From NCBI GenBank assembly GCA_963666055.2, contig CAXWPH010000015.1:384001-448000 (forward strand): DNA of 64,000 nt, written 5' to 3'. How positions within the stretch are numbered: the stretch's first letter is position 1; each line of letters opens with the position of its first letter. A program made the translations under genes and the position numbers. Under the pieces are notes generated by a model. That model did no database searches, was not told the origin of the DNA, and saw nothing but the letters and a program-made list of their open reading frames with translations. Origin of the DNA: Acidobacteriota bacterium. GTDB lineage: Bacteria; Acidobacteriota; UBA890; WLXD01. This document shows positions 1-64,000 of the stretch, piece after piece.

Positions 1-483
1 GAAACGGATGAGCTGACTGCGAGGCTCCTCACAGTTTTCTGGAAGGAAGGTCCAGGCCTCGTTGCAGGCTTGATAGCCATACGGGGTGGCCAGATCGATG
101 TCGAGGATGCGTACCTCGAGGGCATCTCCCGGTTGCGCCCCTTCCACCCAGATCGGCCCGGTGACGATGTGACCACCGGGGCCGCGATCGGTGACCGCGG
201 CGTGGATAGCCCGCAACGACGCTTGGATCTCCGAGGGTGCCGCACCCAGACTCTCGAGATAGTCGGGACCCGCGGTGATCAGGCTGTCGACATCGACGAC
301 ATCACCCGACTCGACCCGCAAGACCGGCGCCAGCCGCGCATCGAAGTACCCCCATGCAACAGTCTGCGGCGTCGCCTCGAGGCGATGGACGGTTTCCAAG
401 GCCTGGGTCGGAAGGCCACCAGGGGCGGCACCAACCGTGCTCATAGATACGAGCATTGCCACCAGCGTCACCGTGATCCTCAT
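1..483 (-). CDS. Acetamidase/formamidase family protein with signal peptide (runs off the window start)
   Basis: Manual translation from ATG 483: MRITVTLVAMLVSM...ATPQTVAWGYFDARLAPVLRVESGDVV...GHIVTGPIWVEGAQPGDALEVRIL; GGAGGG RBS upstream. Confidence 0.8.
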   Translation of the reverse strand, partial: MRITVTLVAMLVSMSTVGAAPGGLPTQALETVHRLEATPQTVAWGYFDARLAPVLRVESGDVVDVDSLITAGPDYLESLGAAPSEIQASLRAIHAAVTDRGPGGHIVTGPIWVEGAQPGDALEVRILDIDLATPYGYQACNEAWTFLPENCEEPRSQLIRF

Positions 484-722
484 GAGTACCCTCCGCTATT
501 GGTCCGTCCTCCTGCTCACGCTACAGCGATCGGCGCGCCGGTTCCAGCGACGCGCCTGTTTGGGCCTCATCTGCTCAAAATCCACCTGCTCGGACGTCGT
601 ATGTATAGGCGTGAGTGCTGCAGCACGTGGAGCAGTGTTGAAGGGTGCGCTCGCCGTGCCGGAACTGAGCCGCTGCCCGCGGAGAGATATTCTGAAGCGG
701 ATATCCTGGAAGCAGCCTCCGC

Positions 723-2525
723 ATGAGGGTGCAAACGGTGGACAATGGCGCTATGACGAGTCTTTCGACGACGCCCAGTTTGGCGCTGGCGTGCATCGTT
801 TTCGCGGTCCTTGAAGTGAGTGCGCAGACTGCTCAGCGTCGCGCTGCTGGCAGCGACGGCGACGGTCAGGCCATGATCCGCTTGTCCGACGTCAGCCGTG
901 CCGCCGGGCTTCGATTCGACCACTTCGCCGGCCTCAGCCTCGAGAAGCACCTGCCAGAGATCATGGGCGGCGGCGTCGCCTGGCTGGACTACGATGTCGA
1001 CGGCCACTGGGATCTGTATCTCGTCGACAGCGGAGCGCTGCCGGGTGCAGCCCCCGTACGAACGCCGGCTCCGGGAGCCGGCGCCAACGCCATGTTTCGC
1101 GCTCGCCCGGGCGGTTTCTTCGACCGCGCCGACGGCGCCCGAGTGGCGCACAGCGGGTTCGGAATGGGCGTCACCGCCGGCGACTACGATGGCGACGGAT
1201 TCGTCGATCTGTTCGTTGCCAATTTCGGCCCTAACGTCCTCTATCGCAACAACGGCGACGGCACCTATGGCGACGTGACTGCGATGTTGGGTCTCGGTGA
1301 CGCGCGCTGGGGCAGCAGCGCCGCCTGGGGAGATCTCGACCTCGACGGGTTCCCGGAGCTCTACGTGGCGAACTACCTCCACTACGAGGTCGCCACGGCG
1401 CGCATCTGCGGTGATCTTACCCGCGGGAAGCGCAGCTACTGCCCGCCTGACCTCTACGATGGCGTCAGCGACGTCCTCTACCGAAACATCGGCGGGCGAG
1501 CATTCGAGGACATCACGGTGACGGCCGGGGTCGCGAATGCCGCCGACGGCAAGGGATTGGGCGTGACCATCGCCGACACCGATGGTGATCGGCTACCCGA
1601 CATCTACGTGGCCAATGACGGCACGCGCAACTTCCTCTACGCGAACCGAGGCGCGCTGCGCTTTGAGGATCAGGGGCTGTTCTCGGGTGCCGGCCTGAGC
1701 GTGAACGGGGCTCCGCAATCGGGCATGGGGGTGGATATAGGCGACCTGAACGGCGATGGTCTTCCGGAGATCGGAGTGACGAACTTCGAGGCTCAGCCCA
1801 TCAACATGTACCGTTCGACGACGCCGGGGCTGTTCCTCGACGAGACGTTTCGCTTCGGCACCGGCGATCGGACGTGGAACACGCTCGGGTTCGGGCTCGT
1901 TTTCGTCGACCTGGACGGCGACGGCGACCGGGACGTGGTGATCGCCAACGGGCACGTATCCGATCGCGTCGACAACTTTGCCCAGCCCAACCAGGTTTTC
2001 GCCAACCGCCACGCCGAGCGCTGGCTGGCCGGCTCGACCAAGGCCGAGGGCATGCTCCAAGAGATCTCCACGGAGGCGGGGTCGGCCCTGCAGCACGCCC
2101 GGGTCTCGCGCGCCCTCGCCCACGGGGACTTCGACGGAGATGGCTGGCCGGACCTCATCGTGTCCAACATCGACGGCCCGATCGAGTTGCTGCGAAACAT
2201 CTCCTCGCGAGGAAATCGACGAGTGGTGCTGAGGCTGCGGGGCCGCGACGCCAATCGCGATGCCTTTGGCAGCCGTGTCATTGTTACCACCTACCCGATC
2301 TCGAATCGGCCCTTCAAGCAATTCTTCGAGGTCACCAGTGCGACCTCCTATATCTCGCAGAGCAGCACCGACATTCACGTCGGGCTGGGACGCGCCAGCG
2401 GCGCCGAGTTCGAGGTGGTCTGGCCCGGCGGGACGAGCGAGCCCCTAGGTATCATCGAGGCCGGCCAGCTGGTGCTGGCGCAACAGGGTAAGGGCGTGGT
2501 GGCGACACGCCGGCTAAGCCGATGA
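723..2525 (+). CDS. CRTAC1 family protein (FG-GAP repeats plus ASPIC/UnbV C-terminus), secreted
   Basis: Repeated DxDGDGxxDL motifs, MGGGVAWLDYD, C-terminal NRDAFG...SYISQS...HVGLG. Confidence 0.9.
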   Translation: MRVQTVDNGAMTSLSTTPSLALACIVFAVLEVSAQTAQRRAAGSDGDGQAMIRLSDVSRAAGLRFDHFAGLSLEKHLPEIMGGGVAWLDYDVDGHWDLYLVDSGALPGAAPVRTPAPGAGANAMFRARPGGFFDRADGARVAHSGFGMGVTAGDYDGDGFVDLFVANFGPNVLYRNNGDGTYGDVTAMLGLGDARWGSSAAWGDLDLDGFPELYVANYLHYEVATARICGDLTRGKRSYCPPDLYDGVSDVLYRNIGGRAFEDITVTAGVANAADGKGLGVTIADTDGDRLPDIYVANDGTRNFLYANRGALRFEDQGLFSGAGLSVNGAPQSGMGVDIGDLNGDGLPEIGVTNFEAQPINMYRSTTPGLFLDETFRFGTGDRTWNTLGFGLVFVDLDGDGDRDVVIANGHVSDRVDNFAQPNQVFANRHAERWLAGSTKAEGMLQEISTEAGSALQHARVSRALAHGDFDGDGWPDLIVSNIDGPIELLRNISSRGNRRVVLRLRGRDANRDAFGSRVIVTTYPISNRPFKQFFEVTSATSYISQSSTDIHVGLGRASGAEFEVVWPGGTSEPLGIIEAGQLVLAQQGKGVVATRRLSR

Positions 2526-4093
2526 TTCCTGCCGTCGGCGCATTGTTGGCAGCGATCTACGCAGCCTCCGTGACGCCCGTGTGCGTGTGCTCGTCGGCAG
2601 CCGAAGATATCCAGGAGGGTCAGATAGCGCAGACTCTCTCGGCTGACGAACGTGCCGCCCGCGAGCGCTTCATCGCCGCACGCCGACTAGCCGAGCAGGG
2701 CAGCGTCGAGGAGGCATTGGAAGCTGCCGCCGAGGGCCTGGTGTTGAATGAGGACAACGCCGACGGGCTCAACCTCGTCGGGCAGCTCTACGAGCAGCTG
2801 GGCCGCGGGGCGGAGGCCGAGGACGCCTACTTGAAAGCGTCCAGGGTCGACCCGGAGTGGCCAATGCCGTACCGCAACCTGGGGAACCTCTACGTGGCGC
2901 GCGGCCAGCTGAACGACGCCGTGCTTGCCTTTCAACGCGCCTGGAAGCTCGACCCGGAGAACGTCGAGCTGGCTGTTGATATCGTCGTGGCACAGATCGG
3001 CTCTGGCGATCTGGCCGGCGCGATCGTCACCGCCGAGATCGCTGTCGAACGGGCCCCCGACGATCCTACGTCGCTCGAAATGCTCGCCCGCACCCTCAGC
3101 GCCAGTGAGCTGGTGGATGACCACTTGCAGCGCGCGCCCGCGGCCTTCCGACGGGCGATCGCGCTCGACCCCGAGCACGCCGACCTGTGGTTGGCTCTGG
3201 GTACCACCTACGACCGGCTGGCGCTGCGCACCCAGGCCGAACAGGCCTATCGACGCGCCATCGACCTCGGTCTCGACAACGCCCAAGTGCGTTATGAGCT
3301 CGGTCAGATTCTGTCGCGTCAGAACCAATTTGCACCGGCGCTGGAGGAGTATCAGCGCGCCATCGACGCGGACGCCGACGGAGATGGCTGGCCGGACCTC
3401 GCCGTGTCCAACAATGCCGGCTTCGCGGCCGCCTACTACGCACGCGGCGAGGCGCTCTTCGAGCTCGGCCGCGCCGAGGAGGCTCTGGCCGACTTCGAGT
3501 ACGCCATGCGGATATCACCCGGCGACCCCGATCCGGTGCTGGCGGCAGTGCAGGTCTACATGGTGCGAGGTGACCTGGCGTCTGCAGAGCGATTGCTGAG
3601 CGAGATCGCCTCGACAGCGACCAGCAAGCGTGCCGAGATCTCCCTCGCGGTGGGCCGGCTTCGCCTGCGGCAAGGGCGCGACGAGGAGGTCATCGAGGTG
3701 CTCACGTCCGTCCTGAGCACCACTCCGCAGCTGATCGAGGCGCGTTATCTCACCGGGCAGGCGCTGCTCCGGCTCGGACGCGTCGACGCGGGCCGTACGG
3801 TGCTTTCCGAGTACCAGCGCCTGCTGACGGAGGGCCACGCTCGCGGTCTCGACCTGCTGCGTAACGAGGTGGTGGGTCGGTGGCAGATCTATGTGCTGCG
3901 CGGGCGCGTGTACATCTACGAAGGGCGGCTCGACCTGGCGCTCGAGCAGATCGAGTCGGCCACGGTGCTGGCGCCCGACAATCCCGATGTCTGGCAAGCG
4001 CTCGCCGAGCTGCATGATCTGCGGAACGAGGCCGAGGCCGCCGCGGCTGCTCGCCGCCGGGCCGAGTCTCTGCGCGGTTCCGGCGCTAGCTGA
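2522..4093 (+). CDS. Tetratricopeptide repeat protein, secreted
   Basis: Multiple TPRs (AYLKASRVDPEWPMPYRNLG, AFRRAIALDPEHADLWLALG); ATGA overlap with the upstream gene. Confidence 0.85.
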   Translation: MIPAVGALLAAIYAASVTPVCVCSSAAEDIQEGQIAQTLSADERAARERFIAARRLAEQGSVEEALEAAAEGLVLNEDNADGLNLVGQLYEQLGRGAEAEDAYLKASRVDPEWPMPYRNLGNLYVARGQLNDAVLAFQRAWKLDPENVELAVDIVVAQIGSGDLAGAIVTAEIAVERAPDDPTSLEMLARTLSASELVDDHLQRAPAAFRRAIALDPEHADLWLALGTTYDRLALRTQAEQAYRRAIDLGLDNAQVRYELGQILSRQNQFAPALEEYQRAIDADADGDGWPDLAVSNNAGFAAAYYARGEALFELGRAEEALADFEYAMRISPGDPDPVLAAVQVYMVRGDLASAERLLSEIASTATSKRAEISLAVGRLRLRQGRDEEVIEVLTSVLSTTPQLIEARYLTGQALLRLGRVDAGRTVLSEYQRLLTEGHARGLDLLRNEVVGRWQIYVLRGRVYIYEGRLDLALEQIESATVLAPDNPDVWQALAELHDLRNEAEAAAAARRRAESLRGSGAS

Positions 4094-4218
4094 TCCTTGG
4101 CGATCCCCGGACTGCAGTTCGCTCGACAGTTGACCTGCCATCACGCTGCTGCCAACGTAGCCGGGCTCGACGTACGACGTCGACGATCAGAGCAACCGCC
4201 CGCAGCGATTAGGAGCGA

Positions 4219-6321
4219 GTGATGAGGCTCGGACACCACAAGACACTCTTGGTTTACCTGGTGGTCATCTTGGCCGGTCTCGCGGCTGCGAAGGCGTTGA
4301 TGGCGCATGGCAGTGAGGCCCGTCTGGTCAAGCTCATGCCATGGCAAAAGGAGCGGGTTGTCCGGGTGCTGGCGGCGGAGCGCTCCGAGCTCGGGGTGCG
4401 GGGCTCCGATCGACGCATCGAGATGATGACGATCGGCGACCGATCCTGCGTTGCGGGGCCGGTCATCGCCTTGGACGTCGACGATGACTACGCCTTCGAT
4501 ATCGACGAGCCGGTCTATCTGACGCTCACCTATGTCCCGGAGCTCACGGCGCCGTTCACCGTCGGCTGGGACCAGAACGGCGGTGCAGGCGTCGGCGTCT
4601 CGGAGCGCATCGAGCCACAGCTGGGAGGCATGTTCCGCCGCCTGACGCTGACCCTCGATCGCGCCCGTCTGGCCGGCCAGGGTCTCCGACGCACCGACAT
4701 CGCGGTCGGCGGGCAGGGTGGCATCGTGCTCTGCGACGTCGAGATCGTGCGCAGCGACAGCACCGTGACGCCGACGGCGTTTGGCCGCTTGCAGCTAAAG
4801 GTGACGGACGTCGGCTCAGAACGCCCGATCCCGGCACGGGTGGGGGTGTACGACTCGACCGGTCGTGCGCCGCTGCCGTCGGAGCAGGCGCTGTTGGTGC
4901 ATCGATTCACCGACGAGGTCCGTCTCGTCTGGGTCAATGGCAGAACGCTGTGGCCGTCGGACAACCGTCAGGCCTTCTATGTGAACGGCGACTACGAGGC
5001 TCGTTTGCCGGTGGGTACCTACGAGCTGGTGCTTACGCGAGGACCCGAATACCGTGTGGCGCGTCGCAGCTTCGAAGTTCGGGAGGACGACACCAGCAGG
5101 GTAACCGTGGCGTTGGAACGCTACGCAGATCTGCCGGCCCGCGGCTGGTTCTCCGGTGACTCCCACGTTCATATCCAGCGACACAAGGTCGACGACGAGG
5201 CCGTCTGGGGGCAACTGGCAGCCGAGGACGTTCATGTCGCCAACCTGCTGGAGATGGGCAACATCAGCGGTACTCATTTCAAGCAACCCGCCTGGGGCGA
5301 GGAGGGCCGCTTCGGACGCGATAGCTACATGCTGGTCTCCGGCCAGGAAGATCCGCGCACCGTACAGCGCGGCCACACAATCCATCACAATCTCTACCGC
5401 CCCTTCCATCAGGACCCGGACTCCTACTTCCTCTACCATCGCGTCTTCGAGGAGTCGCACCGCCAGGGGGGTATTTCGGGGTACGCGCACCTCGGGCAAC
5501 TGTTCAACGGCCGGCGGGGACTCGCCTTGGATGTCCCCTTCGGGATCGTCGACTTCATCGAGGTGCTGCAGGGCGGGCGTCTGTTCGGCGACATCTGGTA
5601 CAGCTTCTTGAACCTCGGCTTCAAGGTATTGCCGGTCGCGGGCGCCGATTTCCCGTACTTCGGACCGACCTTGCCGGGGGTCGAGCGCACCTACGTCAAG
5701 CTGGATGGCCCGTTCAGCGTCGACGCGTTCTTCGACGCCTTCCTGCGTGGGCGGGTATTCGTCAGCAACGGCCCGTTCTTGGAGTTCACCGTGAACGGCC
5801 ATGAGATCGGCGAGGAGCTACGGGTCGAGCGTGGTACCCGGCTGCAGATCGAGGCCGAAGCCTCGCTCAACCCGGATGTCGACCAGCTCGACCGCTTGGA
5901 GCTGTTGGTTCATGGTGAGGTGGTGACGTCGGTGCCGGCGGGCGGACGAGATCGTGTGCGGCTGCGCACGGAGATCACCGCCGATCGCAGCATGTGGCTC
6001 GCTGTTCGCGCCCTGGGGCAGCGCCAGGAGCGCCGCGACACGATCGTCGCTCACAGCGCCGCCACCGTCGTCATCGTCGATGACGAGCCCTTCTGGAAAC
6101 CGGAGGCCGTCCCCGAGCTGGTGGCGCTGCAACGCGCCCAATTGCAGGAGCTGATGACGGCACGGATCGCGCCGGATGACGATCTGGAGCCCTGGGAGAC
6201 TCGTTACTTATTGCTGCAACAGTGGGAGCGACAACGCTTGCTGCTGGAGGCTAGGGTGGAAGAGGCCGACGCGCGCTACGGCGATCTGCTGGAGCGCGTC
6301 CGGGCATCGTCGCGGCGTTAG
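4219..6321 (+). CDS. CehA/McbA family metallohydrolase
   Basis: GWFSGDSHVH, GYAH, FxxGRVFVSNGP, AHS motifs; carboxypeptidase-regulatory-like domain (RGPEYR). Confidence 0.85.
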   Translation: MMRLGHHKTLLVYLVVILAGLAAAKALMAHGSEARLVKLMPWQKERVVRVLAAERSELGVRGSDRRIEMMTIGDRSCVAGPVIALDVDDDYAFDIDEPVYLTLTYVPELTAPFTVGWDQNGGAGVGVSERIEPQLGGMFRRLTLTLDRARLAGQGLRRTDIAVGGQGGIVLCDVEIVRSDSTVTPTAFGRLQLKVTDVGSERPIPARVGVYDSTGRAPLPSEQALLVHRFTDEVRLVWVNGRTLWPSDNRQAFYVNGDYEARLPVGTYELVLTRGPEYRVARRSFEVREDDTSRVTVALERYADLPARGWFSGDSHVHIQRHKVDDEAVWGQLAAEDVHVANLLEMGNISGTHFKQPAWGEEGRFGRDSYMLVSGQEDPRTVQRGHTIHHNLYRPFHQDPDSYFLYHRVFEESHRQGGISGYAHLGQLFNGRRGLALDVPFGIVDFIEVLQGGRLFGDIWYSFLNLGFKVLPVAGADFPYFGPTLPGVERTYVKLDGPFSVDAFFDAFLRGRVFVSNGPFLEFTVNGHEIGEELRVERGTRLQIEAEASLNPDVDQLDRLELLVHGEVVTSVPAGGRDRVRLRTEITADRSMWLAVRALGQRQERRDTIVAHSAATVVIVDDEPFWKPEAVPELVALQRAQLQELMTARIAPDDDLEPWETRYLLLQQWERQRLLLEARVEEADARYGDLLERVRASSRR

Positions 6322-6337
6322 CAGGCCGTGGTGGAAG
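6318..6337 (+). repeat. Orphan terminal end of the 279-bp MITE family
   Basis: TTAGCAGGCCGTGGTGGAAG matches the TIR CTAGCAGGCCGTGGTGAAAG; contains the TAG stop of the upstream CDS. Confidence 0.7.
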
Positions 6338-6398
6338 CGTGGCGCGCCTGGCGACAGCTGGTCAGAGCGCGAGGATCAACCATGAAGGAGGATCGCCC

Positions 6399-8132
6399 AT
6401 GAATCGCGGCCCCATGAATCGGACCTCGGACCTTATTTTCCGCCTCACCGTCATCCTGGGAGCTGCCGTCTCGCTGACCGTCGCCGGATCCCTGATAGGC
6501 TCCGCATCGCCCGCTTCTCAGGGAGCCCAGCGTCTCGACGTGCTGATCAAGGGGGGACGTGTCTTTGACGGCAGCGGCAACCCGTGGATCCGCGCCGACG
6601 TGGGCGTGCGCGACGGCAGGATCACCGCGATCGGCGACCTCTCCGACGCCGACGCGGCGCGTGTCATCGACGCCGCCGGTATGGCGGTGGCCCCCGGCTT
6701 CATCGACATCCACAGCCATTCGGACGGCACTCTGCCTGTCGATGGCACGGGGCAAAGCAAGGTTCGCCAGGGGGTAACGTTGGATGTCGGCGGCGAGCGA
6801 TCGTCGGTAGCGCCACTTGCCGGCGAAGTACTGGAGGAACGCCGGCGCAGCGCCCGAAGCCAGGGCTACGATCTCGACTGGACCGATCTCGGCGGTTACT
6901 TCGAGCACCTGCTGCGTAAGGGCATCTCGCTCAACGTCGCCATCAAGGTGGCACCTCAGCAGATCAAGCGCATCGTCGTCGGTGGGAGCGTCGAGCAGGC
7001 TGCCAGCCCCGAACAGCTGGAGCGCATGAAGCAGCTGATCATCGAGGCGATGCACGACGGCGCCATCGGCATCGCCAGCTGGTTCCGCGGTGGCGGCTAT
7101 CGCTTCGCCGAAGAAATGATCCCGATGGCGCAGGCGGCGGTAGACCATGGCGCCGTGGTCTATGAAACGCATGTCGGAAGCGAGGGCTACCAGCTCGAGG
7201 AAGAGCTGCAGAAAGCGATCGACATCGTCGAGCAGACGGGCTTGCCGGTGAGCATTGCCCACTTCAAGATTCGCGGCCGCGCCATCTGGGATCGCCTGGA
7301 GCCTGCCATCCGCATGATCGAGGATGCGCGAGAGCGCGGCCTCGACATCACCGCCAACCAGTACCCCTACACGGCGATGACGCAGGGGTGGTCCAACTTC
7401 TTCCCGACCTGGGCGCGAGAGACGGAGGAGCTCGAGGAGCTCCTCGGGAGCACCGCCAACCGCGACCGTATCCGCAACGATCCTGAATGGATCCAGTACT
7501 TCGAGGAGCACGGCGGTATCGAGGGCGTCGTCCTGTGCTGTCTTCGAAACGACAGCCCGGTCAAGCAATACGACGGCATGAGCGTGGCGCAGATCGCCGC
7601 GCAGCGTGGTGACCCGGACCCGATCAACGCCCTCTTCGAGGTGGTCATGGAGAACGGTCGCTTCCCGGGCGGCATCCACCACAACCAATCGGAGGAGAAC
7701 GTTCGTCGCATCATGGCGCTTCCGTGGGTGGCGATCGCTTCCGACGGGTGGGCGGTGCGTCCCGACGGCGTTCTGGGTGAAGGGGTCGTGCACCCTCGCC
7801 TCTACGGCACCTTCCCGCGGGTGTTGGGACGCTACGTGCGCGACCAACCGCTGCTGACCTTGGCAGACGCGATCCGCAAGATGACCTCACTGCCGGCTCA
7901 GGTTCTGCGGCTCGAGGATAGGGGCCGATTGCTGCCAGGCTATTGGGCCGACGTCGTCGTCTTCGACCCGGGAACGGTCATCGACGTGGCGACCTACGAG
8001 GAGCCGCACCAGTACTCGATCGGCATCGACTATGTGCTGGTCAACGGGGTCGTTGTCATCGACGACGGAGAGCACACCGGTGCACGGCCCGGACGACCGG
8101 TTTATGGGCCCGGAAGACAAGCCACGCATTGA
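6399..8132 (+). CDS. N-acyl-D-amino-acid deacylase (D-aminoacylase) family amidohydrolase, secreted
   Basis: PGFIDIHSHSD, HPRLYGTFPRVLG, DRGRLLPGYWADVVVFD; AGGAGG RBS before ATG 6399. Confidence 0.9.
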   Translation: MNRGPMNRTSDLIFRLTVILGAAVSLTVAGSLIGSASPASQGAQRLDVLIKGGRVFDGSGNPWIRADVGVRDGRITAIGDLSDADAARVIDAAGMAVAPGFIDIHSHSDGTLPVDGTGQSKVRQGVTLDVGGERSSVAPLAGEVLEERRRSARSQGYDLDWTDLGGYFEHLLRKGISLNVAIKVAPQQIKRIVVGGSVEQAASPEQLERMKQLIIEAMHDGAIGIASWFRGGGYRFAEEMIPMAQAAVDHGAVVYETHVGSEGYQLEEELQKAIDIVEQTGLPVSIAHFKIRGRAIWDRLEPAIRMIEDARERGLDITANQYPYTAMTQGWSNFFPTWARETEELEELLGSTANRDRIRNDPEWIQYFEEHGGIEGVVLCCLRNDSPVKQYDGMSVAQIAAQRGDPDPINALFEVVMENGRFPGGIHHNQSEENVRRIMALPWVAIASDGWAVRPDGVLGEGVVHPRLYGTFPRVLGRYVRDQPLLTLADAIRKMTSLPAQVLRLEDRGRLLPGYWADVVVFDPGTVIDVATYEEPHQYSIGIDYVLVNGVVVIDDGEHTGARPGRPVYGPGRQATH

Positions 8133-8285
8133 ACGATCTGAACGATCGCCGTGGAGCTGGCGACGACATGTTTCGTTGCCTCGGGCAAGATCTGCCCGAT
8201 CCGTCGTCAACTCGACGATCCCGTGGCAGAATCGGTATTGTGCTTGCATGCAGGAATCTGGACATCTTGGCTGCGGGAGAAGGGT

Positions 8286-9836
8286 ATGGACAAGAAGAGC
8301 GATAAGAACGACAAGCGTACCGAGCGAAAGAAGGTCAGCCGTCGTGACTTCGCCAAGACGTCGGTTGCGGCAGGAGCCGCTGCGGTGGCGCTTCCCAAGG
8401 CGCTGCGTGCCGAGGCGTTAGCGGGGAAGGGAACGTCGACGGCAGCGAAGGCGCCGGCAGCCGCGGCGCGGGGCCCGATCACGATGCCGCCCGAGGTGTC
8501 GTATGGCGGCCTCGATTTCGACGGTCGCGATGTGCTGCTGGAGGAAATCCTGTCGCCGCCCGGGGAAGCGCCGAACTATCCAGGAGGATGGCAGGAGGGG
8601 ACTACGCTCCCGGCTGAGTACTACCTCGATGAGAAGCACTGGCTCAACGAGGAGCGCTTTCTCCGCGAGCACTTCTGGTTCATGGCCGACCACGAGAGCC
8701 GCATCGCCAATCCCGGCGACTACTTCCTCTTCGAGTTCGGGCGTGGCGACAGCGTCATCATCGCGCGTGCCGAAGACGGTTCCGTGAAGGCCCACCACAA
8801 CGTCTGTCGACACCGCGGATCGCGGATCTGCCTGCACGACCAGAACCTGCCCGGGTCGGCGAGGTCGGACGGCAAGCCGGAGGACCCGCGGCTGTCGGTA
8901 GTACAACAGGGACCGAGCGGTAACACGGCGGTCTTTCGTTGCCCCTATCACTCCTGGACCTACGATCTCGACGGCAAGCTGATCTCGTTCCCGACCGGCA
9001 TGCCGGAGGGATTCGACGAGAACCAGCACGGCCTGCACCCGGCCCACGTGCGTGTGGTCGAAGGCTTCATCTTCGTCAGCCTGGCTGACCAGGAACCGAA
9101 GGGGTTCGACAAGTTCGTGGCCAACTGGCGACGTGTCTGCCAGTTCTACGGAACCGCGGGTATGAAAGTAGCGGCTCGCATACAGCACCCGACGAAGGCC
9201 AACTGGAAGCTGGCGATCGAGAACTTCGAGGAGTGCTATCACTGCGAGCCAGCGCACAAGTCGCTGGTAGAGGTGCAGTGGTGGCAGCGCAAGCACGTGC
9301 TGAGCGACGAGCAAGTTGCCGACATCGAGCAGGAGTTGGCACGTCACCAGCACCCGGACGAGCAACAGCGGAAGGGGGCGGCAGGGGTACGGGAGGACAC
9401 TTACACGATGAGCGTCCACCTGGCTCCCGGCTACGTGACCGGCAGCCTCGATGGTAAGCCGGTGGCGCCGCTCTTGCTCGATGAGTGGACCCATATGCGG
9501 CGCGGCGCCACGACCGGCTTCTCGACGTCGTTCTTCGCCGCCTACGACGACCACATCGCGGTCGCCCGGTTCACCCCGCGAGACATCGTGATGACCGATG
9601 TCGAGATCTTCTGGCTGGTCAAAGGCGACGCCAAGGACGATGAGGTAGATGTGGAGCGCATGATGGAGCTCTGGGACATCACCTACCGGGAGGATCTGTG
9701 GATCGTCGAGAACAACCAGCACGGGATCCGGAACAGCCGCTACAACTACGCCGGCGGACAGCCGTACGCCCGGCGTGAAGGCGGACCCGCGGGATTCATC
9801 AAGTGGTATATGACCGAGATAGCACCCCACGCTTGA
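8286..9836 (+). CDS. Rieske non-heme iron oxygenase alpha subunit (GbcA/choline monooxygenase-like) with Tat signal
   Basis: CRH...CPYH Rieske motif; ENFEECYHC...H and ED mononuclear iron motif; N-terminal SRRDFAK followed by a hydrophobic stretch. Confidence 0.9.
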   Translation: MDKKSDKNDKRTERKKVSRRDFAKTSVAAGAAAVALPKALRAEALAGKGTSTAAKAPAAAARGPITMPPEVSYGGLDFDGRDVLLEEILSPPGEAPNYPGGWQEGTTLPAEYYLDEKHWLNEERFLREHFWFMADHESRIANPGDYFLFEFGRGDSVIIARAEDGSVKAHHNVCRHRGSRICLHDQNLPGSARSDGKPEDPRLSVVQQGPSGNTAVFRCPYHSWTYDLDGKLISFPTGMPEGFDENQHGLHPAHVRVVEGFIFVSLADQEPKGFDKFVANWRRVCQFYGTAGMKVAARIQHPTKANWKLAIENFEECYHCEPAHKSLVEVQWWQRKHVLSDEQVADIEQELARHQHPDEQQRKGAAGVREDTYTMSVHLAPGYVTGSLDGKPVAPLLLDEWTHMRRGATTGFSTSFFAAYDDHIAVARFTPRDIVMTDVEIFWLVKGDAKDDEVDVERMMELWDITYREDLWIVENNQHGIRNSRYNYAGGQPYARREGGPAGFIKWYMTEIAPHA

Positions 9837-9846
9837 GGAGAAAGCC

Positions 9847-11811
9847 GTGACCGACCGCGACCTCGGAATGCTCCGCGACATCACCCGACGGGATTTCGTC
9901 AGCGGTGTCAGCGTTGCCATCGGCGGTGCGCTGGCGCTGCCAGCCAGACTACGCGCCGCTGGCATGACGCAGGCCTACGCGCCCGAGAAGGCGGCAGGCT
10001 ACTACCCGCCGGCCCGCACCGGCATGCGCGGCTCGCATCCTGGCTCGTTCGAAGCGGCGCACGCCGCCCGCGACGGGATGAGGTTTGATGGAGCCGAAGA
10101 CACCGGCGAGACCTACGACCTGATCGTCGTCGGTGCCGGCCTCAGTGGTCTGGCTGCAGCGTACTTCTTCCGCAAGGCGACGAGCCCCGACGCCCGCATC
10201 CTGATCCTCGAGAACCACGACGACTTCGGGGGCCACGCCAAGCGCAACGAGTTCGAGCACGATGGCGACGTGCTGCTCGCCACCGGCGGTACCGTCTTCA
10301 TGGTGCAACCGGAGCGCTACCCGCAACCGGCGCGCGAGATGCTCGAGGACATCGGCGTCGAGCTGGATCATCCGACCAACAACGTTCATCGAGGGATGTT
10401 CAGGGCATCGGGGCTGGAGCCGGCCGTTTTCTTTCACGAGGAGAGCTTCGGGAAAGACGTCCTGGTCAGCGGCAGCGTCAGACGGCCCAGCGAGGAGTTC
10501 CTCGCCAAGACGCCGCTCTCCGAGTCGGTTCGTCGGGACTTGCTGCGGCTCTGGAACGACCAGCGCGACTACCTGCCGGGGTTGTCGAGGGCGGAGAAGG
10601 TCGAGCGGCTGCAGCGCACTAGCTATCGCGACTACCTGCTCGATCTGGTCAAAGTAGATCCGGACGTGCTGCCGCTGGTGGGTGGAGTCTGGTGTCTGGG
10701 GGCCGATACCTCGAGCGCCTGGTTCGCCCTCTATCGTGGCCTGCCGGGTTTCGCAGGACTGGGGATCCCGATTCCGGCGGAGTCGCCGGCGCTCTCCGAG
10801 AACGTCAAGACGGATGTCTACTTCCCCGCCGGTAACTCCGACATCGCGCGGATGATCGTGCGTTCGCTGATCCCGGCGGCCCTGCCGGCCGGGTCGATGG
10901 CGGACGTCGAGTTGCGGCGAACCGATTACTCGAGGCTCGATGAGCCGCGATCGCCGGTGCGCCTGCGGCTCAACAGCGCCGCCGTAGGGGTACGCCATAT
11001 CGGCGACCCACGGGAGGTTCTGAGCTCGGACCCCCGCGAGACGGAGGTCACCTACGTCCGCGGCGGCAAGGCCTACCGGGCGCGAGGCAAGGGCTGTGTG
11101 CTGGCCTGCTACCACACCATGATCCCGCACCTGTGCCCGGAGCTTCCGAACAAGCAGAAAGACGCGCTGAGCCTCGCTGCACGGGCCGTCCAGATGTACA
11201 CCAACGTCCTGGTGCGCGACTGGCGGGCGTTCGAGGAGCTCGGAGTGTCGACCATCTCGTGTCCGGGCTCGTTCTACAGCGCCATCCGTCCCCGCGCACC
11301 ACACACGCTGGGGACCTACGATCCACCACGCTCGCCGGCGGACCCGATCATCGTCTCGCTGAGCGATGCTGGAGGAGTGCTCTCCTGGGAGCCGATGGTT
11401 CGCGGCCTACGCGGCGGAGAACCGATTCCACCGGGCACCCCGGTTCGCGATCAGATGCGAGCGGTGCGACAGGCGCTCCTGGAAAACTCGTTCGAGGACT
11501 TCGAACGGCGCATTCGCGAGCAGATGGCGCGGGTGCTATCGCCGGCGGGCTTCGACCCGGCGCGCGATATCGAGGCCATCATGGTCAACCGCTGGCCGCA
11601 CGGCTACGCCCTGGCGACCAACACGCTCTTCGATCCGGAATGGGCTCCCGGCGAGGAGCCCTGGCTCGTCGCCAGTCAGCCGTTCGGGCGGATCACGATC
11701 GCCAACACGGATGCCTCGGGAATCGACCTCACCCAGACCGCCTTCGACGAGGCACACCGTGCAGTCGGGGAGCTCATGCAGATGCGCCACGGCTGGTTCC
11801 CGCGCATCTGA
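9847..11811 (+). CDS. Spermidine dehydrogenase (SpdH)-like FAD oxidoreductase with Tat signal
   Basis: ITRRDFVSG, YYPPARTGMRGSHPGSFE, VVGAGLSGLAAA, DFGGHAKRNEF, VNRWPHGYA. Confidence 0.85.
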   Translation: MTDRDLGMLRDITRRDFVSGVSVAIGGALALPARLRAAGMTQAYAPEKAAGYYPPARTGMRGSHPGSFEAAHAARDGMRFDGAEDTGETYDLIVVGAGLSGLAAAYFFRKATSPDARILILENHDDFGGHAKRNEFEHDGDVLLATGGTVFMVQPERYPQPAREMLEDIGVELDHPTNNVHRGMFRASGLEPAVFFHEESFGKDVLVSGSVRRPSEEFLAKTPLSESVRRDLLRLWNDQRDYLPGLSRAEKVERLQRTSYRDYLLDLVKVDPDVLPLVGGVWCLGADTSSAWFALYRGLPGFAGLGIPIPAESPALSENVKTDVYFPAGNSDIARMIVRSLIPAALPAGSMADVELRRTDYSRLDEPRSPVRLRLNSAAVGVRHIGDPREVLSSDPRETEVTYVRGGKAYRARGKGCVLACYHTMIPHLCPELPNKQKDALSLAARAVQMYTNVLVRDWRAFEELGVSTISCPGSFYSAIRPRAPHTLGTYDPPRSPADPIIVSLSDAGGVLSWEPMVRGLRGGEPIPPGTPVRDQMRAVRQALLENSFEDFERRIREQMARVLSPAGFDPARDIEAIMVNRWPHGYALATNTLFDPEWAPGEEPWLVASQPFGRITIANTDASGIDLTQTAFDEAHRAVGELMQMRHGWFPRI

Positions 11812-11928
11812 GTCCCCGCGTCGGCAACAACTAGTGGCCTGTAGCGAGGGATCATCGGTCTCGGGTCAGACGTCCGATGATCCTGTCGGTCGGCCCGCGC
11901 GCTCACGCTGCCTCCCAGACTCCGTGTA

Positions 11929-12399
11929 TTACTGCTTGTCGAAGTGGAGATCCTGCAGGATCGAGCCGTCCGCCCTGTACCACATCACACGCATCGATCT
12001 GCCGTCCTCCGAGACCTGTCGCAAGAACATGCCGGAGAAGGTCCCATCGCCGCGCTTGCCGAGACGCAGCTCGCTGCGTTCGTCCATGCGGATCATCCTC
12101 ACGAGCCCGCTCGATTCCTCGCCCGTGTCGAGACTCTTGCCCCGGTACCACTCGCCGTCGTCGAAGGTTGCCGTATAGGTGCTTCGCGAGCGCCGGCCGT
12201 TCGCTGTGATGTCGTTGATGCCCGTCTCGGCGTTGTTCTCATGCTTGAGCGTGATCACCTCCAGCTCCGGAAGCGGGGAGCCGTTGGTAATGGACTTCGA
12301 TTGATCGAGCTTCCAGACCCCGTTAAAGGGATCGGTCTGGGCATGTGCAGTCCCGACCAGCAAGAGAGACAGCGCCAGCGCTGCGATCGACGTCTTCAT
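11929..12399 (-). CDS. Secreted hypothetical protein (lipocalin-like beta-barrel)
   Basis: Signal peptide MKTSIAALALSLLLVGTAHA, then DPFNGVWKLDQSKS; GGGAGA RBS. Confidence 0.65.
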   Translation of the reverse strand: MKTSIAALALSLLLVGTAHAQTDPFNGVWKLDQSKSITNGSPLPELEVITLKHENNAETGINDITANGRRSRSTYTATFDDGEWYRGKSLDTGEESSGLVRMIRMDERSELRLGKRGDGTFSGMFLRQVSEDGRSMRVMWYRADGSILQDLHFDKQ

Positions 12400-12478
12400 G
12401 GTTTTCTCCCTGTTTGTGAGTAAAGCAAGCCCGAGTCGTTGCTTGCCGTGCCGCCATCGTCGACGCCAGCTCCGGCGA

Positions 12479-13204
12479 TCAACGCTTGTTCCAGATGTCG
12501 ATGACCTCGGTATGCCCCACCAGCGTAGCGTTGTCACCGATGTACAGCATCGCGTCCTCGGCGCGAGCCGGATCCGTCGGCACGATGGCGTCCTTGATGG
12601 CAACCGTGCGGTAGCCGAGGCTGCGGGCGGTCTGCATCGTCGGCACCACGCCGACCTCGGCGCCTACCCCGACGATGACGATGGTGGTGATTCGATTCCA
12701 CCGCAGCAACGCATCGAGTGCAGTGGCAATGAACGCGTCCGGCCGGTACTTCCTGAGCACCCAGTCATTGACCTCTGGCGCTATCTCCTCTGGGTTTTCC
12801 CAACCCCAGGTGCCCTCGTGGGTCGAGATCGTCGACGGTGGTCCAGTGTTGCTGGGCCTGTCGCCCGGTCGCCCATAGGTCGACCCGTCCGGATAGGAGG
12901 TCCAGCGAACATAGGCAACCCGTACGTTGTTTGCTCGCGCCGCAGCCAGCAGCTCGACCATCGGGTCCATGATGCCGGTGACGTCGATGCGGCGCCCGCT
13001 GATGTCGAACGTTCCGCCCTCCGAGACGAAGGCGTTGAGCACTTCGTGGACGAGAAGAACCGTGTGTTCTGGACGCAGCAGCTCTTCGAGCTCCGGACCC
13101 GACGGTGCTTGAACGCTCCCTCGCGCTCCCGCCGCCGGCATGTAGCCGAGCACGACGACCAGCAGGGCAAGGGTCGTTATCCGGATTCCTGGCCTGCGTC
13201 TCAT
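12479..13204 (-). CDS. Isochorismatase/cysteine hydrolase family protein with signal peptide
   Basis: LRPEHTVLLV, GTWGWE, KYRPDAFIATALD, VGVGAEVGV; AGGAGG RBS before ATG 13204. Confidence 0.8.
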   Translation of the reverse strand: MRRRPGIRITTLALLVVVLGYMPAAGARGSVQAPSGPELEELLRPEHTVLLVHEVLNAFVSEGGTFDISGRRIDVTGIMDPMVELLAAARANNVRVAYVRWTSYPDGSTYGRPGDRPSNTGPPSTISTHEGTWGWENPEEIAPEVNDWVLRKYRPDAFIATALDALLRWNRITTIVIVGVGAEVGVVPTMQTARSLGYRTVAIKDAIVPTDPARAEDAMLYIGDNATLVGHTEVIDIWNKR

Positions 13205-13439
13205 GTTTCCTCCTTCATCCAAAGTGCCGGAAGTCATCGCCAGACAGCTCACGCTGGAGCCGATCAACACCCTGTACAACTTCGAGACGCGAATCGCCGG
13301 TAGGGGCGCGATCCATGAACCCCGAATCAGCAAGATCAGCGGGTCTCGTGATCATTCGTGCGGTAAGGCAATCGCTAAGCGTACAATCCAACCGCGCGAT
13401 AGGACACCAACACGTCGCGCAGCAGCGCGGCAGGGCTCC

Positions 13440-14994
13440 ATGTACAGATCAGTGGCTCGACGTGAATTGGGTGCGATTGGCAAGTTCGCGGTGACGGCGA
13501 CCATCGTGGCCGTCACGGTGTCAGGAGCGGCGTGCTCGGGAGAGGCCGATTCCCGGCCACCGGAGGGTGCCTCGACGACGCTGGACGGCCTGCAGGATTC
13601 GTTGCTGCGATGGCCGCTGCCGTCCGGCGCTGAGGCGTACGCGGACATCGACGGCCGGCGCCTGCATCAGTACGTCGTCGACCAGGCGGAGATATCGCGG
13701 CGGTATCGAGATCAGGGGCATCCGCAGTTCTGGGGCCGGATCACCGGCACCTCCGCCGATGCGGACAGCGCCGAGTGGCTAGCCGCCAAGTTCCGCGACA
13801 TCGGCCTCTCGGAGGTGCGCATCCAACCGCTCGAGCTCGAGCCGCAGTGGATGGCGCAGTCGTGGGAGGTGTCGGTCACGGCCGGCGGCGAAACCTTCCC
13901 GCTGGAGTCCGCCCAGCCGGCTTATCGCACGTCGGCGACACCCCCCGACGGCCTCCGACTCGACGCCGTGTATGTGGGGCTCGGCAGCGAAGCCGACTTC
14001 GCCGGGCGCGACGTCCGTGGCAAGGCCGCGTTCGCCTTCGGCATGCTTGGGGGTGCGGACGGAGCGCGCACTGGCGCGAGCCGATGCTAGCGGCGCCGCC
14101 GCCATCTTCGATGTTCGGATGTTGCCGGGGAACATACGCTACCAGGCCTACCCGGCGCGAACCAACGTCCCAACATTTACTCTCGGAGGCGACGACGGCT
14201 ATGCGGTCCGCGACCTGATCGCCGTGGCGGCGGCGGGCGAAGCACCGCGGATGAGGGTGGAGCTCGAGGTCGAGATGGTCCCGGATCTCGAGACCGCGCT
14301 CGTCTGGGGCACGCTCCCGGGCGCCACCGACGAGACGATCTACATCATGGCGCACCGCGACGGCTGGTTCGACGCCGCCGGTGACAACGCCTCCGGCGTC
14401 GCCTCGATGATCGGGCTAGCGGAGCACTACGCGCTGATCCCGCCGACCGAGCGGCGTCGCACGATGGTCTTTCTCGGCCTGGATGGACATCACAACTCGG
14501 GACCGGGCTCTGCGGCGGGCGGATTCTGGTTGATGGACCACCGGGAGGAGCTCTTCGCGAAGACCGCCTTGGTGATCAACTGCGAGCATCCGTCGACGGT
14601 GCAGACCACGGTCAGGCCGCGATACCTGGGGAAGGACGAGATCACCTGGTCGAATGCGTACATGCCCCAGCAGTGGTACGTAGGCGGCCCCTCGAGACCT
14701 CAGCTCGGGGCGATCGCCGTCAGCGCCTTCCGAGAGTTCGGGGTCAGCACGTATCTCGAGCCGAATGCCGAGCCGCCGGCCGGGGATCTCGGCTGGCGTG
14801 GCGGACCGGAGCTGTGGCGCTTCGTGCCGGGCATCGCGACAAGCGAGTTCTACCACTACTTCCACACCGACCGGGAGACGCCGGAGACCGTCTTGTGGAC
14901 CGGTCTCGAGGCGTCGACGCGAGCCTACGCGCGCATCGTCGACGAGGTGAACAAGCTCGAGCTGAGCGACTTGCAGCGGCCAGAGGAACCGTAG
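13440..14994 (+). CDS. M28 family peptidase (PA domain), lipoprotein; frameshift in the G-run at ~14049-14053
   Basis: ORFs 13203-14090 and 13972-14994 join into a close paralogue of 51391-52929; AHRDGWFDAAGDNASG. Confidence 0.8.
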
Positions 14995-15127
14995 GCGGCA
15001 GGGGTTGACTGTATTGCACGCGCTGTTCTTAACTGCCGTTCCGCCTTCTCGGGACGTCCGCGCCGTACGGTCAGCTGCAACGACAAGATCCTGCACCGAC
15101 ACCGGCGCATCGAGTGGAGAACGCACC

Positions 15128-17089
15128 ATGAGATGGAGCCAGCTGGCCGCGCGCTCCAACACCGACGTCGCCGCTCCGCAGGCGAGGGCGGAGATCGTCG
15201 CGCTGCTGGTCGAGCATGGGGGTGGCACCGAGGGCGAGGCACTCGTTGACCTCATCCGGACGGGCTACCTCGATGCGGTGCGGACGATCGTCGGGCGAGG
15301 CAGCGCCAACCCATCGTATCTGAACGCGGCGCTCGGCGCGGCACGCAGCAACCAGCATACTGAGCTGGCAGCGTTCCTCGTCGCAGCGGGCGCGCAAGAG
15401 CCGACAGCGGTGGATCGCGTCTACACAGCAGAGCGACTGGAGCGACTCGAGGGCGTCTATCGGGCTCAGAGCGGGGAGACGGTGGCGCTCCGGAGGGGCT
15501 CCGAGGACGGCGAGCTCGTCCTCGAACGGACCGATCGTGGCGACATGACGCTCGTGCCGGCCAATCTGACCATCTTGCGATCTCTCGACCGAACGGCGGT
15601 TGTCGAGCTGCGCGGAGGAGCCCTGCCAGCGTCCGAGTTGGTGTTGTCCGAAGGAGATCAGTCCGAGGTATTCCTATGGACCGCCCCGGTCGACGAACGG
15701 CCGAAAGCCGCCCCGGTCAACGACCGTGCCATGAATCGGCCCGGCGCGCCCCCGCCAGTGTCCGGCGCCCGGGAGTGGTCTTCGTTCCGCGGTCCCGGCG
15801 GTTCGGGCGTCGCCGATGGGACCGACCTGCCAACCGAGTGGGACGTGGAGCGGGGGGTCAACGTTGTCTGGAAGACGCCGATTCCGGGGCTCGGTCATTC
15901 GAGCCCGATTATCTGGGGCAACCGAGTGTTCATCACGACCGCCGTCCCGAGCGCGGATGCGGTTGCGACCTTCCGGAACTTCTCGGAGGTCGTACGCTCC
16001 GGGGTCCTCGCGTACGTCAAGGAGGACGTGCGGTATTCGTGGCGGGTGATCGCGCTCGACAAGAATAACGGTGAGCTGCTCTGGGAGCGGGTGGCGCGCG
16101 AAGCGGTGCCACGCACGGCACGTCACGTCATGGCCTCGCATGCCAACCAGACGCCGGCCACGGACGGTACGCACGTTGTGGCGTGGTTCGGGTCCGAAGG
16201 CGTCTACTGTTATGACGTCGATGGCAACCTGCTGTGGTCCAAGGACCTCGGCCCGCTCCCATCGGGTCGCTACTTCGATCCGGGATACCAGTGGAACACC
16301 GCGAGCTCGCCCATCATCTACAAGAATCTGGTGATCCTCCAGGCGGACGGGATCGACGAGGCGTATCTCTTGGCGCTCGATATCACGACGGGCGAGGTGG
16401 TCTGGCGTACCGAACGTGATGAACACCCGTCCTGGCCAACGCCCTTCATCTACGAAGGCGCCACACGCATCGAGCTGGTCACCGCCGCCATCAGATTCGC
16501 GCGCGGCTACGACCCCGACACGGGCCAAGAGCTCTGGAGGCTCGGCCTGCACGGCGACTTTCCGACACCCACACCGATTGCCGGCCGTGGGCTGATCTTC
16601 ATCATGAGTGGGTACGGCACGGTCGAGCCCATCTACGCTATCCGTCCCGGCGCCAACGGCGACATCACGCTGGCTGACAACGAAACCTTCAATGACTCGG
16701 TCGCCTGGAGCAAACGGCGGGGGGGGCGGGGGGGGGGGGGGGGGGGGGCGGTCATCCCAACGCCGATCGTCTATGGAGACCTGCTGTATGTCTGCCGGGC
16801 CGGCGGTATCCTGGCCGCCTATCAGGTGGAGACCGGAGAGCGTGTTTATCAGGCGCGGATCACCCGGGGCGGCAACTACTCGGCGTCCCCCGTGGCGGCT
16901 GACGGCAAGATCTATTTCGCCAACGAGGACGGAGAAGTGATCGTCGTCAAGGCCGGTCCGAAGTTCGAACGCCTGGCGGTCAATCAGATGGGCGAGCCGC
17001 TCATGGCAACCCCGGCGATTGCCCATGGGATGATCATCTTCCGCATGCAGGAGCACGTCGTCGCGATCGCCCTGGGCTCAGCTGAGTAG
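15128..17089 (+). CDS. PQQ-like beta-propeller repeat protein with ankyrin-like N-terminal remnant
   Basis: WSSFRGPGGSG, WKTPIPGLGHSSPIIWG, YSASPVAADGKIY, MATPAI; start position uncertain. Confidence 0.8.
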   Translation: MRWSQLAARSNTDVAAPQARAEIVALLVEHGGGTEGEALVDLIRTGYLDAVRTIVGRGSANPSYLNAALGAARSNQHTELAAFLVAAGAQEPTAVDRVYTAERLERLEGVYRAQSGETVALRRGSEDGELVLERTDRGDMTLVPANLTILRSLDRTAVVELRGGALPASELVLSEGDQSEVFLWTAPVDERPKAAPVNDRAMNRPGAPPPVSGAREWSSFRGPGGSGVADGTDLPTEWDVERGVNVVWKTPIPGLGHSSPIIWGNRVFITTAVPSADAVATFRNFSEVVRSGVLAYVKEDVRYSWRVIALDKNNGELLWERVAREAVPRTARHVMASHANQTPATDGTHVVAWFGSEGVYCYDVDGNLLWSKDLGPLPSGRYFDPGYQWNTASSPIIYKNLVILQADGIDEAYLLALDITTGEVVWRTERDEHPSWPTPFIYEGATRIELVTAAIRFARGYDPDTGQELWRLGLHGDFPTPTPIAGRGLIFIMSGYGTVEPIYAIRPGANGDITLADNETFNDSVAWSKRRGGRGGGGGGAVIPTPIVYGDLLYVCRAGGILAAYQVETGERVYQARITRGGNYSASPVAADGKIYFANEDGEVIVVKAGPKFERLAVNQMGEPLMATPAIAHGMIIFRMQEHVVAIALGSAE

Positions 17090-19498
17090 GCGTTCACTAT
17101 TGGGGTCGTAAAGCGGCTGCTCGACGACCTGTGCGGAACGGCGCTCGCCGAGGATGCCTACCTCCAACTCGGTGCCAGGCTCGATGTAAGCGATCGGCAA
17201 GTAGGCGAAGCCGATCGACTTCTGAACGCTATGGCCATAGCCGCCCGACGCGATGTAGGCGATCGGTTTTCCGTCTGCGTAGATCGGCTCAAAGCCACGT
17301 GCATCCGCGTCATCGGCGTCGATGACGAGACCGGCGAGCTGGCGATCAACGCCTTTCTTCTTCTGCTCGAGGAGCGCGTCGCGGCCGATGAAATCGCCCT
17401 TCTCGAAATCGACGAAACGCTCCATTCCAGCCTGCAGCGGTGTCCAGTCCGCCGACATATCCGCTCCCCAGAGCCGGTACGCCTTCTCGAGCCGCATCGA
17501 CTCGAGCGCCCGATATCCCCAATCGACGATCCCGTACTGTGCACCCTCCTTCATCAACAGATCGTAGAGGTAACGCTGATATTCCATGGGTGTGTGCAGC
17601 TCGTAGCCGAGCTCACCGACGAATGAGACTCGCAACACCCTTACCGGCACTTTGTCGACGTGCAACTGCTTGCAACGGAAGAACCGGAACGCCTGATTGG
17701 AAATGTCGGTGTTGGTGAGCGGTTGGATGAGATCGCGTGACCGGGGTCCCGCCACCGTCAGGGTTGTAATGCTGCTGGTCGTGTTCACCAGGCTTACGCT
17801 GCCGTCGTCGGGCAGGTGGCGCTCGATCCACGCATGGTCGTGGAGCTCTGTCGCGGCGGCTGAGACGACATAGTAGTGACCCTCGGCGAGCCTGGTCACT
17901 GTTACATCGCATTCGATACCACCTTTCGGAGTGCACATCTGCGTCAGCGCGATGCGGCCGTCGCTCTTTGGAAGCCTGTTGGCGCAGAGGCGGTCGAGGA
18001 AGCTCTCGGCGCCTGGTCCCGAGACCTCGTACTTCGCAAAGCTCGACTGGTCGAGTACGCCGACGGTCGATCGAACCGCAGCGCACTCCTTGCCTACCGC
18101 ATCGTGCCAGTTTCCACGACGAAACGAATACTCGTCGCGCCTCGGTCCGTCCGGGTCAAACCACAGCGGACGCTCCCACCCGAATCGGGCGCCGAAGACG
18201 GCTCCCTTGGCGAGCAGTCGATCGTAGAGTGGATCCGTCTTCAAAGGCCGGCCAGCCGGGAGCTCCTCTTCGGGATAGTGAATCGCGTATTCGCGCCGAT
18301 AGACCTCGAGCGCACGTTCCGAGATGTAGCTGGAGGAGGCCGCGTAGTCATCGAACCGCCGCACGTCGAGCTCCCACATGTTGTCGCTCGGCTGTCCATC
18401 GACGATCCACTCCGCGGCGTATTTCCCAGCGCCACCACCAAAAACGATGCCGAAGATGCTGAAGCCCGCCAGGACGTGAAAGTTCGGCAGGCCCGGTACC
18501 GGACCCATGAGGCAGTGACCATCCGGCGTGTAACCGTCGGGTCCGTTGACGATGGTCTCGATCGGTGCATCAGCGAATATGGAAATGCGTTCGGCGCAGC
18601 CGAGGAGAGACTCTTCGAGGCGATCGGGCGCTGGCCTGAGCAGACAGCTGTGAAAATCGTCTGGGATTCCGTCGCCCCCCCATGTCACGGTGTCGTGCTC
18701 GAAGGGGCCGACGAGCAGAGCGCCCTCCTCCTCTCGAACGTAGAACGATGAATCGGGATCCCTCAGTACGGGCAACTCGCTGGTGAGGGCCTGCACCTCT
18801 TTCAGTGCCGTGGTGACGAGGTAATGGTGCTCGAGGGAAACAATCGGCAGGTCCAGTCCGACGAGGCGACCGATCTGTCTCGCCCATTGGCCCGCCGCAT
18901 TAACGATCACATCGGTACGGATCTCGCCCTTCGTCGTCTTCACGAGCCAACCATCACCATCTCGCTCGATCGCCGTTACCCCCGCGTGCCGGTGGATTTC
19001 GGCCCCCTCTGCCGTTGCTCCGCTGGCCAGCGCCCGGGTGACGCCAGAGGGATCCACGTGGCCATCGGTCGGAATGTGAGCGATGGCAAGCGCATCGTCG
19101 AAGTTCGCAAGCGGGAAGAGCTCGTGAGCTTGCGCGGGAGTGATGATGTTGAACGGAATACCGAGTGTCTCGGCGATGCCCTTACGGTTGTTGAACTCGT
19201 CGAGACGATCCTCTGTCGTGCCGATCCGGAGGCTGCCGCACTGATGGAAGTCGACCGCCTGTCCGGTTTCGGCCTCGAGCCGCTTGTACAGATCGATGCT
19301 GTACTGGAGGAGTTTCATCAAGTTCCAGCTCGAGATCATCTGCGTGCACAGACCCGCTGCGTGCCACGTCGAGCCGCTCGTCAGCTCGTCCTTTTCGACC
19401 AGGACAACGTTCTTCCATCCCAGCTTCGTCAGGTGATAGAGAACACTGCAGCCTGCTATCCCTCCTCCGATGACCACCGCTTGCGCTTCGTTTCGCAC
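17078..19498 (-). CDS. Dimethylglycine/sarcosine dehydrogenase-like GcvT family FAD oxidoreductase
   Basis: VIGGGIAGCS, LTSGSTWHAAG, NGPDGYTPDG, SFVGELGYELH, GcvT C-terminal domain. Confidence 0.9.
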   Translation of the reverse strand: MRNEAQAVVIGGGIAGCSVLYHLTKLGWKNVVLVEKDELTSGSTWHAAGLCTQMISSWNLMKLLQYSIDLYKRLEAETGQAVDFHQCGSLRIGTTEDRLDEFNNRKGIAETLGIPFNIITPAQAHELFPLANFDDALAIAHIPTDGHVDPSGVTRALASGATAEGAEIHRHAGVTAIERDGDGWLVKTTKGEIRTDVIVNAAGQWARQIGRLVGLDLPIVSLEHHYLVTTALKEVQALTSELPVLRDPDSSFYVREEEGALLVGPFEHDTVTWGGDGIPDDFHSCLLRPAPDRLEESLLGCAERISIFADAPIETIVNGPDGYTPDGHCLMGPVPGLPNFHVLAGFSIFGIVFGGGAGKYAAEWIVDGQPSDNMWELDVRRFDDYAASSSYISERALEVYRREYAIHYPEEELPAGRPLKTDPLYDRLLAKGAVFGARFGWERPLWFDPDGPRRDEYSFRRGNWHDAVGKECAAVRSTVGVLDQSSFAKYEVSGPGAESFLDRLCANRLPKSDGRIALTQMCTPKGGIECDVTVTRLAEGHYYVVSAAATELHDHAWIERHLPDDGSVSLVNTTSSITTLTVAGPRSRDLIQPLTNTDISNQAFRFFRCKQLHVDKVPVRVLRVSFVGELGYELHTPMEYQRYLYDLLMKEGAQYGIVDWGYRALESMRLEKAYRLWGADMSADWTPLQAGMERFVDFEKGDFIGRDALLEQKKKGVDRQLAGLVIDADDADARGFEPIYADGKPIAYIASGGYGHSVQKSIGFAYLPIAYIEPGTELEVGILGERRSAQVVEQPLYDPNSERLLS

Positions 19499-19524
19499 CT
19501 TCCTCTTCCTCTCTCGGGTAACTG

Positions 19525-19803
19525 CTAGCAGGCCGTGGTGAAAGTGTGGTGGGTCTGGTTACGGCGAGTTGGGGCCAGATGCAAGGCGGCCTGACACAGG
19601 CGATGCCCTAGCCATCGTCGAGGAAGGCCAACGCTGCAGATGGCCCCAAATCGCCGTAACCCTTCGGGCGACAGGGGGTTGCGCGCGCATGCTGCGTCGT
19701 TCCTCGTCAACGATGGGGTATCCATCGCCTCCTCCTCTCTCCTTGCCTCCACTTCGCAAGACCCTGTCGCCAGACCCACCACACTTTCACCACGGCCTGC
19801 TAG
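19525..19803. mobile_element. 279-bp MITE-like element, copy 1
   Basis: Perfect 34-bp TIR CTAGCAGGCCGTGGTGAAAGTGTGGTGGGTCTGG (CTAG included); near-identical copies at 45323 and 49494. Confidence 0.9.
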
Positions 19804-19824
19804 GTCCCGAAGCGTGCCTCTACA

Positions 19825-20619
19825 TCAGGGCCTGGTTGCCCGGAAGTTGATGCCGACGGTGCCAAACTCGCTGGCGCTAGATGCCTGCGGGGCGCCGTCG
19901 AAGACCTCCGCCTTCCAGGTGATCTCGAAGTCGGTGAAACCCGCCGCGACGACCGTCGCCTCGAGCTCTGCTTCCAGCAGAGCGCCGGCGATTCAGCCGG
20001 TCCACAAATCGATCTTCTGTTTCGCCGCCTCCGGTACTTCTCGGCTTACCAGAATGTCGCCGATCTGCAGCCGACCGCCGGGGCGCAGCACGCGGAACAT
20101 CTCACCCAGGGTCTGTTGCTTGTCGGGCGTCAGGTTGAGCACGCCGTTGGAGATCACCACGTCGGCCCAGCCGTCGGGCACCGGGATCTCCTCCATGTAG
20201 GCCTCGCGGAACTCGACGTTATCGATGCCCGACTCGACGGCGGCGGCCCGCGCCCGCTCGAGCATCGCCGGGGTCATTTCGATGCCCACAACCTCGCCGT
20301 CTGGGCCGACCATGCGAGCGGCGACGAGCGAGTCGATACCCGCGCCCGAGCCAATGTCGACCACTCGCTCACCAGAAGCCAACTCGCCCATGGCAAAGGG
20401 GTTGCCGGTGCCGGCAAACGATTCGATGGCCGATTCCGAGACACCTTCGAGCCACTCGTCCTTGTAGCCGACGATCTTGGTCAGCGGGCGGCCGGTGTGG
20501 AAGTGGAATCCCTTGCCGGGGTTCTCAGCCACTACCGCGTATTCGTCCTGGATGGCTTTGCGCAGGGTGTCGGTATCGACATCGATAGCTCGGGCCACCA
20601 GCGAACGGTCTGCCGTCAT
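19825..20619 (-). CDS. ArsM-like SAM-dependent methyltransferase, selenoprotein (Sec at 19993-19995)
   Basis: DIGSGAGID SAM motif; the frame continues past TGA (DLWTG-U-IAGALLEAELEATVVAAGF) to a stop at 19825; SECIS-like hairpin after the TGA. Confidence 0.85.
19958..19991 (-). promoter_or_regulatory. Bacterial SECIS-like hairpin
   Basis: Directly 3' of UGA: TCGCC-ggc-GCTCTGC-tggaa-GCAGAGC-tcga-GGCGA. Confidence 0.7.
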
Positions 20620-20799
20620 CGGTTCTCTCCTTGTCTCATCCAGCAGGAATTGAACGATACCCTGAGACGTTCGACGCTGCCGACGCACGATGCTGCAGAA
20701 GACGCGCTGCTCAACCTCCGCGCCCTCGGAACCGATGAGACGGAGAGGGTGTTAGCTCTTGGCCAGGGCCACCCTCGCAACACCGGCCAATATGATCAG

Positions 20800-23222
20800 T
20801 CACTTGGCGTTGAGGCGCGCCAGGGCGTCGTCGAGATGACGACGATACGCCTCACGATCCTCCGGCCTCAACCAGGCGTCTCTTTGATCCACACGACGCC
20901 AGATCTCCTCGATCACCGCGGTCAGGAACTCGGCGGACGCCCGTGATGCATCGTTCGGCAGCGCGCCGGCGAAGTAGACCGGCGTCGTGTGCGCGAAGGT
21001 GTAGTTGTCTCCGGAATAGCGGGCTTTGCCGCCCCGGGCCCGCACCGCGACCCAGCGCGCGCCACTTACCGGTATGGACTCGCTAGCTTCCAGCCGATTC
21101 TGTCGTGGCGACACGGGTACCGTGTGCACAACGCGTCCATCGACGATGATCTCGACCACGTCCACCGGGGCGATGGTCGCGAGGTCGACGGACACCGTCG
21201 CGCGATGGCGCGCGCTGATCTCCGAACCGGGCTCGTGACCGTCCACCTCGGCGAACAAGAGCGGTCCGTTGGTAGCCACAGTGCGGCCGGCGCGGACCGC
21301 CTCGATCCAGTCACCCCAGGTGAGCGGGCCGTCCAGTCGAGCGTAGGTGCGCGCCGTTCCACCGGACGGGTCGCGCCAGACGTTGGAGAAGTTGTCGGTG
21401 CCCCCGGTGGCGGCCAGCCGGATGCCGACGTTGAGCATGTGGTAGTAGATCGCGGCGCTGGCCATCTCGTCCGACGCGGTGGACACCACGTCGTAGAAGT
21501 TACCGCGCCCCAGGATGGCGTGGATGGGAATGTCGGATTGAGCGGCACCAACGGGCGTGGCGACGCTGGCGCTGTTGCCGGTGTAGGGGTGCAGGAACCC
21601 ACCGATTCCACCGAGGGCCTTGATGGCATCCAGATATGTGAGCTTGAGGCCATCCGCGGGGTACGGGGATCCATCGGTGCCGCCGATGAGGGGCATGATG
21701 AAGTCCTCCGCGCCCCGAGCAACGCCACGTGTCCGAAGGATCCGCGGAACTCCTGGCTGTACCGCAGGATGGTGTCGTCGCTGGATCCGGAGTAATCCTG
21801 GCCCGTGAGGTCGCTCCATCGACCCATGATCTTGGTGCCATCCATGTGGATCAGATCATTGGCAACGTGAAGATCGTCGGCCCGCAACTGATCGAAGAAC
21901 TCCTGCTGGGTGAGGCCCCAGCGTCCCTCGTGCAAATCGTGCACGTGGGTGTCGCCCGACACCCAGTCAGATTGCCGCGGATCAGAGAGGCGCTCCATTC
22001 GGAGCTCGACCGTCGTGGTCTCGCCCGCCGCGGCGCGCACCGTGACGTCCGCCGGAACCCACTCGAACCCCCGGATCGCCTCGACCCGCACCTCTCCGGC
22101 CGGCACGGTAACCTCGAACTGGCCGGTCGAATGGAAGTAGTGGATCTCGTTGGCCGGACTGACGCGATGAAAGGCGTTGTTCGGGACGTAGCCGCGTCCG
22201 TCCGAGGCCAGGAGCTGGATTCGGGCCGGGACGATCGCGCCGTCCGGTCCGGTCACGCGTCCGCGCAAAGTCGCGCCGTCGTAGCGCGGTGACAGGCGGA
22301 CCTGCGTAAGCCGTTCCCACGCTTGATTGCCGCCGCCGAAACGAGACGTCACAAACAGAACGGTAGGGCCGTCCTGATTGCCGACGAACGCTACGCGCTC
22401 GCCGTCGGGACTCACCGCCGGGGCGAACTCGTCCAGAGGCTGCGAGGTCAGGCGAACGGGGTTGCCGCCCGCCGAGGGCACCGTCGCCAGGTCGTAGGAT
22501 CCGGCGGTGTCGGAGGCGAACACCAGGGCCGAGCCATCCGGCGTCCACGCGGGGGCCGCCCGGTAGCTGGTTTCTTCGTAGTGCACCAGCCGGGGCTCGC
22601 CGCCGGTCATCGGGACCATCCAGATCCCTCCGCTGCCGAGGCGTCCGCTCACCCTTGCGATGAACGCGAGCTGCGAGCCGTCGGGGGACAGCGCCGGCTG
22701 GAACTGGTGCCCGGCGCCGCCGACCACGGTGTCGACCGCACCGGTCGCCACCTCGTACCGCAGGATATCGAAATCCCCTCCGCGTGCCGACGCGAAGACG
22801 ATGAATCGCCCATCGGGAGTCCAGGCGGGTTGAATGTCCACCGCGGCGTCGGAGGTCAGGCGCCGGAACCCCGTGCCGTCGGCCCGAACCACAGCGATAT
22901 CGAGATCGCCGTCCGTGTCTACCGCGAGGGCGACCCATTCACCGTCCCGGCTCCACGCCGGCTCGAAGTGATAGCCGGGACCCTGGGTGATGGCCCGGGC
23001 GTGCTCCGTCCCGATGCTCTGAACCCAGATGTCGCCACGCATCGAGTAGGCCAGCGTCGAGCCGTCCGGGTGCCAGCTCGGATCGAGCGGTCCGCTGGTG
23101 ACGGCCGGGAGCATGTGGAGCTCCACCCGGGTCGAAAGCCCGTATCGGGGTAGCTGGGCGGCCGCGGAGGAGGAGAGGAAGATCCATGCGACACAAGCCA
23201 ACGACAGGAATCTACACGGCAT
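20800..23222 (-). CDS. TolB/PD40 propeller fused to CehA/McbA metallohydrolase; frameshift at ~21710
   Basis: PxWxPDG repeats, SGDTHVHDLH; the C-terminal half (GGTD, ATNGP, AHTTPVY) is in ORF 20800-21819. Confidence 0.8.
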
Positions 23223-23390
23223 GCAAGCATCCGGGGTCTGCGGCCAAGAATCTGAGCATCATTGTAATGAGATCCTCGCGACCCTGGTCTTGTCGGACCC
23301 TCAGCCCTCAATCCTACCGGGCCACGTCACCCGCGCACCCGGTCAGCACCGTCGCCTGACGCTCGGGGCCCAGGATTGCCGATCAGCCGA

Positions 23391-23440
23391 GAATATATAT
23401 ATATTCCTTGACAAGAATATTCTTCTATATGAATATTCAT
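23391..23440 (+). promoter_or_regulatory. Sigma70 promoter with palindromic ArsR-type operator sites
   Basis: TTGACA at 23408-23413; palindromes GAATATATATATATTC, AGAATATTCT and ATGAATATTCAT. Confidence 0.7.
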
Positions 23441-23442
23441 GG

Positions 23443-23754
23443 ATGATTGAAACGTTGGTCGCGCTCGCCGAGCCTAACCGTTTGCGTATCATCGAACTGT
23501 TGCGTGACGGACCGCGTCCGGTGGGCGAAATCGGCGACCGACTTCGACTGCGCCAGCCGCAAACGTCAAAGCACCTGCGAGTCTTGAAAGAAGCCGGGCT
23601 CGTCGACGTGCGCCCGGACGCACAGCGCCGCGTGTACCAGCTGCGTGCTCAGCCGCTTCGTGATCTCGACACCTGGCTGGAGCCCTATCGCCAGTACTGG
23701 AGCGCACGGCTCGACGCTCTGGAGACCATGCTCCGGAGTGACTCCAAGGAGTGA
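23443..23754 (+). CDS. ArsR/SmtB family transcriptional regulator
   Basis: ALAEPNRLRIIELLRDGPRPVGEI...SKHLRVLKEAGLV...AQRRVYQL. Confidence 0.9.
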   Translation: MIETLVALAEPNRLRIIELLRDGPRPVGEIGDRLRLRQPQTSKHLRVLKEAGLVDVRPDAQRRVYQLRAQPLRDLDTWLEPYRQYWSARLDALETMLRSDSKE

Positions 23755-23758
23755 ACCC

Positions 23759-24205
23759 ATGAGCTCGACCGTGCCTGCAATCAAGATGACGCGGACGATC
23801 AATGCCCCCGTCGCCAAAGTGTTCGAGGCGTGGACCGACGCGGCTCAGCTGAAGCGTTGGCTCGCACCCCATCCCTACGAGGTGCGCGAAGCGACCGCAG
23901 ACGCCCGACCGGGCGGTCGTTACCGAATCGTCGTGGCGACCGTGGACGACGGGCCTCACACGACGACGGGCGAGTACTTGGAGGTGGAGCCGGGGCGCCG
24001 CCTGGTGATGACGTGGTTCTACGAGGGCCCCTTGGGTAAAGACGAAACGCCCTCGGTGGTCACCGTTGATTTTCTTGAAGTTGCTCCAGGAGCGACCGAG
24101 GTCACTTTGACCCATGCCGAGCTCCGCAGCGACGAAGGTGGCCGCGAGGGCTGGACTCTGATCCTGGACAAGCTCGCGGCACTCTTCGACGGTGCGGAGA
24201 AGTAA
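23759..24205 (+). CDS. SRPBCC/AHSA1 domain protein
   Basis: RTINAPVAKVFEAWTD...GWTLILDKL; typical ArsR-SRPBCC pair. Confidence 0.9.
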   Translation: MSSTVPAIKMTRTINAPVAKVFEAWTDAAQLKRWLAPHPYEVREATADARPGGRYRIVVATVDDGPHTTTGEYLEVEPGRRLVMTWFYEGPLGKDETPSVVTVDFLEVAPGATEVTLTHAELRSDEGGREGWTLILDKLAALFDGAEK

Positions 24206-24263
24206 TTCGACCCGCGGTGCGACGCGGCGGCTTCACTCGGCAGCACCCGTGCGGCTCAGAGGC

Positions 24264-24812
24264 TCAGCGCAGGCGACCACAGACAACCGACTTGATTCGT
24301 AGCACCGTATTCCAGTTCCGGGCTGTGCCGCGGCTGGCCAGCGCCTTCTCGATCACAGCACCGGTGAGGCGAGAGCGGCCTATGCCATTTGGATATACGA
24401 CGTACGCCTGCTTGCCGCGGGCGCGAATCAGCTCAGGCCCTTTGATGGACGACTGGAGCGACCCCACGGCCCGGGCCGACGGTGCCTTCTTGAGAAACAT
24501 GACGCCGAGCTTGCTCGGCTCGCTCTGCGCAGCTCGCATGAAAGGGTTGCGTTGGACAAGCGCCTCCCACTGCTTCGAGGACCGGACGAAGAAGTCCGTC
24601 TCGAGATCGAGCTCACTCTGGGCCCGAGTCTCCAGAATGCTCTCGAGCTCCCCGGCTCCCGAACTGCTCGTAAATACGACATTCCCGCTCTGCAGTAATG
24701 TCTGCACGGGCCCGTACCCGAGCGCCGAGAACAGGCTGCGTAAGTCACTCATGGCAACGGGCCGACTGCCGCCGACATTGACCGCGCGCAGAAGCGCAAC
24801 GTAAGTCATCAT
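24264..24812 (-). CDS. DUF1697 domain protein
   Basis: YVALLRAVNVGG, VQTLLQSGNVVF, TARNWNTV. Confidence 0.9.
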   Translation of the reverse strand: MMTYVALLRAVNVGGSRPVAMSDLRSLFSALGYGPVQTLLQSGNVVFTSSSGAGELESILETRAQSELDLETDFFVRSSKQWEALVQRNPFMRAAQSEPSKLGVMFLKKAPSARAVGSLQSSIKGPELIRARGKQAYVVYPNGIGRSRLTGAVIEKALASRGTARNWNTVLRIKSVVCGRLR

Positions 24813-25471
24813 CTTTTCAGCACCCTGCTAGCGCTGCGATGCCTCTCGATCCAAGCCGCCCACGGTGGTAGCAGCCACAAGATCAGCGCGCCCGCCGCCA
24901 CCGCAGTCGCCGATCCGGGTAGCGGGGCCCACGGCTGGGTGACCCATATCAGTCCGGTCAGACCCACCAGAGCGATAAGAGCCCATGTGCCTATACGGTC
25001 GCGGGCGGAGCTGGCACCGACGTAAAGCCAGAGACCCCCAGCGAGCAGGCCGGCTTCGACGAGAACCGTGCCAGGAATGGAGTTCCAGAGTCCGAGGCCC
25101 ACCAACGGGCCACCCGGCCAAAGCGGTAGGTCTGGTCGGTGCGTGATCAGGTCCAGAGCCCAATGACTCAGAACTAGCAGGCCGAGCACCACACCGGCCC
25201 GCCACGAGCCAAACAGCCGGCGCCCGAGGAACGCCACGACTCCCGACCATCCGATGACCGCCAGGAGACTGTGACTCCAGGGGTAAGAGGCGAAGGCGAG
25301 ATTCGTGAACGCGGTATCGCCCGGGTTGATCCGAACGGTCTCGAATCCAAGCAAGAGCAAGACTGGCCACAGCAGGTCGAGTCCAAAGGCGGCGGCGACC
25401 GATGCTCCCAAAGGCAGTCGCGGCTCCACCTTCTTGGTACCCAGCGCAACCGCCAGATGACCGACGAACAT
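24809..25471 (-). CDS. Membrane protein, metal-dependent hydrolase-like
   Basis: MFVGH, PWSHSL, SHWALDLITHRPDLPL; multiple TM segments. Confidence 0.8.
   Translation of the reverse strand: MFVGHLAVALGTKKVEPRLPLGASVAAAFGLDLLWPVLLLLGFETVRINPGDTAFTNLAFASYPWSHSLLAVIGWSGVVAFLGRRLFGSWRAGVVLGLLVLSHWALDLITHRPDLPLWPGGPLVGLGLWNSIPGTVLVEAGLLAGGLWLYVGASSARDRIGTWALIALVGLTGLIWVTQPWAPLPGSATAVAAGALILWLLPPWAAWIERHRSASRVLKR
24814..24831 (-). repeat. Orphan MITE end (variant CTAGCAGGGTGCTGAAAA)
   Basis: Matches the variant end of copy 2 (45584-45601); now encodes the tail of the 24809-25471 CDS. Confidence 0.7.
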
Positions 25472-25497
25472 GATCCACCTCCCTTGTCGTCAGTGCG

Positions 25498-25521
25498 GCC
25501 TAACGGCCCGGAGTTCAGCGG
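25498..25521 (-). repeat. attC-like 3' half site
   Basis: CCGCTGAACTCCGGGCCGTTAGGC (GTTRRRY core) immediately before the RBS and ATG of 25471. Confidence 0.55.
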
Positions 25522-25559
25522 TCAGGATCGAGAGCCGGAGCATCTGGACCGGCCCATGG

Positions 25560-25913
25560 CTACTTCTCCGACCAGACTGCGAGCTCGTGGCCTGATGGAT
25601 CGCGAAAGTGAAAGCGCCTGCCGCCAGGGAACTCGTAGGCCTCCTTCACTACTGTGCCGCCATTGGCGACCACATCCTCCTCGACCCGCGAGAGATCGAC
25701 CGCATAGAGGACTATGAGAAGACCACCAGGCACCACCGTCGAAGACCCTGCGAAACCACCGGACAGGCGACCATCGTCGAAGCTCGCGTAGTCGGGCCCC
25801 CAGTCCGTGAATGACCAACCGAAGACGCTTGAATAAAAGCGCTTTGCCTCGTTGATGTCGAGGACAGGGAACTCGATGTAATCAATTCGGAGGTCATGAT
25901 CTTCTTGACCCAT
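25560..25913 (-). CDS. VOC/glyoxalase family protein
   Basis: IDYIEF...FYSSVFGWSFTDWGPDY...FPGGRRFHFRDPSGHELAVWS. Confidence 0.9.
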   Translation of the reverse strand: MGQEDHDLRIDYIEFPVLDINEAKRFYSSVFGWSFTDWGPDYASFDDGRLSGGFAGSSTVVPGGLLIVLYAVDLSRVEEDVVANGGTVVKEAYEFPGGRRFHFRDPSGHELAVWSEK

Positions 25914-26131
25914 TGGCAATCTCCCGGATTGGGTGGTTGGAAAGCGGCCGACGCTACAGGGCTCGCCAGATTCATCGCAAGTCGCGAACCGCCTCCTCGT
26001 CAGCGGAGCGTTATTGCTCGCGGATCAATCGTCCTACCAGCGTGCATCTCCATCGAGAAGTACGGATGCTCGGGATGCGCTGTCTCGTAGAACGCGAATC
26101 GGTCCACGCCCGACATCATGCGCAGCATCGC

Positions 26132-26173
26132 TTGCTAGAGAGCCTCCGCTCTGTGTAGCATTACAGTGCTACA
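26132..26173 (+). promoter_or_regulatory. Toxin-antitoxin promoter/operator
   Basis: TTGCTA-18-TAGCAT; inverted repeat TGTAGCA-6-TGCTACA overlapping the -10. Confidence 0.6.
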
Positions 26174-26183
26174 GGAGGCGACA

Positions 26184-26411
26184 ATGGTTAGGAACGTAAC
26201 GCTCCGCCGTATGGGCGGCTCCGTCGGTGCCACTCTCCCCAAGGATATGGCTGACCGATTCCATTTGGCTGCGGGCGACGAAATCATGGCCGTCGAGACG
26301 GCGCACGGAATTCTACTCACTCCCTACGATCCCGACGTTGAGGAGGGCCTCCAGATCGCCGCCGAGGCTCAGAAACGGTATCAGAACGCACTCCGTGAAC
26401 TGGCCAAGTGA
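26184..26411 (+). CDS. AbrB/MazE/SpoVT family antitoxin
   Basis: LRRMGGSVGATLPK...GILLTPYDP...YQNALRELAK. Confidence 0.9.
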   Translation: MVRNVTLRRMGGSVGATLPKDMADRFHLAAGDEIMAVETAHGILLTPYDPDVEEGLQIAAEAQKRYQNALRELAK

Positions 26412-26809
26412 GTGCTGCTGAGCCGCGGTGGGTGCCGCGGCTCGTCGTCGAGGCTGCACATCTGGATCAGATCCGCGAGCACGGTGGTCTGATCGGAATC
26501 CGAGACGACAATGCGCTCGAGTCAGCTCTCGCTCGGGCACGACAACGCTGGTCCTATGAGCCTCAGGTCGACCTGCCACGCCTCGCGGCAGACGACGCGT
26601 TTGGGATTGCCTCGAACCACCCGTTTCAAGACGGGAACAAGCGCACTGCGTTCCTCGCCGCCGTCATCTTCCTCGGACTGAACGGCCTCGATTTCATCGC
26701 CCCAGAGGACGAGGTGGTTGCTCGGATGATCAGTCTAGCCTCCGGCGACATTGGCGAAGAGGACATCGCAGATTGGATCCGCTCACGAGTCAAATCCAGG
26801 GGTCTGTAG
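26408..26809 (+). CDS. doc: Death-on-curing (Doc/Fic) toxin
   Basis: HGGLIGIRD, HPFQDGNKRTA Fic motif; GTGA overlap with the antitoxin. Confidence 0.9.
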   Translation: MSAAEPRWVPRLVVEAAHLDQIREHGGLIGIRDDNALESALARARQRWSYEPQVDLPRLAADDAFGIASNHPFQDGNKRTAFLAAVIFLGLNGLDFIAPEDEVVARMISLASGDIGEEDIADWIRSRVKSRGL

Positions 26810-26943
26810 GCGAGGCTTCATCGCAGCTCCGAGATAAGAGTAATTGGGGGCTTGGCGACCGTAGTTTTCTCGTCAGCGAATGGTACTGCGAAGGGGAATG
26901 GCGCTGAAATCGCGCGCCGCATGAAGACAGGTAGGAGAACGCG

Positions 26944-27408
26944 GTGCTTGATCCGATTGTTAGAACCATTGAAGTTCCCTGCAGCCAAGAAGCAGCATTC
27001 CGGGTGTTTGTGAACGAAATGGACAGTTGGTGGCCCCTGGACAGCTTCACAGTGTCAGCAATAGGTGGCCAGGCCGCCAAGTCGATACGCGTAGAACCGA
27101 AGCAGGGCGGCAAGATAGTGGAGATAGGCCCCGATGACGCTGAGCATCTGTGGGGCACGATCAAGTCATACGACCCGTATTCCTTTGTCAGCATGGACTT
27201 CCACATACCCCAACCAGGCGAACAAGTAGCGTCCAGAAGCCTTGTTGAAGTGCGGTTTATCGCTCTTGGAGAGGAACAAACACGCGTCGAACTCACCCAG
27301 AGTAATTGGGAAGCATTTGGTGAGAGGGCTGCTGACATGCGCGGTGGTTACGGCGGCGGTTGGAGCCTTATTTTCGAGCAGGCATTCAAATCCGCTTGCG
27401 GTGGCTGA
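26944..27408 (+). CDS. SRPBCC family protein
   Basis: PIVRTIEVPCSQEAAFRVF...WWP...TRVELTQSNWE...GW; lower GC than flanks. Confidence 0.85.
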   Translation: MLDPIVRTIEVPCSQEAAFRVFVNEMDSWWPLDSFTVSAIGGQAAKSIRVEPKQGGKIVEIGPDDAEHLWGTIKSYDPYSFVSMDFHIPQPGEQVASRSLVEVRFIALGEEQTRVELTQSNWEAFGERAADMRGGYGGGWSLIFEQAFKSACGG

Positions 27409-27557
27409 CCCGTGGCGCCGTTGACAGCGTAGATCTAGTTGTAGCGCTGGTAGGCTCTACGCAAGTGGCCATGCTAGTGGCAAAGACGGGCCCGTTGTGG
27501 CCGCGCGCCAGGGCGGTCCAGTCGTGGCCGCGCAGCGCCGCGGCACCCTGTCATGTC

Positions 27558-28172
27558 TCACTCTTGAACCAGGCCGTATATTTTCGCAAACGGATCCCAG
27601 CCAGCTTCGCTATGCCATTCATATTCAGCCCATATCGCGATCTGCTCTGCGGTCTCCTGCCCCAAGATCCTACTGATCACGGCCAGCGACATATCCATTC
27701 CGGCCGAAACCCCTGAGGATGTGAAGAACTTGCCATCCTCCACCCAACGCGCTTCCTTCTCCCACTTCACTTTGTCGCCCTGCGAGGTAGCCCACGCAAA
27801 CGCCTGCTTGTTCGTCGTCGCCCGTACGCCATCCAGTACCCCCGCTCTCGCCAGGAGCGCGCTGCCTGTACATACGGATGTGACGTACTCCGCTCCCATC
27901 GATTGGGTTCGAAGCCATTCCAGTAGTCTTGGGTTGCCTATTTCCGCGCGTGTGCCACCCCCTCCTGGTACAAGCAGAACCTCATATTGGCGTTCTTCGC
28001 CGAATTCATGCTCAACGACCGACTTGGGTCCCTGCGCGCTCGCTACATCTCCGCCGCTTTCTGCGACCATATGAATCTCGAAGCTTTCGGGCGCCATTCC
28101 ATACATTTCCAGCGGCCCGAAAACATCCAGGAGCTCAAATTCTTCGAAGAGAACAACGCCGATTGACCGCAC
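27558..28172 (-). CDS. DJ-1/PfpI family protein
   Basis: FELLDVFGPLEM, LLVPGG, SVCTGSALLA, TSSGVSAGMD; GAGGTG RBS. Confidence 0.9.
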   Translation of the reverse strand: MRSIGVVLFEEFELLDVFGPLEMYGMAPESFEIHMVAESGGDVASAQGPKSVVEHEFGEERQYEVLLVPGGGGTRAEIGNPRLLEWLRTQSMGAEYVTSVCTGSALLARAGVLDGVRATTNKQAFAWATSQGDKVKWEKEARWVEDGKFFTSSGVSAGMDMSLAVISRILGQETAEQIAIWAEYEWHSEAGWDPFAKIYGLVQE

Positions 28173-28199
28173 TGATTTCACCTCGCCTGTGCTTCTTTC

Positions 28200-28320
28200 A
28201 CATGACGGTAGGTGGCGCTCAGCTGCGGACCCGCCGTAGGCTCCGGCCCAAGCACCCGAGGACCGAAGCTCCGGTGAGGCTACCAAGATCGGTTGGAACG
28301 CGCGGTGGCGTTCAGCCGCG
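28200..28320 (-). repeat. Two attC-like 3' half sites in tandem
   Basis: CGCGGCTGAACGCCACC-GCGC-GTT and CGCAGCTGAGCGCCACC-TACC-GTCATGT, with the same spacing. Confidence 0.45.
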
Positions 28321-28388
28321 CCTTCTCGGGCACCTGTAACGTGTAGCGTGCATCCGCGTAGCAACGAACAGAAGGGAGCGCGCAGGAG

Positions 28389-29138
28389 ATGTCCAGCGAC
28401 GACAGGCCGGCAAACAAGGGACGTCGCCAGTTTGCCACAACTCGGTGGAGCCTGGTTCTGGCCGCCGGCGAGAGCGGCTCCGACGATTCGGAGTGCGCTC
28501 TGGCAGAGCTGCGCGAGCAGTACTGGTACCCGCTGTACGCCTATACGCGCCGCCGCGGCTACGACCCCGATGATGCCCGCGACCTGACCCAGGCCTTCTT
28601 CACCAAGCTGCTCGCTGAACGGAACCTGAGGGCCGCCGACCCAACGCGCGGTCGGTTTCGCACCTTCCTGTTGTCTTCCCTGAAGAACTTCCTGGCGGGT
28701 GAATGGCGCAAGGACCATACGCTGAAACGGGGAGGCGCATTCAACGTCCTGTCGCTGGACTTCGACTCGGCCGAGGAGTCCTATCGAGTCGAGCCTTCTC
28801 ACGAGCTGAGCCCGGAGGTGATCTACGAGCGTCGCTGGGCGTTGAGCCTGCTCGAGCGGGCGGTGACCGATCTGCAGAGCCAGTACGCCAAAGCCGGGAA
28901 CCTCGAGCTTTTCAATGCACTCAAGGGTTTTCTGGGAGGCGCAGACGACGTCCTTCCTTACGCCGAGCTGTCACGGCGCCTCGGTCAGAGCGAAGGGGCG
29001 CTGCGCACCGCCGCCTCGCGTTTGCGCTCTCGCTGGCGAAAGCGGCTGCGGGAGCTGGTGGGCGAGACCGTCAGAGATGAGTCCGAGGTCCAGGACGAGC
29101 TGCAGAGTTTGATCGCCTCGGTTGATGCGGGCGTGTAA
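28389..29138 (+). CDS. ECF sigma-70 factor (Ser/Thr kinase-associated type)
   Basis: FATTRWSLVLAA, YWYPLYAY, DARDLTQAFF, GRFRTFLL, region 4 HTH. Confidence 0.9.
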   Translation: MSSDDRPANKGRRQFATTRWSLVLAAGESGSDDSECALAELREQYWYPLYAYTRRRGYDPDDARDLTQAFFTKLLAERNLRAADPTRGRFRTFLLSSLKNFLAGEWRKDHTLKRGGAFNVLSLDFDSAEESYRVEPSHELSPEVIYERRWALSLLERAVTDLQSQYAKAGNLELFNALKGFLGGADDVLPYAELSRRLGQSEGALRTAASRLRSRWRKRLRELVGETVRDESEVQDELQSLIASVDAGV

Positions 29139-29168
29139 CAGTTGGACCCCGATCGCATAGAACCAGGT

Positions 29169-30617
29169 ATGAGCCAAGCACGCATCTGTCCCAACTGTCA
29201 GACTACTGTCCCGGCCGACGCGCCCGAGGGCGTCTGCCCCGCCTGCGCACTGCGCGCTGGATTCGACACCGGGGAAGGGACCGAATCCCCGACCCAGGGG
29301 GCCCCGCCGCGGCGCTCGCAACCGTTGCCGGTCGAAGAGCTCGCCCGCCTGCTCCCAGAGCTCGAGCAGTTCGAGCTGATCGGCCAGGGTGGCATGGGTG
29401 CGGTCTACAGGGCGCGTCACCGGAAGCTCGAGCGGCTGGTTGCTGTCAAGGTGCTCGACTCGGCCCTGCGCAACCACGCTTCGTTTGCCGAGCGTTTCGC
29501 TCGCGAAGCGCGCACCCTGGCGCAGCTCGACCACCCGAACGTGGTGCGGATCTACGACTTCGGCCACCGCAACGATCTCTACTACCTGATCATGGAGCTG
29601 GTCGACGGCGTCAACCTGCGCCAGACAATCGAGGCCGGGGGGCTCGAACCGCACGAGGCGCTCGCAATGGTGCCGCCGATCTGCGAAGCGCTGCAGTACG
29701 CGCACGATCATGGCGTCGTGCACCGGGACATCAAGCCCGAAAATATCCTCGTGGACCGAAACGGCTCGGTAAAGATCGCCGACTTCGGGCTCGCGAAGCT
29801 CGTCGGGGGAGAGCCCGGGCGACGCCTGACCCAGACCGCGCAGATCATGGGGACGCCCAACTACATGGCTCCCGAACAGTTCGAGAATCCGGGCGAGGTC
29901 GACCACCGCGCAGACATCTTCGCACTCGGAGTCGTTCTCTACGAGCTCCTCACCGGTGAGCTGCCGATCGGGCGTTTCCCGCCGCCCTCGAAGAAGGTGC
30001 AGATCGACGTGCGCCTCGACGACGTGGTCCTTCGTACGCTCGAAAAGGAGCCCAGCCTGCGCTATCAGCAGGCCCGCGAGCTGCAGTTCGACGTCGAATC
30101 GCTTTCGACCGGCGGCGACCGGACGGCCGAAGTGCCAGGCGAGTCGAGACCGCGCTCAGAGCGGCAACGAGACTACGAATACCGCTCTGCCGTGACGGTG
30201 TTCGGCTTGCCGCTGGTACACATCGCCTCCGGCCGCGATCCTGAGGGCAAGAGGATGCGCGTCGCCAGCGGCATCATCGCGATCGGCGACGTGGCGATCG
30301 GGGCCGTCGCCATCGGCGTTTTCCCCTTCGGCGGCATCACCATCGGTCCCTTCGGCGTCGGCCTCGTGAGCTTCGGCGGTGCTGTCGCGGGCCTGTTGAC
30401 GGCGATCGGTGGCGTTGCAGTCGGCGGCTTCGCCGTCGGCGGGCTCGCGGCCGGTCTGGTCGCCCTCGGCGTATCGCCCTTCGGCTTCTTTGCGCCGGCG
30501 TTCGCGGTGATCCTGCCAGCGTTGCTGGTGGCAATCGTGGGCCTCGCAATCGGCGCAGTGGCAGCTGCGATCGCCTGGGTAATGGCCGCAAGGGCCCGAC
30601 CCGCTCGGCGCCGCTAA
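29169..30617 (+). CDS. Membrane Ser/Thr protein kinase with N-terminal zinc ribbon
   Basis: CPNC...CPAC, GQGGMG, VHRDIKPEN, DFG, YMAPE; Gly-rich TM C-terminus. Confidence 0.9.
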   Translation: MSQARICPNCQTTVPADAPEGVCPACALRAGFDTGEGTESPTQGAPPRRSQPLPVEELARLLPELEQFELIGQGGMGAVYRARHRKLERLVAVKVLDSALRNHASFAERFAREARTLAQLDHPNVVRIYDFGHRNDLYYLIMELVDGVNLRQTIEAGGLEPHEALAMVPPICEALQYAHDHGVVHRDIKPENILVDRNGSVKIADFGLAKLVGGEPGRRLTQTAQIMGTPNYMAPEQFENPGEVDHRADIFALGVVLYELLTGELPIGRFPPPSKKVQIDVRLDDVVLRTLEKEPSLRYQQARELQFDVESLSTGGDRTAEVPGESRPRSERQRDYEYRSAVTVFGLPLVHIASGRDPEGKRMRVASGIIAIGDVAIGAVAIGVFPFGGITIGPFGVGLVSFGGAVAGLLTAIGGVAVGGFAVGGLAAGLVALGVSPFGFFAPAFAVILPALLVAIVGLAIGAVAAAIAWVMAARARPARRR

Positions 30618-30620
30618 GGG

Positions 30621-30800
30621 TCAACCGCCCGCAAGAGACAGCCGGAAGGCGGCCATCTCCTCACCGTTGCGGACCAGCAGGAGGTCGCCGACCAGCACCG
30701 TGTGATTCCAAGTCTTGCCCTCGATCGCAGAGAGGGCGCGAGCTCCGTGAACCGGTCGGGGCGGCCGCGACCAGCGCCAGCTCACCTTTCTCCGACAGCA
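30621..30800 (-). pseudogene. 3' fragment of a PQQ-like propeller gene
   Basis: LSEKGELALVAA...AIEGKTWNHTVLVGDLLLVRNGEEMAAFRL; no 5' part, internal frameshift. Confidence 0.7.
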
Positions 30801-30818
30801 TGGACACGCTGCCTCCCG

Positions 30819-30880
30819 TGGACCCTCGCGTGCCCCAGAGGTAGGCTTCAGGCGCTCACCCACCCTGCTTCCGGAGCGCC
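30819..30880 (+). promoter_or_regulatory. Conserved kinase-gene promoter/leader
   Basis: TGGACC-17-TAGGCT then TCAGGCGCTCACCCACCCT...GCGCCATG; repeated at 38011 and 53856. Confidence 0.7.
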
Positions 30881-33403
30881 ATGGAACCCGGCACCAAACT
30901 AGGCCATTATGAGATTCTCGCGGCGCTCGGTGCAGGCGGCAGGTCAAGTGTTCGTCTCGGCCGGTGCTACTCGCTTGCAGCGCTGCTACTGGCGATCCTC
31001 ATAACCGCGAGTTGCACAGGGCTTGACCCCGGCCCGTCGCCGTTGAACGCAGAGCTTCCTCTCCACCTCGAGGATCACCTCGATGCTGCAACCATCGTCG
31101 GCTCGGATATTCCCCCCGATGTCCCCGCTACGGTGGAGTGGCGTTTCGATGAACCACCTCCGGAGTGGAAGGTTGCCGTTTCCCCGGACCCATCCTGGCA
31201 CCCATTAGAAGCAACACATACCGAGGATACGCTGCGGCTCTCCCTCACCGAAGCCACCCGCCGCGTGTTCCCGTGGGGACGTAGCGTGTACGGCGGCGTC
31301 TACATCGATTTGCCCGATTGGCAACGTGAGGATTGGGCCTACGTCCTGGTGCAAGCGCGTACCTCGGCAAAGAACCCGTCAGTCGCGGTTCAGTTCAATC
31401 TGCGCGAAGAGGCTGGGCCCACCTTATTCGAGCAATTTCCGTTTCGCTTTTTTGGCGAATTCGCGGATATGGTCAATGACGGCACGGTACAGACGTACCG
31501 GCTGCGGGCCGACTGGTCGGGAGGAACATGGCAAGGTCCATGGCGGCAGCTCGGCCTAACCTTCGCTGCCTCAGAGCCGGCCGGGATCGACCTACTGTCG
31601 GTGCGCGTGATCCCCAAGGAAGCTAACTACGCCGCTGCTTCCGCGGGGGTGCAAACGGAGACGCGTAACCGTGCCTATCGCCGCGCACTCTACATCCATG
31701 CCCCTGGCCGGGTCGACTATCGGGTCCAAGTGCCCGAGGCGGGCCGCCTCGACGTGGGGCTCGGGGTGCTGCGGGACGACGCCCCGGTGACCTTCCGGAT
31801 CACGGCCGCTCCAGCGGGCGGCCAGGCGGAGAGCCTGCTCGAGGAGACCTACGCCGACAAGGAGCGCTGGGACGATCGTTCCGTGGATCTGTCCCATTTG
31901 GCCGGGCGGACAGTGACCCTGCAACTGGAAGCGGAGGCCGAGCGAGCGGGCACCGTGGCGCTGTGGGCGGCGCCAACCGTCAGCGGTTCGCGCACCACCG
32001 ACAGGCCCAACATCGTCTTCTACGTTATCGACGGGGCCGCGGCCGATCTGATGAGCGTCTACGGGTACAACCGCCGTACTACTCCATACCTTGAGCGCCT
32101 GGCGGCCGAGGGCGCGGTCTTCGAACACGCCTATAGCAACTCCTCCTGGACGAAGCCCTCCACGGCATCGTTCATGACCTCGCTGCAGCACAGTGTGCTG
32201 GGCGGCTACAAGACCCAATCCGATCCGCTCCCCGACCAGGCCATGACCATGGCCCAGCATCTTCATCGTGCCCATTACCAGACGGCTGTGTTCGTCGCCA
32301 ACCCCAACGCCGGCACGCTGAGCAACCTGCAGCGGGGGGTCGATCTGCTGCGGGAGGACTGGGTCGAATTCAGCTATTTAGGTGGTGAGAACCACGCAGA
32401 ATCCTCGCGATTTCTGCACGAGGCGTTCTGTAAGTGGCGGGAAGCGTACCCGGCGGAGCCCTACTGGGTGCACTTTCAGACGACCGACGTCCACCAGCCA
32501 TGGAGACCGGTGGCTCCGTTCGCCGGGCTCTACGTCGGCCTGGATGTTGGCCAGCGCGTCAACGAATGGAGACAGCAGCTGGACGCGGCAAGCGGCGGAG
32601 GCCAGTGGTGGACCCGATTCGACAACACCGACATCAGTCGCATTGAGTTTTACGACGGTGCTCGAGGCCTGTACGACGAGGGGATGGCACACAACGACTA
32701 TCAGATCGGCCGGCTAGTAGAGCGTCTCAAGGCAGCAGGCGAGTGGGAGCGCACGCTGTTCATTGTCGTTGCCGATCACAGCCATGGGGCGGCCGGCCTT
32801 CCGCAGCTTGATCCGCCAGCGCCTCCGTGGTCGGGGCCAAACTTCAGCTCCTGGATCACCCGCATCCCGATGATTGTGGTCTGGCCGGAGCGCATTGCTC
32901 CCGGGCAACGCTTCAGCGAACCGGTGTCGATGATTGACATGCTGCCGACGATCCTCGATCTTGCGGGACTGCCGATGCCCGAGGTGATGCAAGGCCAATC
33001 GCTGGCGCCGTTGCTCCGGGGCGAAGAGGGCTTCCAGCCGCGGCCGGTGATCTTCGACGAATTCAACGTCGATTGGGACACGGGCGAGTTACGCGGTTCG
33101 ATCGAGCTGATCGATGGGCGATGGGGCGCGTCGTTAGAGATCAACCCGAGCCCGGAGGACGAGGAGCAGCCTGCCGAAGCGCGCCGCGCCGCCCCGCTGC
33201 TGCTCTACGACCTGTGGAACGATCCCTACTGCTTGAACAGCCTGCACGCCGAGCATCCCGACCTGGTCGAGAAGTACACCGCGTTGCTCGAGGCGCAGTG
33301 GGGAGCGCACCAGGCCCTGGCCCAGCAGTTCACTCAAGGCGGCGAGATACCGCTGACCCCGGAGCAGCTACGGGCTCTTCGGGCACTTGGCTACATCCAG
33401 TGA
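30881..33403 (+). CDS. Sulfatase-like lipoprotein with a kinase-derived first 20 aa
   Basis: RPNIVFYVID, SNSSWTKPSTAS, VADH, IPMIV, LRALGYIQ; lipobox ITASC; starts [20 protein letters not shown]. Confidence 0.85.
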   Translation: MEPGTKLGHYEILAALGAGGRSSVRLGRCYSLAALLLAILITASCTGLDPGPSPLNAELPLHLEDHLDAATIVGSDIPPDVPATVEWRFDEPPPEWKVAVSPDPSWHPLEATHTEDTLRLSLTEATRRVFPWGRSVYGGVYIDLPDWQREDWAYVLVQARTSAKNPSVAVQFNLREEAGPTLFEQFPFRFFGEFADMVNDGTVQTYRLRADWSGGTWQGPWRQLGLTFAASEPAGIDLLSVRVIPKEANYAAASAGVQTETRNRAYRRALYIHAPGRVDYRVQVPEAGRLDVGLGVLRDDAPVTFRITAAPAGGQAESLLEETYADKERWDDRSVDLSHLAGRTVTLQLEAEAERAGTVALWAAPTVSGSRTTDRPNIVFYVIDGAAADLMSVYGYNRRTTPYLERLAAEGAVFEHAYSNSSWTKPSTASFMTSLQHSVLGGYKTQSDPLPDQAMTMAQHLHRAHYQTAVFVANPNAGTLSNLQRGVDLLREDWVEFSYLGGENHAESSRFLHEAFCKWREAYPAEPYWVHFQTTDVHQPWRPVAPFAGLYVGLDVGQRVNEWRQQLDAASGGGQWWTRFDNTDISRIEFYDGARGLYDEGMAHNDYQIGRLVERLKAAGEWERTLFIVVADHSHGAAGLPQLDPPAPPWSGPNFSSWITRIPMIVVWPERIAPGQRFSEPVSMIDMLPTILDLAGLPMPEVMQGQSLAPLLRGEEGFQPRPVIFDEFNVDWDTGELRGSIELIDGRWGASLEINPSPEDEEQPAEARRAAPLLLYDLWNDPYCLNSLHAEHPDLVEKYTALLEAQWGAHQALAQQFTQGGEIPLTPEQLRALRALGYIQ

Positions 33404-33416
33404 CGCCGGGAACGAA

Positions 33417-33473
33417 CTCCTCGTCACCAACTGGTTCGACGAGCTGAAGCGGCTCGTGCCGACGGACCCGTAG
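33417..33473 (+). pseudogene. 3' remnant of a Ser/Thr kinase-propeller gene
   Basis: LLVTNWFDELKRLVPTDP*; 43/47 nt identical to the end of the kinase at 56587-56633. Confidence 0.85.
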
Positions 33474-33505
33474 CGCGTAGTTGTACGGCGTGCTTGAGTA
33501 GGGCA

Positions 33506-33853
33506 ATGGCATTCAATGACCTGGAGCTGAAGCGATGCGAGAAGGCTGTGGGCAAGTACGTCGAGTCTCGTCGCCCGCCGCCACACATTCGCCCCCAGCT
33601 TGATCTGTCGTACCGAATACAGGGGCAGGGCGTAGAAATCTTCGAAGTTCGTCCTGCTTTCAACGACCCCAGCGTGACCATAGAGAACTGTGTGGCCAAG
33701 GCCACATACGTCAAGCGCGCCCAGGTATGGCGGGTCTACTGGAGACGTGCCGACCTCAAGTGGCATCGCTATGGGCCGAGGCCCAACGCCCGTTCAATCG
33801 AGGAATTCCTCAAGATCGTCGAAGAAGACGAATTCCGTTGCTTCTATGGATAG
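33506..33853 (+). CDS. DUF3024 domain protein
   Basis: RRPPPHIRPQLDLSYRI...VAKATYVK...WRVYWRRADLKWHRY. Confidence 0.85.
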   Translation: MAFNDLELKRCEKAVGKYVESRRPPPHIRPQLDLSYRIQGQGVEIFEVRPAFNDPSVTIENCVAKATYVKRAQVWRVYWRRADLKWHRYGPRPNARSIEEFLKIVEEDEFRCFYG

Positions 33854-33908
33854 GCTCAGCGGCTGGCAATAACTTCGAACGATTCGCCCACCCTGCCTCG
33901 GGAGCGCC

Positions 33909-36705
33909 ATGGAACCCGGCACCAAACTCGGCCCCTACGAGATCACCGAACAGCTCGGTGCTGGCGGCATGGGAGAGGTGTACCTGGCGCAGGACACGCG
34001 CCTGGGCCGCAAGGTGGCCATCAAGGTGCTGCCTGCCGAGTTCGCCTCTGACCCCGAGCGCCTCGCCCGCTTCGAGCAGGAAGCCCGCGCTGCCGCCGCC
34101 CTGAACCATCCACACATTGCGGTCGTTCACGATATCGGCACCGAAGGCGGCACCCACTTCATGGTGCAGGAGTACCTGGAAGGAGACACGCTACGGGAGC
34201 CGCTACAGAAAGGTGCGCTGCCGCTCAAGAAGGCACTCGGCCTGGCCACGGAGATTGCCGAGGCGCTGGCAGCGGCACATGCCGCCGGGATCATCCACCG
34301 GGATTTGAAGCCGGAGAACATCTTCGTCACCAAGGAGGGCCACGCCAAGGTGCTGGACTTCGGGTTGGCGAAGCTCACCGAGGTGGCGGGGGCAGGCTCG
34401 CCGGGCGGTGCAACGCAGTCACCGACGATGATGGGGACGGTTGCTGGTCAGGTGATGGGTACTGCCGGCTACATGGCCCCGGAGCAGGTTGAGGGCTCCG
34501 ACAAGATCGACCATCGGGCCGACCTGTTTGCCTTTGGTGCGGTGTTCTACGAGATGGTCACAGGACGGCGGGCGTTTGCGGGCGGCAACATTCACGAGAC
34601 GCTCAGCCAGATCATCAGCAAGACTCCGCAGGCGGTTCACGAGATCCGTGATGATTTGCCGTTGAAGCTCGAATGGATCATCGACAAGGCGCTGGCGAAG
34701 GACGTGAACCGTCGCTACCACACAGCGGGCGATCTCGGAGCTGACCTTCGCCAACTCCACGATGACATCGCAGCGGGTGTGGCGGTCCTGACTGGAAGCG
34801 GCGAGATGGCCATCGCTCCAAGCGCCGTGGAAACGGCTCGCGGCATCTCGTTGAAGCTGGCCGCCCCTGTGGTTGCCGCGCTCATGCTGGTGGCGGTTCT
34901 TGCCACCTGGTGGGCAATGCAGCCGGAGCCCGAGGAGCCCGGAAGCACCATCCGCGTGCAGCTCGACCCCCGCGTCGACACGATCATGAGTAGGAACGGC
35001 TCCGCAGTCGTGCTATCGCCCGATGGACGGCACGTTGCCTACGTCGAGGGTGACCCGAACGATGGAAGCGCGCTGTACCTTCGCGCTCTGGACCAGGAGG
35101 ACTCGACGACACTCGCGTCGTCGGCAACCATCGAGGGTTCGCCGTACCATCCATTCTTCTCGCCCGACGGGCAGTGGGTAGGGTTCGTCACCCCAAGGGA
35201 GCTGAAAAAGGTGTCCATAACCGGAGGCACCCCGCAGTCGATCGCGCCGGTGAACGCGAGTCGAGGTGCGGATTGGGGACCCGACGATACGATCGTCTTC
35301 ACACCAAACCGCACCAGCGGCCTGTTTGTCGTGTCGGCTGTCGAGGGTGAGCCAGGAACGCTCACCGAGCTTTCCGAAGGCGAGCGCAGCCACCGCTGGC
35401 CCCAGTTCTTACCCGGCGACAAGGCCGTGCTATTCACTTCGGCCGGGACCGGAGGCTTCGACGGGGCCAACCTCGAGGTCGTAGATCTCGAGGTTGGCGA
35501 GCGCCAGGTCGTGCACCAGGGCGGCACCTACGGCCGATACGTGCCGACGGGCCATCTGGTGTATTCAGACGCTGGAGCGTTGTTCGCGGTGCCCTTCGAC
35601 CTCGATACCCTGGAGACGACCGGCCCGCCGATACCCGTCGTCGAGAACCTCGCCGCCAACGCTCAAGGCGGGGTCTCGTTCGACTTCTCCGAGACCGGGA
35701 TGCTCATCTATCACATCAGAAGTGGCAGCGCTTTGAGCGCTTTCCAACTCGCCTGGGTGGAACGTGACGGCCAAATCGAGCCGCTGCCCTTCGAGCCGCG
35801 TAGGTCTCAGTACTTAGACCTCTCGCCGGATGACCAGCGCATCGCGCTCCAAATCCGGGGAGATGATGGGGACTGGGACATCTGGATCTACGAGATCGAA
35901 CGAGGGGGCAGCCAGGTGCTGCTGACCACGGAGGGTAACAACCAATTGCCCGTTTGGTCGCCCGATGGAGAGTGGGTCTTCTTTAGGTCGGATCGGGGTG
36001 GCAACAACGACATCTGGAAGCGCCGGGCTGACCGGAGTCTCGACGCCGAGCTGGTGTTGGATGCAGAGGCTCCCGTGGCCCCAGTATCGATCTCGGACGA
36101 CGGTGAGATGCTGCTTTTTATCACCGGGCTTCGGGGGCAGTACGACGTGGGGATACTGGCTCTCGATACAGGTGATACGGAAATGCTCGTCGATACCGCC
36201 GTCACTGAGACTTGGCCCACTTTCTCGCCGGACGGTCGCTTCTTCGCCTTCACTTCGACCGAGACCGGGCAATACGAGGTGTACGTGCGGGAGGTATCGA
36301 GCGGTCGGACATTTCCGGTCTCGATTGCGTCGGTTCGGTGCAGTGCCCACTGTCGCGCGCCATTTCGACGATAGACAAGACGGCCTACGAGTACCCCGTG
36401 GTGGTTTTTTCCCTCGCTGGTCGCAGCATGGAAGGGAGATTTACTACCGATCCCGCGTAGGTCCAGGCATCCTCGTTGCGGAAGTGGATGTGGAGTCGTT
36501 TTCCGCATCCGACCCTGTCGAAGTCTCGGACATCGACATAAGTCGCACTGGCAACTTCGATGTCACCGCCGATGGCGACAAGTTCCTGGTGACGGTGCCC
36601 GCTGGTAGTGATGAGACTGAGGCAACGGCACCCAACACACGACTCAACGTGGTCCTAAATTGGTTCGAGGAGTTGAAGCAGCGCGTGCCGACGGGCGGCT
36701 CCTGA
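33909..36705 (+). pseudogene. Ser/Thr kinase - TM - TolB/PD40 propeller (kinase A), disrupted at ~36325-36387
   Basis: HRDLKPEN, DFG, YMAPE, SPDG repeats; the C-terminus RGGFFPRWS...[15 protein letters not shown] continues in another frame. Confidence 0.8.
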
Positions 36706-36967
36706 TGATCGGCAAGACGCTCGGCCACTACGAGATCCTCGCCCCGCTCGGTGAAGGCGGGATGGGGCAGGTGTACCGAGCACGCGACACGACGCTGGAT
36801 CGTGATGTTGCGATCAAGGTGCTGCCGGAAGACTTCGCCAGCGACGCCAACCGGCTGGCACCACCGGTGCGCCGATGACCTACATGTATGAGGGGAGACA
36901 GTTCATCGTCGTCGCGGTCGGCGGCGTCCACCACGCAGCCGAGTTCGTCGCACTCGCATTGCTGTGA
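36705..36967 (+). pseudogene. Chimera of a kinase 5' fragment and a PQQ glucose/quinate dehydrogenase 3' fragment
   Basis: [28 protein letters not shown]...RLA, then (other frame, 36857-36967) [20 protein letters not shown]...EFVALALL*. Confidence 0.75.
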
Positions 36968-37067
36968 GCGCCGGTGCGTATACGCAGCCAGCCCGGCCGT
37001 GTTGGCTCAGCAGGAGCGCGACGACCAAGAGCACCGTCGCCGGCATGAATCCCTGACGCGGTCGCCG

Positions 37068-37862
37068 CTACACTCCACTACAGGGTTTGAGGGTGACCCA
37101 GATGAGCTCGATCGGCTCGTCGCCGTTGTTGCCCGAGTCGTGCTGCTCCGACAGCTCGACGGCCTCCATCCAGCCGACAGAACCGTCGGGCGAAGGCCGG
37201 GTGCCGACTCTCTCGCTGCCATCGCGACGCCCGGACCACACACCACCCTTGACGTGAACGTAGACCTGCTCGCCCGGGTGGGAGTGCACCCCCTCCCACT
37301 GCCCCGGCTCGACGACGAACTTCTGCACCACGACGTAATCGTTCTCCAGCAGCAGTTCGCCCGGAATGTTCGGATAAAACGTGCCGGTGTGATGGTTCGC
37401 CACTAACGTGCAAGGTTTGAGGGTGATCCAGACCAACTCGATTGGGGTGTCTCCGGTGTTGCCGGAATTGTGCTCCTCCGACAGATCGATGGCATCCATC
37501 CAGCCGACGGAGCCGGCGGGCGAAGGCTGGGTGCCGATTCTCTCGCGGCCGCCACGACGCCCGGACCACACACCGCCCTTGATGGTCACCCAGAGCTGGT
37601 TGCCTGGGTGTGGATGGACCCCCTCCCACTGCCCCGGCTCGACGACGAACTTCTGCACCACGACGCGATCGTTCTCCAGCAGCAGCTCGCCCGGAATATC
37701 CGGATAAAAGGTACCGATCTCCTGGCCAGCAAAGAGCAATCCGGGGAGCGCCAGGATGACGGCGGCCAGCATCATACGGATCGGGTTTCGGGTCGCTGCA
37801 CTCGCGGGTGCTCGGCCCGGAACGCGGCATCGGTTGCCGCTCGTGAGGTCCATGGACGGCAT
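37068..37862 (-). CDS. Secreted tandem cupin protein
   Basis: Two near-identical units LLLENDxVVVQKFVVEPGQWEGVHxHPG...EHNSGN; AGGAG RBS before ATG 37862. Confidence 0.8.
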   Translation of the reverse strand: MPSMDLTSGNRCRVPGRAPASAATRNPIRMMLAAVILALPGLLFAGQEIGTFYPDIPGELLLENDRVVVQKFVVEPGQWEGVHPHPGNQLWVTIKGGVWSGRRGGRERIGTQPSPAGSVGWMDAIDLSEEHNSGNTGDTPIELVWITLKPCTLVANHHTGTFYPNIPGELLLENDYVVVQKFVVEPGQWEGVHSHPGEQVYVHVKGGVWSGRRDGSERVGTRPSPDGSVGWMEAVELSEQHDSGNNGDEPIELIWVTLKPCSGV

Positions 37863-38010
37863 CAGCTGACTCCTGGTCGAAGGACACTTGGGTCGCAGAT
37901 CGGGACACGACTCTATCAACATAAGGCCGCCAGTGGTCAAGAGCACAGTCCGTCCTAGCGCGGAATGATTACTGCGGTTGGATCGCATCAAGATCCGCCG
38001 GCTGCTCCCG

Positions 38011-38072
38011 TGGACCCTCCCCCGCCCTGACGATAGGCTTCATGCGCTCACCCACCCTTCTGCGGTAGCGCC
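38011..38072 (+). promoter_or_regulatory. Conserved kinase-gene promoter/leader
   Basis: TGGACC-17-TAGGCT...CGCTCACCCACCCT...GCGCCATG. Confidence 0.7.
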
Positions 38073-40514
38073 ATGGAACCCGGCACCAAACTAGGCCCCT
38101 ACGAGATCACCGAGCAGCTCGGCGCTGGCGGCATGGGAGAAGTGTGGCTGGCGCAGGACACGCGCCTGGGTCGCAAGGTGGCCATCAAGGTGCTGCCTGC
38201 CGAGTTTGCCTCCGACCCCGAGCGCCTGGCCCGCTTCGAGCAGGAGGCTCGTGCTGCCGCTGCGCTGAACCACCCGCACATCGCCTCGGTCTTCGATGTG
38301 GGTATGGAAGACGGCACCCACTTCATGGTGCAGGAGTACCTGGAGGGCGACACGCTTCGGGAGCCGCTACAGAAAGGTGCACTGCCGCTCAAGAAGGCAC
38401 TCGGGTTGGCCACCGAGATCGCCGAGGCGCTGGCTGCTGCACACGCTGCCGGGATCATCCACCGTGATCTGAAGCCGGAGAACATCTTCGTCACCAAGGA
38501 GGGCCACGCCAAGGTGCTGGACTTCGGCCTGGCGAAGCTCACCGAGGTGGCGGGGGCAGGATCACCGGGCGGTGCAACGCAGTCACCCACGATGATGGGG
38601 ACGGTAGCCGGTCAGGTGATGGGTACTGCCGGCTACATGGCCCCGGAACAGGTCGAGGGCTCCGAGGAGATCGACCATAGGGCCGATCTGTTCGCTTTCG
38701 GCTGCGTGCTCTACGAGATGGTGGGCGGCAGGCGGTCCTTTGCCGGCACCAACGTGCACGAGACCCTGGGGCGCATCGTCGACAAGGATCCTGAGCCGCT
38801 GGCGGCGATCGATGCGCGCTTGCCCGTCGAAGTGCAGCGGATCGCCAAGAAGTGCCTGGCCAAAGAACCGGGACGGCGTTACCAGGGGGCAGCTGAGCTG
38901 GTCATCGACTTGCGGGTACTCGAAGCCGATGTCGAGTCGGGCACGGCCATGCCGCTGGGTGGCCAGCCGGTTGTCGCTCCAGCCGTCGTGGAAACGGCTC
39001 GCACTAGCCCATGGAAGTTGGCCGTTCCGCTGGCCGTGGCCAGCGCACTTCTGGCAGCTTTGGGAGTCTGGTTCACGATCCCGTCGCCGCCAGAGTCCGT
39101 CATCACGCGCTTCTACATCGACTATCCACCAGAGACTACTTTCCTGAGCGCTGCCACCCTCGGCGTTGCGATCTCACCCGATGGCAAGTCGGTGGTATTC
39201 AACGCCAACCGGCAGCTTTGGCTCCGAGCGATTGACGATCCTGTAGCCACACCCATCCGTGGCACGGAGCAAGCTAGAGTGCCGTTCTTTTCCCCCGATG
39301 GCCGACAGCTCGGCTTTTGGGGAGGCGACGGCCAGATCAAGAGCGTTTCGATCACCGGTGGTGCTCCGGTGTCGCTGGGGCCAGCGCCTGTGCGAGCCTA
39401 CGGAGCGAGCTGGGCAGATGACGGCTACATCTACTTCGGGCAGGGTGCCGGAGGGATCTTGCGGGTCTCGGACAACGGCGGTGAACCACAGGTAGTCGTT
39501 CAGATGGAAGAGGGCGAGCAAGCCTACGGCCCCCAACTTCTTCCTGGTGGCGAGTGGTTGCTGTTTACGCTGCGGAGCGGGTCCAGCTCGTGGAACGCTG
39601 CGAGCATTGTTGCGCAGCCGGTGTCCGGCGGCGAGCGCAAGCTGCTGGTAACCGGAGGGACCGATGGTCGCTACGTGCCCACCGGCCACATCGTCTACTC
39701 CCTCGAAGGCAACCTTTTCGCGGTGCCCTTCGATGCCAACAGCATGGAGGTTACCGGAGGATCGGTGTCCGTCGTCGAGGAAGTCCAACAAGCAGCCTCC
39801 TACACGGGAGCAGGCCAGTACGCGTTTTCGGATCGCGGTGACTTCGTGTACATGCCGGGAGGTGGTGCTACGAGCGCTTTCCAACTCGCTTGGGCGGATC
39901 GTAACGGCCAGGTCGAGCCGCTGTCCTTCGAGCCGCGTTCGTTTCTCAACTTGGACCTCTCGCCGGATGACCAGCGGATCGCGGTCGAAATCCAGGGAGA
40001 TGATGGGAAGTACGACATCTGGATCTACGAGATCGAACGAGGGGGCAGCCAGGTGCGGCTGACCACGGAGGGCAACAACGAAGCTCCCGTTTGGTCGCCC
40101 GATGGAGAGTGGGTTTTCTTCGTGTCGCATCGGAGTGGCAACTACGACATCTGGAAGCGGCGAGCTGACCGGAGTCTCGACGCCGAGCCAGTGTTGCATA
40201 TGGAGGCTCCCGTGTGGCCTATGTCGATCTCGGCGGACGGTGCGATGCTGTTGTTTAAAAGCGGGGACATCCCGAATAACGACGTGGGGTTACTGGCCCT
40301 CGATACAGATCAGGAGCCGGAAATGCTCGTCGCTACCGCCGCCAGTGAGGGATGGGGCAGTTTCTCGCCGGACGGTCGCTTCTTCGCCTTTTCGTCAAAC
40401 GAGACCGGGCAATACGAGGTGAACGTGCGGGAGGTATCGAGCGGTAGGACATTTCCGAGTACTGTCAAGTTAACTCGAAATCGATCGCTACTGTCAATAC
40501 AGCGACCAGGGTGA
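38073..40514 (+). pseudogene. Ser/Thr kinase - TM - TolB/PD40 propeller (kinase B), 3'-truncated at ~40460
   Basis: Paralogue of kinase A; similarity ends after VREVSSGRTFP; the last propeller blade and the NWFEELK tail are missing. Confidence 0.8.
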
Positions 40515-40815
40515 ACATGGGCTGGCGTCCCAGACCTCTGACGGCGAAGCGAAAGTCCTGCAGTCTGGCTTCCAGCGGTGTCCTGCCTCGGGCGGGGAGT
40601 TGCCGAGCCTGGTCGAGTCGCTCGCGCGGCACAACGAAAAGCAGATCCGCCAAAGCCCGCGCCCAAGCGCGCATCAGTGGAAGGGACTGCCCGGCCGCAC
40701 GATGCTCCGCGACCATGGCATCGAAGGCCGCGGCCATGTCGTCGCCGTATTCCTCGCGCAGACCCCGGGAGCAAATGCGCACCAGGGCACGATAGACACG
40801 ACCGGAACGGGTCAT
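40465..40815 (-). pseudogene. 5' fragment of an ADOP/ABC permease
   Basis: VYRALVR...REEYGDDM...LQDFRFAVRGLGRQPMFTLVAVLTVAI, then an abrupt end. Confidence 0.75.
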
Positions 40816-40973
40816 CGATCTCCACCAGAGTATCCGACGGTGAATATAACCATCAATGAATATATACTGCCGCCGCCGACAATGGAGGTTCCGTCCAAAG
40901 ACTGGATCTCTTTCTCTGTGCCGCAGACGCAAGATCGGGCGTCAATTCACCACTGCGGAGTGTCTCCGGGCGG

Positions 40974-42344
40974 TCACGGGCGCCCGACGACCAGGATCTT
41001 CAGATCGTTCACATTGGTGCCGGTATCCCCTGTCACCACCGCGGCTGACAGCCGTCGCAAGGCGGCGCCGGCGTCGTGGGCACGAAGATACTCGGGGAGA
41101 TCGAGCCCCATCCGGCGCGCCTCGCCGGCCACCGATCCATCGACCAGTCCACCGGCCAGGTCCGTCGGCCCGTCCGTTCCGTCGCTGTCGATGCCCACGA
41201 CGGCCACATCGCTCAAGCCGCCGATCCCGATGGCAGCGCTCAGCGCGAATTCCTGGTTGGGCCCGCCTTCGCCTGCCGGGCCGTCGATGCGGACAGTGGT
41301 CTCGCCGCCGCCGATGACAACGCATGGTGGGCGCGCAGGCCGACCGTTGTGGCAGATCTCCTTGGCGATGGCGGCGAACCTGTGGCCGATTTCAGCACTC
41401 TCGCCCTCGAGCGTGGTCGATAGGATGATCGTCTCGTAACCCAGGGTCTCGGCCCGCTGGGCCGCGCCAACGCAGGCGCGGTCGCCCGGCACCACCACGA
41501 GGCTCTGCGTCGGTCGATCCGCGAAGTCCTCTGGCTTTGGTGTTTCCTGATCCACGCCGGCGTTGCGCAGGTAGGCCGCCACAGAGGCCGGCACCCGTGA
41601 CCAGAGCCCGTAGCTGTCCAGCGTTGCCCTCGCGTCCGCCAACGTCGACGTGTCCGGTACGGTGGGATCGGTGATGCAGTCGAGAGCGTCTCCAATAACG
41701 TCGGAGACGGTGAGATTGATTAGCGGTGCTTGCGCCGGCATGCGCAGCGCTAGACGGCCTCCCTTTACGCGGCTGATGTGCTTTCGAACCGCGTTTATCT
41801 CGGTAATCTTGGCACCGCAGGTGAGCAGGGCATGGCTCGTTTCCTGCTTGTCATGCAGGGAAATCCCGCCCGCCGGATCGACGAACAGCGACGAGCTCCC
41901 ACCGGTGAAGCAGGCGATGACGAGGTCTTGGGGTTTGACGCGGTCGAGCAAGGCTTTCGTCTGTAGTGCTCCTAGCCGTGAGGCCTCGTCGGGCACCGGA
42001 TGGGCGGCAAAATGCTGTGGGATATGTTGCAGCTGTGCTTCCGCGCCGTGCTTGCCGACTACCAGACCGCCGCTGATTCTGTTCTCTAGCAGCTCTTCCA
42101 GGGCGCGGGCGATCGGCAAGCTGGCCTTGCCAGCTCCCACAACGAAGATTCGCCGGTCGGAGGCGATTTCGTAGCTCCGCTCGGCCACGGCCAGGTTGCG
42201 GCCATCGAATGAGATCAGCGCCTTGGTCGCTTCATACGGGTCCGCGGCGGCCAGGCCGTGACTAGCGATATCCAGGGCGACTCGCCGCAAATCGGCGATA
42301 CCGTGGCCTATCAGCTCTTCGGCGTTGCGAAAACCCGACCACAC
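40974..42344 (-). CDS. Glycerate 2-kinase type-2 (DUF4147/MOFRL) family protein
   Basis: GAGKAS, AAHPVPD, INAVRKHISRVKGG, GGETTV, GGPNQE, DSDGTDG, TGTNVND. Confidence 0.9.
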   Translation of the reverse strand: MWSGFRNAEELIGHGIADLRRVALDIASHGLAAADPYEATKALISFDGRNLAVAERSYEIASDRRIFVVGAGKASLPIARALEELLENRISGGLVVGKHGAEAQLQHIPQHFAAHPVPDEASRLGALQTKALLDRVKPQDLVIACFTGGSSSLFVDPAGGISLHDKQETSHALLTCGAKITEINAVRKHISRVKGGRLALRMPAQAPLINLTVSDVIGDALDCITDPTVPDTSTLADARATLDSYGLWSRVPASVAAYLRNAGVDQETPKPEDFADRPTQSLVVVPGDRACVGAAQRAETLGYETIILSTTLEGESAEIGHRFAAIAKEICHNGRPARPPCVVIGGGETTVRIDGPAGEGGPNQEFALSAAIGIGGLSDVAVVGIDSDGTDGPTDLAGGLVDGSVAGEARRMGLDLPEYLRAHDAGAALRRLSAAVVTGDTGTNVNDLKILVVGRP

Positions 42345-42377
42345 GGACAGCCTCCCCCGGGGCGATCGCGCCGCCGC

Positions 42378-43670
42378 CTATATCGGACGCCGGAAATCGT
42401 GTCCGGCGTAGCGGGCGACCGCGCCCAGCTCCTCCTCGATCTGTAGCAAGCGATTGTGTTTGGCGGTGCGCTCGCCGCGGATTGGCATGCCGGTCTTGAT
42501 CTGGCCGCTGTCGAGGCCCACCGCCAGGTCGGCGATGATCGGGTCCTCGGTCTCGCCGGAACGCTCGGAGACCTGGACGCCGTAGCCGCTGCGGTAGGCG
42601 AACTCCGCCGCGTCCCAAGCCTCGCTCAGGGAACCGATCTGGTTCACCTTGAACAGCATCGCGTTGGCGGCGTTCACAGCAACCCCCTGTTTGAGGCGCT
42701 CGACGTTAGTGACGAAAAGATCGTCACCCACGATTTGGGTCCCTGGCAGTTCCCTGGTCAACTTGGCGAAGCCCTCCATGTCGTCCTCGTCGAGCGGGTC
42801 CTCTATCGAGCCCAACGGATACTTCGCGGCCACCTGCTTATAGAGCTCGATCAAGGCGTCCCGATCGTACTTCTGGTCGCTCAACTCGTAGAGCCCAGCC
42901 ACTTTGTCGAACCAGTGGCTGGCGGCGCAATCGAGACCGTAGATGATGTCCTCGCCGAAGCCCACTTTGTAACCCGCATTCTCGCAGGCGCGCTGCACGA
43001 ACTCGAAGGGCTCCCAAATGCCATGCATCGGGGTCGCAAAGCCCCCTTCGTCGCCAGTATTGGTTGCCAAGATCCCGTACTTCTTGATCACAACATCGCG
43101 CAGAGCCTCGTTGATCTCGGTGGTGATCTGCAAGGCATGACGGTAAGTCTCTGCCCCAACCGGGATGATGATGAACTCTTGAATTTCTAGCTCGTTCGCG
43201 GTCAGCTTTCCGCCGTTGAGGCAGTTCATCAGCGGCACCGGCAGAACGTGCGCAGTCGGACGCAGGTAGCGGTAGAGGGGCACGCCGCACACGTTCGCCG
43301 CCGCACGCGCCACTGCCAGCGACACGCCGACGATCGCGTTTGCCCCTAACCGGCTCTTGTCGGGCGTTCCGTCGAGCCCGCACATAGCGACATCGATCTT
43401 CCGTTGATCGGTAACGTCCATGCCGCGCACGAGTTCTGCGATCTCGCCGTTCACGTTGGCCACCGCTTTCAGTACGCCCTGTCCGGAATACCGGTCAGGT
43501 TCGCCGTCCAACAGCACGTGCGCCTCGTGAGTGCCGGTCGAGCGCCCCTGCGGTACGTCGGCGCGCCCGGCGAGCGTTCCGTCCACCCAGATGTCGGCTT
43601 GGACGGTGGGCCAACCGCGACAGTCGATGATCTCTCGGGCCTTCGCGTCAGTGATTTTGAACCTGCCCAC
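42378..43670 (-). CDS. eno: Enolase homologue (divergent active site)
   Basis: AREIIDCRGWPT, LGANAI, GDEGG, IEDP, GDDLFVTN, KVNQIG, RSGETED, QIKTG. Confidence 0.85.
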   Translation of the reverse strand: MGRFKITDAKAREIIDCRGWPTVQADIWVDGTLAGRADVPQGRSTGTHEAHVLLDGEPDRYSGQGVLKAVANVNGEIAELVRGMDVTDQRKIDVAMCGLDGTPDKSRLGANAIVGVSLAVARAAANVCGVPLYRYLRPTAHVLPVPLMNCLNGGKLTANELEIQEFIIIPVGAETYRHALQITTEINEALRDVVIKKYGILATNTGDEGGFATPMHGIWEPFEFVQRACENAGYKVGFGEDIIYGLDCAASHWFDKVAGLYELSDQKYDRDALIELYKQVAAKYPLGSIEDPLDEDDMEGFAKLTRELPGTQIVGDDLFVTNVERLKQGVAVNAANAMLFKVNQIGSLSEAWDAAEFAYRSGYGVQVSERSGETEDPIIADLAVGLDSGQIKTGMPIRGERTAKHNRLLQIEEELGAVARYAGHDFRRPI

Positions 43671-43825
43671 ACTTCCTCCAATGGTCTTGAAACACCATGA
43701 ATGTACCTTGATTCGCTGGCCCAGCGGATACCACTATGATCTTCGACGTCGATGGAAACCTGCCACCATTCGACGGGCCGATGGGCCCAGGCCAACTCCA
43801 CAAGGGGCGCATAACCGAGACTCAA

Positions 43826-45326
43826 ATGGCCGACCCACTCCAGCCCACAGCGGCAAGGGAAGCCACGACGCTCGATACCGAGTTCAAGCGGGGACTCGGT
43901 CTCTTCGATTCCACCATGATCGTCGTCGGCTCGATGATCGGCTCGGGCATCTTCCTCGTATCTCCCGATATGGCCCGGCTGCTGGGAAGCCCTGGCTGGC
44001 TCTTGGTCGCGTGGGCCATCGCCGGCGTCCTGACGGTCGCGGCGGCCCTCCTACGGAGAGCTCGCCGCCATGATGCCGCGGGCCGGTGGTCAGTATGTCT
44101 ACATCCGCGAAGCGTTCTCGCCGCTGCTCGCTTTCCTGTACGGGTGGACGCTCTTCCTGGTCATCCAGACCGGCCTGATCGCGGCGGTCGGAGTTGCGTT
44201 CGCTCGCTACTCCCAATGGCTCTGGCCCTGGATCTCAGAGGAACGCTACATCATCCCGCCACTCCACCTGTCCACACGATATGCGGTCTCTTTGTCGACC
44301 GCCCAGTTGGTTGGCATAGGCATGATCGCCTTCATCACCTGGACCAATACGCGTGGCCTCAAGTACGGAAAACTCGTCCAGAACGTATTCACCACCACCA
44401 AGACAGTTGCGCTGGTGGCGCTCATCTTCGTTGGTGTAACGCTCGGCTGGAGAGCTGGTGGCGGCGGGGTGAACTTCACCGACCTCTGGACGCCGCGTGG
44501 AGAGGTCTCCATCGTCCCCGGCTTGACGGCGGCGACGACCTACGGCCTGTTCATCGCGGTCTGCGTGGCGCAGGTCGGATCGCTGTTCGCCGCGGATGCC
44601 TGGAACAACATCACCTTCACCGCCGGCGAAGTGAAGAACCCGCGCCGCAACCTCCCCCTGTCGTTGGCCCTCGGCACCACCATCGTGATCGCCCTGTACA
44701 TCCTGACGAACGTTGCCTACCTGGCAACGCTCCCCATCGAGCAGATTCAGACCGCACCGTCGGACCGCGTGGCCACGGCGACCATCGAAGCCATTTTCCC
44801 CGGTTTGGGCGTCGTTTTGATGTCGATTGGCATCATGATCTCGACGTTTGGATGCAACAACGGGCACATACTGTCGGGGGCGCGAGCCTACTACGCTATG
44901 GCTCGCGATGGCCTGTTCTTCGCGGTGGCGGGCCGCCTCAATAAGCAGAAGGTGCCGGCGGCAGCCCTCGTGCTCCAGGGCCTCTGGGCAGCCACGCTCA
45001 TCCTGCCGAGAACTTTCGACCCAAATACCGGCACCTACGGCAACCTCTACAACAACCTGCTCGACTACATCGTCTCGGCCTCCCTGCTCTTCTACATCTT
45101 GACCATCGCTGGTCTATTTCGTCTCCGCCGCACCCGTCCCGACGCGGAGCGGCCGTACCGCGCCTTCGGCTACCCGATCGTGCCAATCGTCTACATGGCG
45201 GGCGCGGCCACCCTTGTGGTGGTTCTTTTCACCTACCGGACCTCCACGACGTGGCCGGGCCTGATCATCGTGCTCCTCGGCGTCCCGGTCTACTTCGTGT
45301 GGCGGCGCCGCCATGGTCGGGGCTAG
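43826..45326 (+). CDS. APC family amino acid permease; 2-nt frameshift at ~44050
   Basis: IVVGSMIGSGIF, (Y)GELAAMMPRAGGQYVY, GEVKNPRRNLP, ERPYRAFGYP. Confidence 0.85.
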
Positions 45327-45601
45327 CAGACCGTGGTGAAAGTGTGGTGGGTCTGGCGACAGGGTCTTGCGAAGTGGAGGCAAGGAGAGAGGAGGAGGCG
45401 ATGGTTACCCCATCGTTGACGAGGAACGACGCAGCATGCGCGCGCAACCCCCTGTCGCCCGAAGGGTTACGGCGATTTGGGGCCATCTGCGGCGTTGGCC
45501 CTCCTGGACGATACAGCAAGCATCGCCTGCGTCGCGTCGCCTTGCATCTGGCCCCACGACGCCATAACCAGACCCACCAGAGTTTTTCAGCACCCTGTTA
45601 A
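45323..45601. mobile_element. 279-bp MITE-like element, copy 2 (inverted, one variant end)
   Basis: CTAG...TTAA flanks; reverse complement of copies 1 and 3; contains the TAG stop of the APC permease. Confidence 0.9.
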
Positions 45602-45699
45602 TGGTTAGGACGGGTACGCTTAACACCTAGCTCGGGCCGCGCCGGGACTGACTCTGTCTCTATCCTGGAGTCCTCTGGCGCCCCATTCGGGAGATTCTC

Positions 45700-47151
45700 A
45701 TGAGACTCCGAGCTGTTGTCGTCCGTGTTGCCCTGCTGACCTTGATCGCTTCGCCGTCGCAGGCGCAGACCGTCGACCCCAGCCTGGCGCTCTTCTTCCA
45801 GGCCGCCTCTCCGGACCAGGGCACCTCCGAAGACGCGCTCGAGGAGATCGGCAAGCACTGGAAGAACGGCTACGCAGCGCTCCTGCTCGACTGGATGCGT
45901 TTCCTGCCGTCGAGCGAGCGTGGCGACAACGCCCCCGGGCTGGGTGCCCGTGGCCAGCAGGAGCCCGACGATCCCGAGTTCTCCAACAGCCACGACCCGC
46001 GCGTGCAGACGCGCGAGCGCATCCTGAAGTTCCTCGAGAGGCAGACCGGACAGAAGCACGGCGAAGATCTCGACGCATGGCGCCACTGGATGTGGGCCCA
46101 ACCGTACGACACCCATGCCCAGATCAGTACGTTCAAGGCCAACCTCTACGGCAGCGTCGACCAGGCGTTCCGTAAGTTCTTTCGAGGTACGTCGGCGGTG
46201 CGCATCGACGAGATCGATTGGGGCGGCGTGCGGGTAGCGGGCATCCCGGCGCTCGACCACCCGCCGTTGGTTTCGGCGGCCGAGGCTTCGTACCTGGACG
46301 ACGACGACATCGTGTTCGGGCTGTATATCAACGGCCATGCGCGCGCCTATCCCAAGCGCATCCTAGCCTGGCACGAGCTCGCGTGGGACACCGTCGGCGA
46401 CCTGGAGATCACGTTGGTGTACTGCACCCTCTGCGGCGTGGTGATCCCATACAAGAGCGAGGTGGGCGGACAGGTGGTCAAACTCGACACTTCCGGTCTG
46501 CTGTTCCGTTCCAACAAGCTCCTATTCGACGAGCCGTCATCAACGCTCTGGTCAAGCATCACCGGCGAACCGCTGGTTGGCAGCATGGTTGGGAGCGGCG
46601 TGCGCCTCAGCCCCCTGCCGGTGGTGACCACAACCTGGCGTGACTGGCGCGCATCGAATCCGCATACGACCGTGCTGTCAGTGGACACCGGCTTCGAGCG
46701 GGATTACGGCGAGGGCGTGGCCTACGCGGACTACTTCGCCACCGACGAGTTGATGTTCGAGGTATCAAATCGAGACTCGCGGCTCAAGAACAAGGACGAG
46801 GTGCTGGCGGTGCGCTTCCCCGGTGGTGACGGCAATCAGGCGCTGGCGATCTCGACCGATTTTCTGCGACGCAACCGATTGTTCCATACCAGTTTTGCCG
46901 GGCGCGACCTGCTGGTAGTCACCAGCGAGGACGGCGCCAACCGGCTCTACGCTTCGCCGGCCGTGAAGCTCGTGCGCTTCCTCGACGGCAACCGCATTGA
47001 GGACGAGCAGGGCAACTTGTGGGAAGCGCGCGAAGATCGGCTGGTGCCCTTGGCCACTCCCGCGGAGGCGCTGCCGCGCCTGAATGCCTTTCGGGCCTTC
47101 TGGTTCGGGTGGTATGCGCAATACCCGGAAACGGAGTTGATCGCGAGCTAG
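45700..47151 (+). CDS. DUF3179 domain protein, secreted
   Basis: WGGVRVAGIPALD, RAYPKRILAWHE, YCTLC, SGLLFRSNKL, FWFGW. Confidence 0.85.
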   Translation: MRLRAVVVRVALLTLIASPSQAQTVDPSLALFFQAASPDQGTSEDALEEIGKHWKNGYAALLLDWMRFLPSSERGDNAPGLGARGQQEPDDPEFSNSHDPRVQTRERILKFLERQTGQKHGEDLDAWRHWMWAQPYDTHAQISTFKANLYGSVDQAFRKFFRGTSAVRIDEIDWGGVRVAGIPALDHPPLVSAAEASYLDDDDIVFGLYINGHARAYPKRILAWHELAWDTVGDLEITLVYCTLCGVVIPYKSEVGGQVVKLDTSGLLFRSNKLLFDEPSSTLWSSITGEPLVGSMVGSGVRLSPLPVVTTTWRDWRASNPHTTVLSVDTGFERDYGEGVAYADYFATDELMFEVSNRDSRLKNKDEVLAVRFPGGDGNQALAISTDFLRRNRLFHTSFAGRDLLVVTSEDGANRLYASPAVKLVRFLDGNRIEDEQGNLWEAREDRLVPLATPAEALPRLNAFRAFWFGWYAQYPETELIAS

Positions 47152-47330
47152 TGCCCTTCCGTCTCGCCATCGACCACTCCACTCTTCGGTACCTTTGGTC
47201 GTCGGTCGAAACGCCGACTCAGCCGCCGCCTGAACGTTCCGATACGCAAGTCAGAGGCTATCCCTTGCTTGCAGCAGGGCCGCATGACTACAGTCCGTTC
47301 TGGGGTCGTTTCGAGTGGAGGTACCGTTCG

Positions 47331-48554
47331 ATGGCCGTGCGCCAAGTGCGGGGTCGACATCGCCGCAAGATCCTGTTCGCGAGCATGATGCCGGGAGTGA
47401 TCATCGGTGTCCCGCTGGCGATGTTGCTGGTTTCCGAGCTCCAATCACTGGGTCGCTTGGAGCAGGCATCGAGACAGGTGCTGACGCAGACCGGCGTGCG
47501 CGTCGCCGACGAGCTGGCGAGGGCGATTCGACGAGATCTCACGACCATGTATAGCGAGGTTCTGGACGCGATTCCACGCGTCGCCTTGCGTCGAGGGGAC
47601 CTGGAGAAGATCCGCTCTCTCGTGGACACAATCCGCGATCCCGTCGCGCTGGGTACCTTCTTCGTGGGTATGGCGTCGGCGAAAGCGGAAGCGTCCGGTG
47701 AAGCGACCCCCTACTCGGTTCTGTTCGCCGGGCCGGAGCCGTTCGATGGGCCCGAGAATCCTCGGCTTGGTGCGCCGACCGCGTTCGGCAGGCCTGCTGC
47801 CATCCAACCACCCGCTGCACCGAGCCGCCTGGGGTTCCACACCGACCCGGAGCTCGCCAAGGCCGTGGCCGCGCGCATCGAGCACATCGAGGCGACCGGG
47901 ATCTCGGAGGGTTGCGGCTTCGTTTCAGTCAGAGGCCAGGATCACCTTGTCGTCGTACGCCTGGTGTATTCGGATCCGACGCGCACCCGAGTCGATCGGT
48001 TCGTCGGATTCGCCGTCCCCGTCAAACAGCTTGCCTCACAGTACTTGCCCAGCCTGGCGGCCCAGATTCGCGGATCGGAAGCCCTCTTCTCAACCGACCA
48101 ACCACTGGAGGTCTCGATCTTCGACGCGAGCGGCACCGAGACCTATCGAACCGGCCCGTCGTTGGTCGGCAGCTACGTCCATCAGGCAGCGTTTCCAATG
48201 TTGCTGCTCGGCGACGACCACCTGCTAGCCAACCCCGACGACCACCAGCCCGTGCCTGTCTGGGTCGTTCGCACTGGCTATCCGGGGACCGATCCGGCGG
48301 AGCTAGCAAGGAGCAGCACTAATCAGCAACGTCAGGTGCTGTTTCTGGTGACCGTGGTCGCCGCGGTCGGCGTCGTCCTGTCGGGGCGCGCCGTCGCCCG
48401 CGAGCTCGGCGTCGCCGAACTCAAGAAGGAGTTCGTGTCCAGCGTCTCGCACGACCTGAAGACGCCGCTGGCGTCGATCCAGGTTCTTGCCGACACCCCA
48501 GCTCTCGCAGCAACTCGGTGTCCTGGGGAGTTTGATCAAGGCCTTTCTGGATGA
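47331..48554 (+). pseudogene. Sensor histidine kinase truncated after the H-box
   Basis: Two TM segments, then EFVSSVSHDLKTPLASIQ; no HATPase domain follows. Confidence 0.75.
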
Positions 48555-48575
48555 GCGCCCTGGCAGCGGCGGCAT

Positions 48576-48965
48576 GTCGATGACGGCGGCATCGTGACGC
48601 TGCTCGACCCGGACAGCGGCGAGGTGCTCCACCGCGGCCGTCTCTACGATGCGGTCGAGAGCTACTTCGCCTCGCCGGTCGCCGGCGACGGCAAAATCTT
48701 CATGGTCAGCGAGGCATGCAAGGTGGCGGTGCTGAGGCCAGGCCCCACCCTCGACATCCTCGCAGTCAACGACCTCGACGACATCTGTTTCGCAACCCCG
48801 GCTATCGACGAGAATCACATCTACGTGCGCACCCGCAGCGCGCTGCACGCGTTCGCCGTGCCCGCGCCGGCGGGGCCGGCGGGGTCGAGTCAACAGCTGT
48901 CGGGTGCGGCGACAGCGATCGGCGGCAGGATCAGCAGACGAACATGGCCACAAGCGCTGCGATAA
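48576..48965 (+). pseudogene. 3' fragment of a PQQ-like propeller gene
   Basis: DDGGIVTLLD...YFASPVAGDGKIF...LAVNDL...ATPAI...YVRT. Confidence 0.7.
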
Positions 48966-49100
48966 TCGACTCGCCGGCGCCGCGTGGGCACCGCCTGAGG
49001 AAAGGGTCGGCGCCCACATGATCGGCAGCAGACTTCGATGCAATGAACGGCGAACTCTAACCGTTCGATACCATCTCGCCGCAGTCGCGCAGCCGATGAC

Positions 49101-49463
49101 TCAGAAGTTCATGAGCTTGTCGCTCTCTGCCGCAAGCTCAGCGTAGCGCTTCGGATCGATGAACTCGGCGTTCTTTCCCTCAAGATCGGCCTCGAAGACC
49201 TCACGGGCCTTCGCGCAACCCCCTCAGACGTAGATCGGCACACCGTTATCGACGGCAAACTGGAATAGCTCCTTGAGCGGCGGCATGCCGACGCCAACGA
49301 GGCTCTCCCGCAGCCCGTCCTTGAGGATCACCGGACTGTCAACGGCCAACACGATACCGACATCGTGCCCGGCTTCTTTGGCCCCTTTGGCGATGTGGAA
49401 GGGCAAGCTTGCACGGGTAGGATCATCGGCCCCGTGAGTACCCGTGATCAGGAATTTTGCCAT
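49101..49463 (-). CDS. DsrE family protein, selenoprotein (Sec at 49224-49226, UxxC)
   Basis: MAKFLITGTHGADDPTRASLPF...VPIYV-U-GGCAKAREVFEADL...ESDKLMNF*; GGAGG RBS. Confidence 0.85.
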
Positions 49464-49493
49464 CGGACACCTCCCCTCTTCTGCCCCTACGTA

Positions 49494-49772
49494 CTAACAG
49501 GCCGTGGTGAAAGTGTGGTGGGTCTGGTTACGGCGAGTTGGGGCCAGATGCAAGGCGGCCTGACGCAGGCGATGCCCTAGCCATCGTCGAGGAAGGCCAA
49601 CACCGTAAATGGCCCCAAATCGCCGTAACCCTTCGGGCGACAGGGGGTTGCGCGCGTAGGCTGCGTCGTTCCTCGTCAACGATGCGGTAACCATCGCCTC
49701 CTCCTCTCTCCTTGCCTCCGCCCCGCAAGACCCTGTCGCCAGACCCACCACACTTTCACCACGGCCTGCTAG
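49494..49772. mobile_element. 279-bp MITE-like element, copy 3
   Basis: CTAA...CTAG flanks; same TIRs and internal arms as copy 1. Confidence 0.9.
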
Positions 49773-49868
49773 GGCGACACCTCAAGCTTGACTCCTGGCC
49801 GCTACCCCCGGCGAAATCGAGGACCTCATGCGGGTCGACTTCGTTGCGCAGTTGAGGGGAATCGGGTG

Positions 49869-50183
49869 CTAGTGCAGCGTGGTGCTCATGGCGTACCACC
49901 CCTCCTGGAACTCGCCGCACAGCGTCGCCACCAGCGGGTGGCTGATCGGCTGACCGCCGTCGTCCGGCTCGAGGTTTCGCTCGGCCACGTAGGTCGTGTG
50001 GTCAGCCCCGTCGACGAGCACGTGATACCACGGGCTGTCTTTCGGCGGGCAAGACCGCGCCACCATCTCGTACCACTCGTCGGCGCCTTGAAAGGTGGCG
50101 TCGACGTCGAAGATGACGCCACGGTAGTCGAACTTCGTGTGATGGACGATCTGGCCGACGAAGAACCTGGCGGTGTGCTCCAT
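49869..50183 (-). CDS. hspQ: Heat shock protein HspQ (YccV-like)
   Basis: ARFFVGQIVHH...YRGVIFDVD...PWYHVLVD...TYVAERNL...HP. Confidence 0.9.
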   Translation of the reverse strand: MEHTARFFVGQIVHHTKFDYRGVIFDVDATFQGADEWYEMVARSCPPKDSPWYHVLVDGADHTTYVAERNLEPDDGGQPISHPLVATLCGEFQEGWYAMSTTLH

Positions 50184-50521
50184 GACGCCGGTCACGTTAT
50201 CACCGCACGCCCCGTGCCGTCCTGAGTTTTCCTGAGTCGGTTGTTCATGTGGTCCTCTCCTGTTTTCTGTACTTCCTCAGCGAAACTCCCACGCCTTCCG
50301 CTTCGCCGGCTCGACAGGGTCCGAAGCGGGATTCTCCCGGTCTCATATTCGGTGACCACCAGGGTCTGTTGTTGTCGCGGTATACATTACCGTCCATTCC
50401 TGCGCCGTCACGTTGCCGCTGTCGGTTTGCCGACGCCAGAGTGGTGCTGGTGGCGCCGGGGACAACCCCGTTGCGCGTCGACCGACAACCCCGTCGGCGC
50501 CACCGCTCAAGGGAGACCACC

Positions 50522-51100
50522 ATGAGGTTGATGCGCGTTCCCGTCATGCCAGTCGCGGTCGCCTTGGCGGCCCTACTTTTGGCGGTTCCGAGCGTTGGAG
50601 AAGTCGTGCTTGAGGATTCCGCACTGCGGGTGGCCAACGTCTACCAGGCGAACCCGGCGCCGGAGATTTCCGCGCCGACAGCGCACATCAACGCTGCACA
50701 GGTTGGCTGGGAGAACATCGGCGCCATCACGCGCTGGAATACGGTCATTGGCGGCGACTCGATTCCCGACGACGACATGCAGGTAGGCCTCTGGGAGCTC
50801 GCGCCGCGGGCGATCTACGCCGGTCACGTTCACCCGGTACCGGAGTTCTACGTCGTCCTTGATGGGCAAGCCGAGTGGACCCTAGGCAGCGACACCTTCG
50901 TCGCCGAGCCGGGCGAGGTGGTCTACATCGCCCCGAATACGATGCACCGGATGGTGAACCTGACAGACGATCTGGTGCGGGCGGTCTGGGGCCGCTGGGC
51001 TCCGAACGGCGATCGCAGCGTGTTCGACGGCGAGTATCGGTTCGTGGAGCCGATTCCGGAACAACCACCTGAGGCAGTGTTCCCGCAGTCAGGGCAGTAA
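50522..51100 (+). CDS. Secreted cupin protein (DMSP-lyase-like motif)
   Basis: Signal peptide; YAGHVHPVPEFYVVLDGQAEW...PGEVVYIAPNTMH. Confidence 0.75.
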   Translation: MRLMRVPVMPVAVALAALLLAVPSVGEVVLEDSALRVANVYQANPAPEISAPTAHINAAQVGWENIGAITRWNTVIGGDSIPDDDMQVGLWELAPRAIYAGHVHPVPEFYVVLDGQAEWTLGSDTFVAEPGEVVYIAPNTMHRMVNLTDDLVRAVWGRWAPNGDRSVFDGEYRFVEPIPEQPPEAVFPQSGQ

Positions 51101-51390
51101 GACTGCGCTCAGGCAGCCTGTACACGCCGCGGTGGCCGGATGCGAGACCCCTCAACGCGAGACGCTCGCGCCGCTGTGATCTCGGGCCAGGCGGAGTACG
51201 CCCTTCTTCGTGCCAACCGTCGGGTTGAGCTCGATGACTACACGGAGCCATTCTGAGAGCGATCGGTGCGCCTGCCTGTATCCAGCGGCATTCCCGAGCT
51301 ACCGTTGATCCAATCGGGAGTTCGGGCTTTTGCCCAGGGTTCGGGTGGGCGCCGAACGGCTCAGCGGCGTTGGCTTGAAGGAGTCGAAGG

Positions 51391-52929
51391 ATGCGGAAAG
51401 CGACGTCATGTCGGTGGGCTTGGATAGCGATGGCCGCCCTGTCGACGCTGATCGGGTGTGGCTTGCAACCTCAGGAGCCTCCGCCGCGAGCGTCCTCGTC
51501 GGCGCTCGACGATGGCCTGTTGCGATGGGCGCTGCCGCCGGGAGCCGAGGCCTATGCGGACATCGACGGCAGGCGGCTGCACGAGTACGTGGTAGAGCAG
51601 GCGGCCATCTCACGCCGCTATCGCGACCAGGGACATCCTCGGTTCTGGGGCCGCATCACCGGTACCTCCGGCGACGCTGAGAGCGCCGCGTGGTTGGTCG
51701 CCAAATTAAGGGGGATCGGCTTGTCGGATGTGCACGCCCAACCACTCGACCTGGAGCCACAATGGATGCCACGGTCGTGGGCGGTCACGGTCACGGCAGG
51801 CGGCGAGACGATGGAGCTCGAATCGGCGCAGCCGGCCTACCGAGCGAACCCGACTCCCGCGCAGGGCCTGGATCTCGAAGCCGTGTACGTAGGTCTGGGC
51901 AGCGAGGCAGACTTCGCCGGCCGCGATGTTCGTGGCAAGGCCGTCTTTACCTTCAGGATGCCGTTGTCGAGCTCGGAAGAAGCGTTGCAACGGGCGGATT
52001 CTCGGGGCGCCGCGGCCGTCTTCAACGTCCCCATGCTGCCCGGGAACATGCGCTACCAGGCCTACCCCTCGGGGACCGTTGCGCCCGCGTTTAGCCTGGG
52101 AAGCGACGATGGCTATGCGGTCCGGGAGCTGATTGCACAGGCCTCGGATGGCGAGGCGCCGGGCGTCGCGATCAACCTCGACATCGAGCTGACGGCAGGC
52201 CTCGAAACCGCGCTCGTCTGGGCGACGCTGCCGGGGGCTACCGACGAGACCATCTACATCATGGCGCACCGCGATGGCTGGTTCGATGCTGCCGGCGATA
52301 ATGCCTCAGGGGTCGCCTCGATGATCGGCCTGGCGGAGCATTATGCTGAGATCCCAAGGGCCGAGCGGCGGCGAACGCTGGTGTTCGTCGGTCTGGATGG
52401 GCATCACAACAGCGGCCCTGGCCAAGGCGTCGGCAGAAGGTGGATGGTCGATCACAGAGACGAGCTCTTTGCCAAGGCCGCATTGGTGATCAACCTCGAA
52501 CATCCGTCGACGCTGCAGACGACCGTCCGCCCGCGGTACCACGGCACGGTGCAGACCGCCGACGGTCTGAGCTTTCGGGACAGCGACGAGATCGTCTGGG
52601 CCAACACCTACATGCCGCAGCAATGGTACGCGGGCGGACCCACGCGACCCCAGCTTCAGGCGATCGCCGTGCAGGCATTTCGTGAGTTCGGAGTCAGCAC
52701 CTATCTCGAGCCGAACCCAGTGCCACCGGCCGGTGATCTGGGCCGCTTCTGGCAGTTCGTTCCCGGGCTGGCAACCAGCGAGTTCTACCACTACTTCCAC
52801 TCCGACCTGGAGACGCCGGAGACGGTGCCGTGGACCGGGCTCGAGGCCTCGACACGCGCGCACGCACGGATTATCGACGAGGTGAACAAGCTCGAGCTCA
52901 GCGACCTGCAACGACCGGCAGAGCCCTGA
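51391..52929 (+). CDS. M28 family peptidase (PA domain), lipoprotein
   Basis: Lipobox LIGC; AHRDGWFDAAGDNASG, YFHSD; paralogue of 13440-14994. Confidence 0.85.
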   Translation: MRKATSCRWAWIAMAALSTLIGCGLQPQEPPPRASSSALDDGLLRWALPPGAEAYADIDGRRLHEYVVEQAAISRRYRDQGHPRFWGRITGTSGDAESAAWLVAKLRGIGLSDVHAQPLDLEPQWMPRSWAVTVTAGGETMELESAQPAYRANPTPAQGLDLEAVYVGLGSEADFAGRDVRGKAVFTFRMPLSSSEEALQRADSRGAAAVFNVPMLPGNMRYQAYPSGTVAPAFSLGSDDGYAVRELIAQASDGEAPGVAINLDIELTAGLETALVWATLPGATDETIYIMAHRDGWFDAAGDNASGVASMIGLAEHYAEIPRAERRRTLVFVGLDGHHNSGPGQGVGRRWMVDHRDELFAKAALVINLEHPSTLQTTVRPRYHGTVQTADGLSFRDSDEIVWANTYMPQQWYAGGPTRPQLQAIAVQAFREFGVSTYLEPNPVPPAGDLGRFWQFVPGLATSEFYHYFHSDLETPETVPWTGLEASTRAHARIIDEVNKLELSDLQRPAEP

Positions 52930-52961
52930 GATCGATCTCCGTTGAAACAAGGAGCCTGAAG

Positions 52962-53765
52962 ATGCCGATTACTCGCTTCAACGAAAGGAACACTTGTCAC
53001 GCTCGGCGCCGAAACCGGACCCACGCGACCGCCAGACTCCTCGGCCGTGCGATGGTTGCCGCCCTTATCGCCGGGATACCGGCGATCGGTATCGCCGCGC
53101 AGCAGGTGGGCGTGTTCTACCCCGACATCCCCGGTGAGCTGTTGCTCGAGAACGAGTACGTCATCGTGCAGAGGTTCATCATCGAGCCGGGGCAGTGGGA
53201 GGGGATTCACTCCCATCCGGGCAACCAGATCGCGGTGCGCGTCAAAGGCGGCCTTTGGGCCGGACGCCGCGGTGGCCGCGAGGTGTACAGGATGACCGAG
53301 CCTTTGAAGGATGGCTCGGTCGGATGGATGGAGGCCATCGATATCTCCGAACAGCACGACTCGGGCAACGTCGGAGATACGCCAATCGACCTCATCTGGA
53401 TCACCCTGAAGTCCTGTGAGCCGGGGTCGAACCACGACGTCGGTCAGTTCTATCCGAACGTTCCGGGCGAAGTACTCCTCGAGAACGAGCGCGTCGTCGT
53501 GCAGCGGTTCGTTACCCAGCCAGGCCAGTGGCAGGGAGTCCATTCCCACCCTGGCAACCAGGTCTTCGTCCACACAAGGGGCGGCGAATGGACCATCCGC
53601 AGGGGTGCGCGCGAGACCGTTTCGGATGCCGAGACCGGCTCGGCTGGCTGGTGGGAACGCGTCGATATGAGCGAAGAGCACGATACCGCCAACAGCGGCG
53701 ATACTCCCATCGAGCACATCTTGGTCAACCTCAAGCCGTGCGGATCACTCGACAGCGGCAACTAG
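52962..53765 (+). CDS. Secreted tandem cupin protein
   Basis: Two units LLENExVxVQRF...PGQWxGxHSHPGNQ; paralogue of 37068-37862. Confidence 0.8.
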   Translation: MPITRFNERNTCHARRRNRTHATARLLGRAMVAALIAGIPAIGIAAQQVGVFYPDIPGELLLENEYVIVQRFIIEPGQWEGIHSHPGNQIAVRVKGGLWAGRRGGREVYRMTEPLKDGSVGWMEAIDISEQHDSGNVGDTPIDLIWITLKSCEPGSNHDVGQFYPNVPGEVLLENERVVVQRFVTQPGQWQGVHSHPGNQVFVHTRGGEWTIRRGARETVSDAETGSAGWWERVDMSEEHDTANSGDTPIEHILVNLKPCGSLDSGN

Positions 53766-53855
53766 CGGATCGATCAACGTCGCTGTCAGCCTTCCTGTGC
53801 CGATGGACCCGTTGCGTCTTGAGCCGAGTCTCGCGAGCCTGCCCAACCTCTCCCT

Positions 53856-53913
53856 TGGATCCTCGCACGCTCCGGCGATAGGCTTCAGGCGCTGACCCCC
53901 CTCTGGGAACGCT
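53856..53913 (+). promoter_or_regulatory. Conserved kinase-gene promoter/leader
   Basis: TGGATC-17-TAGGCT-TCAGGCGCT. Confidence 0.65.
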
Positions 53914-56631
53914 ATGGAACCCGGTACCCGATTAGGCCACTACGAGATCCTTGCTCCGCTTGGTGCGGGCGGCATGGGCGAGGTGTACCGCGCTCGCGAC
54001 ACGACGCTCGAGCGCGATGTGGCCGTCAAGGTACTGGCCGCTGAGTTTGTTGCCGACCCCAGCTATCTGGCTCGGCTAGAGCGAGAGGCAAAGCTTCTGG
54101 CGGGGCTCAACCATCCGAACATCGCGACAATCCACAGCCTCGAGCAGGCCGCGGGCAGGCGCTTCCTCGTGCTCGAGCTGGTCGAAGGGGAATCACTCCG
54201 CCAGCGGCTCGCCAACGGACCCCTGCCGGTCGACAAGGCGCTCGATCTGTGCGTGCAGATCGCCCAGGGCCTGGAAGCCGCCCACGGTGCGGGCATCGTT
54301 CACCGTGACCTCAAGCCTGACAACGTGCTCATCACACCTCAGGGGCGCGCCAAGCTGCTCGATTTCGGTATCGCCAAGAGCACGGAGGTCAGTCCGGAGC
54401 TCACCGAGACAGCCCGGGCAACCGACCTGACCGTAGCAGGAACGCTCGTCGGGACACCTCCCTATATGAGTCCCGAACAAATACGCGGCGAGGCAATCGA
54501 CAAGCGCGCCGATATCTGGGCCTTCGGCTGCCTGTTGTACGAAACCCTGACAGCAACGCGTGCTTTTGCGCGTGAGACGCTGGCCGACACTCTCGCGGCG
54601 ATCGTGGATCGGGAGCCGGACTGGACCTGCCTCCCGAACTCTGTGCCCCCGCTAGCACGATCCGTGATGCAGAGATGCCTGCGGAAGGAGCGGAGCCAGC
54701 GGCTCCATGACATCGCCGATGCCCGGATCGACATCCAAGAGGCGCTAGCGGAACCCGGCGGCGACGCACACCGCGGCCGTCCCGAGACCGTCGCAACCAC
54801 CGTGCCTGACCGGCAAAGCGCCACTCGCATCGTCGGCGTCGTCATGGTGCTGGCGGCGGTGCTCCTGGGCGCCCTCGTCGGTTCACGATTCACCCGCCCG
54901 GAGCCAGGAGCTGTAGAGCGTTTCGTCCTCACAGCGCCGCCGAGCGAAACCGCGGCGACCGACAGAAACACTACAGATCTCGCCGTCTCCCCTGATGGCA
55001 CGCGCGTCGTCTATCGGTCGGCGCTGCAAGACAGCCTCTATTTGCGCGCTGTGGACCAGCTCCAAGGTGCCCTGTTGCGAGACACCGAGAGCGGCGCGGC
55101 CCCGTTTTTCTCCCCCGACGGCAACTGGGTGGGCTTCCGTTCTCGGGATCGTCAGGCGCTGATGAAGGCACCCGTGCTCGGTGGGCCCGCTCAGACCATC
55201 TGCCCTCTGTTATCTGAGCTGCGCGGCGCCAGCTGGGGAGCCGATGGCACCATCATATTTGCGGAGCGCGCCAGCGGCGGACTGCTGCGTGTCTCGGCTG
55301 CCGGCGGAGAGCCCGAAGTGTTGACCGTGCCCGATGCGGCAGCCGGCGAGATTTTCCACCGCTGGCCGCAGATCTTGCCGGGTGGCGAGGCAGTGCTCTA
55401 CACCAGCTCGCGTGGTGGCAGGACCGAGGACAGAAGTATCGCGCTGTTGACCCTGGCGACCGGAGATCACCTGTCCCTGGTTCCTCTGGGCAGCAATCCG
55501 CACTACTCGGCGACGGGACACATCGTCTTTGGCCTCGAGGGAACGTTGCGCGCCGTGCGCTTTGATCTCGGTCGGCTCGAGGTCACGGATGAGCCCGTTC
55601 GAGTGCTGGAAGACGTAATGACCAAGAGTGGAACAAGGGGCCGAGCGGGGCGCCAGGCCGGCGCGGCGAACTTCGCTCTGGCCAACAACGGATCGCTCGT
55701 CTACATATCGAGCGACGCCCAAACCCCGAAACGGACATTGGTGTGGGTAGACCGTCAGGGACAAGAGGAGGCTCTGTCTGCAGACCCGCGGATGTACCAG
55801 ATAGCTCGCATCTCACCGGATGGAACAGTCGTGGCGCTTGATTCGCGCGATGAGGAAAACGACATCTGGATCTGGAGCCTGCTCAGCCATGGACCTTTGG
55901 CGAGGCTTACATTCGACCGCACTCCCGACTTCGCTCCCGCCTGGGCTCCGGATGGGCGGGTGTTGTTCAGTTCGCGCCGTCATGGACCCGCCCAGATATT
56001 CGCGCGTTCTCCGGACGGTAGTGGCACCGCGGAGCAGCTGACCGATCTTCCGAACGACCTGTATCTCGACGACGTTTCGCCAGACGGCGGATCCATTTTG
56101 GCCCGCGTCCTGAGGGCTGACACGGGGTGGGATATCGTCCTCGTGACGCTGGGTGACGAGGGTTCGATTGACCGTCTGGTGGAGAGTCCTGCCCAAGAGA
56201 GGTACCCGAGATTCTCACCCGATGGCCGCTGGCTCGCCTATCAATCCGACGAATCGGGCCAGGACGAGATCTACGTGGTTCCGTTTCCTGACGTCGACGG
56301 TGGCAAGAGAGAAGTTTCGCACGGCGGCGGCATGAGCCCGGTGTGGAATCCGCAGGGCGGCGAGCTCTTCTATCGCGCTCTGGATGGGCGTGTGATGGCC
56401 GTTCCGATCGTCGCCGAGGGCACCACGCTGACATTCGGGAGCGCCGAGGTCCTGTGGGACAACTCCTACTACCTGGGCTTGGGACGATCGTACGACGTCG
56501 CTGAAGACGGCGAGCGGTTGCTGATGATCAAAGATGATCCTTCGCTGGCGGCGCGCCGAGGTGCGGCCGACATCGTGATCGTGCGCAACTGGTTCGAGCA
56601 GCTGAAGCGTCTCGTGCCGACGGGCCCGTAG
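53914..56631 (+). CDS. Ser/Thr kinase - TM - TolB/PD40 propeller (kinase C, intact)
   Basis: HRDLKPDN, DFG, YMSPE, SPDG repeats, NWFEQLKRLVP tail. Confidence 0.92.
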   Translation: MEPGTRLGHYEILAPLGAGGMGEVYRARDTTLERDVAVKVLAAEFVADPSYLARLEREAKLLAGLNHPNIATIHSLEQAAGRRFLVLELVEGESLRQRLANGPLPVDKALDLCVQIAQGLEAAHGAGIVHRDLKPDNVLITPQGRAKLLDFGIAKSTEVSPELTETARATDLTVAGTLVGTPPYMSPEQIRGEAIDKRADIWAFGCLLYETLTATRAFARETLADTLAAIVDREPDWTCLPNSVPPLARSVMQRCLRKERSQRLHDIADARIDIQEALAEPGGDAHRGRPETVATTVPDRQSATRIVGVVMVLAAVLLGALVGSRFTRPEPGAVERFVLTAPPSETAATDRNTTDLAVSPDGTRVVYRSALQDSLYLRAVDQLQGALLRDTESGAAPFFSPDGNWVGFRSRDRQALMKAPVLGGPAQTICPLLSELRGASWGADGTIIFAERASGGLLRVSAAGGEPEVLTVPDAAAGEIFHRWPQILPGGEAVLYTSSRGGRTEDRSIALLTLATGDHLSLVPLGSNPHYSATGHIVFGLEGTLRAVRFDLGRLEVTDEPVRVLEDVMTKSGTRGRAGRQAGAANFALANNGSLVYISSDAQTPKRTLVWVDRQGQEEALSADPRMYQIARISPDGTVVALDSRDEENDIWIWSLLSHGPLARLTFDRTPDFAPAWAPDGRVLFSSRRHGPAQIFARSPDGSGTAEQLTDLPNDLYLDDVSPDGGSILARVLRADTGWDIVLVTLGDEGSIDRLVESPAQERYPRFSPDGRWLAYQSDESGQDEIYVVPFPDVDGGKREVSHGGGMSPVWNPQGGELFYRALDGRVMAVPIVAEGTTLTFGSAEVLWDNSYYLGLGRSYDVAEDGERLLMIKDDPSLAARRGAADIVIVRNWFEQLKRLVPTGP

Positions 56632-56823
56632 CGTTCCCAGCCGAGTCTCGGGAGTGGTACGCCGACTCCCGCGTTGCGCAGGCCGCTGAATCTGGAGCCA
56701 TCCAACCAGATATTTGACTGCCACCGTTACGCTGCGAGGGCGCGCATGCTCCTTCTCATTCGAGGTGCCCGACAGCGATGGGGTTCGCGTGGACCTCGGC
56801 GAGATCGTCTGCCGCCTGGAGCG

Positions 56824-56848
56824 CTAGCAGGCCGTGGTGAAAGTGTGG
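56824..56848 (+). repeat. Orphan MITE end
   Basis: CTAGCAGGCCGTGGTGAAAGTGTGG, identical to the first 25 nt of the TIR. Confidence 0.8.
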
Positions 56849-57145
56849 GGGTGCTCAACGTTCATCGGCGCTTACGCCACGCACCAGTAAGCAAGCATAG
56901 ACTTAGTTCCCCTCGCAGATCTGCGTAGGACCAACGGTCGTGTAAGCTCCCGCGGTTACGTCGCTCCGGCGCCATTTGCTATGGGTCACAATGCCAGCCA
57001 GGACACTCCAACCAGGCTCAGGACTTAGTGGGTGCGAGCCCGTCGGGGTCCAAGTTGCTCCCTGGGCGCACCATGCCGGATCGAGCGGCACCCCGTGGCT
57101 GTTGTCGCGGCTCTCGGGGCCAGCGCGAGCTTGTCGGTAGGCAGC

Positions 57146-58114
57146 ATGCGGCGCCGACTCGACCTCACCCTCCGCCTCGGCGTCAGCTTCGGCCTCGTCG
57201 CCTTCGTGCTCTGGCGCGCCGGCCTCGGCGACGTGGTCGCCATTCTGGGACGCATCTCGCTGGCAGGAGGCGTCGTCGTGATCCTGCTACACACGGGCGA
57301 TCGTTTGCTGATGGCCTACAAATGGCGCCGGTTGCTGCTCGCCAAGGGCGTCGACGTCGGGTTTGGCGAAGCCACCCGTGCGTACTACGTTGCGTCGTTC
57401 GCGAGCATCTTCCTACCCATGACGGTGGGCGCCGACATCGTGCGCGTCACCGTCATGCGCGGCAGCCGTGCCAGCACCGAGACGGTGATCGCCTCCATCG
57501 CGCTGGAGCGCGCCCTGGGTGCGCTGTCACAGGCGGTATTCTGCGCCTTCAGCGTGGCGCTCATCGTCGCGCTCCAGATGCAGGTACCGGTCGAGAGCTC
57601 GACGTTGACAATCGTCGCGGCCGCGGCAGTGCTGGTGCTCAGCTTGAGCTTGCCAATGTCATTCAAGATCGCCGCCAGCGCCCAGGCGCGGCTCAGCCAA
57701 CGTTCTGGTTTGAGCGGCAAGCTCGGTGTCCTGGCTGGCGAATACGCGAGCTGGCAAGATCACCCGCGCGAGATATGGATCTTCCTGCTGCTCACGCTCC
57801 TGGAAGGCCTCTTCCCGATCGTCACCTACCTGGCAGCGGCAGCCGCGCTCGATGTACCGACCACCGCCGTCGAGATGGCGGCGATCGTTCCGGTCGTTTA
57901 TCTGGTGGCACGGCTCCCGATCTCGGCGGCCGGCGTCGGCGTCGAGCAGGGAGGCTTTGCCTATGCGGCCACTTGGCTCGGGGTGATGGCGCACGCCCCA
58001 GCAGCGGCGATCTCGTTCTTGGTATCGCCGATCACGTTATTGATCGCGCTGCTTCCTGGCCTTGCCGCGTGGATCAGAGCGCGCCGCTCGAGCGCCACGG
58101 CCTGCCGGCACTAG
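57146..58114 (+). CDS. Lysylphosphatidylglycerol synthase TM / flippase-like domain protein
   Basis: KWRRLL, FLPMTVGADIVR, LER, LPISAAGVGVEQ; many TM segments. Confidence 0.85.
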   Translation: MRRRLDLTLRLGVSFGLVAFVLWRAGLGDVVAILGRISLAGGVVVILLHTGDRLLMAYKWRRLLLAKGVDVGFGEATRAYYVASFASIFLPMTVGADIVRVTVMRGSRASTETVIASIALERALGALSQAVFCAFSVALIVALQMQVPVESSTLTIVAAAAVLVLSLSLPMSFKIAASAQARLSQRSGLSGKLGVLAGEYASWQDHPREIWIFLLLTLLEGLFPIVTYLAAAAALDVPTTAVEMAAIVPVVYLVARLPISAAGVGVEQGGFAYAATWLGVMAHAPAAAISFLVSPITLLIALLPGLAAWIRARRSSATACRH

Positions 58115-58620
58115 CCCTCGGCGGCCGCGCCCTGCGTTCCCATCATATGGCGGACGTAGTGCTCCACCTGCAGGACGTTCTGTGACATCTCGATCACATC
58201 GATCAGCTTGCCGAACGAGGCCTCTTCTTCGACCTGCTCGGTGACGAACCACTGCAGGAACTGAAACGTGGCGTAGTCTTTCTTGCCCTGGGCAATATGG
58301 ACGAGCTCGTGGATCGCTCGAGTCACTGCCTGCTCCTGCCTGAGCGACGTCTTGAAGACATCGGTGACCGACGTGTAGCTTGCCTTCGGACGAGTCAACG
58401 CCGGGATCGATGGCGTTTTCCCGACTTCCTGAAGATAGGACACCAGTTTCATGGCGTGGCCTCGCTCCTCTCCGGCCTGTCGGTGAAAGAATGCCGCCAG
58501 GTACTCGAGGCTGCGGCCCTCCAGATACACGGCCATCGCGAGGTAGTTGTGGCTTGCCTGCAGTTCTCGCGCCACCTGCGCATTGAGCGCCTTTTCCATC
58601 GCCGCCGTGACCTTCGCCAT
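58111..58620 (-). CDS. ftnA: Ferritin
   Basis: ALNAQVARE...YLAMA...EERGHA...FLQWFVTEQVEEE. Confidence 0.9.
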   Translation of the reverse strand: MAKVTAAMEKALNAQVARELQASHNYLAMAVYLEGRSLEYLAAFFHRQAGEERGHAMKLVSYLQEVGKTPSIPALTRPKASYTSVTDVFKTSLRQEQAVTRAIHELVHIAQGKKDYATFQFLQWFVTEQVEEEASFGKLIDVIEMSQNVLQVEHYVRHMMGTQGAAAEG

Positions 58621-58840
58621 CTCTTCGACCCCCTCGCAGTTGACTCGAACCCGTGACGTCATTCTAGTGGCCAGGGTCGTGGGGCGCGCGCCATGCGACC
58701 TATCGCTCGCCGCAGCCGCCAACTATCCTAGGCGAGCGTCAAACCGATTCGGCGTACTCCAACATTGGCTGGATGCCTTGGTGCGCTCCGCCGCCGTCGC
58801 CGCGAATCGATCTACCGGATCCCCATCAAGGAGAGCTGCG

Positions 58841-59647
58841 ATGTATCGTTCCCGCTCCGCTTGCCTGAGCCTCCTCGTCATCGGCATGTTGACCGTCGGC
58901 TGCAGCGGAGGCGGCGAGCCACCGGCCGAGCCGGTCGACGCCGCCGAACCTGAACCCGTTTCGGTGCTGGATCATCCGGCTCGCAGCGAAGACGATCACT
59001 ACCGCGACGCTGGCTTCAAGCCACTCGAAGTCTACGAGTTCTTCGACATCGGCCCGGGCACGACGGTGGGCGACCTGTGGCCTGGCGGCGGTTACAACAC
59101 GGCAATACTGGCGCAGCTCGTCGGTGACGACGGCCGCGTCGTGGCAATTCTGGGGCCGGAACCCGCCGATCCGGAGCGCGTCGCTCGAAGCCGTGAGCGT
59201 TTCGCAGGGCGCCTGGACCCGTTCGGGTTCGCCAACCTCGAGGTCGTCGCCGACCCGACGGAGGTGCCGGAAAACACCCTCGACGTGCTGCTGACGGTTC
59301 GCAACTACCATGACCTCGGCGACGCACCGGACCGCCTCGCGGCCCTGCCTGCGTTCATGCGCGTGCTCAAGCCGGGAGGAATCTTCGCCGTCGTCGACGC
59401 CCAGACCGACAAGCCCGACGAGCGTGACGAACCGGTTCATCGCATCAACGATGAGCTGTCGCGCCAGGAGATCACCTCGGCCGGTTTCGAGTTTGTCGAG
59501 GCTTCGGACGTGCTTCTGAACCCCGATGACACGTACGATTTCGATGGACGCGAACGCGCCGGGGAAGATGGTGCCGAAGCCGATGCCCCGATTCACCGGT
59601 ACTACCTGCACCGTTTCGTTCATAAGTACCGCAAGCCGGTCGAGTAA
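58841..59647 (+). CDS. Lipoprotein class I SAM-dependent methyltransferase-like protein
   Basis: Lipobox TVGC; FFDIGPGTTVGDLWPGGGYNT, RNYHD, LKPGG, HRI. Confidence 0.8.
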   Translation: MYRSRSACLSLLVIGMLTVGCSGGGEPPAEPVDAAEPEPVSVLDHPARSEDDHYRDAGFKPLEVYEFFDIGPGTTVGDLWPGGGYNTAILAQLVGDDGRVVAILGPEPADPERVARSRERFAGRLDPFGFANLEVVADPTEVPENTLDVLLTVRNYHDLGDAPDRLAALPAFMRVLKPGGIFAVVDAQTDKPDERDEPVHRINDELSRQEITSAGFEFVEASDVLLNPDDTYDFDGRERAGEDGAEADAPIHRYYLHRFVHKYRKPVE

Positions 59648-59735
59648 CTGTTTGCCTCGGGCAGTCCGGCATCGCGGGTGGTGAGCGTCTGACGACTCGC
59701 GGCTCTCGACGCCGCCTCAATAGGGAGAACACAGG

Positions 59736-60515
59736 ATGTACAAACCAACCTACCGTTGGACACTGGCGCTGGCGCTAATCGGGGGCCTTGCCACGATCGG
59801 CTGCGGGGCCACCGAGCCGGCTGCCGAGGCGCCTCCCGTGGAGGAGCCGGCAGATCCGGTGCCCGCGGGACTCGACCGGGGCGTCTTGGCTGATGCGGCC
59901 CGCCCTGAGGAAGAGGTCGCGCAGGACGAGTATCGCAAGGCCATCGACGTGTACGAGTTCTTCGGCATCGAGCCCGGCATGACGGTTGCCGACGTGTGGC
60001 CGGGAGCCGGCTACAACACGCACCTGCTGTCGCGACTCATGGGCGACGAGGGCACGGTGTACGCGGTGATGGAATTTTACGCCGACGGAGAGTTCGCCAC
60101 GCTCGACGCGCTCACCGAGCGCATCGAGGCCAGCGGGCTCAGCAACGTGCAGGTGGTGACGAACATCCCCGACGTTCCGGCGGGAAGCCTCGACGTAGCG
60201 GTGGCGGTCCGTAACTACCACGATGCTGAACAGTTCGGCAACGGCCGCCAGGCTACTGTCGCCCAGTTGCTGGACGTCATGAAATCCGGCGGCATCGTCG
60301 GTATCGTCGAGGTCGCGACCCCACACGAAGGTTGGCACGAGGACACCCACCGCCTGAACGAACAGACGGTGATCGACGAGTTCACGGCGGGCGGATTCGA
60401 GCTCGCCGGGAGCTCGGATATCCTCCGCAACCCCGACGACGACCACACTACAGCCGGCTTCGCGGACGGGCGTTACAAGACGGACCGCTACGTGCTCAAG
60501 TTCCGTAAGCCTTAG
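59736..60515 (+). CDS. Lipoprotein class I SAM-dependent methyltransferase-like protein
   Basis: Lipobox TIGC; FFGIEPGMTVADVWPGAGYNT, RNYHD, TDRYVLKFRKP. Confidence 0.85.
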   Translation: MYKPTYRWTLALALIGGLATIGCGATEPAAEAPPVEEPADPVPAGLDRGVLADAARPEEEVAQDEYRKAIDVYEFFGIEPGMTVADVWPGAGYNTHLLSRLMGDEGTVYAVMEFYADGEFATLDALTERIEASGLSNVQVVTNIPDVPAGSLDVAVAVRNYHDAEQFGNGRQATVAQLLDVMKSGGIVGIVEVATPHEGWHEDTHRLNEQTVIDEFTAGGFELAGSSDILRNPDDDHTTAGFADGRYKTDRYVLKFRKP

Positions 60516-60632
60516 GCCGCCGCCTCGATGAATTGAGGCAGGCCAAACGCGGTCCCGACATCGAGGGCGGCCGGTCGACGATCGGTCGCCCTTGTTGCAT
60601 CCAGGCGCGTCTCGTCGCCAACCGCCGAGCCT

Positions 60633-61244
60633 TCAGGCGGCTTGCTCCACCGGATCCTCTGGCTCCTCCGACGGCTTCTCGACCGGCAAACCGGCGTGCA
60701 GCTTCAGCAGCACTTCCGCGTAAGCGCGCAGATCGGCCGTGGGGGCCTTCCCCGCACTGATCTGCTGGAGCCGGGCCATCACCGTCTTGAGCGCTATCTC
60801 AGCACCTTCCTCGGGCTCGATGACGACCAACCCCTCCGCCGGCGAGCCGCCCAGACCCAGGCGCGACAACCGCGGTGGGGTGAGCAGGTAGGCGAGCGTC
60901 TGGGGATGTACGCGAAAGTCCCGACGGCGTTGTGCAGGGGCTGCGTAGCTGCGCTTGCCGGTGTAGAAAGTTGCTGCCGAGGGGGGTGAATAGACGATGT
61001 ACGCGCCGGGCACCTGATCGGCGAGATGCTCGCCGAGCCGGTTCGACACCACCATACGCGCAACCTGATACGCCCGGCGGCGGTCAACACCCGCGACGAT
61101 GCCATACCGCGCCGTTTCTTGCTCGGTGTCGCGCAGCAGCTCGTTGACCGCGCCGCGCCAAGGACTCAGCGGCGAATAGGTATGGCGGAAGTAACGCAGC
61201 TGATCCAAGCCGCGTCGCAGTGCGCAGAGAAAATCGCTCAGCAT
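60633..61244 (-). CDS. Hypothetical protein
   Basis: ORF filling the intergenic space, GAGG RBS before ATG 61244; no recognised motif. Confidence 0.5.
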   Translation of the reverse strand: MLSDFLCALRRGLDQLRYFRHTYSPLSPWRGAVNELLRDTEQETARYGIVAGVDRRRAYQVARMVVSNRLGEHLADQVPGAYIVYSPPSAATFYTGKRSYAAPAQRRRDFRVHPQTLAYLLTPPRLSRLGLGGSPAEGLVVIEPEEGAEIALKTVMARLQQISAGKAPTADLRAYAEVLLKLHAGLPVEKPSEEPEDPVEQAA

Positions 61245-61353
61245 CGCCTCGCTCCCGATCGCTCGGCTGGCTGCGGGCGCGGTGTCGCGCCAGGCTGCGG
61301 CCAGTATACGGCGGCGGAGCGAACCGTGCAGCGACCTGCTAGTGTCCCGCCTC

Positions 61354-62343
61354 ATGAGCGATCTGCAGCTGCCGGGAATCGACGATGTCCGGGCCGCCGT
61401 ATCGCGGGTTGAGCCTTACCTGCACCGGACGCCCCTGCTTTCGTCGCGCACGCTTTCCGAGCACACCGGCCTCGAAGTATGGCTCAAGTGTGAGTGCCTG
61501 CAAAAGACGGGCTCGTTCAAGCCGCGCGGCGCCCTCAATCGTATAGCGACGCTCTCACAGGAGCAGCGCGATGCCGGCGTGATAACGATCTCAGCCGGCA
61601 ACAATGCCCAGGGTGTCGCCTTTGCAGCGCGCATCGCAGGCGTGCACGCAGTCTTGGTCATGCCGGAAACGGCGCTGGCGAGCAAGGTCGCAGCGACGCG
61701 CGCCTACGGAGCCGAGGTGGTCCTGCATGGCGACGTGCACGCCGCGTTCGAGAAGCTCGAGGAGCTGCGCCACGACCGCTCGCTCACCCTGCTACACCCC
61801 TTCGATGATCCGATGTTGATCGCCGGCCACGGCACACTCGGCCTCGAGATTGACGCACAGATGCCCGAAACGCAGGCAATCGTGTGCGGGGTTGGCGGCG
61901 GAGGTCTTTGTGGCGGACTGGGGGTGGTCTGCGACGGGCTCGGCAAGGGTACGCGCCTGTTCGCGGTCGAACCCGAAGGCGCGCCAACCATGACCGCGGC
62001 AATTGCGGCAGGCGAGCCGGTGCGGCTCGAGCACGTCGAGTCAATCGCCGACGGGCTCGCCCCGCCGTTCGTCGGGCATCTGAACCTCGAGGCAGCACAG
62101 CGCTTCGTCGAGCAGGTGGCGCTAGTATCCGACGAAGAGATCCGTCACGCTCTCGGGCTCGTGCTCGAACGAGCGAAGCTGCTTATCGAGCCGTCCGCCG
62201 CCGCTCCGGTCGCGGCTCTCCTAGAAGGCCGATTGCCATTGGAACCGGGCACCCGCGTGGTCGTGGTCCTCTCGGGCGGGAACCTCGACCTCGACACGCT
62301 CGCCGCACTCCTCCCCACACGCACGTCGAGGCAGATCTCATGA
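61354..62343 (+). CDS. Threonine/serine dehydratase (PLP, fold type II)
   Basis: LKCECLQKTGSFKPRG, SAGNNAQG, HPFDD, GGGGL, SGGN. Confidence 0.9.
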   Translation: MSDLQLPGIDDVRAAVSRVEPYLHRTPLLSSRTLSEHTGLEVWLKCECLQKTGSFKPRGALNRIATLSQEQRDAGVITISAGNNAQGVAFAARIAGVHAVLVMPETALASKVAATRAYGAEVVLHGDVHAAFEKLEELRHDRSLTLLHPFDDPMLIAGHGTLGLEIDAQMPETQAIVCGVGGGGLCGGLGVVCDGLGKGTRLFAVEPEGAPTMTAAIAAGEPVRLEHVESIADGLAPPFVGHLNLEAAQRFVEQVALVSDEEIRHALGLVLERAKLLIEPSAAAPVAALLEGRLPLEPGTRVVVVLSGGNLDLDTLAALLPTRTSRQIS

Positions 62344-64000
62344 CAAGCAACCGACAGCCGGCGAGATTTGGCGCGCTGCTCGTGCTCGGTGTTCTTACAC
62401 TGGTCGCGCCTGACCTGTCAGCGCAGGAGCCACAGACAGAGCAAGCACCGCCAGAGCAACAGCAACGCGTAGAGCAGATCATCACGGTCACTGCGACGCG
62501 CCGTCCGTTCGACCTAGAGGAGATCTCCGCCCACGCGATCGTCGTATCCTCCGACCAGCTTCGCCAGCGCCCGGCGCTGGGGCTCGACGAGGCGCTTCGT
62601 TGGGCGCCGCAGTTCAGCCTGCTACGGCGTAGCCCGGCACGCGCCGCCCACCCTACGTCGCAAGGTTTGAACCTGCGCGGCGTGTCCCCCAGCGGTACGA
62701 GCCGCGCACTTCTTTTGCTCGATGGGCTGCCGCTGACCGATGCATTCGGCGGCTGGGTGTACTGGAGCCGCACGCCATCGCTCCTCATCGAGCGTGTCGA
62801 GATAGTGCTCGGCGGCGCTTCGGGGGCGTTCGGCAACCAGGCGCTGGCCGGTACCGTGCAGATCGTGGCCCGCACGCCGCCGGCGAGCCGTGCAAGCATC
62901 CAGGTGCACGGGCTCGGCGGCAGCCAGGCGACCTTTCGTGGCGGCTTTGCGCTGAGCGCCGGCAATTCGAAGCGCGGCCTGATCCTGGCCGCGGACGCGT
63001 TCGACACGCGCGGCTACATCGCCGTGAGCGAGGCGGATCGCGGACCGGTGGACGAAGAAGTAGCGACGAGTCACCAGACGGCGATGCTACGCGCCCGCCT
63101 GGCGCCCGGGCTGCTGGCCGGGCTCGAGGTCTTCCACGAGGCTCGTAACAACGGCACCCCTGAGCAGACCAACTCGACGCGCGCATTCGGCGCCAGTCTG
63201 TCCTATAGCGGCGGCACCGCCACCAATGGCCATCGGCTCGCCGGGTTCGCGCGCCGACAGCGGTTTCGCAGTCGGTTCTCGAGCGTGATCGCGGCGCGCT
63301 CGCGGGAGCTGGCAGTGCTGGACCAGGAAGTTCCATCCTGGGAGACGGGCATCGGCGCCAACGCCTGGCGTCAGTACAGTAGCGGTCTGGTGCTGGGCGC
63401 TGGACTCGACTGGCGGCGGGTCGGCGGGGTGAGTCGCGAGGATGTTCTCCTGGCGGGATTCTCGCGCCAACCGGGCGGTACCCAGAACGTCGGGGGGCTC
63501 TTCGTTTCGGCACAGACACGCGTCGGAGATTCGTGGCACCTGGACGCCTCGCTGCGCGGCGACGGATGGCACAACAACCCGCGCGACCCGAACGCAGAAT
63601 CTCGATCGCAGTCCACCGTCTCGTCGCGTGCCGGCGTGGTCTTCAGCCCAGGGGGCGACTGGAGGCTGCGGGCCGCAGCGTATCGATCGTTCCGCGCACC
63701 AACACTCAACGAGCTGTATCGCCAGTTCCGCGTCGGCAACGTCTCGACCAGCGCCAACGACGAGCTCACCGAAGAACGCCTCACTGGCGCCGAGATCGGG
63801 GCCGACTGGTCGTCGGGCAGCCCCACCGCCGGGGGTCGAGTGCGAATCGGAATCACGGGCTACTGGAACAGGCTGCGCGACGCGGTGGTCAATGCCACTG
63901 TCGGCGCTACGTCGACGCTGATCTTGCGCCAACGGCGGAACCTCGGCGCCGCTACCGTGCGCGGAGTCGAGATCGACGCTTCGGTGCAGCGCGGCGGGTT
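62340..64000 (+). CDS. TonB-dependent receptor (runs off the window end)
   Basis: Manual translation: signal peptide, EQIITVTATR, HPTSQGLNLRGVSPSGTSRALLLLDG, FRAPTLNELYR. Confidence 0.85.
   Translation, partial: MTSNRQPARFGALLVLGVLTLVAPDLSAQEPQTEQAPPEQQQRVEQIITVTATRRPFDLEEISAHAIVVSSDQLRQRPALGLDEALRWAPQFSLLRRSPARAAHPTSQGLNLRGVSPSGTSRALLLLDGLPLTDAFGGWVYWSRTPSLLIERVEIVLGGASGAFGNQALAGTVQIVARTPPASRASIQVHGLGGSQATFRGGFALSAGNSKRGLILAADAFDTRGYIAVSEADRGPVDEEVATSHQTAMLRARLAPGLLAGLEVFHEARNNGTPEQTNSTRAFGASLSYSGGTATNGHRLAGFARRQRFRSRFSSVIAARSRELAVLDQEVPSWETGIGANAWRQYSSGLVLGAGLDWRRVGGVSREDVLLAGFSRQPGGTQNVGGLFVSAQTRVGDSWHLDASLRGDGWHNNPRDPNAESRSQSTVSSRAGVVFSPGGDWRLRAAAYRSFRAPTLNELYRQFRVGNVSTSANDELTEERLTGAEIGADWSSGSPTAGGRVRIGITGYWNRLRDAVVNATVGATSTLILRQRRNLGAATVRGVEIDASVQRGG

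Follow-up and report, generated by a model that had tools for sequence, protein, structure and literature searches.

A putative exported Rieske oxygenase encoded beside an SpdH-like flavo-haem dehydrogenase in an uncultured Acidobacteriota bacterium

The window analysed here, the whole stretch of 64,000 nucleotides, contains two open reading frames 10 nt apart on the + strand, at 8286-9836 and 9847-11811, as an initial annotation of this DNA had proposed. The pair, its features and the gene upstream are as follows:

6399..8132, + strand: upstream amidohydrolase, D-aminoacylase-like, with a hydrophobic N-terminus (Pfam Amidohydro_3; NF006560 below cut-off)
8286..9836, + strand: Rieske non-haem iron oxygenase alpha subunit, 516 aa (Pfam Rieske and Ring_hydroxyl_A)
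8286..8411, + strand: putative twin-arginine leader of the oxygenase, residues 1-42 (sequence, TIGR01409, conservation)
8838..8915, + strand: clade-specific insertion between the two Rieske cluster-binding boxes, about residues 185-210 (box spacing)
9837..9846, + strand: 10-nt spacer with a GGAG ribosome-binding site (sequence)
9847..11811, + strand: predicted SpdH-like FAD/haem b amine dehydrogenase, 654 aa, GTG start (homology to PDB 7d9i)
9847..9957, + strand: putative twin-arginine leader of the flavoprotein, residues 1-37, with TRRDFV from T13 (TIGR01409 16.9 bits, above cut-off)

The oxygenase start was placed at ATG 8286 because this codon has a ribosome-binding site and agrees with the starts of homologues; GTG 8151 was rejected. 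Two public runs, from two studies, each contain one contig (9700-10011) that crosses the junction between the two genes with zero mismatch; one of these runs may be the source data itself. A scan for promoters and terminators gave nothing above shuffles. An amidohydrolase likewise lies upstream of the oxygenase at three loci of close relatives (L035, L036 and L162); we treat this gene as context for the pair, to whose module it could possibly belong.

The metal sites of the oxygenase are complete. The Rieske ligands are C174/H176/C219/H222, the iron ligands H319/H324/D470 and the bridging residue E316, and all are invariant in an alignment of 32 clade members, bearing out the CxH/CxxH and iron motifs first read from the sequence. 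A cysteine pair near the iron site, C317/C320, is kept in 120/120 homologues; a pair in this place is described as a feature of group V Rieske monooxygenases (PMC10952381). F314 takes the position of CntA Y203, which is Phe in 119 of the 120 homologues and Tyr in one, and an aromatic residue there, for cation-pi binding, has been given as the criterion for group Va (PMC7948474). However, since 66 of 82 leaderless controls also have an aromatic residue at this position, it is not specific to the clade. The nearest structures, both by sequence and by fold, are the uncharacterised 3n0q (E 9e-32 for the fold match) and the stachydrine demethylase Stc2 (PDB 3vca, 4qup; E 8e-31), the latter with 27-28% identity; C202/C205 of Stc2 correspond to C317/C320 and, in the sequence alignment, its W353 to W463. 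The fold, the Rieske and iron ligands and the bridging Glu are thus common to the oxygenase and to group V (Stc2, 3n0q, GbcA, CntA, OxyBAC); its Phe at the Y203 position is like that of OxyBAC, in group Va, although its nearest structures are in group Vb. Identity as a GbcA glycine betaine monooxygenase was rejected (NF058607 215.9 bits against a cut-off of 670; Phe, not Asn, at 203). By sequence and fold the protein is of the group V (quaternary-amine) type, and oxidation of a quaternary ammonium compound is predicted. It differs from known group V enzymes in its additional twin-arginine leader and linker of about 60 residues, in a longer Rieske domain, in having haem-protein neighbours in place of a reductase and in its large paralogue arrays.

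The oxygenase leader reads S18-R-R-D-F-A-K, followed by 13 uncharged residues and a basic c-region, KALRA; the motif and hydrophobic stretch pointed out initially are therefore there. Compared with the Tat motif S/T-R-R-x-F-L-K it has Ala in place of Leu, with the other features present. Support from the Tat model TIGR01409 is borderline, 16.7 bits for the first 55 residues, equal to the cut-off, and 13.3 bits for the whole protein. An SseI match on the same segment (18.9 bits against a cut-off of 621) was dismissed as a composition artefact. The leader is found in 114 of the 120 best homologues and in all 16 oxygenase paralogues of the genome. In the flavoprotein the TRRDF motif was also recovered, as T13-R-R-D-F-V, and the alignment of 7d9i to it starts at ISRRDFLNG; as the SpdH of P. 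aeruginosa has a similar twin-arginine-like N-terminus, the flavoprotein leader is ordinary for its family. This comparative evidence, with the leader so widespread among oxygenase homologues, supports the predicted export of both proteins. TatC is encoded in the genome (95.7% complete), and two additional tatA copies adjoin SpdH-like genes.

The flavoprotein matches P. aeruginosa SpdH (PDB 7d9i, of the series 7d9f-7d9j) over residues 12-643 with E 1e-122, a full-length homology that takes in the FAD-binding motif. Its H64 and H585 align with both haem b ligands of SpdH, His54 and His562 in the numbering of PMC12564564. SpdH hands electrons on from FAD to a haem b at its surface and is able to use cytochrome c as acceptor (PMC12564564). 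The homology makes the protein a member of the SpdH flavo-haem dehydrogenase family, with amine dehydrogenase activity predicted. What sets it apart from SpdH is the setting: 34 such genes or fragments in one genome, and repeated adjacency to an exported oxygenase.

A FastTree phylogeny places the leader-bearing oxygenases (60 rows) in a single clade apart from 18 leaderless rows, with support 100 and a stem of 0.94. The clade has a second mark, a 17-30 residue insertion in the Rieske domain that was found in every member measured and is diagnostic; the two cluster-binding boxes are 32-45 residues apart, compared with 14-17 in 81 leaderless controls. In the model of the oxygenase the insertion has a pLDDT of about 85. 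It is a candidate docking surface for a donor other than ferredoxin.

The pair is not a single unique operon, since the genome has 16 leader-bearing oxygenases and 34 SpdH-like genes, some of which are perhaps fragments. The one module described at the outset thus exists, but as one among many. For 7 of the 16 oxygenases the next gene is SpdH-like. The corresponding figure is 1.2% for other genes, 9.8% for the 522 genes of the same islands and 0/69 for other Tat-like genes. Three of these seven pairs are near-identical copies, so at most five are independent. Nine of the 16 oxygenases have no SpdH-like neighbour, and only 7 of the 34 SpdH-like genes adjoin an oxygenase. Pairing is conserved, as had been expected, and non-random, but not obligatory.

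The initial annotation had also stressed that no ferredoxin or reductase gene is near. Indeed, there is none beside the pair in the gene calls of window positions 1-30000, but this is not diagnostic and carries little weight, because a ferredoxin-type reductase motif was likewise not seen within 3 kb in 72/82 leaderless relatives (26/31 of those with full 3-kb flanks), using a regular expression that detects plant-type ferredoxin domains only. As the absence is shared with these relatives, we rejected it as evidence. Elsewhere the genome encodes ferredoxins and an Fpr-like reductase, unlinked to the pair. It has only two NAD_binding_1 genes, Fpr-like and PyrK-like; no match to Reductase_C and no FNR-plus-ferredoxin fusion was found in it. 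Enzymes of this class normally operate inside the cell, with NAD(P)H as the electron source. According to PMC12445004, a 2025 review in which the word "periplasm" does not occur, Rieske oxygenases require a flavin reductase and in many cases also a ferredoxin. Our literature search found no paper on an exported Rieske oxygenase paired with a flavin-haem dehydrogenase.

According to these data, the pair is likely a periplasmic amine-dealkylation module in which the dehydrogenase haem would supply the oxygenase with electrons, directly or via cytochrome c; we give this reading a probability of about 0.5. Both proteins would be exported folded via the Tat system. The oxygenase would bind a quaternary or N-alkyl ammonium compound, with a cation-pi contact at F314, and cut a C-N bond, consuming O2 and two electrons. 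The dehydrogenase would oxidise an amine C-N bond, possibly in the oxygenase product, and two electrons would move from FAD to its surface haem b, as in SpdH, reaching the Rieske cluster either directly or by way of the cytochrome c pool of the periplasm. With electrons drawn from haem proteins, the pair could do without NAD(P)H, and the many paralogues could cover different amines. The proposed electron feed from dehydrogenase to oxygenase is plausible. More speculatively, and at somewhat longer odds, a Rieske clade may have moved to the periplasm with haem proteins replacing the NAD(P)H reductase chain; the oxygenase would open a quaternary amine, and the dehydrogenase would oxidise the product and return the two electrons via haem b (plus cytochrome c) to a new docking loop next to the Rieske cluster, giving a redox self-sufficient dealkylation cycle free of NAD(P)H and present as dozens of paralogues in some Acidobacteriota.

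There is an analogy for such a feed in cellobiose dehydrogenase, an extracytoplasmic FAD/haem b enzyme that donates electrons to lytic polysaccharide monooxygenase without NAD(P)H. The proteins are unrelated to ours, the oxygenase is a copper and not a Rieske/iron enzyme and the substrate is a polysaccharide and not an amine, so that the likeness is one of working principle only. Rieske clusters of oxygenases have potentials of roughly -150 to +50 mV; our literature search found no usable measured value for group V enzymes. The electrode current of SpdH has its onset at -0.14 V vs Ag/AgCl (PMC12564564), about +0.06 V vs SHE by our own conversion. The driving force from the SpdH haem to the Rieske cluster may therefore be slight, which counts against the feed. 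That cellobiose dehydrogenase is composed of FAD and haem b is also stated in PMC12564564.

The gene neighbourhoods of other genomes bear on the strongest alternative, in which both proteins are periplasmic and linked only as steps of one pathway of amine degradation; the oxygenase would be served by cytochrome c, itself reduced from the quinol pool or by dehydrogenases of another kind such as the nearby PQQ enzymes, and the SpdH-like enzyme would feed respiration. Outside the genus a same-strand SpdH gene lies within 600 bp of the oxygenase in 4 of 9 genomes, so the co-occurrence anticipated for leader-bearing Rieske proteins and SpdH does recur, but the commoner neighbour (8/9), encoded within 250 bp, is an exported monohaem cytochrome c; in one genome (G258) a single row contains SpdH, two oxygenases and cytochrome c. 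Moreover, three genomes with the oxygenase (G061, 100% complete; G347, 92%; G404) gave no match to the SpdH query P0002 at E 1e-40, so the pairing is not obligatory. PQQ dehydrogenases and exported amidohydrolases are also frequent neighbours. On the other hand, oxygenases of several subclades have SpdH close by on the same strand, and the oxygenase and SpdH subclades agree across lineages (the window pair with locus L168 of G402, and G508 with G401; SpdH-like subclades read from a quick tree). Co-divergence over eight pairs gave a Spearman coefficient of 0.34 (permutation p 0.038), the kin among them not being independent. In this genus SpdH adjoins the oxygenase while no cytochrome does. That homologues of the partner cytochrome c are absent from the 17 kb around each oxygenase of this genome counts, however, against the main reading as well. 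Neither SpdH nor cytochrome c was found within 3 kb of the 82 leaderless relatives. We regard the purely pathway-based link as less likely than the main reading.

It is improbable that the leader fails to export the catalytic domain, leaving it cytoplasmic or tethered to the inner side of the membrane and driven by a generic ferredoxin and the Fpr-like reductase. The Ala at the consensus Leu position would agree with this, as would the performance of TIGR01409 on 21 oxygenase leaders, 3 of which reach the cut-off and 13 of which are listed at all; the genome does encode ferredoxins and Fpr, and a linked reductase is mostly missing in leaderless relatives too. However, R19 and R20 are invariant and F22 almost so in 32 diverse clade members, although the flanking linker drifts, and the great majority of the oxygenase neighbours encode exported proteins, outer-membrane receptors or cytochromes c.

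Slightly less probable still is a peroxide shunt, in which the flavoprotein acts as an oxidase and makes H2O2 for the oxygenase with no electron transfer between the proteins. CntA, of group V, is described as oxidising its substrate with H2O2 and no reductase (PMC7948474, PMC10952381), and in G402 the sister oxygenase is paired with an SpdH in which Gly replaces the first haem histidine, a change that also counts against the main reading. Nevertheless, the haem-ligand histidines are kept in 39/43 and 43/43 SpdH-like rows, as expected for a dehydrogenase, the Rieske ligands and bridging glutamate are invariant, and a shunt leaves the cytochrome c partners unexplained. Least probable of all is that the Rieske protein is a net dehydrogenase or a relay that takes electrons from the substrate or the SpdH-like enzyme and passes them to cytochrome c and on to respiration. 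A CxxCH motif and a conserved distal Met are present in the partner cytochromes, and since His/Met class I cytochromes c usually act as acceptors and have rather high potentials, electrons leaving the Rieske cluster would agree with this. However, the triad of the mononuclear iron, the bridging glutamate, the cysteine pair and the group V substrate-pocket residues are invariant, and we know of no Rieske alpha subunit that acts in either way.

If the module is as proposed, an exported clade running on haem proteins would represent a new way of supplying Rieske oxygenases with electrons. It could also offer a cofactor-free route to biocatalysis or to electrode-driven oxygenation, the latter suggested because SpdH exchanges electrons directly with electrodes (PMC12564564), and it would imply that uncultured Acidobacteriota have a large capacity for degrading amines in the periplasm. 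The oxygenase clade is present in 8 of 401 genomes of the phylum and SpdH-like genes in 40, an imbalance that weighs against the proposed coupling, and a metagenome scan gave at least five clade loci among the 80 matches listed.

The gene pair under study consists of two features of the window:
8286-9836, + strand, Rieske oxygenase alpha subunit of 516 residues with Pfam Rieske and Ring_hydroxyl_A domains
9847-11811, + strand, flavoprotein of 654 residues, homologous to the spermidine dehydrogenase SpdH of P. aeruginosa
Coordinates, domains and a nearly full-length match to SpdH (E 1e-122) agree with the initial annotation of a Rieske oxygenase gene followed by a flavoprotein gene after a 10-nt spacer, and in two public runs a single contig each crosses the junction with no mismatch. 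The nearest named records (85% and 77% identity) are both titled Acidobacteriota bacterium. According to PMC12564564, the haem b ligands of SpdH are His54 and His562, which correspond to H64 and H585 in the window flavoprotein. The structures closest to the oxygenase, both by sequence and by the fold of a predicted model (mean pLDDT 79), are 3n0q and the stachydrine demethylase Stc2. It is a different enzyme from GbcA, whose profile gave 215.9 bits where 670 are required.

At the N-terminus of the oxygenase, SRRDFAK is followed by an uncharged stretch of 13 residues and then KALRA, and the Tat-type leader initially proposed for it held at the sequence level. Such a leader is present in 114 of the 120 best listed homologues (2766 passed E 1e-30); the RR pattern matched 116, from which two internal matches lacking a hydrophobic stretch were removed, and three of the four homologues with no match start inside the protein. 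Neither R19 nor R20 varies across an alignment of 32 diverse members of the clade, as we call the oxygenases with this leader and the insertion described below. The Tat-signal model TIGR01409, run on 55-residue N-termini, was lukewarm: it listed 13 of 21 clade oxygenases, only three of them reaching the cut-off, the window oxygenase exactly (16.7), as well as six of six SpdH leaders (five above the cut-off) and none of three leaderless controls, which are related oxygenases. TatC is encoded in the genome containing the window (G000). The oxygenase is predicted to be exported, with a probability of roughly 85%. Since SpdH of P. aeruginosa has a leader similar to that of the window flavoprotein, export of the latter is ordinary, and the unusual element is export of the oxygenase. 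A literature search with most subscription journals outside its reach, covering among others parts of PMC12445004, PMC10952381, PMC7948474, PMC9397018 and PMC9867520, turned up among the entries listed no paper that describes Rieske oxygenases exported by Tat; one paper carried the term, solely in the title of a cited reference. Besides the main tat locus, G000 has tatA and the beginning of tatC in two further places (G000:C2:402129-402341, L003; G000:C15:1363044-1363259, L034), 95-98% identical to that locus. Both adjoin SpdH-like genes, and the same tatA lies downstream of an oxygenase-SpdH pair in G004 (L151) and G002 (L163); the additional copies possibly provide extra TatA for heavy Tat traffic.

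In a FastTree phylogeny rooted at midpoint without outgroup, 60 leader-type rows came together in a single clade (support 100, stem 0.94), from which the 18 leaderless relatives were separate. The spacing between the Rieske cluster boxes is 32-45 residues in every clade member measured (50 loci, 119 homologues) and 14-17 residues in 81 leaderless controls; the resulting insertion, modelled with good confidence in the predicted structure, may be where a donor other than a ferredoxin docks. At the iron site the group V cysteine pair is kept, and 119 of the 120 listed homologues have Phe at the CntA Y203 position. OxyBAC also has Phe there, and an aromatic residue at this position is the group Va signature, binding quaternary ammonium by cation-pi interaction (PMC7948474). 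A homocysteine S-methyltransferase and a carnitine-dehydrogenase-like fusion, so named from its domains, occur near clade genes in other genomes, a betaine-type context that weakly fits the quaternary-ammonium reading. The clade represents a genuine and conserved form of group V Rieske oxygenase that is apparently undescribed.

A survey that scored three candidates per genome detected the clade in 8 of 401 genomes of the phylum, five of the same genus as G000, further carriers being added from other searches; SpdH-like genes are present in 40 of the 401. Many copies occur in each of the four remaining genomes of the genus, and six other searched genomes of the family gave no close full-length relative. 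The expected co-occurrence with SpdH stood in part: the next gene is SpdH for 7 of the 16 clade oxygenases of G000, and a same-strand SpdH lies within 600 bp in four of nine genomes outside the genus (G258, G401, G402 and G508, where a small gene intervenes in G508), but the window SpdH-like protein (P0002, E 1e-40) found no match in the oxygenase carriers G061, G347 and G404, G403 being outside the search. The pairing is therefore non-obligatory. A monohaem cytochrome c (PF13442), often with a lipoprotein-type signal, is located within 250 bp downstream of the oxygenase in eight of these nine genomes; five of the eight have it on the oxygenase strand and three in convergent orientation. Of four clade loci from metagenomes that fall outside the genus, three have the cytochrome too; in G258, SpdH, two oxygenases and cytochrome c stand in one row. 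Homologues of this cytochrome in G000 (about 42-45% identity) are all at least 17 kb from any oxygenase. Among 82 leaderless control loci, many with short flanks, neither SpdH nor cytochrome c was found within 3 kb, and ten had a ferredoxin-type reductase motif in that range. Oxygenase and SpdH subclades match across lineages: the window oxygenase is closest in the tree to G402 L168 (support 93), and the window SpdH to the one beside L168 (99); the oxygenases of G508 and G401 join each other (98), and the SpdH proteins next to them do likewise (99). Over eight pairs, with kin pairs not independent, the Spearman coefficient was 0.34 (p 0.038). A metagenome contig (L054:4782-6935) carries an apparently frameshifted clade oxygenase and cytochrome c beside recR and a carnitine-dehydrogenase-like gene; this context looks proteobacterial and hints at spread outside Acidobacteriota. 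The record of another clade locus, L043, is titled Candidatus Binatia.

Of the 4484 genes predicted in G000, 34 are SpdH-like, fragments included, and 27 of these have no adjacent oxygenase. For comparison with the seven oxygenases, SpdH comes next after 1.2% of other genes, 9.8% of the 522 genes in the same islands and none of 69 further Tat-like genes. At most five of the seven pairs are independent, because three are near-identical recent copies of a sister pair (G000:C6:305099-306697, C2:337291-338889 and C2:405578-407176), one with a 2-nt gap near the 5' end of its SpdH. Upstream of a 90% identical SpdH-like copy (G000:C14:455803-457838, L016) only the last ~20 oxygenase codons remain, indicating that both genes were copied together before the oxygenase was lost. 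The SpdH-like genes sit among many exported amidohydrolases, M28 peptidases, PQQ proteins and TonB-like receptors, and together these may form a large periplasmic battery for amides and amines.

Regarding electron supply, G000 has two NAD_binding_1 genes, one Fpr-like and one PyrK-like, a search of this genome for Reductase_C gave no match, and several unlinked ferredoxins are present. The periplasm holds no NAD(P)H, so an exported oxygenase would need another donor. The conserved redox neighbours of clade oxygenases are haem proteins only, and these oxygenases are likely periplasmic and haem-fed. SpdH hands the electrons of its FAD to a haem b at the protein surface and is able to reduce cytochrome c (PMC12564564). 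In the simplest scheme, electrons would move from the amine to FAD and haem b of the SpdH-like enzyme; from there, either with no intermediary or through cytochrome c, they would reach the Rieske cluster, the iron site and O2. The chances that the SpdH-like enzyme is the electron source seem to us about even. On chemical grounds, a flavin dehydrogenase is unable to oxidise a quaternary amine before an oxygenase dealkylates it; thus the two enzymes could close a two-electron cycle, a fully closed version of which seems to us less likely than not. Weak points are the non-obligatory pairing, a driving force from haem to Rieske cluster that may be small, and the fact that the SpdH partner in G402 lacks the first haem histidine, which is kept in 39 of 43 SpdH rows, two more being gapped there. 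A divergent paralogue in G000 (C15:905276-907456) has Thr in place of this histidine and may be haem-free or an oxidase.

Other genes surround the window pair. A protein of 699 residues (4222-6321, +) that looks exported and matches no Pfam family is kept upstream in close relatives, and its His/Asp-rich motifs suggest a metallohydrolase. A Dimethylglycine-dehydrogenase-like flavoprotein with a GcvT domain (17078-19498, -), 5 kb from the pair, would fit methylamine or betaine catabolism. The Isochorismatase family is mostly cytoplasmic and a signal-like N-terminus is unusual there; a member with such an N-terminus is encoded at 12479-13204 (-) and kept in the close relatives L035 and L162.

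Follow-up and report, generated by a model that had tools for sequence, protein, structure and literature searches.

Conserved ends of a Ser/Thr kinase gene family as probable anchors for gene capture in an Acidobacteriota bacterium

Integrons consist of IntI, attI, attC and Pc, and homology-facilitated illegitimate recombination (HFIR) is known mainly from laboratory transformation. Several other described systems come close to the arrays reported here. In T6SS effector/immunity and orphan Rhs/CDI arrays, a conserved part of the gene is the proposed anchor, an illegitimate join lies opposite, displaced remnants accumulate and homologous replacement is the commoner route, HFIR being less frequent, by orders of magnitude, than homologous recombination (accessible part of PMC5361080; we take the features of HFIR as given there and in the accessible part of PMC6382021). 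In the additive flexible genomic islands at tRNA genes, repeats of the target gene mark the cassettes, and near-identical cassettes occur across species, according to the available portion of PMC4898812. Conserved stretches shared by paralogues are crossover sites for deletion, substitution and translocation in the lpl cluster of Staphylococcus aureus (excerpted from PMC2568036), and the acidobacterial genome of Solibacter usitatus holds a large family of Ser/Thr kinase paralogues (PMC3174227, again in the portion available).

In the window, the 64,000-nt stretch of DNA analysed here, a sulfatase-like gene has 61 bases from the start of a kinase gene in front of it and 57 bases from the end of one behind it. 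Comparison of this locus with the rest of the genome and with related genomes suggests, with a probability that we put at roughly 0.6, that the 5' and 3' ends left over from a multi-copy kinase-PD40 family act as RecA anchors by which cargo is captured and traded without an integrase.

The sulfatase-like chimera and its neighbours

The block opens on the forward strand with a kinase leader (30806..30880), recognized by its nhmmer match and column conservation; only its conservation (TGGAYC, 17-18 nt, TAGGCT) makes it promoter-like; a strict sigma-70 promoter and terminator scan returned nothing at 30600-31000 and hence nothing at this leader. The kinase head that follows (30881..30941, +) comprises 20 codons and 1 nt, ends in the Gly-rich loop and is identical to the best other head at 55 of 61 nt. 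As the original prediction had it, an 840-aa reading frame (30881-33403) begins with these 20 codons, and codon 21 is AGG at the position of the kinase ATG. In frame with the head, the cargo (30942..33403, +) encodes a hydrophobic signal with Cys45, making it a predicted lipoprotein, and then a PF00884 domain at residues 376-696 (E 5e-36). Formylglycine sulfatases carry the active-site motif C/S-x-P-x-R (CxPxR). This motif is absent from the 840-aa protein, which has WTKPS at residues 423-427 instead and scores under every NCBIfam sulfatase cut-off; the product is sulfatase-like. Most homologues of the cargo have their own N-terminus.

The predicted gap of 13 nt between the sulfatase stop and the kinase tail was likewise found (33404..33416, +), and because the same 13 letters follow the sulfatase stop in the metagenome copy L152, the cargo/tail junction is shared. 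The orphan tail itself, LLVTNWFDELKRLVPTDP and a stop at 33417-33473, is out of frame with the cargo and runs into the start of the kinase trailer (33417..33475, +); it is spanned by unitigs, and 54 of its 57 nt agree with the closest copy elsewhere in the genome. A claimed match of 43/47 nt to one particular kinase of the window needs correction, as the kinase at 33909 agrees at only 34/47 nt and that at 53914 at 42/47. A search with the tail core gave 64 matches against 1 for the reversed core, so that the recurrence of the tail is not due to chance.

Upstream, the 3' remnant of a PQQ-repeat beta-propeller gene (30619..30794, -) is cut where the kinase-end block starts. G004 and G003 have an intact gene of 575-578 aa at the corresponding position, and the remnant shares 81-82% identity with its end. 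At this site the two genomes have no kinase block and no kinase at all, and the locus therefore did not arise by simple replacement of a resident kinase. Downstream lies a DUF3024 gene (33494..33853, +; domain match), whose 3' end, together with a partial leader, also stands upstream of a kinase of the other class at G000:C15:198321. It is followed by a partial leader with a near-whole kinase-PD40 gene (33884..36705, +; Pkinase and PD40). A 62-nt insertion near 36323-36384 interrupts the frame of this gene, which has a 97% identical twin, with the same insertion, at C15:790774-787852.

A second chimera that had been predicted here proved to be present: a 158-nt kinase head (36705..36862, +), coupled to the preceding stop and represented by only 106 nt at the twin locus, is joined to a remnant of a PQQ-type gene, its final 34 codons (36863..36967, +). 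This remnant matches a copy in G004 (L044) at 84%, the two partners overlap exactly over 6 nt at the junction (36862/36863), and the X1 and X3 unitigs cross it. Beyond it lie a cupin cargo gene (37068..37991, -), 98% identical to copies elsewhere in G002, and a leader with a kinase-PD40 gene (37999..40457, +) whose similarity to other copies ends about 250 nt short of the normal end. An intact family member of 905 aa, with domain, leader and tail matches, is located at 53845..56633 (+).

Kinase stubs across the genome

The sulfatase-like chimera is not the only such case, since the genome carries about a hundred kinase stubs. Besides about 33 near-whole kinases of this family, we counted 47 short heads and 45 short tails, and a further 24 stubs that consist of the leader alone, with 91 leader matches by nhmmer; empty kinase shells and internally deleted kinases are also present. 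The outer ends of the gene are about 20-fold more frequent in stubs than the catalytic core: among fragments of at most 400 nt, model positions 1-200 are represented 38-45 times and 2701-2800 41 times, against 1.5-2.2 times for catalytic positions 401-700. The same ends are the most conserved parts of the 19 whole kinases compared (identity 0.81 in the head and 0.83 in the last 45 nt, 0.65-0.76 at catalytic positions 401-700 and 0.37-0.58 in the middle). Stubs are 86-100% identical to whole kinases, lie among varied metabolic genes and cluster near their relatives, 73 of 116 being within 10 kb of a kinase with a whole head (12% at random) and 63 of these 73 agreeing with it in strand.

Head breakpoints are scattered over 36-452 nt; 12 of the 37 fall at 60-79 nt, close to the codons of the Gly loop. 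Tail lengths run continuously from 18 to 204 nt, many being just 33-70 nt. This scatter argues against site-specific recombination; it would weigh against the anchor reading only for a single case, and the case is not single. The tails almost always retain the 3' end, and their last 18 nt are 80-100% conserved per column among copies that were selected on part of that motif. A shell with both kinase ends exists at the sulfatase-like gene but is a minority form: only 9 of the 45 short tails follow a short head, and 12 follow another tail.

The further proposal that cargo is generally placed under the kinase promoter did not hold. The next gene lies on the same strand after 30 of the 47 short heads and 18 of the 24 leader-only stubs, with a baseline of 69%; the gene before a short tail is co-oriented in 26 of 45 cases (baseline 69%), and only 5 of 50 heads form in-frame fusions. 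That the tail holds a structured RNA or forms a hairpin as DNA was also rejected, as a search of 27 tails with their trailers for covarying pairs found only invariant or broken ones (mean z -0.67).

Moved cargo and the origin of the arrays

Cargo shared with sister species is found at different loci, often ending at a kinase stub. One cargo lies 3' of a 98-nt head at two loci of G000 and one of G002, and another is preceded by a class B head in G000 and by a class A-type head in G002. In the regions of G002-G004 that were compared, which were chosen around kinase ends, 55 of 218 edges of shared blocks have a kinase end no more than 100 nt away, against a background of 9%, and only 4 of 119 blocks have kinase ends at both edges. 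We found no strain pair with identical flanks and different shell contents; a candidate in G002 (L021), a 2.1-kb insert that contains a kinase tail and head and is missing from G000, has another repeat, of about 52 nt, at its borders and is therefore not evidence for kinase anchoring.

The sulfatase family occurs with kinase ends in other genera, another family and metagenomes as well, and the second member of the 90% cluster of the 840-aa protein lies on a different contig. In a comparison that resolves between genera and samples far more kinases in G000 than in other species, five sulfatase heads of genus g1 show identities of 0.86-0.98 to g1 kinases and 0.73-0.88 to those of G005 and G020, and the G020 head shows 0.90 to its own kinases; the tracking of host lineage fails for the G005 head (0.76 to its own kinases, 0.84 to genus g1), the G005 tail and L018 of G002. 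The distribution of head-bearing sulfatases requires seven changes, six of them forced by starred branches, on a 29-row tree built from mosaic proteins in which the headless state refers to predicted starts. Paralogues are mosaic. A scan of genome contigs found only two full-length relatives. In the metagenome sulfatase L154, both ends form a matched pair from a Gemmatimonadota-type kinase; G000 carries one 40-codon head of this type but no complete gene bearing its motif, and in G004 (L042) the same cargo has a host-type head fragment in its place.

These arrays are probably produced in two steps. In a rare first event, HFIR, incoming DNA would pair with a kinase on one side and join at a short microhomology on the other; the kinase part that it displaced would stay behind, as a head upstream or a tail downstream. 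The stub-bearing cargo would then be copied to other kinase loci and genomes by ordinary crossovers, single or double, at heads and tails, with the junction fixed and the outer stub replaced by the kinase type of the host; head-cargo-head and tail-cargo-tail arrays, two-ended shells and empty shells would be the products. The stubs, the end bias, the arrays, the shared junctions and the moved cargo are observed directly and include what would be footprints of this second step. At the head/PQQ junction the microhomology of 6 nt is GC-rich, and the few other junctions for which an unfused copy was found have 0-2 nt. The genome has recA, comEC, dprA and mutS; comEC and dprA also occur in 10-11 of 14 control genomes and thus say little. 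Many of the tails, at 33-70 nt, are short for RecA anchors.

Other origins of the stubs have to be weighed against capture at kinase ends. Mis-assembly through kinase repeats is the least credible of them: the assembly is of metagenome type, and one end of contig C8 is a 13-kb, 99.9% identical inverted copy that is possibly an artefact, but single short-read Logan unitigs from two studies, X1 (study P1; 30879-33449) and X2 (study P2; 30877-33449), cross both junctions of the sulfatase-like gene with 0 differences, and this largely refutes mis-assembly at the locus. X3 and X7 cross its head junction only, and one of the runs bearing these unitigs may be the source sample. Unitigs also span several junctions of the C10 array, and the same junction types recur in other genomes and metagenomes. 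Unlikely, though better placed, is a site-specific recombinase or mobile element that recognizes kinase ends as integrases recognize tRNA genes, the stubs being attL and attR scars. The conserved last 18 nt, the near-constant retention of the 3' end and the resemblance to tRNA-fragment arrays (PMC4898812, in part) would suit it, and 9 of 28 integrase matches have a kinase end no further than 3 kb away (13.5% at random). Against it stand the continuous stub lengths and the integrases themselves: with the flanks of 14 of the 28 examined, 6 of the 7 near arrays adjoin a tRNA or tRNA fragment, so that an integrase targeting kinases is not supported. None of 23 TIGR02249 matches in the genome passes the cut-off for an intact integron integrase, the best (149 bits) being a stop-containing C-terminal fragment with no stub closer than 30 kb; and a simple pattern scan, not a covariance model, gave 21 attC candidates, one convincing by eye (C15:777418) and none in arrays.

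The strongest competitor, which we nevertheless regard as rather improbable, is the decay of redundant kinase copies by deletions that reach the next useful gene and spare the ends for their promoter, start signal or transcript end, a two-ended shell being what two independent deletions would leave of an array of kinase, cargo and kinase. Head breakpoints often have the end of an opposite-strand gene 10-60 nt away, the conserved leader edge begins at a -35-like box, the head supplies the start codon in the five in-frame fusions, some longer truncations stop at repeated, IS-like sequence, and empty and internally deleted kinases do exist. Yet orientation shows no bias over baseline, the tail has no covarying hairpin and no other cis role was found for it out of frame, and decay leaves unexplained the tail-cargo-tail runs, the movement of cargo with its junction between loci and the foreign-type head in a genome without that kinase. 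Of the original prediction, multiple cases, a real assembly and anchor-like ends with no dedicated integrase are supported; a general promoter role is not supported, and the two-ended shell is a minority form.

A bolder and more tentative extension is that the kinase termini may form an integrase-free cassette system across phyla, in which Acidobacteriota-like and Gemmatimonadota hosts would each enclose shared families of cargo between kinase ends of their own, handover would use the shared Gly-loop and NWF codons, and the kinase family would be kept partly as a landing-pad network for niche genes. If capture at kinase ends is correct, the conserved ends of a multigene family constitute a dispersed platform for gene acquisition that is invisible to integron, IS and island finders, and that would account for the exchange of hydrolases, dehydrogenases and transporters among uncultured marine bacteria of different species and perhaps of different phyla. 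The dozens of natural junctions could serve to gauge the contribution of HFIR to genome evolution in the wild, and non-kinase proteins starting with a kinase Gly-loop are real fusions, not annotation errors.

Comparison with known systems

A title-level search, with most subscription journals outside its coverage, found no literature on kinase-end cassettes. The arrays resemble integrons in carrying varied single-gene cargo between short repeats behind a promoter-like leader; however, an integron is rejected, because the arrays lack an intact IntI, attC sites (by the pattern scan), a fixed crossover point, a covarying hairpin and any orientation bias of the cargo. They differ from tRNA islands (available portion of PMC4898812) in that the target is a protein-coding multigene family and stubs of continuous length derive from both ends; the integrases of this genome point to tRNAs and not to kinase ends, no fixed crossover in the target gene was seen, and of the seven array-near integrases examined six lie beside a tRNA or part of one. 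In the lpl cluster, the conserved part is central and only halves of paralogues are shuffled (excerpts of PMC2568036), whereas the kinase family has conserved termini and carries unrelated genes. The kinase paralogues of Solibacter usitatus are mostly less than 50% identical, and the accessible part of PMC3174227 makes no mention of end remnants or cargo.

The closest relatives are the HFIR arrays. Here, too, there is a homologous anchor on one side, as seen in the match of stubs to kinases (86-100%) and the enrichment of kinase ends at block edges, and the remnants are co-oriented with the parent gene (63 of 73 stubs, and 12 tails after a tail). The cargo of the T6SS, Rhs and CDI arrays is a cognate toxin/immunity module (PMC5361080, as far as accessible), in contrast to the unrelated metabolic cargo of the kinase-end arrays, which lies in either orientation; these arrays also use both ends of the gene, and their anchors occupy dozens of loci. 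Cassette arrays driven by anchors are therefore already known, and the kinase-end arrays are a variation on them.

A sulfatase between kinase ends

The genome holding the window (384001-448000 of contig C15; 5.73 Mb in 15 contigs, 95.7% complete) has 16 of 18 matches to the acidobacterial VWFA family TIGR03436 above cut-off, which makes an acidobacterial host likely. As originally predicted, the sulfatase ORF at 30881-33403 is in frame with the 5' end (head) of a Ser/Thr kinase-PD40 gene: its first 20 codons are kinase head, which supplies the start codon, and a signal-like segment with Cys45 and then the PF00884 domain follow in frame. The kinase 3' end (tail) expected 13 nt past the sulfatase stop is located at 33417-33473; its reported identity of 43/47 fits the kinase at 53914 (42/47) but not that at 33909 (34/47). 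The chimera is real: unitigs of X1 and X2, read sets from two studies, each cover 30879-33449 with 0 differences, X3 and X7 unitigs also bridge the head junction, and X1 and X3 unitigs bridge a second chimera (head/PQQ, junction 36862), with the limit that the source sample may be among these four runs. Where 30794 has its counterpart in sister species G003 and G004, the PQQ-repeat gene is intact and a kinase block is absent, and sister species G002 is different again; the window block thus came by insertion or rearrangement, not by replacement of a kinase known to have stood there.

A 97% twin of the kinase at 33909 carries the same 62-nt insertion, and the head downstream of the twin is cut at 106 nt versus 158 at the window copy. 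This insertion (36323-36384; twin at C15:790774-787852) disrupts the reading frame of the kinase, and the kinase at 38073 is cut short at almost the same codon. Elsewhere in the window, 26166-26809 holds an AbrB-like small gene and then a Doc/Fic-like gene (by eye from translations), 28389-30617 (and locus L059) an ECF sigma factor and a different type of kinase, a pair conserved in G003 and also in G004, where a transposase-like ORF interrupts the kinase, and 43736-45326 an amino-acid permease split across two frames.

Kinase ends across the genome

Motif scans of the source genome gave 89 heads and 76 tails, only 19 kinases have an intact long ORF, and a full-length DNA profile found 33 near-whole copies. 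On contig C8, 29538-42541 and 53958-66961 form a 13-kb inverted copy (99.9% identity) that reaches the contig end and is possibly an assembly artefact. Excluding this mirror copy, the isolated pieces (stubs) comprise 47 short heads (42-251 nt, median 100), 45 short tails (33-204 nt, median 68) and 24 copies of the conserved upstream leader only; since divergent or frameshifted kinases make up part of the short heads, 11 of 48 were removed before breakpoints were counted. With the mirror copy left in, as for the 33 near-whole copies, fragments of at most 400 nt numbered 191 (70 5'-anchored, 52 3'-anchored, 69 internal), and they covered the kinase model 38-45x at positions 1-200, 41x at 2701-2800 and 1.5-2.2x at 401-700; a mostly low-scoring 28x peak near 2000-2200 probably reflects PD40 repeats of other proteins. 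DNA identity among the 19 whole kinases is 0.81 in the head and 0.83 in the last 45 nt, 0.64-0.76 in the remaining kinase domain and 0.37-0.58 in the middle, and a rare Leu codon in the head is retained by 15/20 kinases, against 4.7% genome-wide.

Stubs cluster near whole-head kinases (73/116 within 10 kb, random 12%), with 63 of the 73 on the same strand. The 45 short tails are preceded by another tail (12), a short head (9), a longer kinase piece (9) or a leader (4), or have nothing within 6 kb upstream (11); in two cases a head runs straight into a tail. Among 59 of the 98 non-kinase genes in 20 fetched array regions, scanned matches include PQQ dehydrogenase, TonB receptor, M24 and M19 peptidases, copper amine oxidase, beta-lactamase-family hydrolases, amidohydrolase and cyclase, and 20 of the 59 had no match at 1e-8.

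Cargo had been predicted to come under the kinase promoter, and promoter capture is not the rule. By a simple gene caller, the 50 short heads are followed by 30 same-strand and 17 opposite genes, two empty shells and one case with no gene, and five form in-frame fusions; leader-only stubs precede a same-strand gene in 18/24 cases, against a baseline of 3171/4620. The leader is conserved at -35-like and -10-like boxes, and the copy at the window locus fails a strict promoter scan.

Several other elements were observed. A MITE-like 280-bp repeat with long terminal inverted repeats lies at window 49494-49773 (+) and ~45323-45585, with at least 95 near-full copies in the genome and dozens at 88-96% in the sister species. 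Contig C10 at ~50400-51400 (L094) has a broken integron-integrase C-terminal fragment beside an antitoxin-like and toxin-like small gene pair (by eye), and one attC-like site lies at C15:777418. A 2.1-kb insert with kinase pieces in G002 (L021:3766-5875) is flanked by an imperfect direct repeat of ~52 nt, of which the source genome has one copy (C2:25946-25998).

Cargo in relatives, metagenomes and a second kinase type

The case is not single: stubs occur throughout the source genome and in its sister species, where regions fetched around kinase ends hold 24 short heads and 15 short tails (G002), 5 and 8 (G003), and 3 and 12 (G004). Leader and head together were present in 11/21 genomes searched, most copies within the same genus. 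Cargo blocks 86-99% identical to the source genome lie at other loci in relatives; in regions chosen around kinase ends, 55/218 shared-block edges fall within 100 nt of a kinase end (background 9%), and only 4/119 blocks have kinase ends on both sides. One cargo retains its 98-nt head junction at two loci of the source genome and one in G002, and another is preceded by different head classes in the two genomes.

Across 19 sulfatase loci, kinase heads lie upstream in the source genome (3), G002 (3), G005 (2) and G020 (1, another family) and tails downstream in the source genome (1), G005 (2) and G020 (2); several further copies have a new head downstream, and copies in G008, G009 and G011-G014, some cut by contig ends, showed neither. 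These ends mostly match kinases of the host lineage, except in G005 and at G002 L018. The junction pattern occurred in 19 metagenome stretches, 14 with the sulfatase, three with only its last codons and two AT-rich chance matches. Both ends are present in L136 and L139, and in L144 a different cargo, permease-like by eye, is fused to a head and stands before the last sulfatase codons and a tail, which suggests a reused shell. Only four of the best 120 sulfatase homologues, and one more by eye, bear the head pattern, and the kinase ends are therefore secondary. On a tree of 29 author-chosen rows (24 of those 120 plus five loci, trimmed after the signal peptide), ten head-bearing sulfatases need seven changes, six forced by starred branches, and 91/500 shuffles needed as few; the window sulfatase is sister to a copy that has a start of its own. 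The paralogues show a mosaic structure: identity between the window copy and three others is ~0.8 close to either end and 0.45-0.6 across nt 220-820.

Homologues P0034, P0035 and P0061 belong to different clades and have in common an N-terminus containing HRRSLWQVL, which we take to be how a further expanded family begins; a non-kinase anchor may have served the same process there. The sulfatase 3' end, joined by the same short linker to a kinase head, recurs at six places (C15:528040, C10:8297, C2:386312, C2:362021, C5:58335 and C15:1271665), some without the rest of the sulfatase, and may also have turned anchor.

A different kinase head opens the sulfatase of L154 (P0092). Its 40 residues retrieved 790 proteins, the best 120 being 117 kinases, two sulfatases and one amidohydrolase, with all three taxon-named entries among them from Gemmatimonadota; the commonest ending among long proteins (10/63) is one residue off the L154 tail. 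The source genome has a single copy of this head (40 codons), its motif having no other match there. The cargo behind it also occurs in G002 and in G004, where a host-type head fragment joins it at Gly-loop codons (L042); this is our strongest single hint of a hand-over between lineages, from one case.

Mechanism and known systems

We consider it most likely (probability about 0.62) that cargo was captured rarely, by an anchored crossover with an illegitimate join, and would then have spread and been converted by RecA crossovers at heads and tails; every step is inferred from sequence comparison. The head/PQQ junction shares a 6-nt exact overlap with a G004 copy, and the few other testable junctions, two of which lie at IS-like repeated ends, overlap by 0-2 nt. 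recA, comEC, dprA and mutS are all present, which is weak evidence because most control genomes have them too. Head breakpoints range over 36-452 nt, with 12/37 at 60-79 nt around the Gly-loop codons, and tails lose sequence continuously at their 5' side, the shortest being 18 nt, but seldom lack the 3' end. Decay by deletion, with the ends held by selection, is an unlikely rival reading.

A site-specific system is more doubtful still. Integrase matches lie within 3 kb of a stub in 9/28 cases, above the expected 13.5%, and six of seven such genes with flanks examined adjoin tRNAs or tRNA fragments; an intact integron integrase in the genome, attC sites within the arrays and a covarying hairpin in the tails were sought and not found. 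Mis-assembly, by which the junctions would be artefacts, is highly improbable: X1 and X2 unitigs cross both junctions without mismatch.

The ingredients are already known. Two routes are proposed for Vibrio T6SS arrays (PMC5361080) and a crossover model for lpl (PMC2568036), both of which our mechanism would follow, and the tRNA-fragment islands (PMC4898812) look like the stub arrays. The system would work much as an anchor-displacement array does, and it looks similar to an integron, yet it fails the integron tests. A title-level literature search found no report of both kinase-family ends used with unrelated cargo in two kinase types; what is apparently new is the use of both ends of a dispersed signalling-kinase family around unrelated cargo, in two kinase types.
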